Part shown: positions 1 to 64,000 of the stretch, piece after piece | Layout: each line of letters begins with the position of its first letter | Position numbering within the stretch: the stretch's first letter is position 1 | NCBI RefSeq assembly: GCF_020567425.1 | Contig: NZ_JAJCVJ010000002.1 | Coordinates: 535,068-599,067, forward strand | Direction of reading: 5' to 3' | Length of the DNA: 64,000 nucleotides | Origin: Salinirubrum litoreum | GTDB taxonomy: Archaea; Halobacteriota; Halobacteria; Halobacteriales; Haloferacaceae | Translations under genes and position numbers: made by a program | Notes under the pieces: generated by a model | What the model saw: the letters and a program-made list of their open reading frames with translations, nothing else | What the model was told of the DNA's origin: nothing | The model's database searches: none

Positions 1-22
1 CGCGGGCGGGCGGCAAGTAATC

Positions 23-541
23 GTGGGGCGTGCCGCGCTGCGGACCGACCCGCCGCGCAGGCGCGGGGTTGAAGCCGGTGTAGCCCAAGTGACTCTCGTG
101 TTCCGGAACGAGCCAGTCCTGCACCCCGAAGACCGCGAGACCGACGAGTCCGGGCCGTGGCTCCCCATCCTCGTCGCCAGTGCGGTCGCGTGGCTCGCGC
201 TGTTCGCACTGGACTATCGACTGCTCTCCGAGGGGACGTTCCTCTGGGCGACGGTCAAGAGTCTCTACACGCTGATCCTCGCGCCGCTCGCGGCCGCTGC
301 ACTCTTACAGGACACCCGCTTCCTCGGCGTCGAAGGAATCGAAGTCGGCCCGGCGAAGTGGGCCTACGCGCTGATCGCGGTGATCGTCCCGCCGATCGGT
401 GCGGTCTACCTCGCCCACCGACACTGGCTCGTGTCGAACTCGCCGGTCGACCTCGACGCGGCGGGCGAGGACGGCACCGACGACGAGTCCGCCGACACGG
501 GCGACGAGACGAAGCCGGCGTCGCCGGACGGAGACGACTGA
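23..541 (+). CDS. hypothetical membrane protein with acidic C-terminal tail
   Basis: ORF with several hydrophobic segments and a D/E-rich C-terminus; no recognisable family. Confidence 0.4.
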   Translation: MGRAALRTDPPRRRGVEAGVAQVTLVFRNEPVLHPEDRETDESGPWLPILVASAVAWLALFALDYRLLSEGTFLWATVKSLYTLILAPLAAAALLQDTRFLGVEGIEVGPAKWAYALIAVIVPPIGAVYLAHRHWLVSNSPVDLDAAGEDGTDDESADTGDETKPASPDGDD

Positions 542-560
542 GAACGGTTCCGGCGGGCGA

Positions 561-1430
561 CTACTCGCCAGAGAACTCCGGCGACCGTTTCTCCATGAAC
601 GCGTAGACACCCTCGGTGTGGTCGTCCGTCTCGAACATCGCCGCCTGTGCGAACGCCTCGTTTGCGACCGCCGCCTCGAGCGACGACTCCGGCCCCTCCC
701 GGAGGAGTCGCTTCGATGTGCGGAGCGCGGCCGTCGGTCCCTCGGCGATGCGGTCGATCACCTCGCGGGCCTCCGCGTCGAACGACTCGGCGTCGTAGAC
801 GTGGTTGACGAGACCCAGTTCCTTCGCACGATCCGGTTCGACCGACTCGCCGGTGAAGACGAGTTCCTTCGCCACGTTGTCGCCGACGATCCGAGGCAGG
901 AGATAGCTCGTCCCGGAGTCGACCGCGAGGCCGACCCGCCGGAAGCCGAACGCCATCTTCGCGTCGCGGCTCATGAGTTGGAGGTCACAGGCGATGGCGA
1001 GGTTCGCACCCGCGCCGAACGCTGGCCCGTCCAACAGGGCGACGGTCGGGAACTCACACTCCGCGAGGCGCTGGACCGACCGACCCGTGTTCTGCGTGAC
1101 GTGCCGGACCGCGTCGTCCAGCGACCAGTCGCCCGACTGGAGTTCCATCATCGCGTTCACGTCGCCGCCGGCACAGAACGCCCCGCCCGCACCGCGAACG
1201 ACGACGCACCTGGTGTCGCCGCCCTCCAGGTCGTCGAGGGCGTCGATCAGGCCCGCTGCCACGTCGGCGGTCAGCGCGTTGCGCATGTCCGGGCGGTTGA
1301 GCGTGAGCGTGACGACGCCGGCGTCGGGGTCGCGGTCCAGCAGGACCGCGCCGTCGCCGTACTCCTCGGTCGCCGGTGGCTCGGTCGCGTCGTCGCCGGC
1401 GTCTGTGGACTGCTCGTCGGAGTCCGCCAT
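561..1430 (-). CDS. enoyl-CoA hydratase/isomerase (crotonase) family protein
   Basis: Crotonase-fold motifs (LNRPDMRNAL, FCAGGD); about 290 aa. Confidence 0.8.
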   Translation of the reverse strand: MADSDEQSTDAGDDATEPPATEEYGDGAVLLDRDPDAGVVTLTLNRPDMRNALTADVAAGLIDALDDLEGGDTRCVVVRGAGGAFCAGGDVNAMMELQSGDWSLDDAVRHVTQNTGRSVQRLAECEFPTVALLDGPAFGAGANLAIACDLQLMSRDAKMAFGFRRVGLAVDSGTSYLLPRIVGDNVAKELVFTGESVEPDRAKELGLVNHVYDAESFDAEAREVIDRIAEGPTAALRTSKRLLREGPESSLEAAVANEAFAQAAMFETDDHTEGVYAFMEKRSPEFSGE

Positions 1431-3020
1431 TCAGTCGTCGCCCTCCTCGCGGGCCCGCAACTCGAACTTCTGGACCTTCCCGGTCGTCGTCCGCGGGAGT
1501 TCGTCGACGAACGCGACCTCGCGGGGGTGTTTGTACTCGGCGAGGTTCGCCAGACAGAACTCTCTGATCTCGTCGGCTGTCACGTCCGCACCCGGCACCG
1601 GCACCACGAAGGCCTTGACGGTCTCGCCGCGTCGGTCGTCCGGAATCCCGACGACTGCGGCGTCGGCGATCGCCTCGTGTTCGAAGAGGAGTTCCTCGAC
1701 CTCGCGCGGGTAGACGTTGTACCCGCCGGTGACGATCATGTGTTTCTCGCGGTCCACGACGTAGTAGTAGCCGTCTTCGTCGTGATAGCCGAGGTCACCG
1801 GTGTGGAACCAGCGGCGGCCGTCCCGTTCGGTGAACACCTCGGCGTTCGCCTCCGGGCGCTCGTGGTAGCCCTGCATCACGTTCGGCCCGCTGACGACGA
1901 TCTCGCCGACCACGTCGTCCAGTTCGGCGTCGTCCTCGGCGAGTGGGCCGCGGTCGACCGGCGGAATCTCCGCGAAGTCGTCGTCCACGACCAGCGAGTG
2001 GACGCCGGGCAGTGGCTTGCCGATACTGCCGACCCGGCGACCCTTCTCGGGGCTGTTGAAGTGCGTGACGGGACTGGTCTCGGTGAGTCCGTACCCTTCG
2101 TAGATGTTCACGTCGTACAACTCCTCGAACCGCCGGAGTACCTCGACGGGGATGCCGGAGCCACCGACACCACAGAGCCGGAGTGACGAGAGATCGAACG
2201 ACTCTGCGTCGGGTTGGTTGATCACGTCGTTGTACATCGCGGGCACGCCGTGCATCAGCGTCAGGTTCTCGGACTCGACGAGTCCCATCGCCTGCTCGGC
2301 GTCCCACGTCGGGAGGGGGTAGTACGCCCCGCCGGAGAAGAGGGTCGCGTTCATCACGACCGTCATCCCGTAGATGTGAAAGAGGGGGAGCACGCCGAGT
2401 TGCTTGTCGTCGGTCCTGACGCCGTCGGGGATGATCGACGCCGACATCTCGGCGTTCGACGCGAGGTTGTCGTGGGTCAGGCGGACGCCCTTCGGTTGCC
2501 CGGTGGTCCCGGAGGTGTACGGCTGAACCGCCACGTCGTCGTCCGCCCGAGCGACCGTCTCGAAGTCGGGGTCGCCGACGAACTCGGAGAACGCGGTGCT
2601 CGTCTCGGCGGCCGCGCCGACCGTCACGACCTCCTCGACTGCGGTGTCCTCGCGGACTGCCTCGACGACCGGCGCGAGGTCCGGGATGGTGACGACGACC
2701 GACGCCTCGCTGTCGGTCAGCAGGTGGGTGATCTCACGAGCCTTGTACTGCGGGTTCATCGGGACGACGACCCCACCCGCTCGCAGGGTCCCGTGGAACG
2801 CGACGACGAACTGCGGGAGGTTCGGCAGGTAGACGCCGACACGGTCCCCCTCGCCGATGCCGTGGTCGGCCAGTCCGGACGCGAACGCGCCGATCTGGCC
2901 CCACAGCTCTCGGTAGGTGAACTCGTGGCCGTCGTAGGCGACCGCCGTCTCGGCCGGGTGCTCGTCGGCCGTCCCGCCGACGTGTGTGACAAGATTTGTC
3001 ATGTGTCCGGCCGGACCCAC
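1431..3020 (-). CDS. AMP-dependent acyl-CoA synthetase / fatty-acid CoA ligase
   Basis: AMP-binding motifs (YTSGTTGQPKGV, GYGLTE, TGD); 529 aa. Confidence 0.85.
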   Translation of the reverse strand: MGPAGHMTNLVTHVGGTADEHPAETAVAYDGHEFTYRELWGQIGAFASGLADHGIGEGDRVGVYLPNLPQFVVAFHGTLRAGGVVVPMNPQYKAREITHLLTDSEASVVVTIPDLAPVVEAVREDTAVEEVVTVGAAAETSTAFSEFVGDPDFETVARADDDVAVQPYTSGTTGQPKGVRLTHDNLASNAEMSASIIPDGVRTDDKQLGVLPLFHIYGMTVVMNATLFSGGAYYPLPTWDAEQAMGLVESENLTLMHGVPAMYNDVINQPDAESFDLSSLRLCGVGGSGIPVEVLRRFEELYDVNIYEGYGLTETSPVTHFNSPEKGRRVGSIGKPLPGVHSLVVDDDFAEIPPVDRGPLAEDDAELDDVVGEIVVSGPNVMQGYHERPEANAEVFTERDGRRWFHTGDLGYHDEDGYYYVVDREKHMIVTGGYNVYPREVEELLFEHEAIADAAVVGIPDDRRGETVKAFVVPVPGADVTADEIREFCLANLAEYKHPREVAFVDELPRTTTGKVQKFELRAREEGDD

Positions 3021-3116
3021 GGCGGCGGGGTGCTAAAGTCTTGGCGCGCCGACGGGTTCACTGTCGCTCGCCGACGGACCGAGCGACAGCGACCGAGGAC
3101 GACACGAGCCGGAGAA

Positions 3117-3407
3117 TCAGACGACCGCTTCTTCGATCTCGATCTGTTGTTCTTCCCACGACCGGCGGTCGGCCAGTTCCCGGCGACCACGCCGCGTGAG
3201 AGTGTAGGAGTTCGTCCGGTCGTCGATGGTGCCCTTCTCGACGAGTCCCTTCTCGACGAGTTCGTCGAGGTTCGGGTAGAGGCGACCGTGGTGGATGTCG
3301 CTCTCGTAATACTCCTCTAACACGTCTTTGATCGCCAGCCCGTGCGGTTCTTCCTGACTCCCCACTGCGTACAGCAGATCGCGCTGGAATGCTGTCAGGT
3401 CGTACAT
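3117..3407 (-). CDS. PadR-like winged-helix transcriptional regulator
   Basis: 96 aa; HG..RLYPNLDELVEKGLV motif typical of the PadR family. Confidence 0.6.
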   Translation of the reverse strand: MYDLTAFQRDLLYAVGSQEEPHGLAIKDVLEEYYESDIHHGRLYPNLDELVEKGLVEKGTIDDRTNSYTLTRRGRRELADRRSWEEQQIEIEEAVV

Positions 3408-3504
3408 AGGTAATCGACCTGTAAGCTCTCGCTGTGGTTAAATCCGTTGGCCGTTCAACGACGAATATTCGGTGAGGGTTGTCGGACGTCGCGTGCCGGG
3501 CCAC

Positions 3505-4167
3505 TCAGAGCAGTCCGAGCAGTGACAGCGACAACGCCACCTGTCCGAGGCCGGCGAGGATCATCACCCCGCCCGCGACACGCTGGATCGACCCGACGTG
3601 TCGGGACAGTCCCCGAAGCGAGTCGCTCCCCACGGCCGCCAGCAGGGTGACACCGAACAGCGGGAGCGCGACCGCCCCGGCGTAGCTCCCGAGCGCGAGG
3701 GCCGCGCCGGCCGCAGAGAGGGTCAGCGACTGGCTCACGACCCCGAGGAACAGCGGGACGACACAGCCCGCGGCGGCGACGGCGTACACCGCCCCGAAGA
3801 CACCGAAGCCGACGACCGACGCCCGGCGTTCCGGGAGCGCGACCCGGAGGTCGGGAGCCCGGCCGAGGACGTACAGCACCCCGAGGGCGACGAGCAGGAG
3901 GCCGATCACCGGTTCGAGGTAGACGACGTTCGCGACCAGTCGCTGGCCGACCGAGACGAGCAGTCCGGCGATCAGGCCGAGGACGAGCAGTGCGCCGACA
4001 CCGGCCGCCGCGCCACGCACCGCTGCGCCGGAGAGACTGGCGTCCTCTTCGCCGAGGTAGTAGCCGACGTAGCCCGGCAGGAGCGGGTACGCGCAGGGCG
4101 CGAAGAAGGTGCCGACGCCGCTGGTGACGGCGAAGGCGACGACCCCCAGCGTGGGCGAGTCGACCAT
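3505..4167 (-). CDS. ccdA: cytochrome c-type biogenesis protein CcdA / DsbD-family thiol-disulfide transporter
   Basis: Polytopic membrane protein with FAPCAYPLLP motif characteristic of CcdA. Confidence 0.75.
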   Translation of the reverse strand: MVDSPTLGVVAFAVTSGVGTFFAPCAYPLLPGYVGYYLGEEDASLSGAAVRGAAAGVGALLVLGLIAGLLVSVGQRLVANVVYLEPVIGLLLVALGVLYVLGRAPDLRVALPERRASVVGFGVFGAVYAVAAAGCVVPLFLGVVSQSLTLSAAGAALALGSYAGAVALPLFGVTLLAAVGSDSLRGLSRHVGSIQRVAGGVMILAGLGQVALSLSLLGLL

Positions 4168-4168
4168 C

Positions 4169-4690
4169 TCACGTCCCGCCCGCGAGTGCCGACTCGATCT
4201 CCTCGCGCAGTCGTGCCTCGCTGGCGACGCCCGAGTGACTCCAGACGATCCGCCCCTCTGCGTCGGTCAACACGAGGTACGGCAGGCCGGTCGACCCGAC
4301 CTGCTGGTGGACGACGCTCGCCGGATCGTGGCCGAGCATCCAGTTACCGTCGTGCTCGCGCCACCAGTCGGCCACGTCCTCGCGGGTCAGGCCGCCGCCG
4401 AACTGCTCGTTCGTCACCGAGACGAACGCCACGTCGTCGCCGTAGTCGTCGTGGACTGGGCGGAGCGAGCGCATCTGTGCTTTACAGGGAAGACACCAGG
4501 TCGCGAAGAGGTCGAGGAGGGTGACGGTGCCCGGGACCGGGAGACGCTGGGTACCCGACTCGGAGCCGGGGGCGTCGATGGTGTCGACGGTGACGCCGAA
4601 GTCACCCGCGTCCCGTCCGAACGCGATCCAGCCGGCACCGCCGGTGAGTGCGAGGCCGCCGGCACCGGCGAGGACCTGCCTCCGGTTCAT
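4169..4690 (-). CDS. TlpA/ResA-like thioredoxin-fold thiol-disulfide oxidoreductase, Tat-secreted
   Basis: WCLPC (CxxC) motif; N-terminal RRQVLAGAGG twin-arginine signal. Confidence 0.75.
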   Translation of the reverse strand: MNRRQVLAGAGGLALTGGAGWIAFGRDAGDFGVTVDTIDAPGSESGTQRLPVPGTVTLLDLFATWCLPCKAQMRSLRPVHDDYGDDVAFVSVTNEQFGGGLTREDVADWWREHDGNWMLGHDPASVVHQQVGSTGLPYLVLTDAEGRIVWSHSGVASEARLREEIESALAGGT

Positions 4691-4828
4691 GTCCGAACGG
4701 TGGGTGTCCGCGAGTAAAAAGCGACCGAAGCTGTGCGCTCCGACTGCCAGACGGTAGTACGATCGTCGAATCTCCGACGCGGGCAGAGCACGGAGTGTGA
4801 CTGTGGGGCGGTCGACGGGCGCGTCGTC

Positions 4829-5485
4829 TCAGCCTCGCGCCTGCTGGATCGCGCTCTCGATGTCTGCGTACTGGTAGCTTCCGAGGTACGAGCCGTTGAC
4901 GAAGACGGCCGGCGTGCCGATCTGCTGGTTGCCGGCCATGTCGATGGCGCGCTGGCGGTCGGCCTCCAGCACGGGCCGGTAGGTGTCGTTGATCGCGGCG
5001 CTCCGGGCGTCACAGCCCGGTGCGCCGACGTCGTCCGCGGCGCTGTCGAGCACGTCCATCGAGTAGTTGCCCTGCTCGGCGAAGACGGCCTTCGTGTACT
5101 CGAAGAACGTCTCGGCGTCCGTGGCGGCGTAGACCGCGCGGGCCGCGCTGGGAACCTTCCACGACCAGCGTTCGTTCACCGGGAGCGGGAGGTCGTGGTG
5201 CTGGTACAGCACGTCGCCGGTGTCCACGAAGTCCGCGCGCACGTCGGGGAAGATCTCGTTGTTGTACGTCGCACAGTGGGGACAGGAGAAGTCCTCGAAC
5301 ACCTGTATCGTCACCGAGGAGTCGGGGTTCCCGAGTGCCGGGTTCTCCTGCTCGGAGACCTGTTCGGGGTTGCCGATGTCACAGTCGCCGGTGTTGGCGT
5401 TGCTTCCGCCGCCGAGGCAGCCGGCGAGGGCGGTCGCCGCACCGGCCGCCACAGCCGAGAGGTACGCGCGTCGTGTGCCCTTCAT
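4829..5485 (-). CDS. DsbA-like thioredoxin-domain lipoprotein
   Basis: CPHC active site; RRAYL Tat motif plus LAGC lipobox. Confidence 0.75.
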   Translation of the reverse strand: MKGTRRAYLSAVAAGAATALAGCLGGGSNANTGDCDIGNPEQVSEQENPALGNPDSSVTIQVFEDFSCPHCATYNNEIFPDVRADFVDTGDVLYQHHDLPLPVNERWSWKVPSAARAVYAATDAETFFEYTKAVFAEQGNYSMDVLDSAADDVGAPGCDARSAAINDTYRPVLEADRQRAIDMAGNQQIGTPAVFVNGSYLGSYQYADIESAIQQARG

Positions 5486-5694
5486 TACGTCGACAGGAGG
5501 GGACAGAGATACTTAGGTACAACGAGTCCGGCGACCCCGTCGCCGGACTCGGCTGTTGTGGCGTCTGCTGGACGGCCGCCGACGTCTACGCCGACGGACT
5601 CGTCTGCGGTCGTAGATACTCGACGACCCCGTCGCATGACTCGTCCGCTGTGAGTGTGGCGGCGGCCGGGGAAGCCGGTCGCCGGAACCGTCGT

Positions 5695-6225
5695 TCAGAC
5701 CAGTCGCTCCCGGCCACCGAACCGCCACCGGAGCTGTCGAAGTGCGATCTCGGCCATCTTGCCGGGCGAGTTCGGCAGGTTGTCGAGTTGTTCGACGATG
5801 CCGAGCGCGTCGGCCAACACCCACGCCTCGGCGATCTTCCCGTCCTCGATGCGGTAGATGCCGAACTGCGGTACCGCGAACCGCCGGCCGGTCGGCGCGA
5901 TCTCGCGGTCGCGGTCGCCCATCCGAAGCGGGCCGACGTTCCGCCCGCTGGCGGTCGTCTGGACCGCGATCCGGTCGCCCGACGCGACCGACTGTTCGAT
6001 CTCGACGGTCACGTCCACGAACCTCCCCTCGCTCTCGCGGGTCTGCTCCACGATCGCCGCTCGGCCCTCGGTGTCCAGCGGCCAGCGTGGCTGGTGGAAG
6101 ACGCAGTCCGCGGTGATCGTCGCCGCCATCGCGTCGGCGTCACCGGCGACGAACGCGGTGAGAAAGTCCGCGACGAGTCGCTCGTCGGCCTGTTCGACGG
6201 TCGTCCCCCCGTCTGGTGCGAGCAC
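5695..6225 (-). CDS. SnoaL-like / NTF2-fold protein
   Basis: About 176 aa with an NTF2-like pattern; weak family-level call. Confidence 0.45.
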   Translation of the reverse strand: MLAPDGGTTVEQADERLVADFLTAFVAGDADAMAATITADCVFHQPRWPLDTEGRAAIVEQTRESEGRFVDVTVEIEQSVASGDRIAVQTTASGRNVGPLRMGDRDREIAPTGRRFAVPQFGIYRIEDGKIAEAWVLADALGIVEQLDNLPNSPGKMAEIALRQLRWRFGGRERLV

Positions 6226-6352
6226 GTCCGGTCACCAACTGTCTGAGTACGACACGTGGTAACATGGCTGTTACGGTGGTGTCGGAACCGTTCGGGTGAT
6301 CACATCGCGTGGCGCAGGTAGACTGAAACCGGTGTGGGCAGACAGTTCCACC

Positions 6353-6685
6353 ATGCCGACAGTCGAGTTTCGCGGGCGAACGATCGAGTGTGAGGAGGGT
6401 GCGACCCTCCGGACCGTCCTCCGTGAGGCGGGCGTCTCCCCGCACAACGGGAGTGCCGACACGATCAACTGCCACGGCTTCGGGACCTGTGGCACCTGCG
6501 CGGTCCGCGTCGAGGGCGAGGTCTCGGCGATGGACGGCGGGGAGCGCCGGCGACTGGACTTCCCGCCACACGACACCGAGTCGGGCCTCCGACTCGCGTG
6601 CCAGACGCAGGTGCTCGGCGACGTGACCGTGACGAAGTATCCGGGGTTCTGGGGCCAGCACACCGACCACGATCCGGTGGAGTGA
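6353..6685 (+). CDS. 2Fe-2S ferredoxin
   Basis: Cluster of Cys (CHGFGTCGTCAV ... LAC) typical of [2Fe-2S] ferredoxins; start taken at MPTVEF. Confidence 0.7.
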   Translation: MPTVEFRGRTIECEEGATLRTVLREAGVSPHNGSADTINCHGFGTCGTCAVRVEGEVSAMDGGERRRLDFPPHDTESGLRLACQTQVLGDVTVTKYPGFWGQHTDHDPVE

Positions 6686-6688
6686 CGC

Positions 6689-7282
6689 CTACAGAAGCCC
6701 GCGAATCCCGACCATCGTGGCGACGACCGCGAGCAACAGCACGGTCTGGAGCAGTCCCCACTGCATCGTCCGTCCGAGCAGCGACTCGACACGCTCGGGG
6801 TCCGGATCGGGCAGCGACAGTTCCGCAGACAGCTTCGTCGTCAGGAGGTGGAGCGGCCCGAAGCCGACCGCGAGCAGGAGCGCAGAGATGCCGAGGGCGG
6901 CCCACAGCCAGATCGTCGGGTCGGCCCAGTAGCCGAACAGTTCGGCCAGCGCGATGCCCGAGGCGACGACGCCGAGGCTCAGCGGTTCGGCGACGACGAG
7001 CAGTTTCGGCACGAGTGCGGCGTTGACCGCCCCGGCGGCCTCGTCGGGGGCGGCCTCCAGCGACGGGCCGAGGACGAACTTGAAGAAGAAGTCCATCCCG
7101 AACCAGAACGCCCCGAGTGCGACGTGGACGTAGAACAGCAGCGACGCGACGCCGGAGAGGTACGCCAAGAGTGGCGCACCGAGCGTCACCGCCACCGCGA
7201 CGCCGGCGAAGCGCCGGTCGGCGGCGTCGAGGACGAGCGAGAGTTCCTCGCGATGTGTGTCAGGTCTGCTGACAGTTGCCAT
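6689..7282 (-). CDS. hypothetical polytopic membrane protein
   Basis: Start chosen at MATVSR; multiple TM helices; no family assignment. Confidence 0.45.
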   Translation of the reverse strand: MATVSRPDTHREELSLVLDAADRRFAGVAVAVTLGAPLLAYLSGVASLLFYVHVALGAFWFGMDFFFKFVLGPSLEAAPDEAAGAVNAALVPKLLVVAEPLSLGVVASGIALAELFGYWADPTIWLWAALGISALLLAVGFGPLHLLTTKLSAELSLPDPDPERVESLLGRTMQWGLLQTVLLLAVVATMVGIRGLL

Positions 7283-7406
7283 GACAGAGTCCGACGACGA
7301 CAGCGTCTTGACTATTCTGGAAAGAATCACCGCCCGGATACCTAAATCATACAACAGTTCGGTGGCCGGTCGTATCGGGGACCGCTGCGCGGCTGTCACG
7401 TCCCGT

Positions 7407-8366
7407 TCAGGGGTCGACGCGCAGGATCCACTTCTCGGGCGTGTCCAGTTCCTCGTCGGTCGGCAGGTTGTCCGGGTGGTCCCAGACACGACTCGCTGCC
7501 TGCACGCCGCGCCGGTCCGCGACCGCCGTGAAGAACGCCGCGCCGCGTTCGTACTGCCGGCGCTTCAGACCGAGACCGAGCGCCCGGCGAATCAGTTGCG
7601 CGAGTGGCCCACCGCCACTGCGCCGGGCGTCGAGTTTCGCCCGGAGGTCGCTGTAGTCGTCGTCGAACGCCCAGTCCATCAGCAGTTCGGCGTACCCCTC
7701 CACGGCCGTCATCGCGGTGTCGAGTTCCCGGAACGCCTGCCGGTCCACGCCGCCGTCGGCGAGTGCCTCGATGCCCTGCTCCATGCGCTGTTCGAGGTGT
7801 GTCGAGAGCCACGGGGCGGCCCCGAACTCGGCGGCGTGGGCCACCTCGTGGAACGCGATCCAGCGCCGGAACCGGGGGTAGTCCACGTCCAGCGAGTCGG
7901 CGACCTTCACGATGTTCGGCCGGACGAAGTAGAGCCCGTGGTCGGCGTCGTCCGCCTCCGCGAGCAAGAGGGGGTCGTACTGGCCGAGGACGTTGTTGGC
8001 GAGAAACGAGAGCATGACCGCCATCGTCCCGGTGTTGAGGACGCGCGTGACGCCCGGCAGGACCGAGACGCCGTGTTCCTCGACGGGTGCCATCACCCGG
8101 CGGAAGGTCCGGACGTTGGCGTCGATCCAGTGGTGGCGGTTCTGCACCTCCACGGTGTCGGGCAGATCGAACTCGACGCCCGCGACCGTCTGCAGGCGGG
8201 TTCTGGCGTCACGCACGTCCGAGGCGAAACCCTCGCGTTCCTCGGCCGAGAGCGTCAGATCGCCCGGATCGGTCGACGACTTGGCGGCCTCGGCGACGGC
8301 GTCCCAGTCGATGACGCCGGTGCCCGAGGCGGTCGTGACCGCCCGGACGCTCCGAAAGAGGTTCAT
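7407..8366 (-). CDS. zinc-dependent metalloprotease (DUF2342-like, HExxH)
   Basis: FHEVAHAAEF HExxH motif; start at the internal MNLFRS is likely. Confidence 0.6.
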   Translation of the reverse strand: MNLFRSVRAVTTASGTGVIDWDAVAEAAKSSTDPGDLTLSAEEREGFASDVRDARTRLQTVAGVEFDLPDTVEVQNRHHWIDANVRTFRRVMAPVEEHGVSVLPGVTRVLNTGTMAVMLSFLANNVLGQYDPLLLAEADDADHGLYFVRPNIVKVADSLDVDYPRFRRWIAFHEVAHAAEFGAAPWLSTHLEQRMEQGIEALADGGVDRQAFRELDTAMTAVEGYAELLMDWAFDDDYSDLRAKLDARRSGGGPLAQLIRRALGLGLKRRQYERGAAFFTAVADRRGVQAASRVWDHPDNLPTDEELDTPEKWILRVDP

Positions 8367-8668
8367 GCACACCTGTCGGGTCCGCCCCGACAAAACACTT
8401 GTTGCGGGTCCTATCACGGGCCGAACTACCGATCCTGTGACGACCTGTCACGCGAAGAGCGTGGAACCCACGTAGTTTTTAATACCCCGGCGTGTAGCTT
8501 CGGGCAACATCGCCCGTGGGTAAGTGCGGATCGGCCGACGTGGTCGGTCTCGCACGCGGGGTCCAGCGACCGACGTGCTGTAAGACGCCGGGGCCGATGG
8601 CCCCCGACTGCGGCTTTGCGTGAGCACACTCCGCCACACGACGTGGCTTTCGATGCTCGGATTCAACA

Positions 8669-10021
8669 ATGGAAATCGAAATCGCAACAATCGGCGGTTA
8701 CGAAGAGGTTGGCCGGCAGATGACGGCCGTTCGCGCGGGCAGCGACGTCGTCATCTTCGACATGGGCCTCAACCTCTCGCAGGTCCTGATCCACGACAAC
8801 GTGGAGACGGAGAAGATGCACAGTCTCGACCTGATCGACATGGGCGCGATCCCGGACGACCGGGTCATGTCCGACCTCGAGGGTGACGTGCAGGCCATCG
8901 TGCCGACGCACGGCCACCTCGACCACATCGGCGCGATCTCGAAACTCGCCCACCGGTACAACGCGCCGGTCGTCGCCACGCCCTTTACCATCGAACTGGT
9001 GAAACAGCAGGTGCAGGGCGAGAACAAGTTCAACGTCGAGAACGACCTGATCAAGATGGACCCCGGCGAGACGATGTCCATCGGCGACTCGGGCAACGTC
9101 GACTTGGAGTTCGTCAACGTCACCCACTCGATCATCGACGCGATCAACCCGGTGCTCCATACGCCGGAGGGGGCCATCGTCTACGGCCTCGACAAGCGGA
9201 TGGACCACACGCCGGTCATCGGCGACCCCATCGACATGAAGCGGTTCCGCGAGATCGGCCGCGAGGGCAACGGCGTCCTCGCGTACATCGAGGACTGTAC
9301 GAACGCCGGCCGCAAGGGTCGGACCCCCTCGGAGTCGGTCGCCCGACGCCACCTGAAGGACGTGATGACCTCGGTGGAGGACTACGACGGCGGCATCGTC
9401 GCCACGACGTTCTCCAGCCACATCGCCCGTGTGAAGAGTCTCGTCGAGTTCGCACAGGACATCGGCCGCCAGCCGGTCCTCCTGGGTCGCTCGATGGAGA
9501 AGTACTCGGGCACCGCAGAGCGCCTGAACTTCGTCGACTTCCCGGACGACCTCGGGATGTACGGCCACCGGAAGTCGGTGGACCGGACGTTCAAGCGGAT
9601 CATGAAGGAGGGCAAGGAGGACTACCTGCCCATCGTCACCGGCCACCAGGGCGAGCCACGCGCGATGCTCACCCGGATGGGCCGCGGCGAGACGCCGTAC
9701 GAACTGGACGACGGCGACAAGGTCATCTTCTCGGCACGGGTCATCCCGGAGCCGACGAACGAGGGCCAGCGCTACCAGTCCGAGAAACTGCTCGGGATGC
9801 AGGGCGCGCGCATCTACGACGACATCCACGTCTCCGGCCACCTGCGCGAGGAGGGCCACTACCAGATGCTCGACGCGCTCCAGCCGAAGAACATCATCCC
9901 GGCGCACCAGAACCTCAAGGGCTTCGCGCCGTACGTCGACCTCTGCCGGAGCGAGGGCTACTCGCTGGGCCGTGACCTCCACGTCACGCAGAACGGCAAC
10001 ATGATCCAACTGGTGGAGTGA
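8669..10021 (+). CDS. rnj: ribonuclease J (metallo-beta-lactamase / beta-CASP)
   Basis: 450 aa; HGHLDH motif; archaeal RNase J length and N-terminus. Confidence 0.8.
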
Positions 10022-11067
10022 TGACACAGGACGCGACGGAACAGCGGGTACTCGACGCGGTGGCAGCACGCCGTGAACTCGTCAACGACGCCATCGACGA
10101 GGAGTTGCCGATGTCGGAGCCACCACGGCTCTGGGAGGCGACTCGGTACCTGCTGGAAGCCGGCGGGAAGCGGCTCCGCCCGACCGTCGTCCTGCTCGCA
10201 GCCGAGGCACTCGCGGACGTGGAGCCGTTGTCGGCCGACTACCGATCCTTCCCGGCGCTCGACGACGCGACCATCGACGTGATGGCCGCCGCCGTCAGCC
10301 TGGAAGTCATCCAGTCGTTCACCCTGATCCACGACGACATCATGGACGACGACGACCTCCGGCGCGGCGTCCCGGCGGTCCACGAGGCGTACGACACCTC
10401 CACCGCCATCCTCGCGGGGGACACGCTGTACGCGAAGGCGTTCGAGTTGATGACGAACACCGACGCGCCCCCCGAGCACGCCCTCGAGGCGACCCGGCTG
10501 CTGGCGACGACCTGTATCCGCATCTGCGAGGGACAGGCCCTCGACGTGGAGTTCGAGCGCCAGACCGACGTGCTCCCGGAGGAGTACCTGGAGATGATCG
10601 AGCACAAGACCGCCGTGCTGTACGGGGCGTCGGCCGCGACGCCGGCCGTGTTGCTCGGTGCCGACGAGGAGACCGTCGAGGCGCTCTACCGGTACGGCAT
10701 CGACTCCGGGTGTGCCTTCCAGATCCAGGACGACGTGCTGGACCTGACGGTCCCCTCGGAGAAACTCGGCAAACAGCGCGGCTCCGATCTCGTCGAGAAC
10801 AAGGAGACGATCATCACGCTCCACGCGCGCCAGCAGGGCGTCGACGTCGACGGCCTCGTGGACGCCGACGACCCCGAGGAGGTCACGGAAGCCGAGATCG
10901 ACGACGCCGTCGCCGAACTGGAGGCGGCGGGCAGTATCGACTACGCCCGCGAGAAGGCACAGGAGTTGACAGACCGGAGCAAACAGCGACTGGCCGTGCT
11001 CCCGGACAACGAGGCCCGCAGTCTGCTCGAGGACCTCGCGGACTACCTCATCACGCGCGGCTACTGA
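10018..11067 (+). CDS. idsA: geranylgeranyl diphosphate synthase (short-chain trans-prenyltransferase)
   Basis: FARM and SARM DDxxD motifs ([11 protein letters not shown]; FQIQDDVLD); start overlaps the RNase J stop. Confidence 0.8.
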
Positions 11068-11085
11068 TCGTCGTCGGCCGTCTTT

Positions 11086-11532
11086 CTACGCGAGTCCGAA
11101 CAACAACAGCAGGTTCCACGCCGTCACCAGCGTCCCGAACAGACCGAGTCCCACCGGGAGGAAGTACGGGAGCAGTCTGTCGCCGGCCAGCGCCGAGTGG
11201 TGGGCGATTGCGAGACACGCCAGCATCGCGCCGAGTTTGACCGCCACGAGGCCCGCGAGGCCGAAGGTAGCGACGCCGCCGGCGACGACCGGGTTCGACT
11301 CGGCGACCCACGGGACGAACCAGACGATGGCGACGGTCGTCACCGTGTCGCCGACGCCGTAGCCGGCGGTGGCGAAGATCCACGCCCAGTAGAAGCGGTT
11401 CGGCGAGAGGTGGGTGGCTTCGAGCGAGAGCAGTCGGGCGACCCCGTGCCGGCGAGTCTGCGTCACGACGGGTCGTCGCGCCCTGAGAACAAGAAGATAG
11501 CGCGCCGGCTGTCCGCACGGCTCACTGGACAC
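11086..11532 (-). CDS. hypothetical membrane protein
   Basis: Hydrophobic ORF; true start uncertain (possible internal GTG). Confidence 0.35.
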   Translation of the reverse strand: MSSEPCGQPARYLLVLRARRPVVTQTRRHGVARLLSLEATHLSPNRFYWAWIFATAGYGVGDTVTTVAIVWFVPWVAESNPVVAGGVATFGLAGLVAVKLGAMLACLAIAHHSALAGDRLLPYFLPVGLGLFGTLVTAWNLLLLFGLA

Positions 11533-11833
11533 CCCGGCCCGACCGGCGGGGGACGACAGAGCCGGTGGCGTACAGCGAGTAGCCGAACGCCGCGAAGCCG
11601 ACGGCCGTCAGCACACTGCCGAGTCGGAGACCCAGGCTCTGTGACAGCGGCGCGACGTGGTGGAGCGCGCTCGTCACGGAGCCGAGGGTGACGAGCAGGA
11701 AACCGGTCGCTAGCGCGTGAAGCTGTCGGGAATCACGGTCGCGGGCGACACGGAAGGCGAGCAGCGCCAGTCCACCGCCCAGCAGGAACGTCACCGTCTT
11801 CGCCGTGACGAGGAGTGTGTACGTCGGTTGCAT
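11522..11833 (-). CDS. small hypothetical membrane protein
   Basis: Start at MQPTY; 3 predicted TM helices. Confidence 0.4.
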   Translation of the reverse strand: MQPTYTLLVTAKTVTFLLGGGLALLAFRVARDRDSRQLHALATGFLLVTLGSVTSALHHVAPLSQSLGLRLGSVLTAVGFAAFGYSLYATGSVVPRRSGRGVQ

Positions 11834-11968
11834 GGTCACCTCCGCGCGGTCGTATGCCACGCAGTCGGTTGTAAGTCCCCGCCAGTTCCCAGTGAGCGAA
11901 AATTCGACGCGCGCCGGACGAACGTGTTCGGGACCGAGTTTTCGGGACTGCGGGACCGACACGACGGT

Positions 11969-12421
11969 ATGGCCACGCTCGATGCGGCACCGGCGAACGA
12001 CGACGAGACGACAGCGACGGGCACGGACGAGACCCCACACCCGGCCGACCGGGCGACGACCACCGTCGAGGTGCGTGCGACCGGGAAGGTGCGCGACGCA
12101 CTGCCGAGCCACAGTCTGTCGTTCACCTTCGAGGGCGGGACGCTCCGTGCGTTCCTCGACGCCTTCTTCGCGGAGTACGAGGTGGCCGACCTGCTGCTCG
12201 CCGAGACGGACGCCGATGCGACCACCCGCGGGTGGGCCGACGCCCCGGAACCCGACGCGCTGCGGGGCACCTGGTACCGCAACCCCGAGGGCGAGCAGAC
12301 ACGCACGTACGCCCGCATCTGTGTCAACGGCCGGTTCAACGAGACGCTCGACGGACTCGACACGGAACTCGCAGACGGCGACCGCGTGGCGCTCATCAAC
12401 CCGTTCCTGTACTGCGTCTGA
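11969..12421 (+). CDS. MoaD/ThiS-like beta-grasp protein lacking C-terminal Gly-Gly
   Basis: C-terminal half resembles the MoaD/ThiS fold (ICVNG...GDRVALINPF) but ends in LYCV rather than GG. Confidence 0.4.
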   Translation: MATLDAAPANDDETTATGTDETPHPADRATTTVEVRATGKVRDALPSHSLSFTFEGGTLRAFLDAFFAEYEVADLLLAETDADATTRGWADAPEPDALRGTWYRNPEGEQTRTYARICVNGRFNETLDGLDTELADGDRVALINPFLYCV

Positions 12422-12457
12422 GACGAGCGAGGACGAGCAGACAGATCGCTCCCGCGC

Positions 12458-13384
12458 TCACTCCCGATCCAGCCGCGACAGCCCGTGCCAGAGCGCGTCG
12501 ACCATCTGAGCCTCGCCGTCGGCGGCGGGATCGGTCTCGCTCCAGCCACGGGCCAGGGCGTCCTCGACGACCGCCAGCGAGTGGTTCTCGAAGTTGTTCA
12601 TCCCCCGGAACTCCTCCAGGGCCTCGCGTTCCGCCTCGCCGAACGCGTCGGTGTCGCCGCGAGCGTCGGCGACGAGGAACCCCAGTTCGGCGAGCGTGTC
12701 GGCCACGGCAGTCGCCGTCTCGCCGTCCAACTCGCGGAGGTCGTCGGGTTCCTCGCGGGCCAGGAGTGTCACGTCGTACAGTTTGAAGACGCGCTCCAGT
12801 TCGTCGATAGGGGTTTCGTGGTCGTCGACCCGGACGTCGATCCAGCGGTCGTTCTTCGCGTCGTAGCCGCCCTCGGGCTTGACGACGTACAGCGCGGCGG
12901 ACTGCTCGCCGCGACTGTCGCCGCCGGCCTCGTTGCCGGCGTGGAGCGCGGCGAGGAGTCGCTCGGGCAGGCCACCCTCGGTCGTCTCGTAGGCGTCGGC
13001 CATCGCCGTCAGCGTCTCGCGGTTCTCCAAGATGTTCCCCTGGACGGTGTAGGTCTCGCCCTGCACGTCGCCGGCCACCTCGAAACAGTCGTCGCCGGTG
13101 AACGCCGCGACGGAGCCGTCGGCACCGACGACGCCGACCTGTCGGGACTCGGCCTCGTCGTCGACGGTGGTCAACTCCGCGATGGTCTCCTCGGCGGTGT
13201 GGCCCGCCCGGAGGAGGTCGAGGCCCTCGGGGCCGTAGGCGACGTTGGCGAACGACTGGGTGGCGATGGCCCCCGCGTCGGCGGCCGCGAAGGGCACCAC
13301 GGAGCCGACGCTGACGAACTTCGACTGGACAGCGACGCCGACGGCGTCCTGTTCGGGGTCGCGTGCGACGATTGAGAACGTCAT
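12458..13384 (-). CDS. DUF1028 family protein (Ntn-hydrolase-like)
   Basis: Start MTFSIVARD typical of DUF1028; paralog at 42187. Confidence 0.6.
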   Translation of the reverse strand: MTFSIVARDPEQDAVGVAVQSKFVSVGSVVPFAAADAGAIATQSFANVAYGPEGLDLLRAGHTAEETIAELTTVDDEAESRQVGVVGADGSVAAFTGDDCFEVAGDVQGETYTVQGNILENRETLTAMADAYETTEGGLPERLLAALHAGNEAGGDSRGEQSAALYVVKPEGGYDAKNDRWIDVRVDDHETPIDELERVFKLYDVTLLAREEPDDLRELDGETATAVADTLAELGFLVADARGDTDAFGEAEREALEEFRGMNNFENHSLAVVEDALARGWSETDPAADGEAQMVDALWHGLSRLDRE

Positions 13385-13439
13385 GGTACTCGCTGTGGTG
13401 TGGGGGCGACAAAAAGGGTCGAGTACGTTCGAGACGGGA

Positions 13440-13700
13440 ACTTGGGTGATTCGAGTGATGGCGGGAACTCTGTCGGATACGTCGCAGACGACGAGCGGTG
13501 AAAGCCCCCGGCGTCTCGACCGGCCCCTTTCAGTCCCACCCGGGTTCGTGTCCCATCGTGTCGTCACTGGTCGTCACCCGGCGAACCGACTGCGAGTTCG
13601 GAACCCGGTCGTCGCAGTAGTCTCCCCACACCTCCCCGACTGCTGAGCGACCGACCTGCGAGCAGGCCCTCGCTGTCGCTCGGACACTGCTCGGGTCGGA
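13440..13700 (-). repeat. dispersed structured repeat, copy A (short form, minus orientation)
   Basis: Shares modules with copies at 38670, 46500, 51800, 54420, 55980 and 59800 (GCCAGCAGTCGGGGAGG, GGGACTGAAAGGGGCCGG, GGGGGCTTTCACCGCTCGTCGT). Confidence 0.7.
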
Positions 13701-13766
13701 TCGCCACCTGCTCGCGTCCTCGTTGGATTCCAGCGTGGGCGAGAAGGGGATGACGGCCCTGTTGTC

Positions 13767-13795
13767 GGGAGAGGTATATAAATGAGTCGCGCTTC
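13767..13795 (+). promoter_or_regulatory. TATA-like boxes upstream of uvrC
   Basis: tatataaat and tataaat in the AT-rich stretch upstream of uvrC. Confidence 0.35.
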
Positions 13796-13875
13796 GTATA
13801 AATGGTCGTCGCGGGTCGGGAGCACTCGACCGCGTCGCGTCACCCTCAAGCCGATCCGACCGTTACCACCACCGA

Positions 13876-15612
13876 ATGGAGACCGAGACCGTCCGCGACC
13901 GCGCCCGCGAGTTCCCGCGCGACCCGGGCGTCTACCAGTTCCACGCCGGCGAGGCGGTGCTGTACGTCGGGAAGGCCGTGGATCTGCGGGACCGGGTGGC
14001 GAGTTACGCCGACCCCCGGAGCGAGCGCATCCGCCGGATGGTCGCCCACGCCGACCGTCTCGACTTCGCCGTCACCGACACCGAGACGCAGGCACTCCTC
14101 CTCGAAGCGAACCTCATCAAGCGCCACCAGCCGCGGTACAACGTCCGCCTGAAGGACGACAAGTCCTACCCGCTCGTCCAGTTCACCGACCACCCGGTCC
14201 CCCGGATCGAGATCACCCGCGACCCGAACGACGCCGCGACCGTCTTCGGACCCTACACGAGCAAAGGCGACGTGGAGGTCGTCGTCAAGGCCGTCCGCGA
14301 GATCTACGGCCTGCGGGGCTGTTCCGACCACAAGTACGACAACCGCGACCGGCCCTGCCTCGACTACGAGATGGGGCTCTGCACCGCCCCCTGTACCGGC
14401 GAGATACCGGCCGAGGACTACCGCGAGGACACGGAGACAGCCCGCCGGTTCTTCGCGGGCGAGACGGGGATCCTCGCGGACCCGCTCCGCCGGGAGATGG
14501 AACAGGCCGCAGCAGAGCAGAACTTCGAGCGCGCCGCGAACCTCCGCGACCGACTGGGCATCGTCGAGTCGTTCCACGGCACGGGCGGCGAGGCGGTCGC
14601 CGGCGACACCGAGAGCGAACGCGACGTGGACGTTCTCGGCGCGGCGATCACCGGCGACGACGCGGTCGTCGCGCGCCTCCACGCCGAACGCGGCCAACTC
14701 GTGGACCGGTCGCGCCACCACCTCGACGCGCCGGAGGGCGAGGACCGCGTCGCCGACCTGCTGGCGGCGTTCGTGCCGCAGTACTACGCCGAACGCGACC
14801 TGCCCGACGCCCTCCTGCTCTCTGAACGCCCGGACGACGCGGAACTGCTCGCGTGGCTCGACTCTGAGGGTGTCGCGGTCCGGGTGCCCGGCGCGGGCAG
14901 AGAGGCCAAACTGGTCGAACTCGCGCTGAAGAACGCCCGGAGCGGCCCGACGCGCTCGGACGGCCTCGCGGCGCTGGCGGCCGAACTCGGTCTCGACGCG
15001 GCGGAGCGCATCGAGGGGTTCGACGTGAGCCACGCGCAGGGGACGGCGGTCGTCGGCAGCGACGTCTGTTTCGTCGGCGGCTCCGCCGAGAAGGCCGACT
15101 ACCGCCGGAAGAAACTCCCCGACAGAAACGACGACTACGCGAACATGCGCGACCTGCTCCGGTGGCGCGCCGAGCGCGCGGTCGAGGAGCGAGACGACCG
15201 GCCCAACCCCGACCTCCTGTTGATCGACGGCGGCGACGGCCAACTCGGCGCGGCGCGGGACGCGCTCCGGGAGGTCGGCTGGGACGTGCCGGTCGTCGCC
15301 CTCGCGAAAGAGGAGGAACTGGTGATCACGCCCGACGGCGTGCTCGACTGGGACAGCGACGCGCCGCACCTGCACGTCCTCCAACGAGTCCGCGACGAGG
15401 CGCACCGCTTCGCGGTCCAGTACCACCAGACACTCCGGGACGAAGTCTCGACCGTCCTCGACGACGTGCCCGGCGTCGGCCCGCAGACGCGCCGGCGACT
15501 CCTCCGGCGGTTCGGCAGTGTCGACGGCGTGCGCGCGGCGTCGGTCGCAGAACTTCAGGACGTAGACGGCGTCGGCGAGACGACGGCCGAGGCGATCAAG
15601 TCGCGGCTCTGA
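13876..15612 (+). CDS. uvrC: excinuclease ABC subunit C
   Basis: N-terminal GIY-YIG (PGVYQF...LYVGKA), 578 aa; C-terminal HhH region. Confidence 0.9.
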
Positions 15613-15618
15613 GTGGCG

Positions 15619-16953
15619 TCACGAGGACCGTTCCCGGTCCTCGGCCGGCGTCTCGTCCCCGTCGTCGGGTGCCGACTCGCTGTCGGCGTCCGCATCCTCG
15701 CCGGGAGGCTCTCCGTCTTCTCGCTGCTCGTCGGAGGCACCGGTCGCTGCCGTCGGGTCCTCAGTGGCCGGGTCGTCCATCTCGTCGGCATCGGGTGCGG
15801 CTTCGTCCGCCGACGCCTCGCTGTGACCGCCCCAGTCTCTGGCCTCGTCGGGGTCGGGTCGCTCGGCGCGCGTCCCCCGGTCGCCGGTCGGTTCGCGGGA
15901 CTCGACGTCTCCCGGCGAATCCTCGTCGTCTGTCGTCTCGTCTACGTCCTCGTCGTCTGTCGTCTCGTCTACGTCCTCGTCGTCTGTCGTCTCGTCTACG
16001 TCCTCGTCGTCTGTCGTCTCGTCTACGTCCTCGTCGTCTGTCGTCTCGTCTACGTCCTCGTCGTCTGTCGTCTCGTCTACGTCCTCGTCGTCTGTCGTCT
16101 CGTCTACGTCCTCGTCGTCTGTCGTCTCGTCTACGTCCTCGTCGTCTGTCGTCTCGTCTACGTCCTCGCTGTCGGTCACCTCGTCGTCGCCGCCGATCTG
16201 TCCCACACTCGGGTCGTCGGCGTGGACGCGGGTCTGGTCGACCTGCACCTCGGGGGCGTGGTGTGGTCCGTGTTCTTCGACGACGTCCTCCGGATCGGGG
16301 ACGGTCTCGTCGGTGTCGGTCTCTGTCGCGGTCGAGTCGGTCTCGTCTTCGGCCGCCACCTCGTCCTCGGTCGCATCCACCCCGTCTTCGGTCGTGATCG
16401 GGTCGACGTCGGCGGCGTCGACTGGCTGTTCGGGGCCGTCGGGTGCCTCGGCGTCCGGAACGGATTGCTCCGGCGGGTCGAGAGACGCCGCCTCCGGGCG
16501 TGCGTTCTCGGGGGTATCGGCGGTCTCCGTCTCCCCGCCGTCGGTCGCGTCCTGGAACGCCGAGGGCATCTCGGGGGCGTTCATCCCGGACTCCTCCATC
16601 CCCTCCCTGCCGGCTTCGATCCCCTCGCCGACCATGTCACCGATGTCGGTCAGACCGACGATGAACGCCGCGATCAGGTAGAGCCCCCCGGACGGCAGGA
16701 TGACCATCCCGAGGACCTCCTGTGGGAACCCGAGCACGAGCAGTGCGAGCGAGGCTCCGAGCGTCGGGAGCGACCGTTTCAGGAGGATACCGGCGGTGCC
16801 CAGCATCGCCGCGCCGATAACGAGCGCGAACAGTTGGTCGCTCGGGGCTGCCTGCCCGCCCTGTCGTCGGAACCACCAGAGGACCCCGGCCAACAGAATC
16901 GGGGTGCCGATCCCGATGAGATAGGCGTAGGTCCGCGCGCGTAACCGAGCCAT
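15619..16953 (-). CDS. membrane protein with long acidic tandem-repeat tail (DEDVDETTD x9)
   Basis: Start at MARLRAR; N-terminal TM helices followed by a D/E/T-rich region including nine identical 9-aa repeats. Confidence 0.6.
   Translation of the reverse strand: MARLRARTYAYLIGIGTPILLAGVLWWFRRQGGQAAPSDQLFALVIGAAMLGTAGILLKRSLPTLGASLALLVLGFPQEVLGMVILPSGGLYLIAAFIVGLTDIGDMVGEGIEAGREGMEESGMNAPEMPSAFQDATDGGETETADTPENARPEAASLDPPEQSVPDAEAPDGPEQPVDAADVDPITTEDGVDATEDEVAAEDETDSTATETDTDETVPDPEDVVEEHGPHHAPEVQVDQTRVHADDPSVGQIGGDDEVTDSEDVDETTDDEDVDETTDDEDVDETTDDEDVDETTDDEDVDETTDDEDVDETTDDEDVDETTDDEDVDETTDDEDVDETTDDEDSPGDVESREPTGDRGTRAERPDPDEARDWGGHSEASADEAAPDADEMDDPATEDPTAATGASDEQREDGEPPGEDADADSESAPDDGDETPAEDRERSS
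15921..16165. repeat. perfect 27-nt tandem repeat x9 inside the coding sequence
   Basis: cctcgtcgtctgtcgtctcgtctacgt reiterated with nucleotide identity. Confidence 0.9.
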
Positions 16954-17083
16954 ACAGGCCCGTTCGCCCCCCACGGGTATAACGACTTTCGGACTCCGGC
17001 CGGCGAAACGAACGCCGAGACGGGAGTCTGTGGTCGCTCGTGGCGGCCCCACGCCGCGCGCACACCGGCACACACTCGCCGAC

Positions 17084-17177
17084 CGGTCACCGCCGCGTCG
17101 TCCTGCGCGGAAGCGTTAACACATACTCGCCGACCGGTCACCGCCGCGTCGTCCTGCGCGGAAGCGTTAACACATCG
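17084..17177. repeat. 47-bp tandem duplication in the divergent promoter region
   Basis: ctcgccgaccggtcaccgccgcgtcgtcctgcgcggaagcgttaacacat present twice, head to tail. Confidence 0.85.
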
Positions 17178-17195
17178 CGGCCGAAAGAGTGCAGT

Positions 17196-18398
17196 ATGTC
17201 CTCCATCTTCCGCGAGTTGGGTCGGCTCAGCGCCGAACTCGACGGCAGTTCGGGTCAGCGGTCCGGCGGGCAGCGTGGGTCGGGCGGATCGGGCAGTCGT
17301 AGCTCCGGCGGCCGCGGACCGGGGAACGTGATCCCGATTCTCACGCTGTTGGGCATCGGTGCGTTGCTCGTGCTGTTCGTCCTGCCGATCCTCGACCTGT
17401 TCACCTTCGTCGCACTGCTCGCACTCCTGGTCGCGGTCGCCACCGTCGCCAGCGCGGTCGAAGTCGTGCAGGCCTACGAGAAACGCGCACTGACGGTGTT
17501 CGGCGAGTACCGGGGACTGCTCGACCCCGGAATCCACTTCGTCCCGCCGTTCGTCTCGAAGGCGTACACTTTCGACATGCGGACCCAGACAATCGACGTG
17601 CCCCGGCAGGAGGCGATCACCGAAGACAACTCCCCGGTCACCGCCGACGCCGTGGTCTACATCCGGGTGATGGACGCGAAGAAGGCCTTCCTAGAGGTCG
17701 ACGACTACACCCGCGCCGTCTCGAACCTCGCCCAGACGACGCTCCGTGCCGTGCTGGGCGACATGCAACTCGACGAGACGCTCTCCCGGCGCGACCACAT
17801 CAACGCCCGCATCCGCCGGGAACTCGACGAACCCACCGACGAGTGGGGCGTGCGCGTCGAGTCGGTCGAGGTGCGCGAAGTGAAACCTTCGCCGGCGGTC
17901 GAGAACGCGATGGAACAGCAGACCTCCGCCGAACGCCGCCGCCGGGCGATGATCCTCGAAGCGCAGGGGAGTCGCCGGAGCGCCGTCGAGACGGCACAGG
18001 GTGACAAGCAGTCGAACATCATCCGGGCACAGGGGAAGAAACAGGCGCAGATTCTCACGGCACAGGGTGACGCCATCTCGACCGTCCTCCGGGCGAAGTC
18101 CGCCGAGTCGATGGGTGAACGCGCCATCATCGACAAGGGGATGGAGACACTCTCGTCGATCGGTCAGGGCGACTCGACGACGTTCGTCCTCCCGCAGGAA
18201 CTGACCAGTCTGCTCGGACGCTACGGACAACAGTTGTCTGGCTCCGACGTGCAGGACTCCGCGGGCCTCGACAGCAAGCAGTTCGACGAGGAGACCCGCG
18301 AGATGCTCGGCCTCGACGACATCGAGGAGATCGTCGAGAACCTGCCGACCGAGACCGCGAACGGCGTCGAGTCGGCCGAGTTGGCACGCGAGGAGTAG
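17196..18398 (+). CDS. SPFH/band-7 (stomatin/prohibitin-like) membrane protein
   Basis: N-terminal TM then SPFH domain (FGEYRGLLDPGIHFVPPFV...); coiled-coil/acidic C-terminus. Confidence 0.85.
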   Translation: MSSIFRELGRLSAELDGSSGQRSGGQRGSGGSGSRSSGGRGPGNVIPILTLLGIGALLVLFVLPILDLFTFVALLALLVAVATVASAVEVVQAYEKRALTVFGEYRGLLDPGIHFVPPFVSKAYTFDMRTQTIDVPRQEAITEDNSPVTADAVVYIRVMDAKKAFLEVDDYTRAVSNLAQTTLRAVLGDMQLDETLSRRDHINARIRRELDEPTDEWGVRVESVEVREVKPSPAVENAMEQQTSAERRRRAMILEAQGSRRSAVETAQGDKQSNIIRAQGKKQAQILTAQGDAISTVLRAKSAESMGERAIIDKGMETLSSIGQGDSTTFVLPQELTSLLGRYGQQLSGSDVQDSAGLDSKQFDEETREMLGLDDIEEIVENLPTETANGVESAELAREE

Positions 18399-18433
18399 CG
18401 ACGGACGCCGAGGTCACCGACGCGGACGCCGAC

Positions 18434-19135
18434 TCACGCGGCGGGCGACGTGGACGCCGCGACCGCCTGTCCCGCGACGTGGGCGACGACGACGAAGACG
18501 TAGAACTGCACGACGAAACCGACAAGCAGGAAGACGAGCGGTGCGGCGACGAGGCTCCCGGCGACCGCGACGAGGCCTGCGAGGAGCATCCCGACGACGT
18601 ACGACTTCGAGAGGGCGACCGCTCTGAGCGCGTCCCAGCGGAACGCCGCACCGAGGTCGTCTTCCACCGCGAGACCGACGAGTGCGGCCGGGAGCAGGTA
18701 GTATGCGAGCAGTGAGAGGAGTGCCCCCAGAAGGATCACGCCGACGAAGACGACGAGAAACAGTGTCGTTCCGGCGGCCGCACCCGCCTCGCTGCCGGCC
18801 GCGCCGGACCCGAGTGCTGCGCCGAACGGGAGTGCGAACACCGCGACGAGGACGCCGCCGACCGTGACGACGAACACGGGCAGGAGGTACGCGAAGACCA
18901 CGAGGAGCGCCTTCAGGCCGTCGACAGCGAGCGTCTCCCAGTCGTCCCACGGCGGGAGTTCGTCGGTGTCGCCCGTGTCGTCGACTGCGTCTCGGAGCAC
19001 CCGGAGGAGGTAGCCGTACAGGAAGACACCGGGCAGGACGAAGATGGCCCCACCCAACTGGATCGCTCCGCCGATCAGCAGTCGTTGCAGCGCCTCGTCG
19101 CCGGACCGTGCGTAGGACAACGCCTCACTCAACAT
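18434..19135 (-). CDS. polytopic membrane protein (DUF4013-like)
   Basis: Pattern resembles the haloarchaeal DUF4013 family; multiple TM helices. Confidence 0.45.
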   Translation of the reverse strand: MLSEALSYARSGDEALQRLLIGGAIQLGGAIFVLPGVFLYGYLLRVLRDAVDDTGDTDELPPWDDWETLAVDGLKALLVVFAYLLPVFVVTVGGVLVAVFALPFGAALGSGAAGSEAGAAAGTTLFLVVFVGVILLGALLSLLAYYLLPAALVGLAVEDDLGAAFRWDALRAVALSKSYVVGMLLAGLVAVAGSLVAAPLVFLLVGFVVQFYVFVVVAHVAGQAVAASTSPAA

Positions 19136-19219
19136 ACCTGTCGCAACGGTTCAGTGTCGGCTACTTAGTCGTTGGCAGACGCGCCGGCATCGGCGGAGGG
19201 TCGAGTCGAGTACGCCGTG

Positions 19220-21280
19220 TCAGAAGTCGGGGTCGATCTCGGGGGCGACGCCGTCGTCCTCGGCGTCGAGCGCGAAGTCCCGGCGCAGTTCCCGGATGCG
19301 GTCGCGGATGTCGGCCGCGAGTTCGAACTCGAGGTTGCCGGCGGCCTCGTCCATCTTGTCCTCCAGCACCGCGATGCGCTGTTTCGCTTCCTCGGCGTCG
19401 GCCACGTCGTCGGTGCTGGTGCCGGCGGTGTCGGTCTTGCTCCCCGGGAGCGAGGTCTCGCCGACCTCCTTCTCGATCGTCGTCGGCGTGTAGCCGTGTT
19501 CCTCGTTGAACTCCTGCTGGATCGCTCTGCGGCGCTGGGTCTCCTCGATGGCCGACTCCATCGCGTCGGTCGTCCGGTTCGCGTACAGCACGACCTCGCC
19601 CTCGACGTTCCGGGCGGCGCGGCCCATCGTCTGCACCAGCGTCGTCTCCGAGCGCAGGAACCCCTCCTGGTCGGCGTCGAGGATGGCGACGAGACTCACC
19701 TCGGGGATGTCGAGGCCCTCTCGCAGGAGGTTGATCCCGACGAGCACGTCGATCTGGCCGAGTCGCAGGGAGCGGATGATCTCGTGGCGTTCGAGGGTGT
19801 CGGTCTCGTCGTGCATGTACTCGACCGCGACGCCGGACTCCTCTAAGAACTCGGTCAGGTCCTCCGCCATGCGCTTGGTCAGCGTCGTGACGAGGACGCG
19901 TTCGTCGCGGTCGATGCGCTCTTCGATGCGACCCATCAGGTCGTCCACCTGGTCGTCGGCGCTCTCGACGGTGACCTTCGGGTCGACGAGGTGGGTCGGG
20001 CGGACGATCTGTTCGACGATCTGGTCGCTGTGCTCGCGTTCGTAGTCGCCCGGCGTCGCCGAGACGTACAGCGTCCGGTCGGTCTTCTCCTCGAACTCCT
20101 CGAAGGTGAGGGGTCGGTTGTCGTAGGCGGTCGGCAGGCGGAAGCCGTTCTCCACGAGCGAATCCTTCCGGGACTTGTCGCCCGCGAACTGGCCTTTGAT
20201 CTGCGGCAGGGTCTGGTGGGACTCGTCGACCACGGTGAGGAAGTCGTCCGGGAAGTAGTCCAGCAGGGTGTAGGGAGCCTCGCCCGGTTCGCGGTCGGAG
20301 AGGTGGACCGAGTAGTTCTCGATGCCCGAACAGTAGCCCGCCTCTCTCAGCATCTCCAGGTCGAAGGTCGTGCGCTCCTCGATGCGCTGGGCGGCCACCA
20401 GGTCGCCCTGTCGCTCGAAGTGGCGGACGCGGTCGTCCATCAGGTCCTCGATCTCCGCGATGGCGTTCTCGAGGCGTTCTTCGGGGATCGAGTAGTGTTC
20501 CGCCGGGTGGATCAGGACGGCCGGTTCTTCGGACTTGACCTCCCCGTCGAGGGTGTCGATCTTCAGCATCCGGTCGATCTCGTCGCCCCAGAACTCGATC
20601 CGGACCGCGTACCGGCCGTACATCGGGAACACCTCGACGGTGTCGCCCCGGACGCGGAAGGTGCCCTGCTGGAAGTCCACGTCGTTGCGCTCGTAGTTCA
20701 GATCGACCAACTGGGCGAGCAGTTCGTCGCGGTCGATCTCCTGGCCCACGGAGAGTTCCAGCGACATGTCGACGTAGTTGCGCGGGTCACCGAGCCCGTA
20801 GATGGCCGAGACGGAGGCGACGACGATCACGTCGTCCCGCGTGAGCAGCGACCGCGTCGCGGAGTGGCGCAGGCGGTCGATCTCCTCGTTGATCGACATC
20901 TCCTTGTCGATGTAGGTGTCGGTCTGTTCGACGTAGGCCTCCGGCTGGTAGTAGTCGTAGTAGGAGACGAAGTACTCGACGGCGTTGTCCGGGAACAGGT
21001 TGCGGAACTCCTCGTACAACTGTGCGGCGAGGGTCTTGTTGTGCGCGATGACGAGGGTGGGTTGCTGGAGTTCCTCGACCGTCCACGAGACGGTGTTAGT
21101 CTTCCCGGAGCCAGTCACCCCGAGCAGGGTCTGTTCGTCCATCCCGGACTCGTAGCCGGCCACGAGTTGCTCGATGGCTTCGGGTTGGTCACCGGCCGGG
21201 TCGAAGGGGGCGTCGACCCGGAATCGATTGTCGGCTCCCGGTCGGTCCGGCTGGAGCGGCCCGGACGTGCTGTCGCTCAT
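19220..21280 (-). CDS. uvrB: excinuclease ABC subunit B
   Basis: 686 aa; helicase motifs ([12 protein letters not shown]) and UvrB C-terminal domain. Confidence 0.9.
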
Positions 21281-21365
21281 CGTGTGGTAGTTGGCCCGGA
21301 ACTACTTGACCGGTGCGCTCGGGACGCTCCCGACCCGTCCGCCGGCGACCGCGACAGCCGAGAGT

Positions 21366-21552
21366 GCCGCCACCACCACCGTGACCGACCGCCACCACCA
21401 CCGTGACCGACCGCCACCACCACCACCGACCGACCGCCACCACCGACCGACCGCCACCACCACCGTGACCGACCGCCACCACCACCACCGACCGACCGCC
21501 ACCACCACCACCGACCGACCGCCACCACCACCACCGACCGACCGCGACCGCA
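21366..21552. repeat. imperfect microsatellite (GACCGACCG-CCACCACCACC)n, about 9 units
   Basis: Direct reading of tandem units between uvrB and the downstream ORF. Confidence 0.85.
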
Positions 21553-21560
21553 ATCCGCAG

Positions 21561-21630
21561 ACGTCGGCCTTTGCCGAACTCACGAACGTCGGCTTTTGCC
21601 GATCCCTCCCGACGTCGGCTTTTGCCGAAC
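21561..21630. promoter_or_regulatory. three copies of palindromic site ACGTCGGC-TTTT-GCCGAAC (TCGGC-N4-GCCGA)
   Basis: Copies at 21561, 21586 and 21612, about 25 bp apart; candidate operator array. Confidence 0.5.
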
Positions 21631-21718
21631 CAGTACACCGCGAGAGCCGACCGAACACTCGGCGAGGTCGACGCACGACAGAGAAACCGGTTTGAGGCCC
21701 CGAGGAGAAGGCCCGGTC

Positions 21719-22000
21719 GTGACCCGAGAACTGCTTCAGCAGGCGAGCGACGAACTCCGGCAGGCGAGCGAACTCGCGCCCGAGGACGTGACCGAGCGCA
21801 TCTACGAGCAGTCGAACCAACTGGCGAAACTCGCGACCGCCGACCGGGGGCCGGACCACGGCCGACTCGCGCGACACACGAACGCCCTCGCCGAGATCGC
21901 CGACTCGCTGGACGAGGCCGGCGCGGGCGAGGCCGCAGACCACGTCCGGGACGCCCGGAGCCTGATCAGCGAGTACCGGAAAGACCTGCCGGGCGTCTGA
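21719..22000 (+). CDS. small hypothetical acidic protein
   Basis: ORF 21596..22000; a GTG start at 21719 avoids overlap with the palindrome array; start uncertain. Confidence 0.35.
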   Translation: MTRELLQQASDELRQASELAPEDVTERIYEQSNQLAKLATADRGPDHGRLARHTNALAEIADSLDEAGAGEAADHVRDARSLISEYRKDLPGV

Positions 22001-22001
22001 G

Positions 22002-22877
22002 TCAGTCGAGGAGGTCCGCGACTGCGGAGACTTGCGCCTCGACCGCCTCGCGGGCGTCGTCGCCGACCTCGTGGTGCGGGCGTCGGCTGTAGCCGACGGG
22101 CGCGTCGAGGAACCGCATCGCGGCCTTCAGCCCCGGGACGCCGTACTCGGCGGTGATCGTCCGGTTCAGGTCGAGCAGGCGGCGATTCAGTCGGCGGGCG
22201 GCGTCGTGGTCGCCGGCGCGGTGCCGCGCGAGCATCTCGGCGCAGGCGGACGGCGCGACGTTCGCCAGCGCGAGGACGCCGCCGTCCGCCCCGGCGTCGA
22301 GTGCGTGGGCCAGCACGCCGGCGGTGCCGACGAACAGGTCGAAGTCGGCGTCCTCGGTCAGTACGCGCTTGCGCTGGAACGTCGCCAGGTCGCTCGTGGT
22401 GTCTTTCATCCCGGCGACGTTCGGGTGCTCGGCGAGTCGCCCGACGACCACCGGATCGAGTGCAACGTCGGTGTACACCGGGACGCTATAGAGGTAGACT
22501 GGCAGGTCGCTCGCGTCTGCCACGTCGCGGTAGTACGCCTCCAGCGTCTCGTCGTCGTGTCCGTAGTAGAACGGCGTGACGACGAGTGCGCCGTCCGCGC
22601 CGGCCGACGCGGCGCGGTCGGTCGCCGCAAGCGTCTCCCGGAGTCCGGGGCTCCCGGTGCCGGCGAGGACCGGCACCGAGGCTTCCTCGGCGACGACCTC
22701 GATCACGCGAGCGCGTTCGTCGGCTGTCATCAGTTCCGTCTCGCCGTTCGAGCCACAGGGGACGAGAAAGTCCACGCCCCGCGATTCGACCCACTCGACG
22801 AGTCGCCGGAGTCTGTCGGTGTCGAGGTCGCCCTCGCGGGTGAACGGCGTCGCCAGCGGCGGTCCGATTCCGTGCAT
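22002..22877 (-). CDS. dihydrodipicolinate synthase family protein (DapA/KDG-aldolase-like)
   Basis: DapA family pattern with Schiff-base Lys region (VAGMKDTT); start at MHGIG or 27 nt upstream. Confidence 0.75.
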   Translation of the reverse strand: MHGIGPPLATPFTREGDLDTDRLRRLVEWVESRGVDFLVPCGSNGETELMTADERARVIEVVAEEASVPVLAGTGSPGLRETLAATDRAASAGADGALVVTPFYYGHDDETLEAYYRDVADASDLPVYLYSVPVYTDVALDPVVVGRLAEHPNVAGMKDTTSDLATFQRKRVLTEDADFDLFVGTAGVLAHALDAGADGGVLALANVAPSACAEMLARHRAGDHDAARRLNRRLLDLNRTITAEYGVPGLKAAMRFLDAPVGYSRRPHHEVGDDAREAVEAQVSAVADLLD

Positions 22878-23221
22878 GCGACCACCGACGGTCGGGGGGT
22901 ACAAATCGCTGTCCCGTGGGGCACAGTATAGTGGGCTGTCGCCGCCGAACGCTGTCGAACCACGACTGTCGAACGGGTGAGACGCGGGTCACACGCCCGT
23001 CTGACGCGGATTTAAGTGAAAACCACCCCATCCGCAGAGTGGGCGCGCACAACTGACGGCCTCAGTTCCCATCCTCCCACCCGCGCGCCCGGCACACCCG
23101 ACACCCACCCCCCTTTCGTTCCGGCTTCCCCCGGAGCACCCTCTTTCCCCCAGTCGGGAGGACTCCCGAGTGCCGACCGGCGACACCGGATTTATACGCG
23201 CCAGCGACCTACGACCCGAAG

Positions 23222-24358
23222 ATGGCACCTGCCGACCCGACGGATCGGCTCCCCGTCGAGGCGCTGACCGCCGTGTTCGACCTCCGGGAGACGCAGACCG
23301 ACGGCGAGCGCGTCTACTTCTACGGTGACGCACTCGCCCCCGAGCGGATGCTCTTGGAGGAGGCGTGGCCGGCGTTCCGGGAGGCGGGCTACGAGATCCA
23401 GTTGGCCCGGACGCCGAGCGACCACGACGTGGTCGTCGCCAAGCCGACCGACACCGGCGTCGAGGGCGTCCCGTGGAAGAACCTCCTGCTCCTGCTGGCG
23501 ACTATCGTCTCGACGCTGCTGGTCGGCGCGACCGCGTGGTACTACATCCCCGCCTCGGAGATTCTGGCGAACCCCCTCCGGGCGCTGGAGGCGTGGCCCT
23601 TCACCGCCGCCGTGCTGGGGGTCCTGCTGACGCACGAACTCGGCCACTACGTCGTCGGGCGCTACCACGGCGTCGACGTGTCCCTCCCCTACGTGATCCC
23701 CTTCATCCTCCCGTTCGGCACGATGGGCGCGATCATCCGGATGCGCGGGCAGATGCCCGACCGGAAGGCGCTGTTCGACATCGGCGTGGCCGGCCCACTC
23801 GCTGGGCTGGCGGCGACCGTCGTCGTCACCGCAGTCGGGCTACTCCTCTCGCCGGTCGAGGTCCCGGCCCGCGTGCTGGCCGCCGAGGGACAGGCGATCT
23901 ACTTCCAGAACCCGCTCCTGCTGGAGTGGATCGCCGCACTCCTCGGCACACCGACCGAGTTCGCGGCCGGCCAGACGGTCCACCCCGTGATCATGGGTGG
24001 CTGGGTCGGGATGTTCTTCACCGTCCTGAACCTCCTGCCGGTCGGCCAACTCGACGGCGGGCACATGACGCGAGCGATGGTCGGCGAGCGACAGGAGACC
24101 GTCGCGGCGATGGTCCCGGTCGCCCTGTTCGGCCTCGCGGCGTACCTCTACTACGTTCGCGGCCTCGGGATCAACGACTCGGTCGGCCTGTGGGCCTTCT
24201 GGGGGCTGTTCTCGACGTTCATCGCGTTCAACGGCCCGGCGAACCCCATCGACGACGAGACGGAACTCGGCTGGCAGCGGATCGCGGTGGGCCTGTTCAC
24301 GTTCCTGCTCGGCGCGACCTGTTTCATGCTCGTGCCGATCCAGTTGATGACAGTCTGA
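23222..24358 (+). CDS. M50 site-2 protease family metalloprotease
   Basis: HELGHY HExxH within a TM helix, polytopic; 378 aa. Confidence 0.75.
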   Translation: MAPADPTDRLPVEALTAVFDLRETQTDGERVYFYGDALAPERMLLEEAWPAFREAGYEIQLARTPSDHDVVVAKPTDTGVEGVPWKNLLLLLATIVSTLLVGATAWYYIPASEILANPLRALEAWPFTAAVLGVLLTHELGHYVVGRYHGVDVSLPYVIPFILPFGTMGAIIRMRGQMPDRKALFDIGVAGPLAGLAATVVVTAVGLLLSPVEVPARVLAAEGQAIYFQNPLLLEWIAALLGTPTEFAAGQTVHPVIMGGWVGMFFTVLNLLPVGQLDGGHMTRAMVGERQETVAAMVPVALFGLAAYLYYVRGLGINDSVGLWAFWGLFSTFIAFNGPANPIDDETELGWQRIAVGLFTFLLGATCFMLVPIQLMTV

Positions 24359-24429
24359 GTCACCCGGTTGTAGGTCGTGTTACGACGCACTCGCGTCGGT
24401 GTCTCTCGAACTGGACTGTGGTCAGTTCT

Positions 24430-24446
24430 TATAGTATATAAAATAC
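24430..24446 (+). promoter_or_regulatory. AT-rich TATA-like element in the low-GC islet
   Basis: tatagtatataaaata. Confidence 0.3.
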
Positions 24447-24529
24447 CACCAAAGATTTATGTACTAGCATCTACAACTGTTTTCCGAGTCCGAGTTGTTC
24501 TATCGACGGGGTCGTCGGTCCACCTACCC

Positions 24530-24874
24530 ATGCACGGAGACCCAGACGACCAGTCCGACACCGACAGTGAACTGCTCAAAGCGTCCGTTCTTCTCGCCCT
24601 CTTGAGCGAATCGGCGAGTGCGCTGGCGGACGCAGACGACACTGCAAAGACGTTCAACACTCGGACGATAGCGACGATCATCATCGCGTCCGTCGCTGTC
24701 GCCAAGCTCGTCAACCTCGACAATCTCCACACAGTGCTGGGGATCGTCGGTTCACACGGCTTGCAGTGGATAACACTCGTTCGCGTCTCCGAAGTGTGGC
24801 CGGGGCTAGTCGTGTGTGTCTCGTTGTTTGTCACCCTACTCACGCTACACTGTCTCGTTACTTGCAGGTCGTAG
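24530..24874 (+). CDS. hypothetical small membrane protein in the low-GC islet
   Basis: 114-aa ORF (MHGDPDD...) with 2-3 hydrophobic helices; local GC about 52% against about 68% background. Confidence 0.3.
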   Translation: MHGDPDDQSDTDSELLKASVLLALLSESASALADADDTAKTFNTRTIATIIIASVAVAKLVNLDNLHTVLGIVGSHGLQWITLVRVSEVWPGLVVCVSLFVTLLTLHCLVTCRS

Positions 24875-25777
24875 TCACTCGCCGTGGGTGTAGCCGCGAT
24901 CCGGGACCGGCGCTCCGTCGGCGACGACGCGACCTACACCGGTCTCGGAATCGCCGTCGCTGTCGATTGCACGACCGATCACCGAGATCGCGGTCGGCGA
25001 TGCCGCCCGCACCGCCGGTAGCGCCGACTCCGGCAGGGTCGCCACCAACTCGAAGTCCTCGCCGAAGAACGCCGTCATCTCGCGCCGGTCACTCTCACTC
25101 TCCGCCAGCGTCTCGACCGACTCGTCTGCCGGAAGCGCGTCCCACTCGAACTCGATGGCGCAGTCGCTCGCCTCGGCGAGTTGGTGGAGCGACCGAGCGA
25201 GGCCGTCGCTGGAGTCCATCATCGCGGTCGCCGACTCGGCGAGTGCCCGGCCCGCATCGACACGAGGCGTGAACCGAAAGAGGTCGTTGCCGCGCTCTGT
25301 GTCACCCTGTTCGAAGTGGCGGAGCGCGGCGGCCGAGCGACCGAGGGTGCCGGTGACGACCACCAGGTCGCCCGACTCCGCGCCCGACCGCAGCACCGGG
25401 TCGTCGGTGCGTCCGACTGCGGTGGTCGCAGTCGTGAACTCCGCGTGGTCGTCGAGGTCGCCGCCGACGTACTCCGCGTCGACCGCCTCGCAGACCTCGC
25501 GTGCCCCCCGGACGAACGCCCGGAGGTCGGCTTCCGCGAAGTCACGGTCGGCGTAGACCGCGACGGCCGCCGTCGCCTCGGCACCCATCGCGGCCACGTC
25601 CGACAGCGAAGCCCCCACCGCGCGCCACCCGGCGGTGTACCGCGTCGTTCCTTCCGGGAAGTCCGTCGTCTCGTGGAGCATGTCGGTCGTGAGCACGAGA
25701 TCGTCGACGACGGCGGCGTCGTCGCCGGCCGACGGGAGGTCGGCGGCGAGCAGTCGGAGGGCGGCCCGTTCGTCCAT
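24875..25777 (-). CDS. thiL: thiamine-monophosphate kinase
   Basis: C-terminal 300 aa of the long ORF; AIR-synthase-related PurM-like fold pattern; start at MDERAAL. Confidence 0.75.
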   Translation of the reverse strand: MDERAALRLLAADLPSAGDDAAVVDDLVLTTDMLHETTDFPEGTTRYTAGWRAVGASLSDVAAMGAEATAAVAVYADRDFAEADLRAFVRGAREVCEAVDAEYVGGDLDDHAEFTTATTAVGRTDDPVLRSGAESGDLVVVTGTLGRSAAALRHFEQGDTERGNDLFRFTPRVDAGRALAESATAMMDSSDGLARSLHQLAEASDCAIEFEWDALPADESVETLAESESDRREMTAFFGEDFELVATLPESALPAVRAASPTAISVIGRAIDSDGDSETGVGRVVADGAPVPDRGYTHGE

Positions 25778-25924
25778 GGCCGCGCTTCGCCGGGCGTCGG
25801 CAAGTGTCCGGCGGTTCGCTGTGCGTCTGCAGTGACCGCTGGGCGGTGTATCGAGAAACGCCCGAAAACGGACAGGTCCGGTGAAGGACACTGTTTTAAA
25901 TGTAGGACGGGCGTAGCCCGCGCC

Positions 25925-27940
25925 ATGGACTGGTGGGACGCCGAACAGGAGTTCGACGACGAGGTCCTCGGGCGGGAGACACTGCCCGCGACCTTCGAGG
26001 CGAGCGCCGAACGGAACGCGAGTCGAATCGCACAACGATACAAAGGTGGCGTCTACGACCGGTCGCTGGCCGGGACCGCAGTCCCACCCGCACCCGCAGA
26101 CGACTACGGCGACGTGACCTACGCCGGGATGCAGGAGATCGTCCGCTACCTCGCGGCCGGCTTCCGGGACCTCGGCTTCGAGACGGGCGACCGACTCGGC
26201 ATCTTCGCGCACACCCGGATGGAGTGGGCACAGACCGACTTCGCGGCGCTCGCGGCCGGCGGTGTCGTCACGACCGTCTACACCTCCTCTTCGGAGTCGC
26301 AGGTCCAGTACCTGCTCGACGATCCGAACGCCTCTGCGGTCGTCGTCGAGAACGCCGAACTGCTGGAGCGCGTGCTGGCCGTCGAGGACGATCTCGATCT
26401 GAACTTCGTCGTCGTGATGGACGACGTGCCGGACGGGAGCGGGATGGCCGGCGCGGTGCGGGACCGCGACGACATCCTCCTGCTGTCGGAGGTGTACGAG
26501 CGCGGCAGCGAGGTCTTCGATCTGGACAGCTACGAGTCGTGGGTCGACGCACGCGACCCGGACGACCTGGCGAGTCTCATCTACACCTCGGGGACGACCG
26601 GCCAACCGAAGGGCGTCCAACTCACCCACTGGAACTTCCGGTCGAACGTCAACCAGTGTTACCGCCGGTTCGGCCAGCGCCCCGACAAGGGCGATCTGCC
26701 GACGATCGGCCCGAGTGCGACGACGCTCTCCTTTCTCCCGCTTGCACACGTCTTCGAGCGACTCTCGGGCCACTTCCTGATGTTCGCGGCCGGGGCGACG
26801 GTCGCGTACGCCGAGAGTCCCGACACGCTCCGGGAGGACTTCGGACTCGTCTCGCCGACGGTCGGGACCAGCGTCCCACGCGTCTACGAGAAACTGTACG
26901 ACGCGATCCGGTCGCAGGCCAGCGAGTCGCCGGTCCGCCAGCGCATCTTCGAGTGGGCCGTGGGCGTGGGCCAGCAGTACCACACGACCGACGACCCCGG
27001 CACGCTCCTCACGGCGAAACACCGCCTCGCGGACCGACTCGTCTTCTCGCAGGTCCGTGAAGCGCTCGGCGGCAACATCGACTTCTTCATCTCCGGCGGC
27101 GGGAGCCTCTCGGCGGAACTGTGCGCGCTCTACCACGCGATGGGGCTGCCGATTCTGGAGGGGTACGGCCTGACCGAGACCGCGCCCGTCATCGCGGTCA
27201 ACCCGCCAGAACAGCCCGAGATCGGCACCATCGGCCACCCGGTGCAGGACGTGGAAACCGCACTGGACGACACCGTCGCGGGCGAGAGCGTCACCGCCGA
27301 CGGCCAGATCGGCGAACTGCTCGTCCGGGGACCGAACGTCACCGAGGGCTACTGGAACAAACCCGAGGAGACCGCGTCGGCGTTTATCGACGACCTGCCC
27401 GAGGGCGCAGAGAAGACCGTCGAGGGCGAGTACGCCGAGGGCGACCCGGACGACCCGTGGTTCCGCACCGGCGACATCGTGGAGCGCCGCCGCGACGGCT
27501 TCCTCGTCTTCCGGGAGCGCGCGAAGCAGTTGCTCGTCCTCTCGACCGGGAAGAACGTCGCACCCGGCCCCATCGAGGACGGCTTCGCGTCCAGTGCGGT
27601 CGTGGAACAGTGCATGGTCGTCGGCGACGGCCAGAAGTTCGTCTCGGCGCTGATCGTCCCGAACTTCGACGGCATCCGCGACTGGGCGAGTCGCGAGGGG
27701 ATCGACCTGCCGGACGACGCCGCCGCCGTCTGTCGGCACGACCGCGTCTACGAGCGCATCGAGCAGGAGGTCGCGTCGGTCAACGAGAACTTCGAGTCGT
27801 ACGAGCAGATCAAACAGTTCCGCATCGTTCCCGAGGAGTTCACCGAGGAGAACGACCTGATGACGCCGACGATGAAGAAGAAGCGTCGGCACATCCTGGA
27901 GAAGTACGCCGACGAAGTGAACATGATCTACGAGGAGTGA
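25925..27940 (+). CDS. long-chain-fatty-acid-CoA ligase (AMP-forming)
   Basis: AMP-binding motifs (YTSGTTGQPKGV, EGYGLTET, FRTGD); 671 aa. Confidence 0.8.
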   Translation: MDWWDAEQEFDDEVLGRETLPATFEASAERNASRIAQRYKGGVYDRSLAGTAVPPAPADDYGDVTYAGMQEIVRYLAAGFRDLGFETGDRLGIFAHTRMEWAQTDFAALAAGGVVTTVYTSSSESQVQYLLDDPNASAVVVENAELLERVLAVEDDLDLNFVVVMDDVPDGSGMAGAVRDRDDILLLSEVYERGSEVFDLDSYESWVDARDPDDLASLIYTSGTTGQPKGVQLTHWNFRSNVNQCYRRFGQRPDKGDLPTIGPSATTLSFLPLAHVFERLSGHFLMFAAGATVAYAESPDTLREDFGLVSPTVGTSVPRVYEKLYDAIRSQASESPVRQRIFEWAVGVGQQYHTTDDPGTLLTAKHRLADRLVFSQVREALGGNIDFFISGGGSLSAELCALYHAMGLPILEGYGLTETAPVIAVNPPEQPEIGTIGHPVQDVETALDDTVAGESVTADGQIGELLVRGPNVTEGYWNKPEETASAFIDDLPEGAEKTVEGEYAEGDPDDPWFRTGDIVERRRDGFLVFRERAKQLLVLSTGKNVAPGPIEDGFASSAVVEQCMVVGDGQKFVSALIVPNFDGIRDWASREGIDLPDDAAAVCRHDRVYERIEQEVASVNENFESYEQIKQFRIVPEEFTEENDLMTPTMKKKRRHILEKYADEVNMIYEE

Positions 27941-28009
27941 GACAGCGGCAGTGCCGCACCGGCGCGGGACGACACCACAGTTAAGTCGCCCGCTCGGGAA
28001 CACGCCGCT

Positions 28010-28348
28010 ATGGCACGGTCGCCCTCCAGCAGGTCTGCACCGCTCGGTATCTGGCTCATCGCCGTTCTCGGCGCGGTCGGCGCGGTCGCCGACCTGCTCG
28101 GCGGACTGGGCGTCCTCGGTGCGGGGGTCGGCGGCTTCTTCGGTGGGACAGTCGCCATCGCCTTCGCGCTGGTGAAGCTGTTCGTCCTCGTGAATCTCGT
28201 CCGGTTGAGGGGCTGGGCGTGGGCGCTGACGTTGCTGGTGTACGCGATCAGTTTCGTGCTCGCGCTGCTCACGCTGAACCTGCTCGGAGCACTCCTCTCG
28301 GGGCTGGTCGCCGCCTACGTCTACAGCGTGCGGGAGTACTTTCGGTGA
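28010..28348 (+). CDS. small membrane protein (paralog of 40729..41100)
   Basis: Shared motifs with the other copy (RxxW[AG]W...VAYVYS[VT]R). Confidence 0.5.
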   Translation: MARSPSSRSAPLGIWLIAVLGAVGAVADLLGGLGVLGAGVGGFFGGTVAIAFALVKLFVLVNLVRLRGWAWALTLLVYAISFVLALLTLNLLGALLSGLVAAYVYSVREYFR

Positions 28349-28385
28349 GTCGGAGGTGTCGGCGTCGGTCGTGACGTGAACTCGG

Positions 28386-28429
28386 TCGAACACGCGCCGA
28401 ACACGCGCCGAACACGCACCGAACACGCG
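28386..28429. repeat. CGAACACGCGC x4 tandem repeat
   Basis: Direct reading; intergenic, upstream of the M32 carboxypeptidase. Confidence 0.8.
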
Positions 28430-28580
28430 GTGCGGTGCTGTGCGGTCGCGGTCGGCTGGGGGGAGTCGCGCCGGCGATCGCAGTCGCAAACGGGTCGAAC
28501 CCGAACGGTCGCCATCTCGGGACGACTCCCACGGTTCCGAAACCACCGCGTTCATCACGAACGATGACCAACCGACGCCC

Positions 28581-30107
28581 ATGGCAGTCGAAGCCGACTC
28601 CGAACAGGAGTCCTCCGCCTACGACCGACTGATGGAGCGCGTCACGAAGCTCAACAACGTCGGCAACGCCGCCGGCATCCTCTCGTGGGACCAGCAGGTG
28701 ATGATGCCCGACGAGGGCACGCCCGCGCGGTCCCAACAGCTCTCGACGCTCTCGTCGATCCAGCACGACATCCTCACCGCCGAGGAGACCGGCGAACTGC
28801 TCGACGCCGCCGAGAGCGAGGACCTGACCGACGAGCAGGCCGCCGCCGTCCGCGAGGTTCGCCGCGACTACGAGCGCCAGACCTCGGTCCCGAACAACCT
28901 CGTCACCGAGATCTCGGAGACCACCTCCGAGGCGCTCCCGGCGTGGAAGGAGGCGAAAGCCGAGTCCGACTTCGAGACGTTCGCGCCGTACCTGGAGAAA
29001 CTGCTCGACCTCAAGCGACAGTACGCCGAGCACATCGACCCCGACCGCGACCCCTACGAGGTGCTGTTCGAGGACTTCGAGCCGTGTCTCCCCCTCGATC
29101 AGGCCGAGGAGATTCTCGCCGACGTGCGCGAGCAGTTGGTCCCGATGATCGAGGAGATCCGCGAGTCCGACACGGAACTGGCCGTCGACACCTTCCACGG
29201 CGAGTTCCCGGCCGACGAGCAGGAGGCGCTGGTCCGGGACGCCCTCGACACGCTGGGCTACCCGTGGGAGCGCGGCCGTCTCGACACCGCGCCGCACCCG
29301 TTCTCCTCGGGGACGCAGTTCGACGCCCGCGTCACCACGCGGTTCGACGAGTCCGACCCCATCGGCGCGCTGATGAGCACGATCCACGAGTTCGGCCACG
29401 CGACCTACACGCTGGGCCTGCCGGACGAGCACTACGGGACGCCGCTCGGCGAGTCGCGTGACCTCTCGGTCCACGAGTCACAGTCACGCCTCTGGGAGAA
29501 CCACGTCGGGCGCTCGAAGGCGTTCTGGGAGCTGTTCCTGCCGACCTTCCAAGACCACTTCCCGAGCACCGCCGACGCGAGCGTGGAAGACGCCTACGAG
29601 GCCGCGAATCAGGTGTTCGAGGACAACCTGATCCGCGTCGAGGCCGACGAGTTGACGTACCACATGCACATCCTCGTCCGGTTCGAGATCGAACGCGAAC
29701 TGCTCTCGGGCGACCTCGCCGTCGAGGACGTGCCGGAGGCCTGGAACGACAAGTACGAGGAGTATCTCGGCATCCGCCCCGAGAACGACGCCGAGGGCTG
29801 TCTGCAGGACATCCACTGGAGCCACGGGAGTTTCGGCTACTTCCCGACCTACTCGCTCGGCTCGATCATGGCCAGCCAGTTGTACGACGCCGCCAGCGAG
29901 GATATCGACGACCTGGAGGGGAAGGTTCGCGCGGGCGAGTTCGACCCCCTGCGGGAGTGGCTCCGGGAGAACGTCCACCAGCACGGTGCTCGCTACGAGA
30001 CGAACGACCTCGTGCGCGAGGCGACCGGCGAGGAGTTCACCGCCGACTACTTCCTCGACTACGTGACCGCGAAGTACGGCGACCTCTACGATCTGGACGC
30101 GGCCTGA
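28581..30107 (+). CDS. M32 carboxypeptidase (Taq-type)
   Basis: HEFGHATY HExxH with M32-family flanking motifs; 508 aa. Confidence 0.8.
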   Translation: MAVEADSEQESSAYDRLMERVTKLNNVGNAAGILSWDQQVMMPDEGTPARSQQLSTLSSIQHDILTAEETGELLDAAESEDLTDEQAAAVREVRRDYERQTSVPNNLVTEISETTSEALPAWKEAKAESDFETFAPYLEKLLDLKRQYAEHIDPDRDPYEVLFEDFEPCLPLDQAEEILADVREQLVPMIEEIRESDTELAVDTFHGEFPADEQEALVRDALDTLGYPWERGRLDTAPHPFSSGTQFDARVTTRFDESDPIGALMSTIHEFGHATYTLGLPDEHYGTPLGESRDLSVHESQSRLWENHVGRSKAFWELFLPTFQDHFPSTADASVEDAYEAANQVFEDNLIRVEADELTYHMHILVRFEIERELLSGDLAVEDVPEAWNDKYEEYLGIRPENDAEGCLQDIHWSHGSFGYFPTYSLGSIMASQLYDAASEDIDDLEGKVRAGEFDPLREWLRENVHQHGARYETNDLVREATGEEFTADYFLDYVTAKYGDLYDLDAA

Positions 30108-30266
30108 TTCCCGACTCACGCACCGGTCACTCGGTGTTAAGGAACCGTACCAACCCCGTCTCTCAGGGAGTTCCTTTCTACGATGCGATAGAGAAAAGTG
30201 CACGACAGCGCGGCGTTAACCTCGCGTACCAAACCCCCTATTAGGTCGTCGGCCGTCTACTGGTGT

Positions 30267-30512
30267 ATGAGCGCGACCGCGACGACCGCCGCGACGACCG
30301 ACCTGACCGACAAGCAGCAGCGCATCCTCCAGTACCTGCGCGAGAACGGCCGGACGAAGACGTACTTCAAGTCTCGGCTGATCGCGAACGACCTCGGGAT
30401 GACCGCGAAGGAGGTCGGCGCGAACATGTCCGCCATCCTGGACGGCAGTTTCGACGTGCACGTGGAGAAGTGGGGCTACTCCTCGGGCACGACGTGGAAA
30501 GTCTCCGTCTGA
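30267..30512 (+). CDS. small putative winged-helix DNA-binding protein
   Basis: 81 aa; LTDKQQRILQYLRENG resembles a wHTH N-terminus. Confidence 0.4.
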   Translation: MSATATTAATTDLTDKQQRILQYLRENGRTKTYFKSRLIANDLGMTAKEVGANMSAILDGSFDVHVEKWGYSSGTTWKVSV

Positions 30513-30698
30513 CGCGGTCCGCCGACCGACACGACCCCACGCTCCCCGCCGACGCTTCCGGCCCGGCACTCACCGACGACTCACCACCGACCGCGCTCTC
30601 CTCTCACCCCGACTCGACAGCCTCCGCTCTCGGGGCGGTCGACACGAGATTACTGCCGACGGTCGCCACGAGTCGGGGACCGATCCGACCGGAACTGT

Positions 30699-31307
30699 TC
30701 AGGGGTCGAACCGGATCAGTCCCGCCACGTCGCGGGCGAAGGCGTCCGCGTCCGACCCGAAGGAGTCGGCGTACCGCACCAGCAGCGTGATGATCGTCTC
30801 GGGTTCGACGACAGCGTAGCCGTTCTCACGCGAGAGCAGTCCCGCACGCTCCAAGTCGCCGGCGTAGTTCGAGACGGTCGCACGGGAGACGTCCAGCGCC
30901 GCCGCGAGGTCGCCGCCGGTCGCGTCGGGGTCGCGCAGGAGTTCGATCACCATCCCACGGGCGGTCGGTCGCCGGAGGTAGCCGAGCGCGGCCTGTTCGA
31001 ACTCCGAGAACTGGTCGGCCGGGTAGAAGCGCCGGTAGTCGCCGTCACGCCGGGCCTCCACGACGCCGCTGTCCAGCAGTCGTCGGAGGTGGTGCTGGGT
31101 CTCGCCGGTGCCGAGTTTCAGGTCGTCGCGGACCTTCGAGAAGTGTGCGCCGGGCGTGGCCGAGAGGTAGCCGACGATGGCGTCGCGAGCGTCGCTCTGT
31201 GACGCCTCGCCATCGTTCCGCAGGCCGACGAATGGGGTCGCGGCTCCGAGTGCCGCGAACCGTTTCAGCGTCGCCCGCTTCTCCTCGTCCACGCCACGCT
31301 CTGCCAT
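30699..31307 (-). CDS. double winged-helix transcriptional regulator
   Basis: Two wHTH-like segments (QHHLRRLLDSGVV; ATVSNYAGDLERAGLL). Confidence 0.5.
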   Translation of the reverse strand: MAERGVDEEKRATLKRFAALGAATPFVGLRNDGEASQSDARDAIVGYLSATPGAHFSKVRDDLKLGTGETQHHLRRLLDSGVVEARRDGDYRRFYPADQFSEFEQAALGYLRRPTARGMVIELLRDPDATGGDLAAALDVSRATVSNYAGDLERAGLLSRENGYAVVEPETIITLLVRYADSFGSDADAFARDVAGLIRFDP

Positions 31308-31360
31308 CTGGTTTTCCCTACGTTATCCTGCAAATAAAAGCCCTTCGCCTGTCGGCGGTG

Positions 31361-32641
31361 TTACTCGAGCTCTTTGTCGAACTCCATCTCGCCGTCGTCT
31401 TTCGATTTGGAGCCGGTGTCGTCGCCGCCGTCGGTCTCTTTCGCGGGCTCGGTTTCGGTGTCCGTCTCGCCGCTCTCGGTGTCCATCTCCGATTCCATCT
31501 GCTCGATGACGGCGTCGGCGTCCTCGATGTCGTCCATCGAGTCGGCCTCCGAGATGACCTCGTCGGCGGGCTTGATGTCGCTCATGCTCTCGCCGGACTT
31601 GATCGCCTGCGCCTCCTGTTCCATCTGCTGGACGTCCATCTCGGCGGCCTCGTCGATCTGGCCGATGATCTCCTCGATGTCGTCGAGGCCGAGCATCTCG
31701 CGGGTCTCCTCGTCGAAGTCGAGGCTGTCCAGCCCGGCCATGTCCTGCACGTCCGACCCGGTGAGCTGTTTGCCGTACCGACCGACGAGACTGGTGAGTT
31801 CCTGCGGGAGGATGAACGTCGTCGACTCGCCCTGCCCGATGTTCTCCAGCGTCTCCATCCCCTTGTCGATGATGGCACGCTCGCCCATCGACTCGGCGGA
31901 CTTCGCCCGGAGGACGGTCGAGATTGCGTCACCCTGCGCTTCCAGGATCTGGCTCTGCTTTTCACCCTGTGCGCGGATGATGTTCGACTGCTTCTCACCT
32001 TCGGCCTCCTCGACGGCGCTCCGGCGTTCACCCTGCGCTTCGAGGATCATCGCCCGACGACGCCGCTCGGCAGAGGTCTGCTGCTCCATCGCCTGCTGGA
32101 CGTCGGCCGAGGGGTTGACCTCGCGCACCTCGACCGACTCGACGCGGATCCCCCACTCGTCGGTGGGTTCGTCGAGTTCCCGGCGGATGCGGGCGTTGAT
32201 CTCCTGGCGCTTGTTCAGCGTGTCGTCGAGTTCCATGTCCCCCAGCACGGCGCGGAGCGTCGTCTGGGCGAGGTTCGAGACGGCGGTCTTGTAGTCCTCG
32301 ACCTCCAGGAACGCCTTCTTCGCGTCCATCACCTTGATGTAGACGACGGCGTCTGCGGTGACGGGCGAGTTGTCCTTGGTGATCGCCTCCTGTCGTGGCA
32401 CGTCGAGTGTCTGGGTCCGCATGTCGAACGGGTACGTCCGGGAGACGAACGGGGGGATGAAGTTGATCCCCGGTTCGAGGAGTTTCCGGTACTCCCCGAA
32501 CACCGTCAGCGCCTTCTTCTCGTAGGCGTCGACGATCTCCACCATCTGCCAGACGGTCACGACTGCCAGCAACAGGACCAACATTCCGACGAAGACCAAG
32601 CCTGCACCGAACAGCCCGGTCTGGAGTATCACGGGGTCCAT
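31361..32641 (-). CDS. SPFH/band-7 (stomatin-like) protein, second paralog, acidic C-terminal tail
   Basis: Highly similar to 17196..18398 across the SPFH domain; start at MDPVIL. Confidence 0.8.
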   Translation of the reverse strand: MDPVILQTGLFGAGLVFVGMLVLLLAVVTVWQMVEIVDAYEKKALTVFGEYRKLLEPGINFIPPFVSRTYPFDMRTQTLDVPRQEAITKDNSPVTADAVVYIKVMDAKKAFLEVEDYKTAVSNLAQTTLRAVLGDMELDDTLNKRQEINARIRRELDEPTDEWGIRVESVEVREVNPSADVQQAMEQQTSAERRRRAMILEAQGERRSAVEEAEGEKQSNIIRAQGEKQSQILEAQGDAISTVLRAKSAESMGERAIIDKGMETLENIGQGESTTFILPQELTSLVGRYGKQLTGSDVQDMAGLDSLDFDEETREMLGLDDIEEIIGQIDEAAEMDVQQMEQEAQAIKSGESMSDIKPADEVISEADSMDDIEDADAVIEQMESEMDTESGETDTETEPAKETDGGDDTGSKSKDDGEMEFDKELE

Positions 32642-32740
32642 ACTTCGGCCTTGGGTCACGGTGCCGATAAGCCTTCCCACGTGAGAGAGTGCCGGACAGG
32701 GGGGCCGACCGAGAGCGGGCGGGCCGCCGACCCGTATCGA

Positions 32741-32835
32741 CCGGCCATCTCCGACCGACAGCCACCGGTCGTCTCCGACCGACAGCCACCGGTCGTCTCC
32801 GACCTGCATCCACCGACCGTCTCCGACTCCCTCAC
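32741..32835. repeat. about 24-bp direct repeats (GTCGGAGACGACCGGTGGCTGTCG-like) x4 upstream of SPFH paralog 2
   Basis: Direct reading; contains the ACCGGT core also present in the 47-bp duplication upstream of SPFH paralog 1. Confidence 0.7.
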
Positions 32836-33542
32836 CGACCGCGCGCGATGTCGTCTGCGTGCGCCGAGACGAGATCGGCGAATGCTTCACGCTCTGCCGC
32901 CTCTCGCTCTGCTTTCGACCCATCGTGGCGCAGGAGTCGCTTCAGTGCCACCACGGCGTCGGGTTCGTTGGTCGCGATGGCCTCGGCGACCGACCGTGGA
33001 TCGTCGACGACACGCGAGACGAGACCGATTCGGCGGGCTTCATCGGCGTCGATCACGCGCCCCGACAGCGCGAGGTCCATCGCGTCGCCGGTTCGACAGA
33101 CCTCTCGCAGTCTGCCGGTTCCACCCCACGCACCGAACAGGCCGAACTGGACGCCCGGTTCGGCGAACGTCGCGTCGGGACTCCCGATGCGCAGGTCACA
33201 GGCCAGCGCGAGTTCGACACCGCCGCCGCGTGCCGGGCCGTCGATCCCGGCGACGACGACCGGTTCGGCCGACTCGATGGCGTCCGCGACACGCTGGCCG
33301 TGCCCCGCGAACGAGGCCGGATCGTCCAGATCGGCGACGACGTCGAGGTCGGCTCCGGCACAGAAGGCGGAGCCGGCACCGTGGAGGTAGACGACCGAGA
33401 CCGGGCCGCGGGCTGCCGTCTCCGAGTCGGCGGTCACGGCGGCTTCGAGTGCGTCGAGGTCGGCCGGGCGGAGCGCGTTCCGGCGATCCGGGCGGTCGAG
33501 CGTGACGACCCGGAGCCGTCCGACGGTCTCGGTTCGGATCAC
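32832..33542 (-). CDS. enoyl-CoA hydratase/isomerase family protein
   Basis: Crotonase motifs (LDRPDRRNAL, FCAGADL). Confidence 0.75.
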   Translation of the reverse strand: MIRTETVGRLRVVTLDRPDRRNALRPADLDALEAAVTADSETAARGPVSVVYLHGAGSAFCAGADLDVVADLDDPASFAGHGQRVADAIESAEPVVVAGIDGPARGGGVELALACDLRIGSPDATFAEPGVQFGLFGAWGGTGRLREVCRTGDAMDLALSGRVIDADEARRIGLVSRVVDDPRSVAEAIATNEPDAVVALKRLLRHDGSKAEREAAEREAFADLVSAHADDIARGR

Positions 33543-33601
33543 GACGTCACTTCGCGTGGGTTTCCAAAGGTCTTTGCCCTTCCTCCCGCTATCGGTGTGT
33601 A

Positions 33602-34276
33602 ATGGACGAGGCCGTGCTGGTCCGGGACACCGCCCGCGAGACCGTCGCCGACATCGAACCTGCGGAACTCGGCGACGCGCTCACCGGACTGCTCTCAGAG
33701 GCGTCGGTCGCCCCCGGCGCACTCACGCTTCTCACCGCCCGTGCGCTGGACCCCGGCGTCGACCTGCCGGGCATCGCGGAGCGTGCGGTCGGTGTCCAAC
33801 TGATCTACGACGGGCTTCGGATCACACGCCTGCTCGCACACACCGAGCCGTGGACCGCCGACGACGCCGAGGCGGCCGACATCGCGGCCGACCTGGACGT
33901 GCTGTCGGCAGTCGTGCTCGTCTCGCGTGGGTTCTATCTCTTGGCCCGGACCGAGACCGCCGGCAGAGCCGTCGCCGTGGTCCAGCAGTTCGGCCGGGAC
34001 CAGACGCTCCGCCAGCGCCCGGACGCGGACGTGGACCTGCTCGACCGGAACCTGGAGGAGGCCGTCTTCGAGTTGGCGGTCGCCACCGGCGCGACGGCGG
34101 TCGGTGGGCGCGTGGACGACGACCTGCTCGGATTCGGTCGCGGACTCGCAGACGGTGTGGACACCGACGAACTACCGCCGGCCGAGTCGTTGTTCTCGGC
34201 GGCGACGGTCGCCGAGGTGGCGCGCGTCGCCGGTGTGGGTGAGGACCGCGTGCCCCCGGTGGCAGACGACGGCTAA
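33602..34276 (+). CDS. hypothetical protein
   Basis: 224-aa acidic ORF; no family recognised. Confidence 0.35.
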   Translation: MDEAVLVRDTARETVADIEPAELGDALTGLLSEASVAPGALTLLTARALDPGVDLPGIAERAVGVQLIYDGLRITRLLAHTEPWTADDAEAADIAADLDVLSAVVLVSRGFYLLARTETAGRAVAVVQQFGRDQTLRQRPDADVDLLDRNLEEAVFELAVATGATAVGGRVDDDLLGFGRGLADGVDTDELPPAESLFSAATVAEVARVAGVGEDRVPPVADDG

Positions 34277-34332
34277 ATCGAAACGCCTAAAGACGAATCG
34301 GGCGAAGCAGTGGTTGCGCTACGATACGTGGT

Positions 34333-34404
34333 GCCTGGGTAGCTTAGCGGTAAAGCGCGTCCTTGGTAAGGACGAGAGCCCGGGTTCAAATCCCGGCCTA
34401 GGCT
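34333..34404 (+). tRNA. tRNA-Thr (anticodon GGU)
   Basis: Cloverleaf folds by hand: acceptor GCCTGGG/CCTAGGC, anticodon stem CGTCC/GGACG with loop TTGGTAA, T-arm CCGGG-TTCAAAT-CCCGG. Confidence 0.85.
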
Positions 34405-34504
34405 TCTTCTCTCCGACGGTTCACTGCCCGCGAACACGAACCACCGACCACGCAGACGTACCTCCAGCCGAAGGTTCAACACCGTTCCCACCGTAGGTGG
34501 GACC

Positions 34505-34807
34505 ATGCCGAAAGTGGACGCCAAAGGACGGGTCGTCCTCCCGAAAGCCATCAGGGAGCGACTGGGAATCGCGCCGGGGGCCGAAGTCGAGATCCGCGAG
34601 GAGGACGGGAAGGCGGTCGTCGAACTCGAAGAATCCCCCGACGAGATCATCGCAGACATCGAGGCGATGATCGACTCCCACGGTGACACCGACAGCGTGG
34701 CCGACGACGAACTCGATCCGATCTCGAAGGATCACGTCGAGACGATCCGACGGGGGACAGGATCGAATGGCGAGTCGCCAGAGGAGTCGGATGCCGGCGA
34801 CGACTGA
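34505..34807 (+). CDS. vapB: AbrB/SpoVT-type antitoxin (VapB-like)
   Basis: N-terminal KGRVVLPKAIRERLGI swapped-hairpin motif; acidic tail; stop overlaps the start of the PIN gene. Confidence 0.65.
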   Translation: MPKVDAKGRVVLPKAIRERLGIAPGAEVEIREEDGKAVVELEESPDEIIADIEAMIDSHGDTDSVADDELDPISKDHVETIRRGTGSNGESPEESDAGDD

Positions 34808-35267
34808 CGATCCGGTGCTGTTCGACGTGGGAGTGATCGCACTCGCTCACGCCGGAACGCCGGTGAGCGAGACGCCGCTGTCGTACGTCCGGAAGGCGAT
34901 AGCCGGCGAGATCGACGCCGTGATTCCACTGCCGGCGCTGGTCGGCGCACACCACGTCCTCGCGTCGGTCTACGGCTACTCCAACGCAGAGGCGTCGGCA
35001 CTCATGAGCCGACTGCTGGACGCGAGTCGCATCCACTGGTACGAGAAGACAGCGACAGAGACCGTTCGGGCGGGCTTCGAGGTGGCCGGCACTGCTAACG
35101 TCGAAGGGTGGGACGGCTTCTACGCGCGGGTCGCGAGAGAGGAGGGTGTCGAGACCGTGTTGACCCTCGACGACGATTTCGAGACGCTGGACGGGATCTC
35201 GGCAGAAGTCGTGCTGACCCCCGCCGAGTTCACCGAGTTGAACGACTATCTCGGCGACGACGACTGA
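34791..35267 (+). CDS. vapC: PIN-domain ribonuclease toxin (VapC-like)
   Basis: PIN-domain acidic residues (FDVGVIALAH, TLDDDF); overlaps vapB. Confidence 0.65.
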   Translation: MPATTDDPVLFDVGVIALAHAGTPVSETPLSYVRKAIAGEIDAVIPLPALVGAHHVLASVYGYSNAEASALMSRLLDASRIHWYEKTATETVRAGFEVAGTANVEGWDGFYARVAREEGVETVLTLDDDFETLDGISAEVVLTPAEFTELNDYLGDDD

Positions 35268-35361
35268 CCCCTTCACCGGTCGTCGGCGACCGTATTCCCC
35301 GGTTCTCACCGGCCGAGAGCCATCGTAGCCGTCCACATCACCTCCCGTCGTACCGTCACGT

Positions 35362-36231
35362 ATGACCCGCACACGCACCACACTGTTCGGGACAGACCTC
35401 CGACCGCCGGCGGTGTTCGTGCTCGCCACCGTCGTCGTCTCCGCCACGGCACTCGCCGTCTTCCGATGGCTCGCACCACAGCTCACCCTCCCCACGGGCC
35501 TGGTCGGCTTCCTCGCCACCACGACCGCGACGCTCGGCATCCTCGCCGTCACCGTCGCTATCCTCCGGTGGGAGGGCGTCCGACCGACGGCACTCGGGAT
35601 CAGTCGGTACGGGGCCGCCGTCGCACTCGGTCTCGTCGCCGGTATCTGGCTCGTCCTCAACCTCGCCGTCCTCGGGGTCGTCACCATCGCCGGCGGGGCG
35701 GTGCAGTTCGACCTGCCGAGCGGCCTCACGCCGGTCCAGTTCGGCTTCTTCCTCGTCGAGCAACTGCTGTTCGTCGGTCTGATCGAGGAGTTCGCGTGGC
35801 GCGGCTACCTCCAGTCGAAGCTGATCGACTGGGCGTCGGGGCGTGGCCTGTCGGTCACGCGGGCGCGGGCGGTCGGTCTCCTCGCCGCTGCGGTGCTGTT
35901 CGCCCTGTGGCACGTCCCGCAGCGCGTGCTGATACAGGGGCTGGGACTCGGCGAGACCGCCGGGAGTGTCGTGCTCCTCGTCGGACTCGCGCTGTTCCTC
36001 GGCCTGCTGTACGAGGCGACCCGGAGCGTCGTCTTCGTGGGACTGGTCCACGGGAGTCTGAATCTCAATCCGGTGTTCGTCACGGGCGGAGTCGCCGGCA
36101 CGACGCCTGCGTGGGTCGGCACCGCCCTCCTGTACGGCGTCCCACTGCTCGCGACGCTCGTCGCCGTGGTGGTCTACCGCCGGTACGTCGGATGGTCGGG
36201 GACACGCCCCGGCGTCGGCCCGACGGCGTGA
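35362..36231 (+). CDS. CPBP family intramembrane metalloprotease (CAAX/Abi-like)
   Basis: EEFAWRGYLQ and FALWH motifs of the CPBP family; polytopic. Confidence 0.7.
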   Translation: MTRTRTTLFGTDLRPPAVFVLATVVVSATALAVFRWLAPQLTLPTGLVGFLATTTATLGILAVTVAILRWEGVRPTALGISRYGAAVALGLVAGIWLVLNLAVLGVVTIAGGAVQFDLPSGLTPVQFGFFLVEQLLFVGLIEEFAWRGYLQSKLIDWASGRGLSVTRARAVGLLAAAVLFALWHVPQRVLIQGLGLGETAGSVVLLVGLALFLGLLYEATRSVVFVGLVHGSLNLNPVFVTGGVAGTTPAWVGTALLYGVPLLATLVAVVVYRRYVGWSGTRPGVGPTA

Positions 36232-36241
36232 GCAGTGCGAC

Positions 36242-37362
36242 TCACGCCGCTTCCACACTCGTCGGGTACTGCGACTCGGCCACCGCGAACGTCAGTGTAC
36301 TCAGCACGCCCAGCAGCGTCCCGATCAACAGCGCGATGGCCATCTCCGGCAACTCGAACCGCTGGACACCGGCGGTGCCGGCCGGGACGAACACGCCCGA
36401 CACGGCGTACAGCACGATGGCGATAGAGAGGACGTAGAAGGGGGCGTTCAGGTAGCGCCACTCGAACCGGTCCGCGAGGTACTCGTCGGTCACCTGCCCG
36501 AGACTGCTGGTGATGCCGGCGGCGGCGAACCACTGCACGGCCCCCTGCACCAGCGCCGCGAGGATCTGTGGCGCGCTCGGATCGCCGCCGACACCGGCCT
36601 CGACCGTTCGGAGCGCCTCTAAGGCCTGCACGCCGCCGACGACCAGCAGGGCCGCCGCGACGACGTAGGTGATGAGCGTGACGCGCCCGGCGTAGAGGCC
36701 GTTTCTAGCGCGTTCCGCGAGGTCGTCCACGTTGCGCTCCAGGCCCAGTCCCCGGAAGAGGACGTACAACCCGAGCAGTGCGGAAATGATCCCCAGCACC
36801 TCGACGCCCGCGAGGAACTCGAAGCTCTGGGCGACGATGACGAAGGGGTAGACGAGGAGTAAGATCCCGAGAGGCACGAGGACGGTCCCGCGCGTCTCGG
36901 GGTCCGCGAGGACCTGCTTGATCGTGTAGTACATCGACTCCAGGTTCTGCGCCTGCCGAACGACGACCCGGCGCACCCCGTCGATGGGGACCCTGGATCG
37001 GATCACCGGCAGGACCGACTCGTCCTGCGCGCCGTCGGTGATGACGATGGCCCGGACGTTCTCGCCGGTCGACAGCGCCGCCAGCACCGTGTCCACCTCG
37101 TCGCCGACCGCCCGGTTGGCCTTCACGTCGGAGCCGTCGACGCCCGTCACTGCCGCGACCTCGACCTCCTCGGCCTCGGTAGCCGCGATCTCGTCGTAGG
37201 TGTGCAGGCCCTGAAAGAGAACGTTCGAGTCGCTGTCCTCGGGATCGGAGGTGGCGAGAGCGACCGCCGCAGACTCGACCTCGTCGCGCCCGACGACCGG
37301 CGTGTCGAACGGGGTCTTCCGTCCGAGGTCGTCGTCGAGGTCGACACAGAGGACCAAGAGCA
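36242..37362 (-). CDS. DUF373-like membrane protein
   Basis: N-terminal soluble region (LVLCVDLDDDLG) followed by multiple TM helices, typical of the archaeal DUF373 family. Confidence 0.5.
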
Positions 37363-37569
37363 TCGGTGTCACAGTTCGCCCGGATCGTTTAACTCCCTTT
37401 CGGGGTCGAACCGGTGAGGTACGGTGACACGACGACTCGCCCGGGAGGTCCTCTCGCGTGTCGGTGGCGGCGACGTCTCGGAGACGGAGAGGGACCGTGG
37501 GCCGGTGGCGCACGGGCGGCGAGAGTCGCACGGCTTTTGACGCTCGGGGCAGTAGACGCTCGATACCGA

Positions 37570-38565
37570 ATGATCTCGAAGGGCTGTGAACAGTGCGCCG
37601 AGGGTGGCAAGATGGTCATGTTCGTCTACGGCTACTGCGACCAGCGGGACTGTTTCTACTGCCCGCTGGGTGAGAACCGCAAGAACGTGACCGACGTGTA
37701 CGCCAACGAGCGTCTCGTCGAGTCGGACGAGGACGTGCTCGAGGAAGCGCGCCGGATGGACGCGCTCGGCACGTCGATCACCGGCGGGGAGCCACAGGAG
37801 GCGCTCGACCGCACCTGCCACTACCTCTCGCTTCTCAAGGAGGAGTTCGGCGAAGACCATCACACGCACCTCTACACCGGCATCCCCGGCGGCCGGGAGA
37901 ACATGCGCCGCCTCTCGGAAGCCGGACTGGACGAGATCCGGTTCCACCCGCCCTTGGAACTGTGGGGCGACCTCCACGGGACCGAGTGGGAGGAGATCCT
38001 CTACGTCGCCCGCGAGGAGGGGCTGACGCCGGCCTTCGAGATCCCCGGCATCCGGCCGGAGCCGGAGTTCCTGGAGTTCTTGGACGAGGGCGCGGCCGAC
38101 TTCTGTAACATCAACGAGTTCGAGATGTCCGACGGGAACTACCGCCGGATGCAGGAGGCCGGCTTCGAGTTGCAGGAGGGCCACATGTCGGCCGTCGACG
38201 GCTCGAAGCAGGCGATTCTCGACGAGATGGGCGACCACGAGCGCGTCTACTTCTGTACCTCCGTGTTCAAGGACGCCGCCCAGCACCGGAACCGCCTGAA
38301 GCGCATGGCGAAGAACGTCTCGCGGCAGTTCGACGAGATCACCGACGACGGGACCCTGGTCTACGGGAAGACGTACACGCCCGCCGAGCGCTTCGCCGAA
38401 CTGGGCGTGCCCGAGGAGTTCTACGCCGCGAAGACGAACCACGTGGAGGTCGCGTGGTGGCTCTTGGAGGAGATGGTCGACGAGGGCGACGTGGACGACG
38501 GCGAGATCGTCGAGCAGTATCCCACAGTGGACGGGACCGTGGTGGAGCGCACGCCACTGGCCTGA
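37570..38565 (+). CDS. radical SAM protein (COG2108-like)
   Basis: CDQRDCFYC CxxxCxxC motif near the N-terminus; 332 aa. Confidence 0.7.
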   Translation: MISKGCEQCAEGGKMVMFVYGYCDQRDCFYCPLGENRKNVTDVYANERLVESDEDVLEEARRMDALGTSITGGEPQEALDRTCHYLSLLKEEFGEDHHTHLYTGIPGGRENMRRLSEAGLDEIRFHPPLELWGDLHGTEWEEILYVAREEGLTPAFEIPGIRPEPEFLEFLDEGAADFCNINEFEMSDGNYRRMQEAGFELQEGHMSAVDGSKQAILDEMGDHERVYFCTSVFKDAAQHRNRLKRMAKNVSRQFDEITDDGTLVYGKTYTPAERFAELGVPEEFYAAKTNHVEVAWWLLEEMVDEGDVDDGEIVEQYPTVDGTVVERTPLA

Positions 38566-38669
38566 ACGCGGCTCCTCGGTCGACTGTGCCGACTCGTTCG
38601 AGCACTGCACCACCAGTCACCCGACGACGCGACCACCACTGGACTCCGACAGGACGGGACCCCAACAGG

Positions 38670-38965
38670 ACGCGAGCTGGTGGCGACCGGAATCGAGCAG
38701 TGTCCGAGCGACAGCGAGGACCTGCTGGCAGTCCGCGTCGCCAGCAGTCGGGGAGGGGTGGGAACTACTGCGCGAGTTCGGGTTCCAAGCCGGCAGGCGA
38801 CACGCCGGGTCACGACCAGTAACTGCACGATGGATCGCAGAGTCGGGGGGGGGACTGAAAGAGTCCGGGGGCTTTCACCTCCCGTCGTTCGTGTCGGATG
38901 CGACCGAGTTCGCTCCGACGTATCGACCCGAGTTCACACCACTCGCGTGTCGGTCACCTCACCCC
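38670..38965 (+). repeat. dispersed structured repeat, copy B (short form, plus orientation)
   Basis: Aligns with the revcomp of copy A and with both ends of copy C; lacks the central about 230 bp of the long form. Confidence 0.7.
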
Positions 38966-40071
38966 TCGAAGCCGTCCTCCCACCGGAACGTGCCGTTCCG
39001 CTGGACGACCTCGCCGTCGACTTCCAGCCGCGAGTCGCCCGACATGTCTGTGATCATGTCGGTGTGGATCGCACTGTCGTTGCCCGACTCGCCCTCGGGC
39101 AGACAGGCGTCGTAGGCCCGGCCGAGCGCGAGGTGGACCGTCTCGCCCATCTTCTCGTCGAACAGGATGTTGTCCGTGAACCGGTCGATACCGCGGTTCA
39201 TCCCGATGCCGAGTTCGCCGAGGCGACGTGCGCCCGCGTCGGTGTCCAGCAGGTCCGCCAGCACGGTTTCACCGGCCTCGGCCGTGAAGTCGACGACCTC
39301 GCCGTCTTCGAAGGTGAGGCGGACGTCCCGGACGCGGGTGTCGTTGATCGTCATCGGCACGTCGAAGTGGACCTCGCCCTCGACGCTGTCTTCGACCGGC
39401 GCGGTGAACACCTCGCCGGAGGGGAGGTTGTGCGAGTCGTACGCGACCGACGCCGCCGAGTTCACCGCCGTCCGGCCCGCGACGGACATCGTGAGGTCGG
39501 TGCCCTCGCGGACGATCCGCACCTCGTCGCCGTCGTCCAGAATCTCCTTCATCCGGGCCATCTCCTCGGCCAGCGACTCCCAGTCCCGCAGAATCGCGTC
39601 GTAGACGAAGTCCCGGTACTCCTCGAAGGCCATCCCGGCCTGCTGGGCGAGCGACCGAGTCGGATGGATCGTCGCCACCCAGTCGGTGGCGAGGCGTGCC
39701 TGTCGGATCGCCTTCGTCGCCTTCGCGTGGGCCTGTCGTATCTCGCCCGGGACGTCCGCCATCGCCGTGGTGTTGTGTCCTCCGCGGATCGAGAGGTAGG
39801 CGTCGGCCGACTCACACAGCGCGAGTTCGTGGGCCGGATCGGCCGTGAACTCGCCGTCGAACGCTTCGTGGCCCTGGAGGTACGCGCGGGTCAGTTCGTC
39901 CGACTGGCGGACGAAGACGGGGTTCGCGCCCCGTTCGCCGAGCAGTCGCGCGACCGCGACGCCCAGATCGTGGGTGCCCTCGTCCAGCGAGACGATCACG
40001 TCGTCGCCCGCCTCGATCCGCGCGCTCCAGTCGACCAGCGTCTCCGCGTGACGTCGCACTCGCTCGTCCAT
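38959..40071 (-). CDS. M29 family aminopeptidase (AmpS/PepS-like)
   Basis: 370 aa; M29 thermophilic aminopeptidase pattern. Confidence 0.7.
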   Translation of the reverse strand: MDERVRRHAETLVDWSARIEAGDDVIVSLDEGTHDLGVAVARLLGERGANPVFVRQSDELTRAYLQGHEAFDGEFTADPAHELALCESADAYLSIRGGHNTTAMADVPGEIRQAHAKATKAIRQARLATDWVATIHPTRSLAQQAGMAFEEYRDFVYDAILRDWESLAEEMARMKEILDDGDEVRIVREGTDLTMSVAGRTAVNSAASVAYDSHNLPSGEVFTAPVEDSVEGEVHFDVPMTINDTRVRDVRLTFEDGEVVDFTAEAGETVLADLLDTDAGARRLGELGIGMNRGIDRFTDNILFDEKMGETVHLALGRAYDACLPEGESGNDSAIHTDMITDMSGDSRLEVDGEVVQRNGTFRWEDGFEG

Positions 40072-40172
40072 ACCGACCGCTGGTGGGGGGAGGCAAAAAC
40101 GACGGCGGTCGGTGAGGGACGGCGAGGAGGTGGCCGACGGCCTGTCGGCGCCCGACAGGCGACCGCCGCGCC

Positions 40173-40571
40173 TCAGTCGAGGAGATCCAGTACTCGCGTC
40201 AGGTCGCGGCCGTACTGTGCCAGCGCGTCGTCCAGCGTGACGACGCCGACGAAGCCGTCGTCGTCGACGACGATCGCTCGCTGTGCGCCGGTGTCACCGA
40301 GCAGGCCGACGAACGTCGAAAGATCGGCCGACGCCTGTACCGTCACCGGCTCACCCGACAGTAACTCGCCGGCCGTGACGCTCCCGAGGTCGGTGCCCGC
40401 GACGTAGGCCCGGCCGATGTCCGCCGGCGAGAGCAGGCCGACTGGCTGGTTCTCCGCCAACACGACGACGTACTCGAGGTCGCGCTCGCGCATCGCTCTC
40501 GTCACGTCACCGACCGGTGTGTCCGGCCCGGCGGTGACGACCGTCGTTCGGGTGATGTCGATGATCGGCAT
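40173..40571 (-). CDS. CBS domain pair protein
   Basis: 132 aa; two CBS motifs. Confidence 0.75.
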   Translation of the reverse strand: MPIIDITRTTVVTAGPDTPVGDVTRAMRERDLEYVVVLAENQPVGLLSPADIGRAYVAGTDLGSVTAGELLSGEPVTVQASADLSTFVGLLGDTGAQRAIVVDDDGFVGVVTLDDALAQYGRDLTRVLDLLD

Positions 40572-40728
40572 ACTGTTCGGTCTCTCCTAGGGACCACGAG
40601 AGCCTAAAGCCAGCGGCGACGTGTGGTACCGACACGGATTCGGCTGGTTCCCATCGGCGGTCTGTGACGACGCCGAGACGCCGACGAATCACCGAGCTAC
40701 ATTCCACAGCGTGTCGTCCGTGTAGACG

Positions 40729-41100
40729 ATGCCCTCCGCCTCCACTGCGCCGCTCGGAGTCAAGCTGATCTGTCTGCTCGGTCTCGTCAGCGTCTTCCTC
40801 TCGCTGCTCGCCGGGACCGCCCTCCTCGCCAGCGGGACGGTCCTCGGTGGGTTCGCCGGACTGCTCGTTCTCGGTCTCGCCTTCGTCCAGGCCGGTGTTC
40901 TCTGGGGGCTGTGGACCGTGAAACGGTGGGCGTGGACCGCGGCGGTCGTGAGCTACTCGCTCGGGGTCTCGTTGGCTCTCGTCGAGTTGCTCGCGGGCGA
41001 CCTCGATGCAGTCGTCCGACTCCTGCTCGGGGCTGCGGTCGTCGCGTACGTCTACAGCACCCGGTCGGTCTACCGCCGCGAGGTGGTCCCGACAGGGTGA
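40729..41100 (+). CDS. small membrane protein (paralog of 28010..28348)
   Basis: Shares RWAW and VAYVYSTR motifs with 28010..28348. Confidence 0.5.
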   Translation: MPSASTAPLGVKLICLLGLVSVFLSLLAGTALLASGTVLGGFAGLLVLGLAFVQAGVLWGLWTVKRWAWTAAVVSYSLGVSLALVELLAGDLDAVVRLLLGAAVVAYVYSTRSVYRREVVPTG

Positions 41101-41191
41101 GGTCGCCACACTCGCGCTGCTCCCGCAACCACAACCACGCGCTGCTCCCGCAACCACAACCACCATCACCCCTGCCCGCACAGCCACGGCC

Positions 41192-42091
41192 ATGCAACTG
41201 GGCGTGATCGGACTGGGGCGCATGGGTCAGATCGTCGTGGAACGCTGTCTCGCCGACGGACACGAGGTCGTCGCCTTCGACCTCGACCCCGAAGCGGTGG
41301 CGACCGCCGCCGACGCCGGGGCGACGCCGGCCGAGTCGGTCGCCGACCTCGCGGACAGACTGGGCGACGAGAAACGCATCTGGCTGATGGTCCCCGCAGG
41401 CGACGCGGTGGACGCGACGCTCGACGACCTCGACCCGCACCTCGACGGCGAGGACGTCGTCGTCGACGGCGGCAACTCCCACTTCGAGGCGTCGGCCCGC
41501 CGGGCCGAGGCGACCGACGCGGCGTACCTCGACTGCGGCACCTCCGGCGGTCCCGCGGGTGCGGAACTGGGCTTCTCGCTGATGATCGGCGGTCCCGAGT
41601 GGGCCTACGAGGCGATGACACCCGTCTTCGACGCGGTGGCGACCGGCCCCGCCGGCCACGACCGGATGGGTGCGTCCGGATCGGGTCACTACGTCAAGAT
41701 GGTCCACAACGGCGTCGAGTACGCGCTGATGCAGGCCTACGGCGAGGGCTTCGAACTCCTGCACGAGGGTCGGTACGATCTCGATCTGGAGGCTGTCGCC
41801 CGCACGTGGAACAACGGTGCGGTGATCCGGTCGTGGTTGCTCGAACTCTGTGAGGAGGCGTTCCGCGAGGAGGGGACCGACCTCGGCGACGTGGCCGATC
41901 ACGTGGCCGGTGGGTCGACCGGCACCTGGACGGTCCAGGAGGCACTCGAACAGGAGATTCCGGTCCCGCTCATCTATCAGGCACTCTCGGAGCGGTTCGG
42001 GTCGCGCGCCCCCGAGTCGGGGCGGTTCTCCCGGCGACTCGCCAACCGTCTCCGGTACGGCTTCGGTCGACACGAGGTCCAGCGCGACTGA
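41192..42091 (+). CDS. gnd: 6-phosphogluconate dehydrogenase, short-form NAD(P)-binding (GndA-like)
   Basis: GLGRMG Rossmann motif and 6PGDH C-terminal region; 299 aa. Confidence 0.7.
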   Translation: MQLGVIGLGRMGQIVVERCLADGHEVVAFDLDPEAVATAADAGATPAESVADLADRLGDEKRIWLMVPAGDAVDATLDDLDPHLDGEDVVVDGGNSHFEASARRAEATDAAYLDCGTSGGPAGAELGFSLMIGGPEWAYEAMTPVFDAVATGPAGHDRMGASGSGHYVKMVHNGVEYALMQAYGEGFELLHEGRYDLDLEAVARTWNNGAVIRSWLLELCEEAFREEGTDLGDVADHVAGGSTGTWTVQEALEQEIPVPLIYQALSERFGSRAPESGRFSRRLANRLRYGFGRHEVQRD

Positions 42092-42186
42092 CCCGCCGGG
42101 CATCACTGTCGCCGTCCGCCGGGATGCTCTCGGCGGCAGTCGCCGGGAGACGGGGCTTTTTCGCCCGGCGACACGTGACACACCAC

Positions 42187-42948
42187 GTGACCTTCAGCAT
42201 CTGCGTGCGAGAGGAGTACACCGACGAGGAGGGCGACGAGCACCTGCGCTTCGGCGTCGCCGTCACGACTCGCCTGCCCGCCGTGGGGACGCTCTGTCCG
42301 TTCGCCAACGAACACGGCGCGGTGGCGACACAGAGCCTCGTGAACGTCGAACTCGGCCGGAAGGGGATCGAGTACCTCGCGGACGGTCTGGCGGTCGAGA
42401 AGGCGCTGGACGCCCTGCTGGACGCAGACGAGGGGAGCGCCCAGCGGCAGCTCCACGGGGTCGACGCGGACGGCGAGTTCACCTTCTCCGGCGACGAGTG
42501 CAACGACTGGTACGGTCACCTCGCCGGTGACGGCTACACCGTCGCCGGGAACCTGCTGACCGGCGAGTCGGTGATCGAGGCGGTCGCCGACGAGTACGAG
42601 GCGGCGGCACCCGAGACCGGCGCGGCGGAGGACGCGGCCGACCCACTGGCGAAGCGTCTCGTCGACGCACTTGCGGCCGGGCACGCACAGGGCGGCGACA
42701 AGCGCGAAGACCTGCCGGTCCAGAGTGCGGCGCTGAAGGTGACCCGCACCGAGGAGCGAGAGCTGTCGCCGTACTACGACGACCTCCGGGTCGACGCCAC
42801 CGAGACGCCCATCCGCGACCTCCGGGAGACGTTCGCCGAGGCCGAACGCGGCTTCGAGATGGCCGTCGAGCGCTACGCCGACGCCTACGAGGAGGACGAC
42901 ATCGACGCCGCCGAGGGCGACGAGGAGACCGTCGACGCCGGGGAGTGA
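42187..42948 (+). CDS. DUF1028 family protein, second paralog
   Basis: GTG start giving (M)TFSICVRE; shares conserved blocks with 12458..13384. Confidence 0.55.
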   Translation: MTFSICVREEYTDEEGDEHLRFGVAVTTRLPAVGTLCPFANEHGAVATQSLVNVELGRKGIEYLADGLAVEKALDALLDADEGSAQRQLHGVDADGEFTFSGDECNDWYGHLAGDGYTVAGNLLTGESVIEAVADEYEAAAPETGAAEDAADPLAKRLVDALAAGHAQGGDKREDLPVQSAALKVTRTEERELSPYYDDLRVDATETPIRDLRETFAEAERGFEMAVERYADAYEEDDIDAAEGDEETVDAGE

Positions 42949-43098
42949 CCGGTCGGTCTCGCCGACGCGGAACCGATGGTGACGGGTACTCGGTTCACTG
43001 ATAATCTTTCTGGCGTCGACGGGGTTCGATGGCGTCGCTCCGGCGGGAACCGCCCGCAGGCGCGCGGCCTTCGTTGTGAAGCGTTGACACGGTGCGAA

Positions 43099-43106
43099 GA
43101 GTTTAA
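43099..43106 (+). promoter_or_regulatory. TATA-like box upstream of the zinc-ribbon micro-ORF
   Basis: tttaaatg about 27 bp upstream of the GTG at 43132. Confidence 0.3.
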
Positions 43107-43131
43107 ATGTGTGTGACAGTGTGGCTCGAAT

Positions 43132-43284
43132 GTGCCGAAAGTTCATTGCTCAGACTGTGGCCGGGACATCGGGATGCACGAACTCGAAGCGAAGACCGTG
43201 GCACAGTCGAGTGGGTTCAACACGCGCTATCGCTGTCCGTTCTGTCGGGCGGACGTCGGCGACGTGTCTGACAACTTCGTCTAG
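43132..43284 (+). CDS. zinc-ribbon micro-protein (2x CxxC), not in the ORF track
   Basis: Frame +1 translation VPKVHCSDCGRDIGMHELEAKTVAQSSGFNTRYRCPFCRADVGDVSDNFV; two CxxC pairs about 27 aa apart; acidic C-terminus. Confidence 0.4.
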   Translation: MPKVHCSDCGRDIGMHELEAKTVAQSSGFNTRYRCPFCRADVGDVSDNFV

Positions 43285-43562
43285 ACGCGACGTGGCGCGG
43301 GCGACACTCACCTTTTTCTGCGACCGTCGGGGCGTGTCGAGTCCGCCGTGAGTGGGCTGGGACGCTGGTGGGTCGGTCTGTGGCGTGAACGCCGAGGGGT
43401 CGGTCGTGACGGACGGCCGGTGACCGTCCCCGACCGCTGGCGATCGGAAGGAGACACCATCTCTCGGAATCCGGGACAGTCCATCCCGGCGTCGTGTGGT
43501 GATCCGCACCACGGCGTTGCGCGCTCCGAAACCGTTTTCAACGGGCCTCGCACACACTCGGT

Positions 43563-45248
43563 ATGCCGACGGAACCCGAGACAGGGTACGACCCGGATCT
43601 GGGTCGGAAGTTCGTTTTCGTGACCGGGGGTGTGATGTCCGGGCTGGGCAAGGGAATCACGGCCGCCAGCACCGGGAGACTACTGGCCAACGCCGGCTTC
43701 GACGTGACGGCAGTCAAGATCGACCCGTACCTCAACGTCGATGCCGGGACGATGAACCCCTACCAGCACGGGGAGGTGTACGTCCTGAAGGACGGCGGCG
43801 AGGTCGACCTCGACCTGGGGAACTACGAGCGCTTCCTCGGGACCGACATGACCTCCGACCACAACGTCACGACCGGGAAGGTCTACAAGCAGGTCATCGA
43901 GAAGGAACGCGCCGGCGACTACCTCGGGAAGACCGTCCAGATCATCCCGCACGTCACCGACGACATCAAGCGTCGAGTCCGCGAGGCGGCGGAGGGCTCC
44001 GACGTCTGCATCGTCGAGGTCGGCGGCACCGTGGGCGACATCGAGGGGATGCCGTACCTCGAAGCCCTCCGGCAGTTCGCCCACGAGGAGGACGACGGCG
44101 ACATCCTCTTCACCCACGTCACGCTGGTTCCGTACTCGAAGAACGGCGAGCAGAAGACGAAGCCGACCCAGCACTCCGTGAAGGAACTGCGGAGCATCGG
44201 GCTCCAGCCGGACATCCTCGTCGGGCGCTCGACGAACAAACTCGACCCCGACACGCGCGAGAAGATCGCGCTGTTCTGTGACGTGCCGACCGACGCGGTG
44301 TTCTCGAACCCGGACGTGGAGGACATCTACCACGTCCCGCTGATGGTCGAAGAGGAGGGACTCGACGAGTACGTGATGGAGCGACTCGACCTGACGAGCG
44401 AGGCGCTCCCCCGCGAGGAGCGCGACAGCCGCTGGCGCGAGATCGTCACCCGCGAGAAGACCGGCGAGGTGGAGATCGCGCTGGTCGGCAAGTACGACCT
44501 CGAAGACGCCTACATGTCGGTCCACGAGGCGCTGAAACACGCCGGCCTCGAACACAACGTCGAGGTGACCGTCACGTGGTGTGACTCCGACAAGATGCAC
44601 GACGCCCACCGCGAGCGTATCCGCGAGGCGGACGGCGTCGTGGTGCCGGGTGGCTTCGGCTCTCGCGGCACCGAGGGCAAGATCGAGGCGATCCGGTACG
44701 CCCGCGAGAACGACGTGCCCTTCCTCGGGCTCTGTCTCGGCTTCCAGATGGCGGTCGTGGAGTACGCCCGGAACGTCCTCGGCCTGGAGGGCGCACATTC
44801 TGCGGAACTCGACCCCGAGACGCCACACCCGGTCATCGACCTCCTGCCCGAGCAGAAAGAGCTCGACGACATGGGCGGGACGATGCGGCTCGGTGCCCAC
44901 GAGACGGACATCCGGCCGGACACCCTCGCACACGAGGTCTACGGCGCGGACGCCTGTACCGAGCGCCACCGCCACCGTTACGAGGTGAACCCCGCGTACA
45001 TCGACGACCTCGAAGCTGGCGACCTCGTCTTCTCCGGCACCGCCGGTCGTCGGATGGAGATCGTCGAACTCGACGACCACCCGTACTTCCTCGGGACGCA
45101 GTTCCACCCCGAGTTTCGGTCGCGGCCAGACCGAGCGAGTCCGCCCTTCGTCGGTCTCGTCGACGCGGTGCTGGACCGCGTCGCGGCCCGCGAGGACGGG
45201 GAGCCAGCCGACAGCACCGCCGACGAGACGGAGGTGGAGGCCCGATGA
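43563..45248 (+). CDS. pyrG: CTP synthase
   Basis: 561 aa; N-terminal synthetase domain ([10 protein letters not shown]) and C-terminal GATase with catalytic GLCLGFQ. Confidence 0.9.
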
Positions 45249-46162
45249 TCGACGTCGAAGCGTTCATCAAGGAGGCGACCGCCGAAATTCGACAAGAGGT
45301 CGGCGACGCGAACGCGATCATCGCGCTGTCGGGCGGCGTGGACTCCTCTGTCGCGGCCGCCCTCGCCTACCGTGCCATCGGCGACCAGTTGACGCCGGTG
45401 TACGTCGACACCGGCCTGATGCGGAAGGGCGAGACAGAGCAGATCCGCGAGACGTTCAGCTACATGGACTCCCTGCGCATCGTCGAGGCGCAGGACCGCT
45501 TCGTCGGCGCACTCGAAGGCGTCACCGACCCCGAGGAGAAGCGGCACGTCATCGGCGAGCAGTTCATCCGCGAGTTCGAGCGTGAAGCGCGCGACACCGA
45601 CGCCGACTACCTCGTGCAGGGGACCATCTACCCCGACCGCATCGAGTCGGAGGGGAACATCAAGTCCCACCACAACGTCGGCGGCCTGCCGGACGCGGTC
45701 GACTTCGAGGGCATCGTCGAACCGGTCCGCGAGCGCTACAAGGACGAGGTCCGCGAGGTCGCCCGCGAACTCGGCCTCGAATCGGTCGTCTCCGAGCGCA
45801 TGCCGTTCCCCGGGCCGGGCCTCGCGGTCCGGATCGTCGGCGAGGTGACCGCAGAGAAGTTGGAGGTCGCCCGCGACGCGACTCACGTCGTCGAGGACGA
45901 GGTGGCGAAACACGACCCGTGGCAGGCCTTCGCCGCGGTCCTGGGGAAGGCGACCGGCGTGAAGGGCGACAACCGCGTCCACGGCTGGGTCGTCGCGGTG
46001 CGGTCGGTCGAGAGCCGCGACGGGATGACGGCCCGCGCGCAGGAACTGCCGTGGGAGACGCTCCAGCGCATCCAGAGTCGCATCACGGGGACGAACGACA
46101 ACGTCTCGCGGGTGGTCTACGACGTGACGCACAAGCCGCCCGCGACGATCGAGTACGAGTGA
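45245..46162 (+). CDS. guaA: GMP synthase (glutamine-hydrolysing) subunit B, ATP pyrophosphatase
   Basis: [10 protein letters not shown]-loop; 305 aa; start overlaps the pyrG stop. Confidence 0.9.
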
Positions 46163-46166
46163 TACG

Positions 46167-46493
46167 ATGATCGCAATCGTCGCAGGCACGGACGAGGACG
46201 GACTGGGCGAGGCTCTCGAGAGCGAGGGTGTCGAAGTACGACGGATCGACGGGCTGGCGACCGGCGAGACGCTCAAGTCGGCGGGCATCGCGGCGGCGGA
46301 CCTGTTCGTCCTGACGGACACCAGTGACGCGACCGCGATTCCGGTGGCGAAGGACGCGAACCCCGAGATCCGGGTCGTGTTGTACGCCCGCGACTCCCTG
46401 CCGGAGTTCGCCAAGGGGCAGGCCGATCTGGCGGTCGATCCGGCGCTGTTGTCTGTCGATGTCGTGGCCGAAGAACTGGTCGATACTGCGTGA
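46167..46493 (+). CDS. small Rossmann-like hypothetical protein
   Basis: 108 aa directly following guaA; weak TrkA-N-like pattern. Confidence 0.4.
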   Translation: MIAIVAGTDEDGLGEALESEGVEVRRIDGLATGETLKSAGIAAADLFVLTDTSDATAIPVAKDANPEIRVVLYARDSLPEFAKGQADLAVDPALLSVDVVAEELVDTA

Positions 46494-46499
46494 GGGATT

Positions 46500-47450
46500 C
46501 GGTCGGGGTGTAGGCGAACAGCACTCGGCGACCTGTTTCGAGACGAGTGTGGTGCCGATCGGACTGTCGTCGTGAACGGCCGTGATGGCACTCGCACCGC
46601 AACCCCGACAGCATCCGCCACCGTAACCACGACTGAAACAGCATCCGCCACCGCGACCGCCGCGAGTAGTAGCGCGAGGAACCGCACCCGCACAGCACCG
46701 TGACCGCACCTCGTCCTCCCCAGCCTCGCCGGATGCTCTCCGCACCGCCCGCATCCGGCTCCCTCGCGCGCGTCGGAGTCGCGCGCGCCGGGTTCGAGGT
46801 GAAGGCTCACGCGACACTCGTCATCCGATAATTCCGGCGACAGCCTCGGAATCCGAGCGGATGCGATCTGCTGGCGACCGGAACCGAGCAGTGCCGGAAC
46901 GACAGTGGAGGCCTGCTCGCAGGCCGCGTCGCCAGCAGTCGGGGAGGAGTGGGGACTACTACGACGACCGGATTCAAGACCAGCAGACGATACGCCGGGT
47001 GACGACCAGTGGCGACAGGATGGGACACAAATCTCGGGTGGGACTGAAAGGGGCCGGTCTCTCGATCCATCCCGGACGACGCAAGCCGGGCGGGACCGGA
47101 GGTCCCGCTGGAAACCGGCGCGCCGCGCCGGTGACAGAGCGAGACCGGAGGTCTCGCCAGCAGTCGGGCGACTCTCGGGTCACCCGACAACACTGGACTG
47201 AGGGAGAGCCGGCCTGCCGGCTCTCCCGAGGGAAGCGCGCAGGGGAGTCCCGGAGGTCTTCGTGAGCCTGCGAACGAAGGCTTGTCAGAGCTTGCCTCTG
47301 ACAGTGGTCGAGAGACCGGGGGCTTTCACCGCTCGTCGTACGTGACCGATCCAACCGAGTTGTTGACGACCGATCCGACCGACTTCACAGCAAAAACGCA
47401 TCCAACCGAGTTCACACGTCGACACAACGTTTACTCCCCCACCACTCGAC
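46500..47450 (+). repeat. dispersed structured repeat, copy C (long composite form, plus orientation)
   Basis: Low-complexity GC-rich left part (46500-46860) followed by the conserved hairpin-rich modules; ends 8 bp before the cupin gene start. Confidence 0.7.
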
Positions 47451-47458
47451 CATCCGGT

Positions 47459-47779
47459 ATGCTCGACTGCTACGACGTCCCCGACGCAGACCCCGGCGAA
47501 GTCGCCTCCGGCGAACTGGTCGTCAGCGACGACGTCCTCGTCAAAGTGTTCGCACTCGGTCCCGGCGCGGAACTCCCCGCCCACGAACACGGCGACAGCA
47601 CCAACGTCTTCCACGTGCTGGAGGGCACCGTCACCGTCCTGCAGGACGACACAGAAGAGGAGATCACCGCACCGGGCGTCGTCCACCACGAACGCGGACG
47701 GGCACACGGCGCGCGCAACGACACCGACGAGGTGGTCGTCTTCACAGCGAGTCTCGCGCCGATGCCCGGCAGTGGCTGA
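47459..47779 (+). CDS. cupin domain protein
   Basis: LPAHEHGDSTNVFHVLEGT cupin motif. Confidence 0.6.
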   Translation: MLDCYDVPDADPGEVASGELVVSDDVLVKVFALGPGAELPAHEHGDSTNVFHVLEGTVTVLQDDTEEEITAPGVVHHERGRAHGARNDTDEVVVFTASLAPMPGSG

Positions 47780-47812
47780 GTCGGCGGTCACCGACCGAGC
47801 GTAGAGAGAGAA

Positions 47813-48340
47813 TCAGGGTTCGAGAGTCGAAAGCGCCGCCTCGCTGTCGCCGTCCAGTCTCCGGAGCAACTCGCGCGCCTCGCTCCTCGCCTCGTCGTCC
47901 ACCGAGACGAGCACCATCCCCTCGCCCGGTTGGCCGTAGACGACCGACCCGCCGGTCGGGACCGCGACCATCGCCGGCAGAGTGGCGAGGTCCTCCTCAC
48001 CCTCGACGACGATCACGGTCGGCTCCGCGCTGTCGAGGGCGTCGACCAGCGCCCGGAGGAGGTCCTCGGAGAGGGTCGCCTGCGCGTTCTCGACTTCGAC
48101 TCTGTGAGCCTCCCCGTCCAGCACGCGAGCGATCTCGTCGCTCACCGCCTCGCGTTCGGTCTGCCCGTCTATCACCGCGACCTGCGGTTCGTGGCCGGCC
48201 TGCCGGAGGTGGTACGTCACTACGTCGCCGACCGCGACGAGGGGCGTACCGGCGTCCGCGAGCAGTCGCTCGGCGTCGGTGTAGACCGGGCCGAACGGCT
48301 CTTTGAACGCCCCGCGCAGATCGTCGGGGAGTCGGAGCAT
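47813..48340 (-). CDS. DUF359 protein, candidate GTP-dependent dephospho-CoA kinase
   Basis: 175 aa; DUF359-like pattern (AVGDVVT...VAVIDGQTER); sits in the conserved rpoE'/spt4 neighbourhood. Confidence 0.55.
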   Translation of the reverse strand: MLRLPDDLRGAFKEPFGPVYTDAERLLADAGTPLVAVGDVVTYHLRQAGHEPQVAVIDGQTEREAVSDEIARVLDGEAHRVEVENAQATLSEDLLRALVDALDSAEPTVIVVEGEEDLATLPAMVAVPTGGSVVYGQPGEGMVLVSVDDEARSEARELLRRLDGDSEAALSTLEP

Positions 48341-48344
48341 CGCC

Positions 48345-48542
48345 CTACCGGACCTTCAGCGCGTACGAGCCGGGTTCGGTCACTTCCATCCCCTCGGCGA
48401 CCTCGCTCTTCTCGGGGTGGGTGATGATGACCAGCCCGGCCCAGTCCTCCGAGAGACTGGAGGAGCCACACGACGGACAGGTGTTCGCGTCGGGATCGAC
48501 GACCCGGTGGCACTCCCGACAGACGAGTCGATCCTGCGCCAT
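48345..48542 (-). CDS. spt4: transcription elongation factor Spt4 / RNA polymerase subunit E''
   Basis: 65 aa; CRECHRVV...CPSCGS zinc ribbon; immediately downstream of rpoE'. Confidence 0.8.
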   Translation of the reverse strand: MAQDRLVCRECHRVVDPDANTCPSCGSSSLSEDWAGLVIITHPEKSEVAEGMEVTEPGSYALKVR

Positions 48543-49114
48543 CAGTTACCCTCCGCCTGCGCCTCGCGCTTCTGGCGTTCGGCTTCGAGCCAGCCGTGCT
48601 TGCCGAGTCCTGGCTGTTTGGCCGTCAGGCCGATCTTCGAGTCGCGCGGGTTGCGCTCGTCGATACTCTTCGTGACGATGCGGACCCGGACCGGGTCGCC
48701 GACGCCGAGCGTCTGGTTGGACTCGGTCGAGGCGAGTTGCTGGTTCTCGCCGTCGTAAGCGAGGTACTCGTCGGAGATCTGTGAGACGTGGAGCAGGCCG
48801 TCGACGGGACCGATCCCGACGAACGCCCCGAACTCCACGACCTCGACGACCTGTCCGTCGACGACCTCCTGCATCTGGGGGTCGAAGGTGATCGCGTCGA
48901 ACTCCGCCTCGTAGTAGACGCCGGGCCTGCTCGGCAGGACCGCGCCCTCACCCACGTCGTGGACCTTCACGACGCTGACGACGCTCCCCACGTCCTCGTC
49001 CATCCGTCCTTCGAGTTTGTCTTGGAGGAGTCGTTTGACTCGCTCCGGCGTCACGTCCGCGAGGTGCTCCGGCGGCACCTCCACCGTGTCTTTGAGTCGT
49101 ACCCGTTTGTACAT
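48542..49114 (-). CDS. rpoE: DNA-directed RNA polymerase subunit E' (Rpb7-like)
   Basis: 190 aa with S1-domain core (VVEVVEFGAFVGIGPVDGLLHVSQI). Confidence 0.85.
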   Translation of the reverse strand: MYKRVRLKDTVEVPPEHLADVTPERVKRLLQDKLEGRMDEDVGSVVSVVKVHDVGEGAVLPSRPGVYYEAEFDAITFDPQMQEVVDGQVVEVVEFGAFVGIGPVDGLLHVSQISDEYLAYDGENQQLASTESNQTLGVGDPVRVRIVTKSIDERNPRDSKIGLTAKQPGLGKHGWLEAERQKREAQAEGN

Positions 49115-49115
49115 G

Positions 49116-49499
49116 CTAAGGTTGTGTGATTGCCAGTGTGTTCCGACCCCTTAAACCGATTACCCGTACGCCGCGTTCGAGCAGGCGGTCCCGCAGGGGT
49201 CTGTCGTTCGTGACGACGTAGTCGACCTCGCCCGACGTGGCGAGTTCCACGACCGCGTCGTCGGCGTACGATGCCTCCGTCTCCACCGCAGTACAGCGGT
49301 CGGTCGCCAGGTCCAGTCCCACGCTGGCTGCGACACCCTCCTCGCCGCCGGACGCCGAGAGTTTCTCCAACTCGGCGACGACGGCGGTCGGCGTCACGAG
49401 GTCGGTCGGGCCGACCAGTCGGTCGAGTTCCTCGAAGACCCGCACGTCACCCTCGACCGGCAGCATCAGCGCGTTCGTGTCCACGGCGACCGTCACCAT
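49116..49499 (-). CDS. PIN-domain protein (conserved partner of the rpoE' cluster)
   Basis: 127 aa; PIN acidic residues (VDTNAL...VVTND). Confidence 0.6.
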   Translation of the reverse strand: MVTVAVDTNALMLPVEGDVRVFEELDRLVGPTDLVTPTAVVAELEKLSASGGEEGVAASVGLDLATDRCTAVETEASYADDAVVELATSGEVDYVVTNDRPLRDRLLERGVRVIGLRGRNTLAITQP

Positions 49500-50731
49500 C
49501 AGTCCTGTAAGGTGCCGATGCCGATCAGCCGCCAGCGCGCGCCGACGCGGCGGTTGATGGCGATCTTCGCGCCCGGTGGCGCACAGACCGGCCGCTTCAG
49601 GTTCACCTCACACTCGTCGCCGCGCGCGCTGGTGACCGCGCCGACGGTCGTCGCGGTCCCCACCGTGAGCATCAGCGGTTCGCCGGTCGAGATCGGTTCG
49701 ATCTCGTCGGTGCCACCGACCACGCGTTCGAGCAGTTCGACCGACATCTCGAAGCCATCCCACGTCGGCGGGAGGTGGCCGGGGTGCCCCGCGACCTGTC
49801 CCGCCAGCGCGTCACCCTTCGTGAGACTCGGGTCGAGACCGGTGCCGACGCCGACCAGTCCGCCGGGGCGGACCGTCTCGGACTGGGAACCACCGGACTG
49901 GAGCGAGCGCACCTCGCTCTCGATGGACTGCCACTCGGACTGGCCGCCCTCCTCGACCTCGCGGCCGGGACGGATCTCGATGTCGTCGCCGACCGACAGT
50001 TCGCCCTGCACGAGGCTCCCGCCGACGACGCCGCCGGAGAGGTTCTCCCACGTCGTCCCCGGTCGGTTGATGTCGAAACTGCGCGCGACGTGGAGCCGTG
50101 GATCCGCGTCCGGATCGCGGTCCGGCGTCGGGATCTCGCGCTCGATCGCGTCGATCAGCAGGTCCATGTTGACGTCCTGCTGGGCGCTGATCGGGACGAT
50201 GGGGGCGTCCTCCGCGACGGTCCCCTCCACGAACTCCTTGATCTGCTCGTAGTTGCGGACCGCCCGGTCGCGGTCGACGAGGTCGACCTTGTTCTGGGCG
50301 ATGACGATGTTGTCGATGCCGATGATGTCGAGCGCCATCAGGTGTTCTTCGGTCTGCGCCTGTGGCACCTCCTCGGTCGCCGAGACGACGAGGACGGCAC
50401 CGTCCATGATCGCCGCGCCCGACAGCATCGTCGCCATCAGGGTCTCGTGACCCGGCGCGTCCACGAACGAGACCGTGCGGACGACCTCGCTCGCCGAACC
50501 GTCCGGGCACTCCTCCTCGACCGTGTAGCAGTCGGGTGCCTCGACGCCCGGGCACTTGCGGAACGTCGCGTCCGCGTAGCCCAGTCGGATCGAGATTCCG
50601 CGTTTCATCTCCTCGCTGTGCTGGTCGGTCCACGACCCACTCAACGCCTGCACGAGTGTCGTCTTCCCGTGATCCACGTGGCCGACGAGTCCGATGTTCA
50701 CCTCCGGTTGTGTCTGTGTTTCAGTCACCAT
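49499..50731 (-). CDS. eif2g: translation initiation factor 2 subunit gamma
   Basis: [10 protein letters not shown]1 motif; zinc-knuckle cysteines; 410 aa. Confidence 0.9.
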
Positions 50732-50841
50732 TGACCTCCTGAGAGTAATCTTGGGTGAGATTGGTCCCGTGCCGCTGATAAAGTTGCTGTTCTCGCCGCG
50801 TGCGCGTGTGAGACGCTACCGAGGGGCGTCACCGACGCGGC

Positions 50842-51021
50842 TCACTCCTCGCCGCCGGCCCACCGGACGAACGCCAGCCAGTAGCCGACCACGAGCACCA
50901 GCAGTCCGTACCACACCGGTTCGGTGAACGACGGTTGCGGGACCACCCCGGCGGAGACGCCGACCATCGCGGCCAGCGCACAGCCGACACACACCAGCGA
51001 CACCAGCGCCCACCGATCCAT
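50842..51021 (-). CDS. small hypothetical membrane protein
   Basis: 59 aa, two hydrophobic helices; start at MDRWAL. Confidence 0.3.
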   Translation of the reverse strand: MDRWALVSLVCVGCALAAMVGVSAGVVPQPSFTEPVWYGLLVLVVGYWLAFVRWAGGEE

Positions 51022-51146
51022 ACTCACGGGTCGCAGGACACCGACAAGTGCGTGGCGGTCCTCGCTCGGGGGGCCGACAAGTGCGTGGCGGTCATCGCTC
51101 GGGCGACCGGGGTGTATTTTTGTCCGCCCGGCGGGAACGCCCGCCC

Positions 51147-51770
51147 GTGCAGGACCTCTCACACCCGATCCGGACCGGGATGCCGACCTACCCCGGCGAC
51201 CCGGCGGTGTCGCTGACGCCCCACGCGACTCACGAGTCGGACGGCTACCGCGTCACGTCGCTGTCACTCGGGAGCCACACCGGCACGCACGTCGACGCCC
51301 CGGCACACGTCGATCCGGGCGGGAAGACGCTCGCGGACTACCCGGTCGAACGCTTCCGGTTCGACGCGCGACTGGCCGACTGCCGGGGTGTCGGCGCTGG
51401 CGAGGCAGTCGAGGTGGCGGATCTGCGATCTGCGGGACTGGAGACGGACGTGGCGGACCGTGACCTGCTGGTCGTCCGGACTGGCTGGGCCGACCACTGG
51501 GACACCGACGCGTATCTCGACCACCCGTACCTCGCGCCGGGCGCGGCCGCGTGGTGTGCCGAGCGTGTGCTGGCGGTGGCGCTCGACACGCCGAGTCCGG
51601 ACCCCTTCGGCGACGCGGCGTTGCCGGCCCACCACGCGCTGCTGGGTGCGGACTGTCTCGTGATCGAGAACGTGACGAACCTCTCGGGGCTGCCGGCGCG
51701 CTTCGCGGTTCGGGCGCTGCCGGTGCTGGGTGTGGACGGCTCGCCGGTTCGGGTCGTCGCCGAGTGGTGA
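51147..51770 (+). CDS. putative cyclase family protein (kynurenine-formamidase-like)
   Basis: HxGTHxDxPxH motif (HTGTHVDAPAH); GTG start. Confidence 0.65.
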   Translation: MQDLSHPIRTGMPTYPGDPAVSLTPHATHESDGYRVTSLSLGSHTGTHVDAPAHVDPGGKTLADYPVERFRFDARLADCRGVGAGEAVEVADLRSAGLETDVADRDLLVVRTGWADHWDTDAYLDHPYLAPGAAAWCAERVLAVALDTPSPDPFGDAALPAHHALLGADCLVIENVTNLSGLPARFAVRALPVLGVDGSPVRVVAEW

Positions 51771-51799
51771 CGGTACGACGGAGGAAATTCGGTGGACTC

Positions 51800-51960
51800 G
51801 ATCGGGGAGCACTCGGCTGCATTGGTTGCGGACGACGAGGGGTGAAAGCCCCCGGCAGTCTCGACCACTGCTCGGTGTCGGTCGCCAGCAGATCGCGTCC
51901 TGTCGGATTCCGGGTGCGGGCAGTGACGGGGTCACTGAGGCCGTTAGGACAACCGCAACA
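51800..51960 (-). repeat. dispersed structured repeat, copy D (partial)
   Basis: GGGGTGAAAGCCCCCGG...CTGCTCGG...GTCGCCAGCAG modules. Confidence 0.5.
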
Positions 51961-51972
51961 CGCGGTGTGTTC

Positions 51973-52620
51973 TCACCACTCCGGTCGCTCGCGCCCCTCC
52001 GCCAGCACCACGCGGTCCAGATACTCGAACACGCCGGCACGCACGTTCGCGCCCACGTCGGCCATCCCGAGCGCCATCACCGCGCCGGCGGTCCCGTCGG
52101 CCGTCATCAGGACGACGCCGGCGACCTGCTCCGGAGCCACGTCCCGGAAGTCGCCCGACTCGATCCCGTCGCGCACGAACCCCGCGACGTCGTCGAGCAC
52201 CCGGCGCTCGTAGCGCGTCAGGCGCTCGGCAAAGGCCTCGTCGTGGGCCGCGTGGGCCAGCAGTTCCATGATCGCCACGTAGGTCCCGCGCTGGAGGTCG
52301 TCCGAGGGGTCGCCCAGAAGTACGTCACAGGCCCGGTAGAGCCGCCGCGCCGGGTCCGGGTCGTCGGCGACCGATTCGAGTCGCCCGAGCGAGTACTCGG
52401 CCGCCCAGTCCAAGAAGACGAGGATCAGTTCCGCCTTCGAGTCACAGTGGTAGAAGAAGAACGCCTCGCTCTTTGCGGACTCGGCGGCGACCTGTTTCGT
52501 CGTCAGGTCCGCGTAGCCGTGTTTCGCCAGCGCCGACCGAACCGAGCGGGCGATCTCCGCGCGTGCCGCGTCCGGGAGGTCGGCGACCCCCTCGTCGGTC
52601 CCCGTGGCGTCGTTCGACAT
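51973..52620 (-). CDS. TetR family transcriptional regulator
   Basis: N-terminal HTH (VRSALAKHGYADLTTKQVAAESAKSEAFFFYHCDSKAEL); start at MSNDAT. Confidence 0.7.
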   Translation of the reverse strand: MSNDATGTDEGVADLPDAARAEIARSVRSALAKHGYADLTTKQVAAESAKSEAFFFYHCDSKAELILVFLDWAAEYSLGRLESVADDPDPARRLYRACDVLLGDPSDDLQRGTYVAIMELLAHAAHDEAFAERLTRYERRVLDDVAGFVRDGIESGDFRDVAPEQVAGVVLMTADGTAGAVMALGMADVGANVRAGVFEYLDRVVLAEGRERPEW

Positions 52621-52752
52621 ACCGCCGTCTTGCAGGCCGGCCCGCTTAGGTCTCCCGACCGCGCCGAGGCAGGGTCGACACGGCGGCACCCAGCGACGGC
52701 GACCGGCCGCGAACTGCAACGCTTAACCGCGAGAGCCACACACCACCGAGCG

Positions 52753-53595
52753 ATGACCGACGAGGCGACGGCGTTCGTCCCGGGACACGTCACGGGCTTC
52801 TTCAGCGTCCACCCTGCCGACGACCCCACCGAGGCCGGGTCGCGCGGCGCGGGCCTGACCCTGACCGACGGCGTCGAGGTGACGGTCCGACCGGCCGACG
52901 AGACCGCGGTCTACCTGGACGACACCAGCATCGAGATGCCGCCGGTCGAGCGCGTGTGCTCGGCACTCGGCGTCTCGGCCCGCGTGACCGCCACGACCGA
53001 CCTGCCGGTCGGGTCCGGCTTCGGCGTCTCCGGCGCGATGGCGCTCGGGACCGCGCTGACCGCCAACGCCGTCTTCGACGCGGAACTCTCGGAGAACGAA
53101 CTCGTGACGCTCGCACACGGTGCCGAGGTGCAGTCCGGCACGGGACTCGGCGACGTGGTCGCGCAGGCCCGCGGCGGCCTGCCGATTCGACTCGAACCGG
53201 GGGCCCCGCCGGCGGGGACGCTGGACGGGATTCCGGCCCGGACGCGCGTCGAGTATCTCGCCTTCGGCGAACTCTCGACCGAGACGGTGATCGGCGGCGA
53301 CACCGACGCGCTGTCGCAAGCCGGCACAGAAGCACTCTCCCGGGTCGTCGCCGAACCGACGCTCCCGCAGTTCATGTACGCCTCCCGGCGGTTCGCACGC
53401 GAGGCCGGCCTGCTGACCGAACGCGTCCGGGACACCATCGTCGACGTGAGCGAGGCGGGCGGGGAGGCCTCGATGGCGATGCTCGGCCAGACCGTCTTCG
53501 CGCTGGAAAGCGGTCTCTCCGACGCCGGGTACGACCCCGCAGTGTGTGAGACCCACCACGCCGGCGCGTCGCTGGTCGCGGGCGGACGGGAGTAG
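52753..53595 (+). CDS. pantoate kinase (archaeal GHMP-kinase, CoA biosynthesis)
   Basis: GHMP motif (PVGSGFGVSGA), 280 aa; followed by the PPS gene. Confidence 0.6.
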   Translation: MTDEATAFVPGHVTGFFSVHPADDPTEAGSRGAGLTLTDGVEVTVRPADETAVYLDDTSIEMPPVERVCSALGVSARVTATTDLPVGSGFGVSGAMALGTALTANAVFDAELSENELVTLAHGAEVQSGTGLGDVVAQARGGLPIRLEPGAPPAGTLDGIPARTRVEYLAFGELSTETVIGGDTDALSQAGTEALSRVVAEPTLPQFMYASRRFAREAGLLTERVRDTIVDVSEAGGEASMAMLGQTVFALESGLSDAGYDPAVCETHHAGASLVAGGRE

Positions 53596-53646
53596 ACAGG
53601 CGGCCGATCCGACCGACTTTTCTCCGACGGCCGACCACTGAGCGGT

Positions 53647-54405
53647 ATGACCGAGACGAGCGAGATCGACGTGCCGGCAGACCACCCCCGGTACGAGTCG
53701 CTGCTGACGCGCCACCGGATCGAGGCCGGCGTCGAGCAGGGGATCACCTCGAAACAGGGGCTCATCGCCGAGGGACGCGGCGAGGCGTTCGACTACCTGC
53801 TCGGCGAGGAGACGACCGAGAGCGCGGACGCCGCCGCTCGCGCCGCGGCCGCGCACTTGCTTCTCGCCGACCACCCGGTGTTGTCGGTCAACGGGAACGT
53901 CGCCGCGCTCGTGCCCGGCGAGATCGCCGACCTCGCCGAGGCGGTCGGTGCGGAGGTGGAGGTGAACCTGTTCAACCGGACGGACGAGCGAATGCAGGCC
54001 ATCGCGGACCACCTGCGCGAACACGGCGTCACGGACCCGAAGGGACTCACGGCCGACGGCCGGATTCCGGGCCTCTCTCACGAGCGCGCGAAGGTCGACG
54101 CCGACGGGATCGGCGCGGCGGACGTGGTGGTCGTCCCGCTGGAGGACGGCGACCGCGCCGAAGCGCTGGCCGCGATGGGGAAGACCGAGATCGTCATCGA
54201 CCTGAACCCGCTGTCGCGGTCGGCGCAGTCGGCGGCGGTGCCCATCGTGGACAACATCATCCGGGCGATCCCGAATATCGCGCGGCACGCGCGAGAACTG
54301 CAGGACGTGACCGAGGCAGAACTGCGGGAGATCGTGGCGACGTTCGACGCCGAGGAGGCGCTTCGGGCGGCAGAGGAGGCGATCCGGAGTGGTGACTTGG
54401 AGTAA
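53647..54405 (+). CDS. 4-phosphopantoate--beta-alanine ligase (phosphopantothenate synthetase, archaeal)
   Basis: 252 aa; DUF137/COG1701-like pattern. Confidence 0.6.
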   Translation: MTETSEIDVPADHPRYESLLTRHRIEAGVEQGITSKQGLIAEGRGEAFDYLLGEETTESADAAARAAAAHLLLADHPVLSVNGNVAALVPGEIADLAEAVGAEVEVNLFNRTDERMQAIADHLREHGVTDPKGLTADGRIPGLSHERAKVDADGIGAADVVVVPLEDGDRAEALAAMGKTEIVIDLNPLSRSAQSAAVPIVDNIIRAIPNIARHARELQDVTEAELREIVATFDAEEALRAAEEAIRSGDLE

Positions 54406-54419
54406 GCTGTAGACGGTGT

Positions 54420-55160
54420 TCTGTCGAACGAGTCGGAGACACCCCAGCCGAGTGAGTTGCAGACGACGAGCGGTGCAAGCCCCCGGCGTCTCGACCACCG
54501 TCAGCGGCACGCTCTGACAAGCCTTCGTTCGGTCCTTCACGAAGACGCCCGCGACTTCCTGTCGTTCGAGAGAACGAAGCTCTCTCGTGATGACGAGAGA
54601 CGCCGGCCCCTTTCAGTCCCGCCCGATCTGTGAGAGTGCACACAACTCCCGGTGGACCAGTCGGTCTCAGCGAGAGTTCCTCCCTGCGACCGTCGGCGTG
54701 CCCGAGGCGGCCTCACGCCGCCGAGGTGTGGTGCCCGAGGCGGCCCCACGCCGCCGAGGTGTCGCGCCAGCCCACTCGACTGGTAAATCCGGTGCGAGCA
54801 GGATTCTCAATTCGACGGTCGCGGTGCTGTTGGCGGCCGGCGCGCGCGAGAAATGCGCGCGAGGGAGTGACGCGGGCGGTGCGGAGAGCGTCACGAGGCT
54901 GGGGAGGACCGAGGTGCGGTGCTGTGCAGTGCGGTCGCCGTCTGCAGTGTGCTTGCGGTTCCGCTGGGAGGCGCGCTACGACGAGTAGCGGTACTGTCGC
55001 GGTTGTGGGTGCGGTTCCATGCGCTAGCAACAGTGGCGGTCGCGGTCGAGGATGCAGTCGCGGTGCTGTCGCAGTCTACGGCGTCGTTCTCGTCCCAGTT
55101 TCCGATCCACACTCGGTCGTAACGCGGAACTACAGCACTGACGCTAGAACCCACTCCACA
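54420..55160 (-). repeat. dispersed structured repeat, copy E (long composite form, minus orientation, diverged)
   Basis: Conserved modules at 54465-54640 plus a low-complexity part at 54830-55160 homologous to 60300-60745; contains an internal 2 x 35 bp direct repeat. Confidence 0.6.
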
Positions 55161-55172
55161 CCCATCTTCTCG

Positions 55173-55751
55173 TCACTCGTCGCCGGAGTCATCGAACATC
55201 GCGGTGTTCGTTTCGACGACTTCCTCGGTCTCCTCGGGGTCGACGTCGGTCGCATCGCTCTCACTCGCGTCGACCTCGCTCACCGCCTCCCCGGCCGACT
55301 CGTCCGCCTCGTCTCCCACAGCCTCCTTCCAGTGGATGCGAACCGTGCCGATGGCGAAGGCGTCGTCGGCGCCCGGGTCACGGCGAATCTGAATCGTGTT
55401 CGTGCCCTCGTGGAGCGACGCGCCGGTGAGGCTGTCGACCCAGTACTGCCAGCCGTCGTTCGGCGGGATGTCGAACCCGGAGAGCGTCTCGCCGTTGATC
55501 TCGATCTCGTGGTCGTAACTGCCCACGTCGAACGCCTGGAGGCCGACGAAGGGCTCGTGGGTGTCGTCGGTCGGCACCTCGAACTCGTAGACCGCAGTCT
55601 CGTCACCGACTGGGTCCGCCCAGTCGAGTCCGAGCGACCGGTCCTCGGGTCCGAGCTGTGCCCCGACGTAGACGACAGCGTAGTTCGCGCGAAATCGCAC
55701 ACCTGCCGGTACTCGGGGAAGCAGTATAAGTACGACGACCGACCGCGGCAC
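55173..55751 (-). CDS. hypothetical protein with acidic C-terminus
   Basis: ORF only; start uncertain. Confidence 0.35.
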   Translation of the reverse strand: MPRSVVVLILLPRVPAGVRFRANYAVVYVGAQLGPEDRSLGLDWADPVGDETAVYEFEVPTDDTHEPFVGLQAFDVGSYDHEIEINGETLSGFDIPPNDGWQYWVDSLTGASLHEGTNTIQIRRDPGADDAFAIGTVRIHWKEAVGDEADESAGEAVSEVDASESDATDVDPEETEEVVETNTAMFDDSGDE

Positions 55752-55758
55752 TCGCTGA

Positions 55759-57132
<1,374 letters not shown>

Positions 57133-57274
57133 GTCGGCCGGTCCCGTCGGCCGCATCGACCGTCCGACCGTGCCCCCGCATGCCGGCCGCGTCGACCGTC
57201 CGACGACATCGCCCGTGCCGGCCTCGCCGACCGAGTCGGAGAGCCTTATCAGTCCGCCGCGCGAAGCCGGGAGC

Positions 57275-57880
57275 ATGGAACTGGAGACCAGCGGGCGCTT
57301 CCGGGTGCTGGCGAGCCCTCGCGACCGAACCGAACTCCTGCTCCTCGACCACGAGGAGTTCGACCCGGTGTACGTCGCCACCGAGGGGTACGACGGCGTG
57401 CTGGGCGACGCGGTCGCGGACCTCCGACCGGGCTACCTGATCGACGCGACGCTCCGCTGGTCAGAGGACGGCGACCCACGATTCGCCGACCTCTCGGTCG
57501 AACGCCGGGACGAACTCACCTTCGCCGACGACGTCACCGGTATCTTCGAGGCCGCGAAGGAGACGTGGTACACCGCCGAGGCGGACGGCGAGGGGATGAA
57601 CTCCCGCGTGACCCGCGACACCGACGGGGAACCGAACGGCGTGCTGTACGTCTTCGCCGAGCAACCCGGCGCGCGCGACCTGTTCGAGGAGTTCCGGAGC
57701 GGCGTGCTGCCACTGGAACCGCTCCTCCAGCGCGTCGAGGAGGGCAGAGACGACGACGAGGGTCGGGCCATCTTCGTCCTGCGACCGGCCGACGAACCGT
57801 TTCTCGTCGTCTACATCGTCTTCACGCAGGACGGCCTGCTCGACCGGACGATACGGGACACCTACGACCTACACGACTGA
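57275..57880 (+). CDS. hypothetical protein
   Basis: 201-aa acidic ORF. Confidence 0.4.
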   Translation: MELETSGRFRVLASPRDRTELLLLDHEEFDPVYVATEGYDGVLGDAVADLRPGYLIDATLRWSEDGDPRFADLSVERRDELTFADDVTGIFEAAKETWYTAEADGEGMNSRVTRDTDGEPNGVLYVFAEQPGARDLFEEFRSGVLPLEPLLQRVEEGRDDDEGRAIFVLRPADEPFLVVYIVFTQDGLLDRTIRDTYDLHD

Positions 57881-57919
57881 GGAGTCCCCCGTCGGAACTG
57901 TTGTGTCGTCCACCTCGAC

Positions 57920-58888
57920 TCACAGCCACTCGGCGCTCGGGTCGATCCACCCCTCCGGTCGCTCGCCGCGCAGGGCCTCGGCGACGTACTGGCCCACGTC
58001 ACGGTTCAGTTCGTCGCGCGCCTGCACCGAGTACCAGCCGGCGTGTGGCGTCACGATCACGTCGTCTCTCCCGACGACCGGCGAGTCGTGGGGCGGTTCC
58101 TCGTCTAACACGTCCAGTCCCGCCGCACCGATCTCGCCCGCGTCCAGCGCCTCGGCGAGCGCCGCCTCGTCCACGACACCGCCGCGCCCGGTGTTGACGA
58201 CGACGGCGTGCTCCGGCAGTGCCGCGAAGGTCTCTGCACCGACCATCCCGCGCGTCTCGGGCGTCAGCGGCGCGAGCGAGACGAGGTGGTCGACCTCGTC
58301 GACCATCGCCTCGTAGCTCCGCTTCGTCACGCCGTGGTCGGCCATCGTCTCGGCGTCCACGAAGGGGTCGCTGGCGAGCACGTCGACGTCGAAGCCCGAG
58401 AGCAGTCCGGCGAACCTGCGGGCGATCGGTCCGAAGGAGACGATACCGACCGACGACCCGTGGAGGCGGTGGACCGCTCGGCCGTCCTCCCAACCCCACC
58501 CGCCGCCCGCGACCTGTCGGTCGTAACTGGCGACGCCCCGGAGCGTCGACAACAGGAGCGTCAACGAGTGGGTCGCCACCTCGTCGGTGCAGTAGTCCGG
58601 CACGTGGACGACCGTCACGTCCGCCTCGGCGGCGGCGGCCACGTCGATGTTGTCCACGCCGACGCCGGCCCGCCCGATCACCGACAGCGAGAGGCGTTCG
58701 ATCGCCTCACGCGGGACCGGCGTCGACACGTCGGTCACGACCGCGTCGGCACCCTCGCATGCCGCCACCAGCGCGTCGGTCGAGCGCAGGTCGGCGACGG
58801 AGAGGTCGGTGTCGGTACCGAGCACCGCGCGCAGTCCCTTGGGGTCCAGCATCGGGTCGTCGCTCGCCACGACTTCGAACTCGGGCAT
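57920..58888 (-). CDS. D-2-hydroxyacid / D-3-phosphoglycerate dehydrogenase family protein
   Basis: GRAGVGVDNID and NAD-binding motifs; 322 aa. Confidence 0.75.
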   Translation of the reverse strand: MPEFEVVASDDPMLDPKGLRAVLGTDTDLSVADLRSTDALVAACEGADAVVTDVSTPVPREAIERLSLSVIGRAGVGVDNIDVAAAAEADVTVVHVPDYCTDEVATHSLTLLLSTLRGVASYDRQVAGGGWGWEDGRAVHRLHGSSVGIVSFGPIARRFAGLLSGFDVDVLASDPFVDAETMADHGVTKRSYEAMVDEVDHLVSLAPLTPETRGMVGAETFAALPEHAVVVNTGRGGVVDEAALAEALDAGEIGAAGLDVLDEEPPHDSPVVGRDDVIVTPHAGWYSVQARDELNRDVGQYVAEALRGERPEGWIDPSAEWL

Positions 58889-58993
58889 GAGTAAACATCT
58901 CTGCTGAACCTACTTGAACCTCGTCCCGTAGCGTCGGGGGTGTGGTGTCACCGCGTCCGCCGCCGCCGGAGTCTGCGGCGGTGTGCCGGGCGG

Positions 58994-59431
58994 TCAGTCG
59001 TCCTCGACGGTGACGACCAGCGTGGGTCGGTCCGCGCCGGTGACGACGCGCTCCGTGACGCTCCCGAGGTTCGCCAGGCGCTCCCGGCCGGTGCGCCCGT
59101 GGGTACCCATCACGAGCAGATCGGCGTCGATCTCGTCGGCGAAGCGCAGAATCTCGGTGTCCGGCACGCCGTCGAGGACCGCGGTCTCACACGTGACGCC
59201 GGCCGCGGCGGCGCGGTCGGCGACCGACTCGACGGACTCGGTCGCGTCCCGCTTCAGCGTCTCGGTGATCTCGCCCTGCTGGTCGCTGTCGGCAGAACGG
59301 TAGACGCGGCTGTCGACGACGCTGACCGCCGAGAGGGTCGCGTCGGACTGCTCGGCCAGCCAGAGTGCGTGCTCGGTCGCCGTCTCGCTCGCGTCGCTCC
59401 CGTCGGTCGGCAGGAGTATCCGGTCGTACAT
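58994..59431 (-). CDS. universal stress protein (UspA family)
   Basis: ILLPTDGSD ... LLVMGTHGRTG ... GSVTERVV motifs; start at MYDRI. Confidence 0.75.
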   Translation of the reverse strand: MYDRILLPTDGSDASETATEHALWLAEQSDATLSAVSVVDSRVYRSADSDQQGEITETLKRDATESVESVADRAAAAGVTCETAVLDGVPDTEILRFADEIDADLLVMGTHGRTGRERLANLGSVTERVVTGADRPTLVVTVEDD

Positions 59432-59570
59432 ACACCCCGCTTCGCGGGCGACCGACTTGAAACGGGCTCCCGTCGTCAGTTCGCTGGAATCGGTCGAGGC
59501 GGCTGGATCGCCACGTGTCGTGTGGCACCGTTGCACACAGTTAATATCGCGGGCGTCGTGCCGCCCCGTA

Positions 59571-59791
59571 TGGACAAACTCGCCAGTGCGGCGCTGAACT
59601 TCGCCACGAACTTCCTGCTCGCCTTCGCCGTGGTCGGACTCCTGCGGAACCGGTCTGCGGGCGTGAAGGCCGGCATCGTCTTCGGACTGCTCGGTGCCGT
59701 GGGGACGTGGCTGTTGTACGACCGGTTCGCGGAGTCGGGCGACAAGTCGGAGGTGTCGCTGGACGACCTGGCCGTCGAACCGACTGCGTAA
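59571..59791 (+). CDS. small hypothetical membrane protein
   Basis: 73 aa, two hydrophobic helices. Confidence 0.3.
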
Positions 59792-59799
59792 CTGCTCTT

Positions 59800-60745
59800 A
59801 CGGAGTGTGTGTCGGATCGGTCTTCGGCGTCACCTCAGGTGAATCGGTCGGCGACGACGAGCGGTGAACCCCCCGGTCTCTCGACCACCGTCAGCGGCAC
59901 GCTCTGACGACCCTTCGTCACCGGCGCTCCACGCCGGTTGCTGGCGAGAGCTTCGCTCTCGCTCTGTCGTCGGCGCGCGCGCCGGTTTCCAGCGAGACCC
60001 TCGGTCTCGCTCTGCTCACGAGACCGCCGGCCCCTTTCGGTCCCACGCGACTCCGTGTCCCATCACGTCGCGTGGGTCGTCACCCAGCCAGTCGTCTGTC
60101 CGTCTGGAACCCGGCAGTCGCAGTCCTCCGCCACCCCTCCCCGACTGCTGGCGACCAGGCTGTGGGCAGGTCACTCGCCGTCGCTCGAACACGACTCGGT
60201 TCCGGTCGCCACCAGATCGCATCCTCTCGGGGTCCGGGCTGTCGTCGAAGTGACCGGGTGACGATGCTGACGCCTGCTTCGACCTCGAAACTGGCGCGCG
60301 CGAGCAACGCGTGCGAGGGAGGATCGCGCGTTCAGGCGTGATCCTCGTGAGCAGAGCGAACGAGGGCTAGCGAGAGCGGGCCTCTCGCCATGTCCGAGGT
60401 TGGGGAGGACCGGGGTGTGGTCGCGGTGCGGGTGCGGTCGGTGTGCGGGCGCTGTCGCGGTGCGGGTGCGGTCGCGGCGCGGGTGCGGTCGGTGTGCGGG
60501 TGCGGTCGCGGTGCGGGTGCGGTCGCGGTGCAGGTGCGGTTCCCTGCGCTAGCACGAGTAGCGGTGCTAATGCTGTGGCGGTCGTGGATGCAGTAGTCGT
60601 CGTAGTCACAGTCCCAGTAGTCGTCGTAGTCACAGTCCCAGTAGTCGTCGTGGTCACAGTCCCAGTAGTTATCGCAGTCGCGGTCTGCGATGCGATCTGC
60701 TCACAGTTTCCGATACCCACCATCCACGAACCTAGCATCGACACA
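59800..60745 (-). repeat. dispersed structured repeat, copy G (long composite form, minus orientation)
   Basis: Revcomp aligns over about 560 bp with copy C including the central hairpins; low-complexity GC-rich part at 60300-60745. Confidence 0.7.
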
Positions 60746-60802
60746 GATCACGTACCGAGCGTATTCGACAAGACTCAACACGCCGACCCACCCACATCGG
60801 CC

Positions 60803-61399
60803 ATGCGCCAGTTCATCGTCTCGGGCCACGACGTGCCCACGACGCCCGACTTCTCGCTCGACGACCTCGCGGGCGGTGCCGGCCGCCTCGACGTGCTCTG
60901 CCGGTGTGTCAACTCCGCGTTCTTCCTCTCGCACGCGATCCGCGAGGACGTGAAAGTCCACCTCGTCCTCGCCGACGAGTTCACCGTCACCTTCGACGGG
61001 AGCGAGATCCGGCGACTCAACCCCGACGAACGGTCCACGGCGGCGCTGGTCCGCACCGCACTGGAGCACCGCGAGGACGCCATCGGCCACATGCCCGCCG
61101 AGTCGACACCCGGCGTCTCGATCCGGCGGATGGGCTTCGAGGCGACGCTGGAGCGTGTGGCCGAGAACGCGACGGTCGTCGAACTGCACGAGGACGGCGA
61201 CCCAGTCGTGGACGTTGAGCCGCCGCAGAATCCGGTGTTCGTGCTCTCGGACCACCACGACTTCACCGACCGGGAAGCGGAGTTGTTGGCAGAGACGGCG
61301 GATCGGCGGGTGCGACTCGGTCCCGAACTGCTCCACGCCGACCACGCGATCACGGTCGCGCACAACTACCTCGACACGCAGGGGTTCACGACCTACTGA
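60803..61399 (+). CDS. trmY: tRNA (pseudouridine54-N1)-methyltransferase (TrmY, DUF358/SPOUT)
   Basis: About 199 aa; [18 protein letters not shown] motif typical of archaeal TrmY. Confidence 0.6.
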
Positions 61400-61527
61400 G
61401 TCCGAGACGTGTCGAAGCCGAACCGGCGTGTGTCGGGCCGGAGAGTGCCGGACGGAACCCTCGTGACGGGCGCAGTCTCTCCAGTTTCGGAACCCTTAAA
61501 CACGAACCGGGCGTCAGTTGTGGATGC

Positions 61528-61600
61528 GGGCCGGTGGGGTAGCTTGGTATCCTTCGGCCTTCGGGTGGCCGTAACCGCAGTTCGAATCTGCGCCGGCCCA
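61528..61600 (+). tRNA. tRNA-Pro (anticodon CGG)
   Basis: Acceptor GGGCCGG/CCGGCCC, anticodon stem CGGCC/GGCCG with loop TTCGGGT, T-arm CGCAG-TTCGAAT-CTGCG. Confidence 0.85.
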
Positions 61601-61640
61601 CTTCTCCCGCATTCTACGGACGACACCGACAGCTCGCTCG

Positions 61641-61823
61641 TCAGATCGACGCCGACAGTTTCGTCCCGACCAGCGACCCGACCACCAATCCACCGAAGCC
61701 CCAGAGCACGCCGGGACCGAGGTCGATGCCAGCGCCCCCGAACAAGACCCGAAATAGCCCGCCGGTAAACAGCCCGAACACGCTACAGGCGACGGTAAAC
61801 ACGTCTCTGTCGTCGATATTCAT
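61641..61823 (-). CDS. small hypothetical membrane protein
   Basis: 60 aa, Gly-rich hydrophobic segment. Confidence 0.3.
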   Translation of the reverse strand: MNIDDRDVFTVACSVFGLFTGGLFRVLFGGAGIDLGPGVLWGFGGLVVGSLVGTKLSASI

Positions 61824-61949
61824 CTCGATTTCCTGACTTGACCGAGTACGGCAGACGACATCACGCTATCGCTCGTCGGCAGTTACCAACTCCATGAGCG
61901 ACCACACAGCAGTGAAACGCTTATCAGGCGGACCGTCGAACCAGAGCGT

Positions 61950-62609
61950 ATGAGCTACGATACCGTCGTCTTCGACAACGACGGTGTCCTCGTCGGTCGA
62001 ACCAGTTTCGACGTGCTCGAAACCGCGACGGCGGAGACGTTCGCGCAGTTCGGCGTAGACGACCCCGACCCCGACCACGTAGAGGACATGACAATCGGCG
62101 CACAGCCAGACTCGGTCGCCCGCGTCTGTGACACCTACGACCTCGACCCGGCCACCTTCTGGCGCGCCCGCGACCGCACGGTCTCGGGTGCCCAGCAGGA
62201 GGAGGCCCGCGCGGGCCGCAAGACGCCCTACGACGACATCGACACGCTGGCCGACCTCGACGCGAAACAGGGCATCGTCAGTTCGAACCAGCAGGAGACC
62301 GTCGACTTCCTCCTGCAACACTTCGGCCTGACGAACCTGTTCGACACCGCCTACGGCCGCGCGGAGACGATCCAGAGTCTCGACCTGCGGAAGCCGAACC
62401 CCCACTACATCGAGCGCGCGCTCTCGGATCTCGACGCCGACTCCGCGCTGTTCGTCGGCGACAACGAGTCGGACATCCGGGCCGCGCACAACGCCGGCAT
62501 CGACTCGGCGTTCATCCGCCGACCGCACCGCCGCGACTGGGACCTGAACGTCTGGCCGACCTGGGACATCGACTCGCTGGACGCGCTCCACGACATCTGT
62601 TCCGGCTGA
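61950..62609 (+). CDS. HAD superfamily hydrolase
   Basis: N-terminal DxD motif (VVFDNDGVL) and C-terminal GDNESD. Confidence 0.7.
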   Translation: MSYDTVVFDNDGVLVGRTSFDVLETATAETFAQFGVDDPDPDHVEDMTIGAQPDSVARVCDTYDLDPATFWRARDRTVSGAQQEEARAGRKTPYDDIDTLADLDAKQGIVSSNQQETVDFLLQHFGLTNLFDTAYGRAETIQSLDLRKPNPHYIERALSDLDADSALFVGDNESDIRAAHNAGIDSAFIRRPHRRDWDLNVWPTWDIDSLDALHDICSG

Positions 62610-62707
62610 GACGAGGGCGCGACTCGCCGTGTCGTCGCCAGCAGAGCGCCGCCAGCCACTGCGTCGACTCCACAACCGTTACCCTCGCCCGGCCCGACCA
62701 CTCCACA

Positions 62708-63427
62708 GTGGCAGACAGTATCGACCCCGCGGTCAGCGACACCGACGACCCGGCCGAGCGCAGAGACGAGATCGTCGCCGCCGTGACCGACCACGCCGGC
62801 CAGATCGCCTACCAACTCGCCCGCCTGCAGGGTGGCGACTACGGCGCGCGCGACTTCGACACGAAGACGGCGACGTGGACCGTCAAGTACGAGGCCGGAT
62901 CGCTCCAGTACCTCCGGTACGACGGCGGCCGGGACGATGTCTACGTCGTCTCCCAGCACGGCCCGCCCGACCCCGAGGACCTCGCCGACGCGGTGCGCGA
63001 CTACCCGAACTTCGTCCGGGCGTACAACGACTACGTCCGGAGTCTCGACGGGGTGCTGGACGACGTGACCACCGACTTCCCCGACCCGGAATCGACCGAG
63101 TCGGTCGTCGCCGAACGCGACCGGGTACTGGATCGCGTGCGAGAACTCTGTACCGAGATCGCCGGGCAACTCTACCGGTTCGAGGGCACCGACTACGACA
63201 CCTTCGCGGTCCGAGTGGGCGGGTCGCGCTGGGAACTGAAACGCGAGATGGATCAGGTGTCGTACCTCCGGGTCGGCGGCGAGGGCGGCGTCTACCTCCT
63301 GTCGCAGTACCAGGCACCCTCGGCACACGACGTCCGCCGACTCGTCGTGGACGTGCCGGCGTTCGTGGAGGCGTACAACGACTACGTCGAGGGTCTCGAC
63401 GCCGACCTCGCCGGCGTCGACGTCTGA
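62708..63427 (+). CDS. hypothetical protein with internal tandem domain duplication
   Basis: Two about 65-aa halves share the pattern W.[LV]K.E...YLR..G...VY[VL][VL]SQ......D..........F....AYNDYV..LD. Confidence 0.5.
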   Translation: MADSIDPAVSDTDDPAERRDEIVAAVTDHAGQIAYQLARLQGGDYGARDFDTKTATWTVKYEAGSLQYLRYDGGRDDVYVVSQHGPPDPEDLADAVRDYPNFVRAYNDYVRSLDGVLDDVTTDFPDPESTESVVAERDRVLDRVRELCTEIAGQLYRFEGTDYDTFAVRVGGSRWELKREMDQVSYLRVGGEGGVYLLSQYQAPSAHDVRRLVVDVPAFVEAYNDYVEGLDADLAGVDV

Positions 63428-63561
63428 GCCGCTGGCCGCGTTACGCCGGCAACCGTCCAGTTCTGGTCGCCTGTCGGCACACGATCCGACACTTCCGAAC
63501 ATATATTCAGAAATAACTTCCACGAATTTTATTACTCGCGTTGTCGTAGGTCAGTAACGCG

Positions 63562-64000
63562 ATGTCCGACGACAACAGCGACAGGGGAGCATCGGGAATC
63601 GAACGACTGTGGTCGATGGAGCGCCGTCGGCTGTTGCAGTCCGTCGGGGCGGGGGTCGGCGCACTCACGGTCGGGAGCGCCGGAAGCGGACTCGCGTCGG
63701 CGAAGACTGGCTGTGCGAACGGACCGTACGAGGGGAGCTACGAGGCCGGCGTGGTCAACGTCGGGCAGATTCGCGCCGAACAGGCCCGCGAATCCGGCGG
63801 CGGCCCGGACATGGCTGCTGGCTCGCCCGGCGCGACGAGGAGCGCAGGCGGGGCGACGCCACCGAAACAGGCCGCGCAGGCGTCGATGGAGGACGAGGAC
63901 GGTCCACTGACGATCAGACAGGAGTACGACGGCGTGAACTCGCTGGAGACACGTGGCGGGGTACCGTCCGACTCGCAGGTCGCGGTCGGGGACGGGAAGG
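63562..64000 (+). CDS. Tat-secreted protein (5' partial, continues past the window end)
   Basis: MERRRLLQSVGAGVGAL twin-arginine signal; open to the window end; AT-rich promoter at 63490-63540. Confidence 0.5.
   Translation, partial: MSDDNSDRGASGIERLWSMERRRLLQSVGAGVGALTVGSAGSGLASAKTGCANGPYEGSYEAGVVNVGQIRAEQARESGGGPDMAAGSPGATRSAGGATPPKQAAQASMEDEDGPLTIRQEYDGVNSLETRGGVPSDSQVAVGDGK

Follow-up and report, generated by a model that had tools for sequence, protein, structure and literature searches.

Does a gene for an extremely acidic membrane protein, containing perfect tandem repeats and divergent from an SPFH gene across a partly duplicated intergenic region, encode a partner of the SPFH protein, and do its repeats and the duplicated segment vary or act on expression? 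The question is raised by a locus of Salinirubrum litoreum, which we analysed within a window of 64 kb (the window being the whole stretch of DNA under study).

Organisation of the locus

The genes to be considered are the following.

13876-15612, + strand: uvrC (ORF coordinates; Pfam UvrC domains), convergent with the acidic gene, the stop codons being 6 nt apart
15619-16953, − strand: gene for the acidic membrane protein, 444 aa, stop codon included (ORF list)
17196-18398, + strand: SPFH/Band_7 gene, 400 aa, WP_227229975.1 (Pfam PF01145, E = 2.4e-43)
18434-19135, − strand: DUF4013 gene
19220-21280, − strand: uvrB

The acidic gene and the SPFH gene are divergent, and the interval between them measures 242 bp (16954-17195), in keeping with the 240 bp or so given in an earlier note on this DNA. 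The ORF list, hydrophobicity and composition also agree with that note in describing a 444-aa ORF with N-terminal transmembrane helices and a D/E/T tail of about 300 residues. The tail (302 aa) is made of 26% D, 17.5% E and 12% T, and has a net charge of −122.

This gene order (uvrB, DUF4013, Band_7, acidic gene and uvrC) is shared by the contigs of a sister species, L081 and L083; they are collinear with the window over some 25 kb, with a DNA identity of 80-92%. Literature searches returned nothing relevant on SPFH proteins of haloarchaea, on tandem repeats in this group or on Salinirubrum litoreum.

Selection on the acidic gene and architecture of its tail

GC contents at codon positions 1, 2 and 3 of the acidic gene are 0.77, 0.45 and 0.83, GC3 being similar to that of the adjoining genes, and its overall dN/dS relative to the sister species is 0.29. 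This value and all the dN/dS ratios below come from a single pairwise comparison with one sister species, in which the alignments of the spacers are unreliable. When the gene was divided, the following conserved segments were found.

16639-16953, − strand: four-helix membrane anchor, aa 1-105 (dN/dS 0.08; 4 helices in AlphaFold2; homology)
16528-16638, − strand: juxtamembrane conserved acidic segment, aa 106-142 (dN/dS 0.04; near-invariant in the sister-species alignment)
16189-16302, − strand: tail island 2, aa 218-255, VPDPEDVVEEHGPHHAPEVQVDQTRVHADDPSVGQIGG, histidine-rich (dN/dS 0.05 despite a dS of about 1.0; alignment)
15826-15903, − strand: tail island 3, aa 351-376, ESREPTGDRGTRAERPDPDEARDWGG (dN/dS 0.08; alignment)

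The only Trp of the tail sits in island 3. The spacers between the islands gave dN/dS ratios of 0.37-0.52, with the reservation just made on their alignment. Because dN/dS is low in the anchor and islands, and GC3 (0.83) is like that of the neighbours, 15619-16953 is a real protein-coding gene under selection; a chance ORF in GC-rich DNA is ruled out by dN/dS and codon-position GC. The tail consists of three short conserved islands parted by fast-evolving acidic spacers. Domain databases contained no family for this protein, whether it was submitted to Pfam in full (E ≤ 0.01), as the tail alone, as its N-terminal 140 aa against Pfam at E ≤ 10, or to NCBIfam.

A recent in-frame minisatellite

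One of these spacers, the fast-evolving one between islands 2 and 3, contains a tandem array.

15920-16168, − strand: in-frame 27-nt minisatellite, 9.2 units (Tandem Repeats Finder, period 27, score 498, 100% matches)

The nine perfect 27-nt units reported earlier are recovered by this program. The coding unit is GAC GAG GAC GTA GAC GAG ACG ACA GAC, or DEDVDETTD, and the translated array reads as one SEDVDETTD, eight DEDVDETTD and a partial DED. Perfect or near-perfect tandem units, with a length that is a multiple of three and a position within a coding region, are one of the marks of an in-frame variable-number tandem repeat (VNTR) locus, and they are found here. In the sister species, the place of the array is taken by a non-repetitive acidic spacer of 26 aa. 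Since that syntenic spacer is without the array, the latter is recent and specific to S. litoreum, however the copy numbers discussed below are to be read, and the recent expansion suspected in the earlier note is borne out. The array most likely would have arisen by replication slippage or unequal recombination.

In-frame minisatellites occur in disordered regions of prokaryotic proteins, the Ser-Asp repeats of the staphylococcal Sdr/Clf proteins being an example. The S. litoreum array resembles these VNTRs in having a unit that is a multiple of three, perfect copies and a low-complexity acidic spacer as its location. It differs from them in being found in an archaeon, in a repeat region that is probably cytoplasmic (see below), and in having no known link to surface display or immune evasion. 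As the unit is a multiple of three placed within such a spacer, a change in copy number alters the length of a linker and not the reading frame, and variation of the array leaves the islands untouched as well.

Nine or five units

A further, possible likeness to the staphylococcal repeats is that two assemblies of S. litoreum disagree on copy number, a difference which an assembly artefact may explain. In assembly GCA_042657545.1, the acidic protein has 408 aa (WP_380699879.1) and 5 units, compared to 9 here. The spacer between islands 2 and 3, 26 aa long in the sister species, is about 59 aa long in the 5-unit version and about 95 aa in the 9-unit version. Once 108 nt (four units) of the array are removed, window positions 7876-24398 (16.5 kb) are exactly the sequence of GCA_042657545.1, and the 51-bp duplication described below is common to both assemblies. 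The cluster of related proteins also held a 382-aa member which, considered as a length variant, turned out to be a gene call cut short at its N-terminus, from a short contig.

The array is 249 nt long here and 141 nt long in GCA_042657545.1. Now, among lengths congruent with 249 (mod 27), 141 nt is the greatest to be expected from a k=127 de Bruijn graph with a single pass through the repeat loop. The array could then be stable, and have been collapsed by a short-read assembler in one assembly or mis-sized in both. We give this reading a little less than an even chance. It accounts for the 141-nt array, which is the single-loop-pass length for k=127 (or k=141), and for the identity of the remaining 16.5 kb, as expected if the same strain had been sequenced and assembled twice; the contigs encoding the two proteins are also nearly equal in size, at 1,473,751 and 1,474,004 bp. 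Against it, perfect 27-nt arrays of nine units are inherently slippage-prone, perfect identity from unit to unit implies a very recent gain or an ongoing homogenisation, and the collapse is deduced from length arithmetic alone. Collapse during assembly is as good an explanation of the 5 units as real instability, and because the 5-unit length is what a k=127 collapse predicts, variability within the species is no more than a possibility. The length-variable locus of the earlier note, and the comparison of copy numbers that it called for, come out half-way: the numbers do differ, 9 against 5, and the lower one is equally well obtained without any change in the genome. Public assemblies of one species that disagree in this manner make the locus a test case for repeat collapse versus real instability.

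A 51-bp duplication that carries a predicted promoter

The second repeated element lies in the intergenic region. Tandem Repeats Finder reported a 51-nt unit present in 2.1 copies at 17069-17175, with one mismatch. The duplication had earlier been described as 47 bp long and located at 17084-17177; its unit is in fact 51 bp, with perfect copies at 17074-17124 and 17125-17175. None of the shuffles of the window yielded a match like this perfect 51-mer pair. The following elements were recognised in and near it.

17074-17124, + strand: distal 51-bp copy, with TATA-like GTTAACAC at 17115-17122 and no WW element at −10/−11
17125-17175, + strand: proximal 51-bp copy, in native context, with GTTAACAC at 17166-17173, its centre 26.5 nt before the SPFH ATG, and AA at −11/−10
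16977-16991, − strand: predicted core promoter of the acidic gene, with BRE-like CGAAA at 16991-16987 and TTATAC at 16982-16977, its centre 26.5 nt before the ATG

In haloarchaea, the promoter consensus consists of a TATA element, TTWT, preceded by a BRE, CGAAA, and followed by WW at −10, the BRE/TATA-like element being the main determinant of archaeal initiation; in Haloferax volcanii, 72% of transcripts are leaderless (PMC4983044). The acidic gene also has AA at −11/−10, and in the sister species the 55 nt or so before its ATG are nearly unchanged. On the SPFH side, an A/T-rich box is found at the same distance from the ATG in 8 SPFH orthologues and in the second SPFH paralogue of the window. 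Based on a TATA-like box centred 26.5 nt before the ATG and AA at −11/−10, we predict that the mRNAs of both the acidic gene and the SPFH gene are leaderless.

Only a single 51-bp unit is present in the sister species, so the duplication is recent and specific to S. litoreum. Over the 13.6 kb that are syntenic, the sister species shows no tandem array of comparable strength, against three in the same region of this genome. Since each copy contains the TATA-like box, duplication would have copied the BRE/TATA core promoter of the SPFH gene, leaving two predicted promoters in tandem. From the distal one, transcription would start near 17145 and produce a leader of about 51 nt. Because of this leader, and because it is without the WW element at −10, the distal promoter is probably weaker than the proximal one. 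RNA folding of the predicted 51-nt leader was not better than that of shuffled sequences (z = −0.64). Upstream of the promoter, the unit shows no conservation with the sister species, and nothing speaks for an operator. Thus, of the duplicated promoter or operator proposed earlier, the first term is retained, in that the unit carries the predicted SPFH core promoter, and the second is not.

Tandem promoters have been described in Haloferax volcanii by dRNA-seq (PMC4983044). The likeness consists in the two BRE/TATA-like elements placed in series before the SPFH gene, the proximal of which is positioned for a leaderless mRNA. The difference is that the second promoter of S. litoreum, itself predicted, originated in a perfect 51-bp duplication of very recent date, which the sister species does not have.

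Alternatively, the 51-bp duplication may be a neutral product of slippage, with a distal copy that does not work as a promoter and expression that is unaffected. This we hold to be a serious possibility, somewhat below evens. The distal copy is without WW at −10/−11 and offers a different initiation context; the upstream half of the unit is unconserved, and folding showed nothing unusual in the predicted leader, as just reported. Furthermore, intergenic tandem arrays are common in this DNA: roughly eight arrays with a period of at least 20 were counted within the 64-kb window, including arrays that precede uvrB and the second SPFH gene. What speaks against neutrality is that the distal copy has kept a complete BRE/TATA-like element, and that both copies are still perfect. 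With one copy in the sister species and two in S. litoreum, the segment offers a clean natural example of what is, on our prediction, a promoter duplication.

The membrane anchor and its relatives

Four hydrophobic helices were found in the acidic protein, all within residues 1-105. The AlphaFold2 model of the anchor likewise has 4 helices (pLDDT 79), and a helix spanning 81-123 is modelled with a pLDDT of 86-90, helix 4 partly continuing into the juxtamembrane segment. Compared to the PDB with Foldseek, the anchor model matched generic helical bundles only, with E values of at least 0.66.

Relatives were detected at the sequence level. With the N-terminal 140 aa as query, a phmmer search of 1.84 billion representative proteins returned a 402-aa metagenomic protein, 96% identical and encoded on the sister-species contigs, as well as members of a family of small proteins (E = 6.7e-7 and 2.3e-4). 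A profile built from the first matches retrieved 36 haloarchaeal proteins of 95-124 aa with four helices, at profile E values down to 1e-41, and in reciprocal tblastn all 36 matched the window at 16660-16917. None of the 36 has an acidic tail; all are small stand-alone proteins. The members that were scanned matched no Pfam family. Three small anchor homologues and no further tailed ones came from a metagenome scan. The same N-terminal query found no match in a word-indexed protein search, a negative that we discount since that collection contains close relatives; a pattern scan run with the N-terminal domain on reference genomes was negative as well. Two of the small homologues bear the JGI label "Eha subunit C", which is unsupported, no scanned family member having matched such a Pfam family.

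The alignment of the N-terminal 105 aa of the acidic protein with the small proteins spans the four helices, with an identity of 21-34%; it contains three invariant residues, G75, Q78 and L81, and a conserved Arg in loop 2. Examples of the family are WP_369729422.1 (Natrarchaeobius) and hypothetical proteins of Halarchaeum salinum, Halobacterium hubeiense and Halorientalis persicus. Unlike the acidic protein, its other members stop at most about 20 residues past helix 4, a tail of some 340 aa being found only in the Salinirubrum proteins. In addition, the signature LLGFWQAVL at the turn between helices 3 and 4 is VLGFPQEVL in the acidic protein (W to P and A to E). With this altered signature and a size of 444 aa, the acidic protein is an atypical member, divergent and extended, of an unnamed haloarchaeal family of 95-124-aa membrane proteins. 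The tailed form itself, as far as these searches reach, appears confined to the Salinirubrum lineage.

On which side of the membrane is the tail? Lys and Arg residues on the N-terminus plus loop 2, compared to loops 1 plus 3, number 5 versus 2 in the acidic protein; the small family averages 2.7 versus 1.3. According to the positive-inside rule, these counts favour both termini inside, so the tail most likely faces the cytoplasm, although the bias is modest. It is also probably disordered. Haloarchaeal surface proteins carry glycosylated acidic stretches, and DEDVDETTD, rich in Thr and acidic residues, resembles them. The tail could then be extracellular, as a Thr-rich, possibly O-glycosylated and cation-binding surface polyanion, the array varying a surface-exposed structure. 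The modest charge bias leaves some room for this, yet we consider it unlikely: the four helices, an N-terminus with 3 Arg and a loop 2 with a Lys and an Arg put both ends in the cytoplasm, and the protein, which terminates in ...DRERSS, has neither a signal peptide nor a C-terminal anchor motif.

A model for the locus

Taken as a whole, we find it fairly probable that the locus comprises a lineage-restricted gene for an anchored acidic-tail protein, a recent array within it, and an independent SPFH unit with tandem promoters. In the Salinirubrum lineage, a four-helix anchor is fused to an extremely acidic tail of about 340 aa. The product would probably act as a membrane-tethered polyanionic tether, the conserved islands being functional contact sites, and if they are, the length of the array would be a nearly neutral length of linker. 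The SPFH gene would be an independent leaderless unit, whose proximal promoter keeps its native context. The locus illustrates how a small haloarchaeal membrane protein gains a long acidic tail, and how this tail grows by expansion of a minisatellite in a spacer while the islands are kept. Its biological importance is modest.

A more dynamic version can be proposed, in which the array is truly hypermutable in a polyploid haloarchaeon, shifting by several units between laboratory lineages and tuning the length of the polyanionic tail. Together with the promoter duplication, it would form a local slippage hot-spot adjusting both the tail and the dosage of an SPFH protein that the tail possibly contacts by electrostatics. 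We think this quite improbable, and retain the model of the preceding paragraph.

The acidic protein and its SPFH neighbour

The neighbour itself carries a Band_7/SPFH domain, as listed above, and its NCBI name is 'SPFH domain-containing protein'. Its best NCBIfam matches are HflK/HflC/FloT models, all far below cut-offs, and for this reason it is better described as what appears to be a generic SPFH/HflK-like protein than as a demonstrated stomatin; the domain assignment of the earlier note holds, and membership of the stomatin subfamily is no more than possible. Its dN/dS relative to the sister species is 0.10. The gene downstream is convergent, and the SPFH gene is probably a separate, single-gene transcription unit.

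Prokaryotic SPFH proteins of the stomatin/flotillin type usually have an NfeD protein as operon partner. The genes called on the identical contig, which spans window 7876-24398, include no NfeD family. The earlier note had likewise reported NfeD as absent, and had gone on to suggest that the acidic protein may be an alternative partner or scaffold. Being a membrane protein encoded beside an SPFH gene, the acidic protein does recall NfeD. It has, however, neither an NfeD (PF01957) domain nor a ClpP-like protease domain. Its gene is transcribed divergently from the SPFH gene and not co-transcribed with it, the separate predicted core promoters being about 135-190 bp apart, and the pairing, which in NfeD is within one operon and conserved across taxa, is not kept outside one genus.

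To place the adjacency in a broader context, we scanned reference genomes with the SPFH protein, which gave 80 loci at 69-84% identity. Within 10 kb of these 80 orthologues, all in other haloarchaea, neither a relative of the N-terminal domain of the acidic protein nor uvrC was found. At 12 of them uvrB is nearby, which identifies the orthologous locus. Conversely, five genomic contexts of small anchor homologues contained no Band_7 gene, so that the search proposed in the earlier note, for such homologues beside SPFH genes, gave 0 of 5. The second SPFH paralogue of the window has no such acidic neighbour either.

In view of these results, it is very unlikely that the acidic protein replaces NfeD and serves the adjacent SPFH protein as a functional partner, substrate or scaffold, even though both lineages in which the tailed protein is known have retained the divergent adjacency, both products are membrane proteins, and the Gly/Ser/Arg-rich, mildly basic low-complexity stretch at the N-terminus of the SPFH protein could in principle contact a polyanion. 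The two carrier lineages, S. litoreum and its sister species, share 85-91% DNA identity, and because the two genes adjoin each other only within a region that is collinear throughout, some 25 kb, their adjacency is uninformative on function. An attractive but unsupported hypothesis on a new SPFH partner is thereby removed. The comparison points instead to a lineage-specific rearrangement, and not to a conserved functional pairing, as the origin of the adjacency. The divergent arrangement in both carriers is weakly compatible with co-regulation. At the orthologous loci of other haloarchaea, the SPFH gene has other upstream neighbours: Haloferax and relatives have a 165-aa protein there, and Halorubrum an ORF of 418-434 aa.

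A second SPFH paralogue

The window carries a second SPFH/Band_7 gene, which lies with its neighbours as follows:

30699-31307, HTH regulator gene
31361-32641 (-), second SPFH/Band_7 paralogue, 426 aa
32740-32827, tandem array of 24 bp x 3.7 copies
32832-33542, enoyl-CoA hydratase gene

Its core is 82% identical to the first SPFH protein (400 aa, encoded beside the 444-aa acidic membrane protein). The paralogue has a single N-terminal helix, against two in the first protein, and it ends in an acidic tail of about 100 aa. A TATA-like CTTATC stands at leaderless distance from its ATG, and the 24-bp array is found farther upstream. No NfeD, the usual partner of stomatin-type SPFH proteins, was found among its neighbours, which are the enoyl-CoA hydratase and HTH regulator genes.

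Length changes and other tandem arrays

Repetitive or low-complexity sequence was also present at other places in the window:

17240-17325, Gly/Ser/Arg-rich low-complexity stretch, residues 16-43 of the first SPFH protein
21367-21630, CCA/CCG-rich tandem arrays in the interval that separates uvrB from a divergently oriented DUF7553 gene
60413-60669, a pair of tandem arrays side by side, one of 17/51-nt period with 7.5 copies and one of 24 nt with 3.3 copies (98% matches)

The arrays next to uvrB have a period of 23/62 with about 8 copies and 86-90% matches, followed by 26 x 2.8, and do not differ between the two S. litoreum assemblies. The intergenic region that holds them measures about 330 bp in the window and about 155 bp in its sister-species counterpart, so this is one more S. 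litoreum-specific expansion. Within the first SPFH protein, the Gly/Ser/Arg-rich stretch has 7 residues (SGGSGSR) more than its sister-species counterpart, a further small in-frame length change, adjoining the intergenic region shared with the acidic gene.

3′ ends of uvrC and the acidic gene

Only 6 nt separate the convergent stop codons of these two genes, and this interval contains no T-run (15610-15621); a matching spacing of 7 nt is found in the sister species (L081, 11209/11217). The 3′ ends of the two transcripts probably overlap.

Homologues and their surroundings

The word-indexed protein search missed proteins P0001 and P0040, although both were in the collection and 96-100% identical to the query; its negatives are unreliable for the low-complexity acidic protein. 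Some small homologues of the four-helix N-terminal anchor of this protein are plasmid-borne or have mobile-element-like surroundings (halo-primase, PRiA4_ORF3 and TFIIB-like genes):

L088, 1-10918, context of a small anchor homologue in Halarchaeum salinum
P0021, small anchor homologue on a Halorussus limi plasmid

Follow-up and report, generated by a model that had tools for sequence, protein, structure and literature searches.

Seven copies of a modular, hairpin-rich element

Dispersed among the genes of the window, the 64-kb stretch of haloarchaeal DNA analysed here, are seven copies of a non-coding, modular and hairpin-rich element (Table 1). Self-BLAST of positions 46450-47500, repeat finding and alignment placed them at about the coordinates and on the strands that an earlier note on this sequence had given, and neither self-BLAST nor a covariance model detected additional copies within the window. 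Copy orientations alternate within 50 kb (-,+,+,-,-,+,-), and the density amounts to 7 copies per 64 kb. No ORF is common to the copies. ORFs listed at 46861-47265 and 60367-60744 fall inside elements and are probably spurious calls. The motifs shared by the copies are far above chance in shuffle counts for the window: GGGACTGAAAGGGGCCGG had five matches with at most three mismatches versus 0.10 expected, a number equalled by none of 100 shuffles, and CCGGGGGCTTTCACC had six matches with at most two mismatches versus 0.16 expected.

Short forms measure 150-330 bp and long forms extend up to about 950 bp including their arms. This division had been recognized correctly, and we added four refinements to it. 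What had been described as an extra centre is a hairpin interior that has expanded in copies C, E and G and was lost in copies A and B; the collapsed hairpin of copy A has the sequence GGGGCCGG-tcgagacg-CCGGGGGC. Copy D consists of a 5′ module fused to the 3′ motif, and copy F is a 3′ fragment only. In copies C, E and G, the supposed low-complexity arm bears minisatellites and consists of the conserved upstream module in reversed orientation, followed by GT-rich tandem repeats. This module has the layout GGCGCGCGC-hairpin-GCGCGCGAGGGA-hairpin-GAGGCTGGGGAGG, and the reversed arm of copy C could be aligned with the upstream module of units from other genera.

Copy C illustrates the long form. 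Its 5′ module and core1 contain nested long-range helices (GGAAUCCG/CGGAUUC and CUGCUGGCGAC/GUCGCCAGCAG), and P1 and P1′ of its expanded unit enclose at least seven small hairpins. The folding energy of the copy was −266 kcal/mol versus −224 kcal/mol for shuffled sequence (z = −6.5), and the minimum-energy fold closes the P1 stem. The core2 hairpin pair at 47084-47143 has a 60-nt match to Natrinema, DL1 and DL31 plasmids, in a stretch that is unannotated there and is also readable as a 123-aa Cys-rich ORF on the opposite strand.

Table 1. Positions, strands and main features of the repeat elements and their parts
Feature	Position	Strand	Description
Copy A, short form	13420..13760	-	5′ module ~13745-13685; core1 with CAGCAGTCGGGGAGG ~13685-13545; 3′ tail; between divergent DUF1028 and uvrC genes
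Copy A, collapsed unit	13543-13494	-	Covariance model 46.2 bits, E = 4.5e-7
Copy B, short form	38640..38965	+	Collapsed unit 38845-38882 (GGGACTGAAAGAGTCC-GGGGGCTTTCACC), covariance model 27.6 bits; convergent spacer of radical-SAM and peptidase M29 genes
Copy C, reversed arm	46500..46840	-	On the minus strand GGCGCGCGCGAC..GCGCGCGAGGGAG-hairpin-CGAGGCTGGGGAGGACGAGGTGCGG, then GT-rich degenerate repeats
Copy C, 5′ module and core1	46845..47035	+	Contains CAGCAGTCGGGGAGGAGTGGGG
Copy C, expanded unit	47036..47330	+	5′ motif GGGTGGGACTGAAAGGGGCCGG and P1 (TCTCTCGA) ... P1′ (TCGAGAGA) and CCGGGGGCTTTCACC; 5′ part, covariance model 38.8 bits
Copy C, 3′ tail	47331..47428	+	GCTCGTCGT..GATCCAACCGAGTT repeats
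Copy D, minimal form	51800..51960	-	5′ module (51925-51866) directly abuts GGTCGAGAC-CCGGGGGCTTTCACC (51855-51841), then tail; convergent spacer of cyclase and TetR genes
Copy E, long form	54420..55160	-	Unit 54624-54472 with CTTGCACC variant of 3′ motif, covariance model 37.8 bits; spacer of phosphopantothenate synthetase and DUF7383 genes
Copy E, tandem repeat	54698-54762		33 nt x2
Copy E, reversed arm	~54797-54971	+	Contains GAGGCTGGGGAGG
Copy F, fragment	55980..56110	+	GGGTCGAGCGG-CCGGGGGCTTTCACC (56067-56081) and tail; lacks 5′ motif
Copy G, long form	59800..60745	-	Unit 60048-59863 (GGGACCGAAAGGGGCCGG ... CCGGGGGGTTCACC), covariance model 20.7 bits; upstream of Usp gene
Copy G, 5′ module and core1	~60250-60050	-	
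Copy G, reversed arm			GAGGTTGGGGAGG and minisatellites, 17 nt x7.5 at 60413-60540 and 24 nt x3.3 at 60591-60669
Ends of inverted-repeat-bearing elements of other genomes			GGNAGTGTTCAGATAAGCG

Relation of the elements to neighbouring genes

Three copies had been reported to end immediately 5′ of a gene start in the same orientation, and a promoter or 5′-UTR role had been suggested. Such gene starts do lie 3′ of copies A, C and F and also of copy G, and copies B, D and E are situated in convergent 3′/3′ spacers. Host cis-acting signals (a promoter, 5′ UTR, terminator or mRNA stabiliser) could therefore be considered: four of the seven copies are upstream of a same-orientation gene, three of seven are just downstream of one, and the outward-facing CCCC(C)TTTCA at both unit ends loosely resembles haloarchaeal TTTTCACC promoter boxes. 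However, for units of many genomes the two orientations were virtually equally frequent among 107 upstream neighbours (53 versus 54) and 94 downstream neighbours (47 versus 47), and the informative tandem spacers were divided 17 (++) to 16 (--). The neighbouring genes are mutually unrelated, and the T run is only three long, which is poor for an archaeal terminator. Moreover, copies A and C stop upstream of TATA-like boxes that belong to the genes themselves: the cupin ATG at 47459 follows TTTACT (47430-47435) by 27 nt, and the DUF1028 ATG at 13384 follows CTTTTT (13416-13411) by about 29 nt. These data speak against the promoter or 5′-UTR role, and we consider a cis-acting function very unlikely.

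We found no recurrent protein family encoded within 2.5 kb of 129 motif matches, the largest cluster comprising seven loci. This cluster is a plasmid “DNA-binding protein” beside one plasmid subfamily, with only a sub-threshold match to an Ssb-like OB fold. An IS110 or bridge-RNA link was considered for the unit on Haloferax volcanii pHV4, which is near the ISHvo9 and ISHvo10 transposase genes. As that unit is outside the IS, about 170 bp from its end, the proximity was treated as coincidence.

The hairpin unit and its covariation

The two motifs GGGACTGAAAGGGGCCGG ... CCGGGGGCTTTC form the closing pair of a rod-like hairpin, the unit, which spans about 115 nt and has the layout GGGYGGGACUGAAAGGGGCCGG - P1 - P2 - ACGACGCAAGCACCGCAG - variable tip - GAGGAGCGCAGCGAG - P2′ - P1′ - CCGGGGGCUUUC. 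Two sets of substitutions had been interpreted as compensatory, and both are present: gagaccGGAggtctc at about 47141-47155 in copy C with gagagcGAAgctctc at about 59950-59965 in copy G, and ggcctgctcgcaggcc in copy C with ggacctgctggcagtcc in copy B. The covariation is real and became statistically strong once relatives from other genomes were included in a structural alignment of 66 units. RNAalifold predicted 24 pairs for this alignment, with double compensatory changes in 15 of them. Paired cells made up 93.8% versus 79.8% in shuffles, and the covariation score was 0.323 versus 0.094; none of 500 shuffles reached the observed value, and slid controls gave 0.03-0.06. While the stems vary by compensatory substitution, the internal loops stay fixed. 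Asymmetric internal loops (GGGG versus GGGGG, ACGACGCAAG versus GCAGCGAG and an A-A mismatch) are unpaired and conserved in sequence across genera. The stems contain 62 G-U or U-G pairs versus 25 A-C or C-A pairs (p = 9e-5), indicating that one strand is the folded strand.

The unit also acquires small hairpins and loses its interior between flanking CCGG repeats. Collapsed units of the form GGGGCCGG-GGGCTTTC occur in other genomes (L083, L089, L044), as in window copies A and B, and a 56-nt hairpin block distinguishes the elements that two related metagenome-assembled genomes carry at the same site. Where units form head-to-head pairs, their spacers are 23-26 or 34-36 nt. The window copies are a lineage-specific subfamily, with a collapsed unit in copies A and B and a unit enlarged by additional hairpins in copies C, E and G.

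Covariation could in principle be a mutational by-product of DNA palindromes, produced by template switching or gene conversion with no selection on a folded molecule. Consistent with this possibility, the flanks of an orthologous locus in two related genomes are 91-95% identical and the element only 79%, a P1 helix block switched from GCTACG/CGTAGC to GCTCGAC/GTCGAGC with both variants common elsewhere in the genome, and new perfect mini-hairpins arise as blocks. However, the asymmetric internal loops remain unpaired and conserved from genus to genus and are not “corrected” into perfect palindromes, and a strand-symmetric process does not predict the excess of G-U over A-C pairs. We regard this explanation as very unlikely.

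Is the unit an RNA gene?

The same features raise the question of whether the unit is a structured non-coding RNA gene with its own transcription, encoding either an sRNA present in many copies or the RNA component, for instance a guide or scaffold, of a protein partner, with its mobile features being secondary. The strong covariation, the invariant internal loops and the strand-specific G-U excess all speak for such a gene, and class-wide conservation of the unit exceeds that of the surrounding element. In Halobacterium, moreover, expression of an RNA derived from a PATE has been documented (PMC4615843). Relative to the 5′ motif, there is an A/T-rich peak at −44 to −38 and the position at −13 is A-rich, which would fit archaeal TATA-to-start spacing; however, the peak is an inverted repeat or the motif of the partner unit rather than a recognisable TATA box, and window copies B and D lack an A/T-rich box upstream. 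The Haloferax volcanii transcription tables, which cover one unit copy at best, contained neither a transcription start nor an sRNA at the unit in the portions analysed: the sRNA list is empty for pHV4 12485-20696, where a good unit is located at 14800-14909 on the minus strand, and the motifs are absent from the 70-nt upstream sequences in half of the transcription-start table. Collapsed and grossly expanded units are tolerated, and 7 copies in 64 kb together with absence in relatives suit a repeat better than a gene family. An independent RNA gene is thus a possible but doubtful reading.

No named family matches the element, which the earlier note could not assign to one either. When the window and ten loci carrying canonical units were scanned against Rfam at gathering thresholds, only tRNAs were identified. 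At relaxed E values, the window had a sub-threshold match to a CRISPR repeat model and one of the loci (L045) had sub-threshold matches to microRNA precursor models; all were rejected, the microRNA-like matches as hairpin noise. The CRISPR-DR20 match scored 31.4 bits versus a gathering score of 42 and is on a GC-rich palindrome outside any array; a repeat search and TRF found no regularly spaced repeats at its position. A literature search by motif strings and topic found no paper describing the element, and the MITEs of Halobacterium (MITEHsal), which are AT-rich and based on inverted repeats, are unrelated to the unit. The unit has gone unannotated and is missing from Rfam.

Distribution of the unit in Halobacteria

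The earlier note, confined to the window, could not show that the family is more than local and that its core is conserved class-wide in Halobacteria. The core, with its compensatory changes, was found in more than 30 haloarchaeal genera. Among the matches listed for an exact 18-mer in genome contigs, 118 of 120 loci belonged to Halobacteriales, representing about 22 named genera; the locus count is a lower bound (at least 118). A 118-nt consensus matched 107 haloarchaeal plasmid records, 52 of them at nearly full length and almost all at positions without an annotated feature. Units reside in intergenic DNA of chromosomes and plasmids as many dispersed copies in either orientation, and copy density and location differ among related genomes. 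The covariance model gave 131 unit matches in 726 kb of loci from other genomes that had been preselected for carrying the motif, three matches in 20 kb of the window's own genome and none in 54 kb of three relatives.

Viral carriage was considered and rejected: the two exact matches in 2.9 million viral contigs were both in contigs that did not look haloarchaeal, and the rest of the unit was absent from them. A metagenome scan with the window-specific core1 motif CAGCAGTCGGGGAGGNGTGG produced five chance matches and no element, so that modules of the window type look lineage-restricted.

Features bearing on mobility

In several genomes, units are inside elements of 200-330 bp that have terminal inverted repeats (GTGTTCAGATAAGCG) and target-site duplications of about 9 bp. 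The ends of these sister subfamilies are GTGTTCAGATAnGCG ... CTTAKCTGAACAC, with the inverted-repeat pair GTGTTCAGATAnGCG / CGCTTATCTGAACAC, and flanking direct repeats of about 9 bp are CGTCCGGCC, TCGCTTGGG and CCGATCCCCAKG at loci L081, L045 and L015, respectively. One MITE is kept at the same site in two related genomes. The fetched loci contained only adjacent MITEs and no longer IS bounded by the same inverted repeats, and no autonomous partner element was found in the loci searched.

For the window copies, we found no clear ends, terminal inverted repeats or target duplications. The GTGTTCAG repeat was absent from the 64 kb, direct repeats in the flanks were no better than in shuffles, and the best candidate inverted-repeat pair, in copy C, matched by eye at only about 11 of 16 positions. 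Units were absent at the sites checked in relatives. Copy E was absent from the orthologous spacer of one relative (L131), where the flanking genes have 84-87% DNA identity, and the motif stretch of copy F was replaced there by a different, shorter sequence of 92 nt. Because other sequence takes their place, this relative provides no clean empty site for E or F, and no clean pair of filled and empty sites was obtained in the relatives compared.

Haloarchaeal PATEs are abundant, heterogeneous, hairpin-bearing elements without inverted repeats or target duplications that undergo core deletions between short repeats (PMC3119063), a picture that the window copies resemble. The elements might thus be PATEs, that is, remnants of IS200/IS605 (IS1341/TnpB) elements, in which case their sub-terminal palindrome or omega-RNA scaffold would correspond to the hairpin, and full-length IS605-type elements ending in GGGACTGAAAGGGGCC or GGGGGCTTTC would be implied. 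Single-strand transposition requires folding of one specific strand, which also fits. However, no TnpA-like or TnpB-like family recurred within 2.5 kb of the 129 motif matches and no transposase was present among the window ORFs scanned. The end hairpins of haloarchaeal IS1341 elements are described as 8-bp stems with a UUCA loop and not as 115-nt rods, the orientations within 50 kb give no sign of replication-strand bias, and inverted repeats with 9-bp duplications, as in the sister subfamilies, are never made by IS200/IS605. We consider a PATE origin distinctly unlikely.

A model for the origin and spread of the elements

On balance, we lean towards the interpretation that the window elements belong to a superfamily of mobile repeats that are non-autonomous and in which structural selection acts on the hairpin core as a single strand. 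The earlier note had left a choice between a MITE-like mobile element and an sRNA gene family, and the evidence favours the former. Its argument that covariation pointed to a structured RNA rather than a MITE is not exclusive, because related subfamilies combine a covarying hairpin with inverted repeats and duplications of about 9 bp. The unit behaves like an unannotated MITE-like repeat and not like a gene-specific regulatory RNA.

According to this model, the seven elements would be decayed and rearranged members of a large superfamily found throughout Halobacteria and resembling MITEs or the small mobile repeats of Haloquadratum. In some lineages the unit travels within elements that have terminal inverted repeats and target-site duplications. 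Copies would spread by transposition catalysed in trans, and a DDE transposase would be the probable enzyme for the forms with inverted repeats, whose 9-bp duplication and GGNAGTGTTCAGATAAG end are reminiscent of IS5/IS903-type ends. The hairpin core may be kept because propagation needs it, or because a host or element protein reads it as folded single strand, either RNA or ssDNA. In the window lineage, the family would have expanded to its present density and later diversified as copies A, B and D suffered core deletions, copies C, E and G accumulated hairpins, and minisatellites grew in the reversed arm.

Two observations sit less easily with a simple MITE. An ordinary DDE-type MITE needs no strand-specific folding, and the excess of G-U over A-C pairs counts against it. 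Furthermore, conservation across genera is stronger for the unit than for the inverted repeats around it, and the unit is found in four or more different contexts, which would be unusual if only a transposase end mattered and suggests that the unit has its own function. We therefore entertain, as a tentative and rather unlikely alternative, that the unit is itself a functional single-stranded module, either a class-wide haloarchaeal RNA or a folded-ssDNA recognition element. A conserved protein would then read the invariant loops GGGYGGGACUGAAAGGGG, ACGACGCAAGCACCGCAG, GAGGAGCGCAGCGAG and GGGGGCUUUC, and the unit may self-propagate or may have been captured repeatedly by different carrier elements. 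Such a module would, by analogy, be an archaeal counterpart of REP/RAYT or guide-RNA/transposase partnerships, although RAYTs are not known from archaea. At the base of the hairpin, four invariant G-tracts are candidates for a G-quadruplex that could form at the molar K+ inside haloarchaea.

If the mobile-repeat interpretation is correct, an abundant structured element is present in Haloferax volcanii, Haloferax mediterranei, plasmids of Halobacterium salinarum and most other genera. Annotation would be affected by the spurious ORFs called inside elements, and genome plasticity by their serving as sites for recombination, deletion and minisatellite growth. For RNA discovery, the elements caution against taking covariation as proof of an RNA gene. 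Why the ends of a mobile repeat should be less conserved than the hairpin it contains is a question that a covariance model and hundreds of copies now make testable.

Comparison with known repeat families

PATEs and omega (sot) RNAs are like the window copies in having hairpins, undergoing core deletion and being abundant in haloarchaea, with at least one transcribed; they lack inverted repeats, and none could be found for the window copies. They differ in hairpin size and sequence, the tnpA/tnpB link was not found for the unit, and its sister subfamilies have inverted repeats and 9-bp duplications. The SMR-A elements of Haloquadratum walsbyi (HqIRS42/43/55) are non-coding, about 110 bp long, consist largely of a long inverted repeat and are present in tens of copies per genome (Dyall-Smith et al. 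2011, PMC3119063). Compared by description, they are likewise haloarchaeal, often nested in other mobile elements and without a known transposase or mobilisation mechanism. SMR-A elements lack target duplications and insert into IS605/PATE palindromes (PMC3119063). In contrast to the diverged, covarying and class-wide unit, SMR-A copies are more than 95% identical in one species and form three families without mutual similarity.

ERIC (IRU), Correia (NEMIS) and RUP/BOX repeats are bacterial intergenic imperfect palindromes of 100-150 bp found in either orientation. MITEs of the ERIC type have inverted repeats and target duplications, shorter forms that arise by internal deletion and longer ones that arise by insertions at fixed internal sites, and ERIC is conserved across genera. 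These palindromic, intergenic repeats, with their deletion and insertion variants, resemble the unit family. However, they are bacterial and have no sequence in common with the haloarchaeal unit, whose conserved part is an interior hairpin carried by several unrelated sets of ends, and not the ends themselves.

REP and BIME sequences resemble the unit family. They are abundant extragenic palindromes that form mosaics, often as inverted doublets of constant spacing, and it is the folded single strand that is recognised; the head-to-head unit pairs recall REP doublets (REPINs). Whereas REP sequences measure 20-40 nt and begin with a GTAG-type head, the unit has no such head and a length of about 115 nt. 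If the mobile-repeat interpretation holds, these elements would give haloarchaea an equivalent of their own to the REP, ERIC and Correia repeats of bacteria.

Seven copies of a hairpin-rich element in intergenic DNA

The window is chromosomal haloarchaeal DNA with a GC content of 68% (public assembly GCA_042657545.1, contig JBHSKX010000002.1), and its nearest named relatives are Halobaculum species, with a phosphopantothenate synthetase ~84% identical. The earlier note had claimed seven dispersed repeat copies. Self-BLAST of 46450-47500 against the window matched all seven sites, copies A to G, and no others, and a general repeat search linked the same sites (families D6, D9, I2-I16 and I18). 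Within the window, GGGACTGAAAGGGGCCGG was matched 5 times with up to three mismatches (0.10 expected) and CCGGGGGCTTTCACC 6 times with up to two (0.16 expected); no shuffle reached either count. All copies are intergenic, and divergent, convergent and tandem spacers are all occupied. The scanned ORFs of the window included no transposase.

Coordinates of the repeat copies and other features, with covariance-model (CM) scores
Feature	Position	Strand	Setting or description	CM score (bits)
Copy A	13420-13760	-	DUF1028/uvrC spacer, divergent	46
Copy B	38640-38965	+	radical-SAM/peptidase M29 spacer, convergent	28
Copy C	46500-47428		DUF7126/cupin spacer, tandem	39
Copy D	51800-51960	-	cyclase/TetR spacer, convergent	
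Copy E	54420-55160	-	phosphopantothenate synthetase/DUF7383 spacer, convergent	38
Copy F	55980-56110	+	divergent spacer, 47-aa ORF adjoining DUF7383 (tagged PF26396 HacaP)/2-hydroxyacid dehydrogenase	
Copy G	59800-60745	-	upstream of Usp gene	21
Mini-hairpins	54560-54600, 47255-47310; L032, L036, L040, L080, L089, L093, L129		insertions in units	
GGGACCGGAGGTCCC + CCGGCGCGCCGCGCCGG pair	47084-47143		in copy C	
Plasmid matches to this pair	L001 2501-2560, L006 1501-1560, L007 1501-1568		unannotated stretches	
(C)CAACCGAT/ATCCAACCGAGTT repeats	56117-56137, 47345-47415		between element tails and downstream promoters	
TTTACT	47430-47435		27 nt upstream of cupin ATG at 47459	
CTTTTT	13416-13411		~29 nt upstream of DUF1028 ATG at 13384	
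Inverted repeat I1	17456-18336/31663-32543		881 nt, 84% complementary	
27-nt (nine-codon) tandem repeat	15866-16266		11 units, four perfect; inside 484-aa ORF 15619-17073(-), no Pfam match	
22/23-nt tandem repeats (GACCGACCGCCACCACCACC...)	21361-21552		just past start of uvrB, 19220-21280(-); overlapped by ORF 21302-21943, no Pfam match	
DUF7383 ORF	55173-55751; L003 17715-18293	-	Pfam match, E = 6e-56	
33-nt tandem duplication	51041-51103		near-perfect (96% matching), at annotated start of cyclase ORF 51048-51770	
Conserved plasmid locus	L004 171-1037, L005, L031, L110, L120; related L130		one unit subfamily	
Head-to-head pairs, examples	L045 3455-3490, L087 1841-1865			
MITE at orthologous site	L100 1341-1550/L075 2737-3004		related metagenome-assembled genomes	

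Inspection of the copies revealed that GGGACTGAAAGGGGCCGG and CCGGGGGCTTTC form opposite sides of a single long hairpin at its base. Copy C has GGTCTCTCGA after the first motif and, 250 nt further on, TCGAGAGACC ahead of the second. In its minimum-energy fold (-266 kcal/mol, compared with -224 in shuffles; z = -6.5), precisely this stem is closed and encloses several small hairpins clustered together. At the core of the element is the unit, a rod-like hairpin module with helices P1 and P2. Its interior is absent from copies A and B, which read GGGGCCGG-tcgagacg-CCGGGGGC; the 5′ module of copy D is fused directly to the 3′ motif and copy F is a 3′ fragment only. The arm of copies C, E and G, previously described as low-complexity, has a defined structure: its opposite strand reads GGCGCGCGC-hairpin-GCGCGCGAGGGA-hairpin-GAGGCTGGGGAGG, with GT-rich repeats beyond, and alignment showed that this module is the one preceding units in other genera. 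Minisatellites have grown in the arm of copy G (17 nt x7.5 and 24 nt x3.3), and copy E contains a 33-nt duplication. Mini-hairpins of ~25 nt with variable stems and conserved ends (TTCACGAGAGC-GAA-GCTCTCGTGA, CCAGAACCC-GGA-GGGTTCTGG and TTCGAAAGACGC-GAA-GCGTCTTTCG, for example) are inserted at varied points in units of several genera as well as in C, E and G, and appear to be a further set of palindromic insertions on a smaller scale.

Plasmids of Halobacterium sp. DL1, DL31 and Natrinema carry matches of 79-85% identity to the GGGACCGGAGGTCCC + CCGGCGCGCCGCGCCGG hairpin pair of copy C, with a compensatory change in one stem; the L001 match falls within a 123-aa Cys-rich ORF that is unannotated and read from the opposite strand. 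The short repeats next to the element tails may be host-spacer sequence and not part of the element, because a similar CATCCAACCGG occurs in the element-free metagenomic relative L131. Elsewhere in the window, a pair of SPFH/Band_7 paralogues encoded on opposite strands accounts for inverted repeat I1. The DUF7383 ORF is absent from the called genes of the public assembly; its orthologue is called in L131.

The unit is widespread in Halobacteriales and covaries

Comparison of copy C with a plasmid collection yielded short matches of 80-89% identity in six genera, and plasmids of Halobaculum, Halorientalis and Haloplanus had the same two motifs enclosing a different yet complementary stem, GCGCTCGAC/GTCGAGCG. 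An exact 18-mer scan of one genome per prokaryotic species identified at least 120 loci; among the matches listed, 118 of 120 were in Halobacteriales, and the remaining two, in Clostridia, were taken as chance matches. Two exact 18-mer matches in viral contigs were not haloarchaeal-looking and lacked the rest of the unit. A 118-nt consensus matched 107 haloarchaeal plasmid records (52 nearly full length), including Haloferax volcanii pHV4, Haloferax mediterranei and Halobacterium salinarum; nearly all of the matches carried no annotated feature. Outside the window, units occur after a GGCTGGGGAGG module, in a conserved plasmid locus and as 'solo' collapsed GGGGCCGG-GGGCTTTC forms. The plasmid locus is conserved across genera and its unit adjoins a gene for a 288-aa 'DNA-binding protein' with an Ssb-like OB-fold match below the Pfam cut-off (E = 6e-4); a CCAGCCAACCGATGGG segment upstream of the unit is also conserved.

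Alignment of 66 units of 105-135 nt gave the consensus GGGYGGGACUGAAAGGGGCCGG - P1 (9-11 bp) - P2 - ACGACGCAAGCACCGCAG - variable tip hairpin - GAGGAGCGCAGCGAG - P2′ - P1′ - CCGGGGGCUUUC, in which the 5′ motif does not vary because units were selected on it. RNAalifold predicted 24 pairs, with both sides changed in 15. Counted in cells, which stand for sequences rather than evolutionary events, pairing amounted to 93.8% compared with 79.8% in shuffles, and double changes to 201 compared with 61. The covariation score of 0.323 (0.094 in shuffles) was attained by none of 500 shuffles, and it fell to 0.03-0.06 when the 3′ partner was slid by 1-3 columns. The hairpin-preserving substitutions quoted earlier were found in the window sequence, and the cross-genome alignment with its shuffle and slide controls supports the claim of covariation. 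This alignment was used to build a covariance model, which found five units in the window and 131 units in 99 loci of other genomes. In the 131-unit alignment, G-U/U-G pairs outnumbered A-C/C-A pairs by 62 to 25 (p = 9e-5), an excess indicating that the strand written in the consensus is the folding strand, as RNA or single-stranded DNA alike, which this test cannot separate; when pair types were tallied on the structure-blind alignment, G-U again exceeded A-C by roughly 2:1.

Orientation, promoters and transcripts

Promoter or 5′-UTR function had been proposed for the elements. With genes called by a simple GC3-based method, the closest gene upstream was on the same strand as the unit in 53 cases and on the opposite strand in 54, downstream genes were divided 47 to 47, and tandem spacers 17 to 16. 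A cis-acting RNA signal would be expected to produce an orientation bias, and its absence from these counts disfavours such a signal. No protein family recurred beside units at the loci examined. The cupin and DUF1028 genes each have a TATA-like box at the 27-29-nt spacing typical of leaderless haloarchaeal genes, TATA boxes being centred at -27 to -29 in a Haloferax volcanii table. Both boxes lie outside the elements, which are therefore upstream of the promoters and not within the transcripts, contrary to the proposed function.

Haloferax volcanii transcript lists, partial tables covering one copy, were weakly negative: no sRNA is called at the pHV4 unit (14800-14909), where the list passes from 12485 to 20696, and no unit motif lies within 70 nt upstream of the transcription starts in part of a dRNA-seq table. 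An autonomous RNA function of the unit is the reading that would make the finding important, if true; the covarying helices are compatible with it, the transcript lists lean against it, and we regard it as unlikely.

Evidence on mobility within and outside the window

In the window copies, the terminal inverted repeat GTGTTCAG is absent and direct repeats in the flanks (e.g. CCGTCAC on both sides of D) were no better than shuffles. The copies have no definable boundary, similarity fading gradually at both ends. Together with the absence from the metagenome collection of core1, a window-specific motif 5′ of the unit, these features make the window subfamily look old, lineage-restricted and decayed.

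In two metagenome-assembled genomes, the unit lies inside a ~210-bp element with ends (G)GTGTTCAGATAnGCG and CTTAKCTGAACAC(TAC), and in Haloplanus, Halonotius and others the same ends enclose a head-to-head pair of diverged units. Direct repeats of ~9 bp flank the carrier elements (CGTCCGGCC, TCGCTTGGG and CCGATCCCCAKG). Elements with these inverted-repeat ends and direct repeats are MITEs in the strict sense. The inverted 5′ motifs of head-to-head pairs are separated by 23-26 nt (8 cases) or 34-36 nt (13 cases), with about one helical turn between the classes, and this ~10-nt step suggests either that a DNA-binding protein is phased along the helix or that there are two subfamilies. Such pairs occur in ~21 loci, many with CAGCCGA/TCGGCTG in the spacer.

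In L131, where the DNA identity of the flanking genes is 84-87%, an unrelated ORF fills the E spacer, and what occupies the F spacer is shorter, different in sequence and free of the motif. The covariance model found no unit in 54 kb of three relatives, as against three in a 20-kb portion of the genome that the window comes from. One MITE at an orthologous site in L100 and L075 is 79% identical, compared with 91-95% for its flanks, with a 56-nt two-hairpin indel and the P1 helix swapped as a block. This divergence suggests inter-copy gene conversion or template switching, and the block swap implies that some 'compensatory' change was not stepwise.

Of the options raised earlier, a MITE-like mobile element is the most likely. 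On balance, we favour a superfamily of non-autonomous, MITE-like repeats in Halobacteria, with a hairpin core selected as a folded single strand and a lineage-specific, partly degenerate expansion in the window.

Comparison with known families

The earlier note could assign the element to no named family; Rfam 15 likewise includes no corresponding family, and we found no earlier description in the literature. The closest described haloarchaeal class is SMR-A, the small mobile repeats of Haloquadratum, which are ~110 bp long with prominent inverted repeats and whose mobilisation has been described as enigmatic (PMC3119063). PATEs, the IS200/IS605-derived haloarchaeal remnants, share hairpins and core deletions with the elements described here, although the latter lack the IS605-type gene link. 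The bacterial elements that behave most similarly are ERIC/IRU, Correia and REP/BIME.
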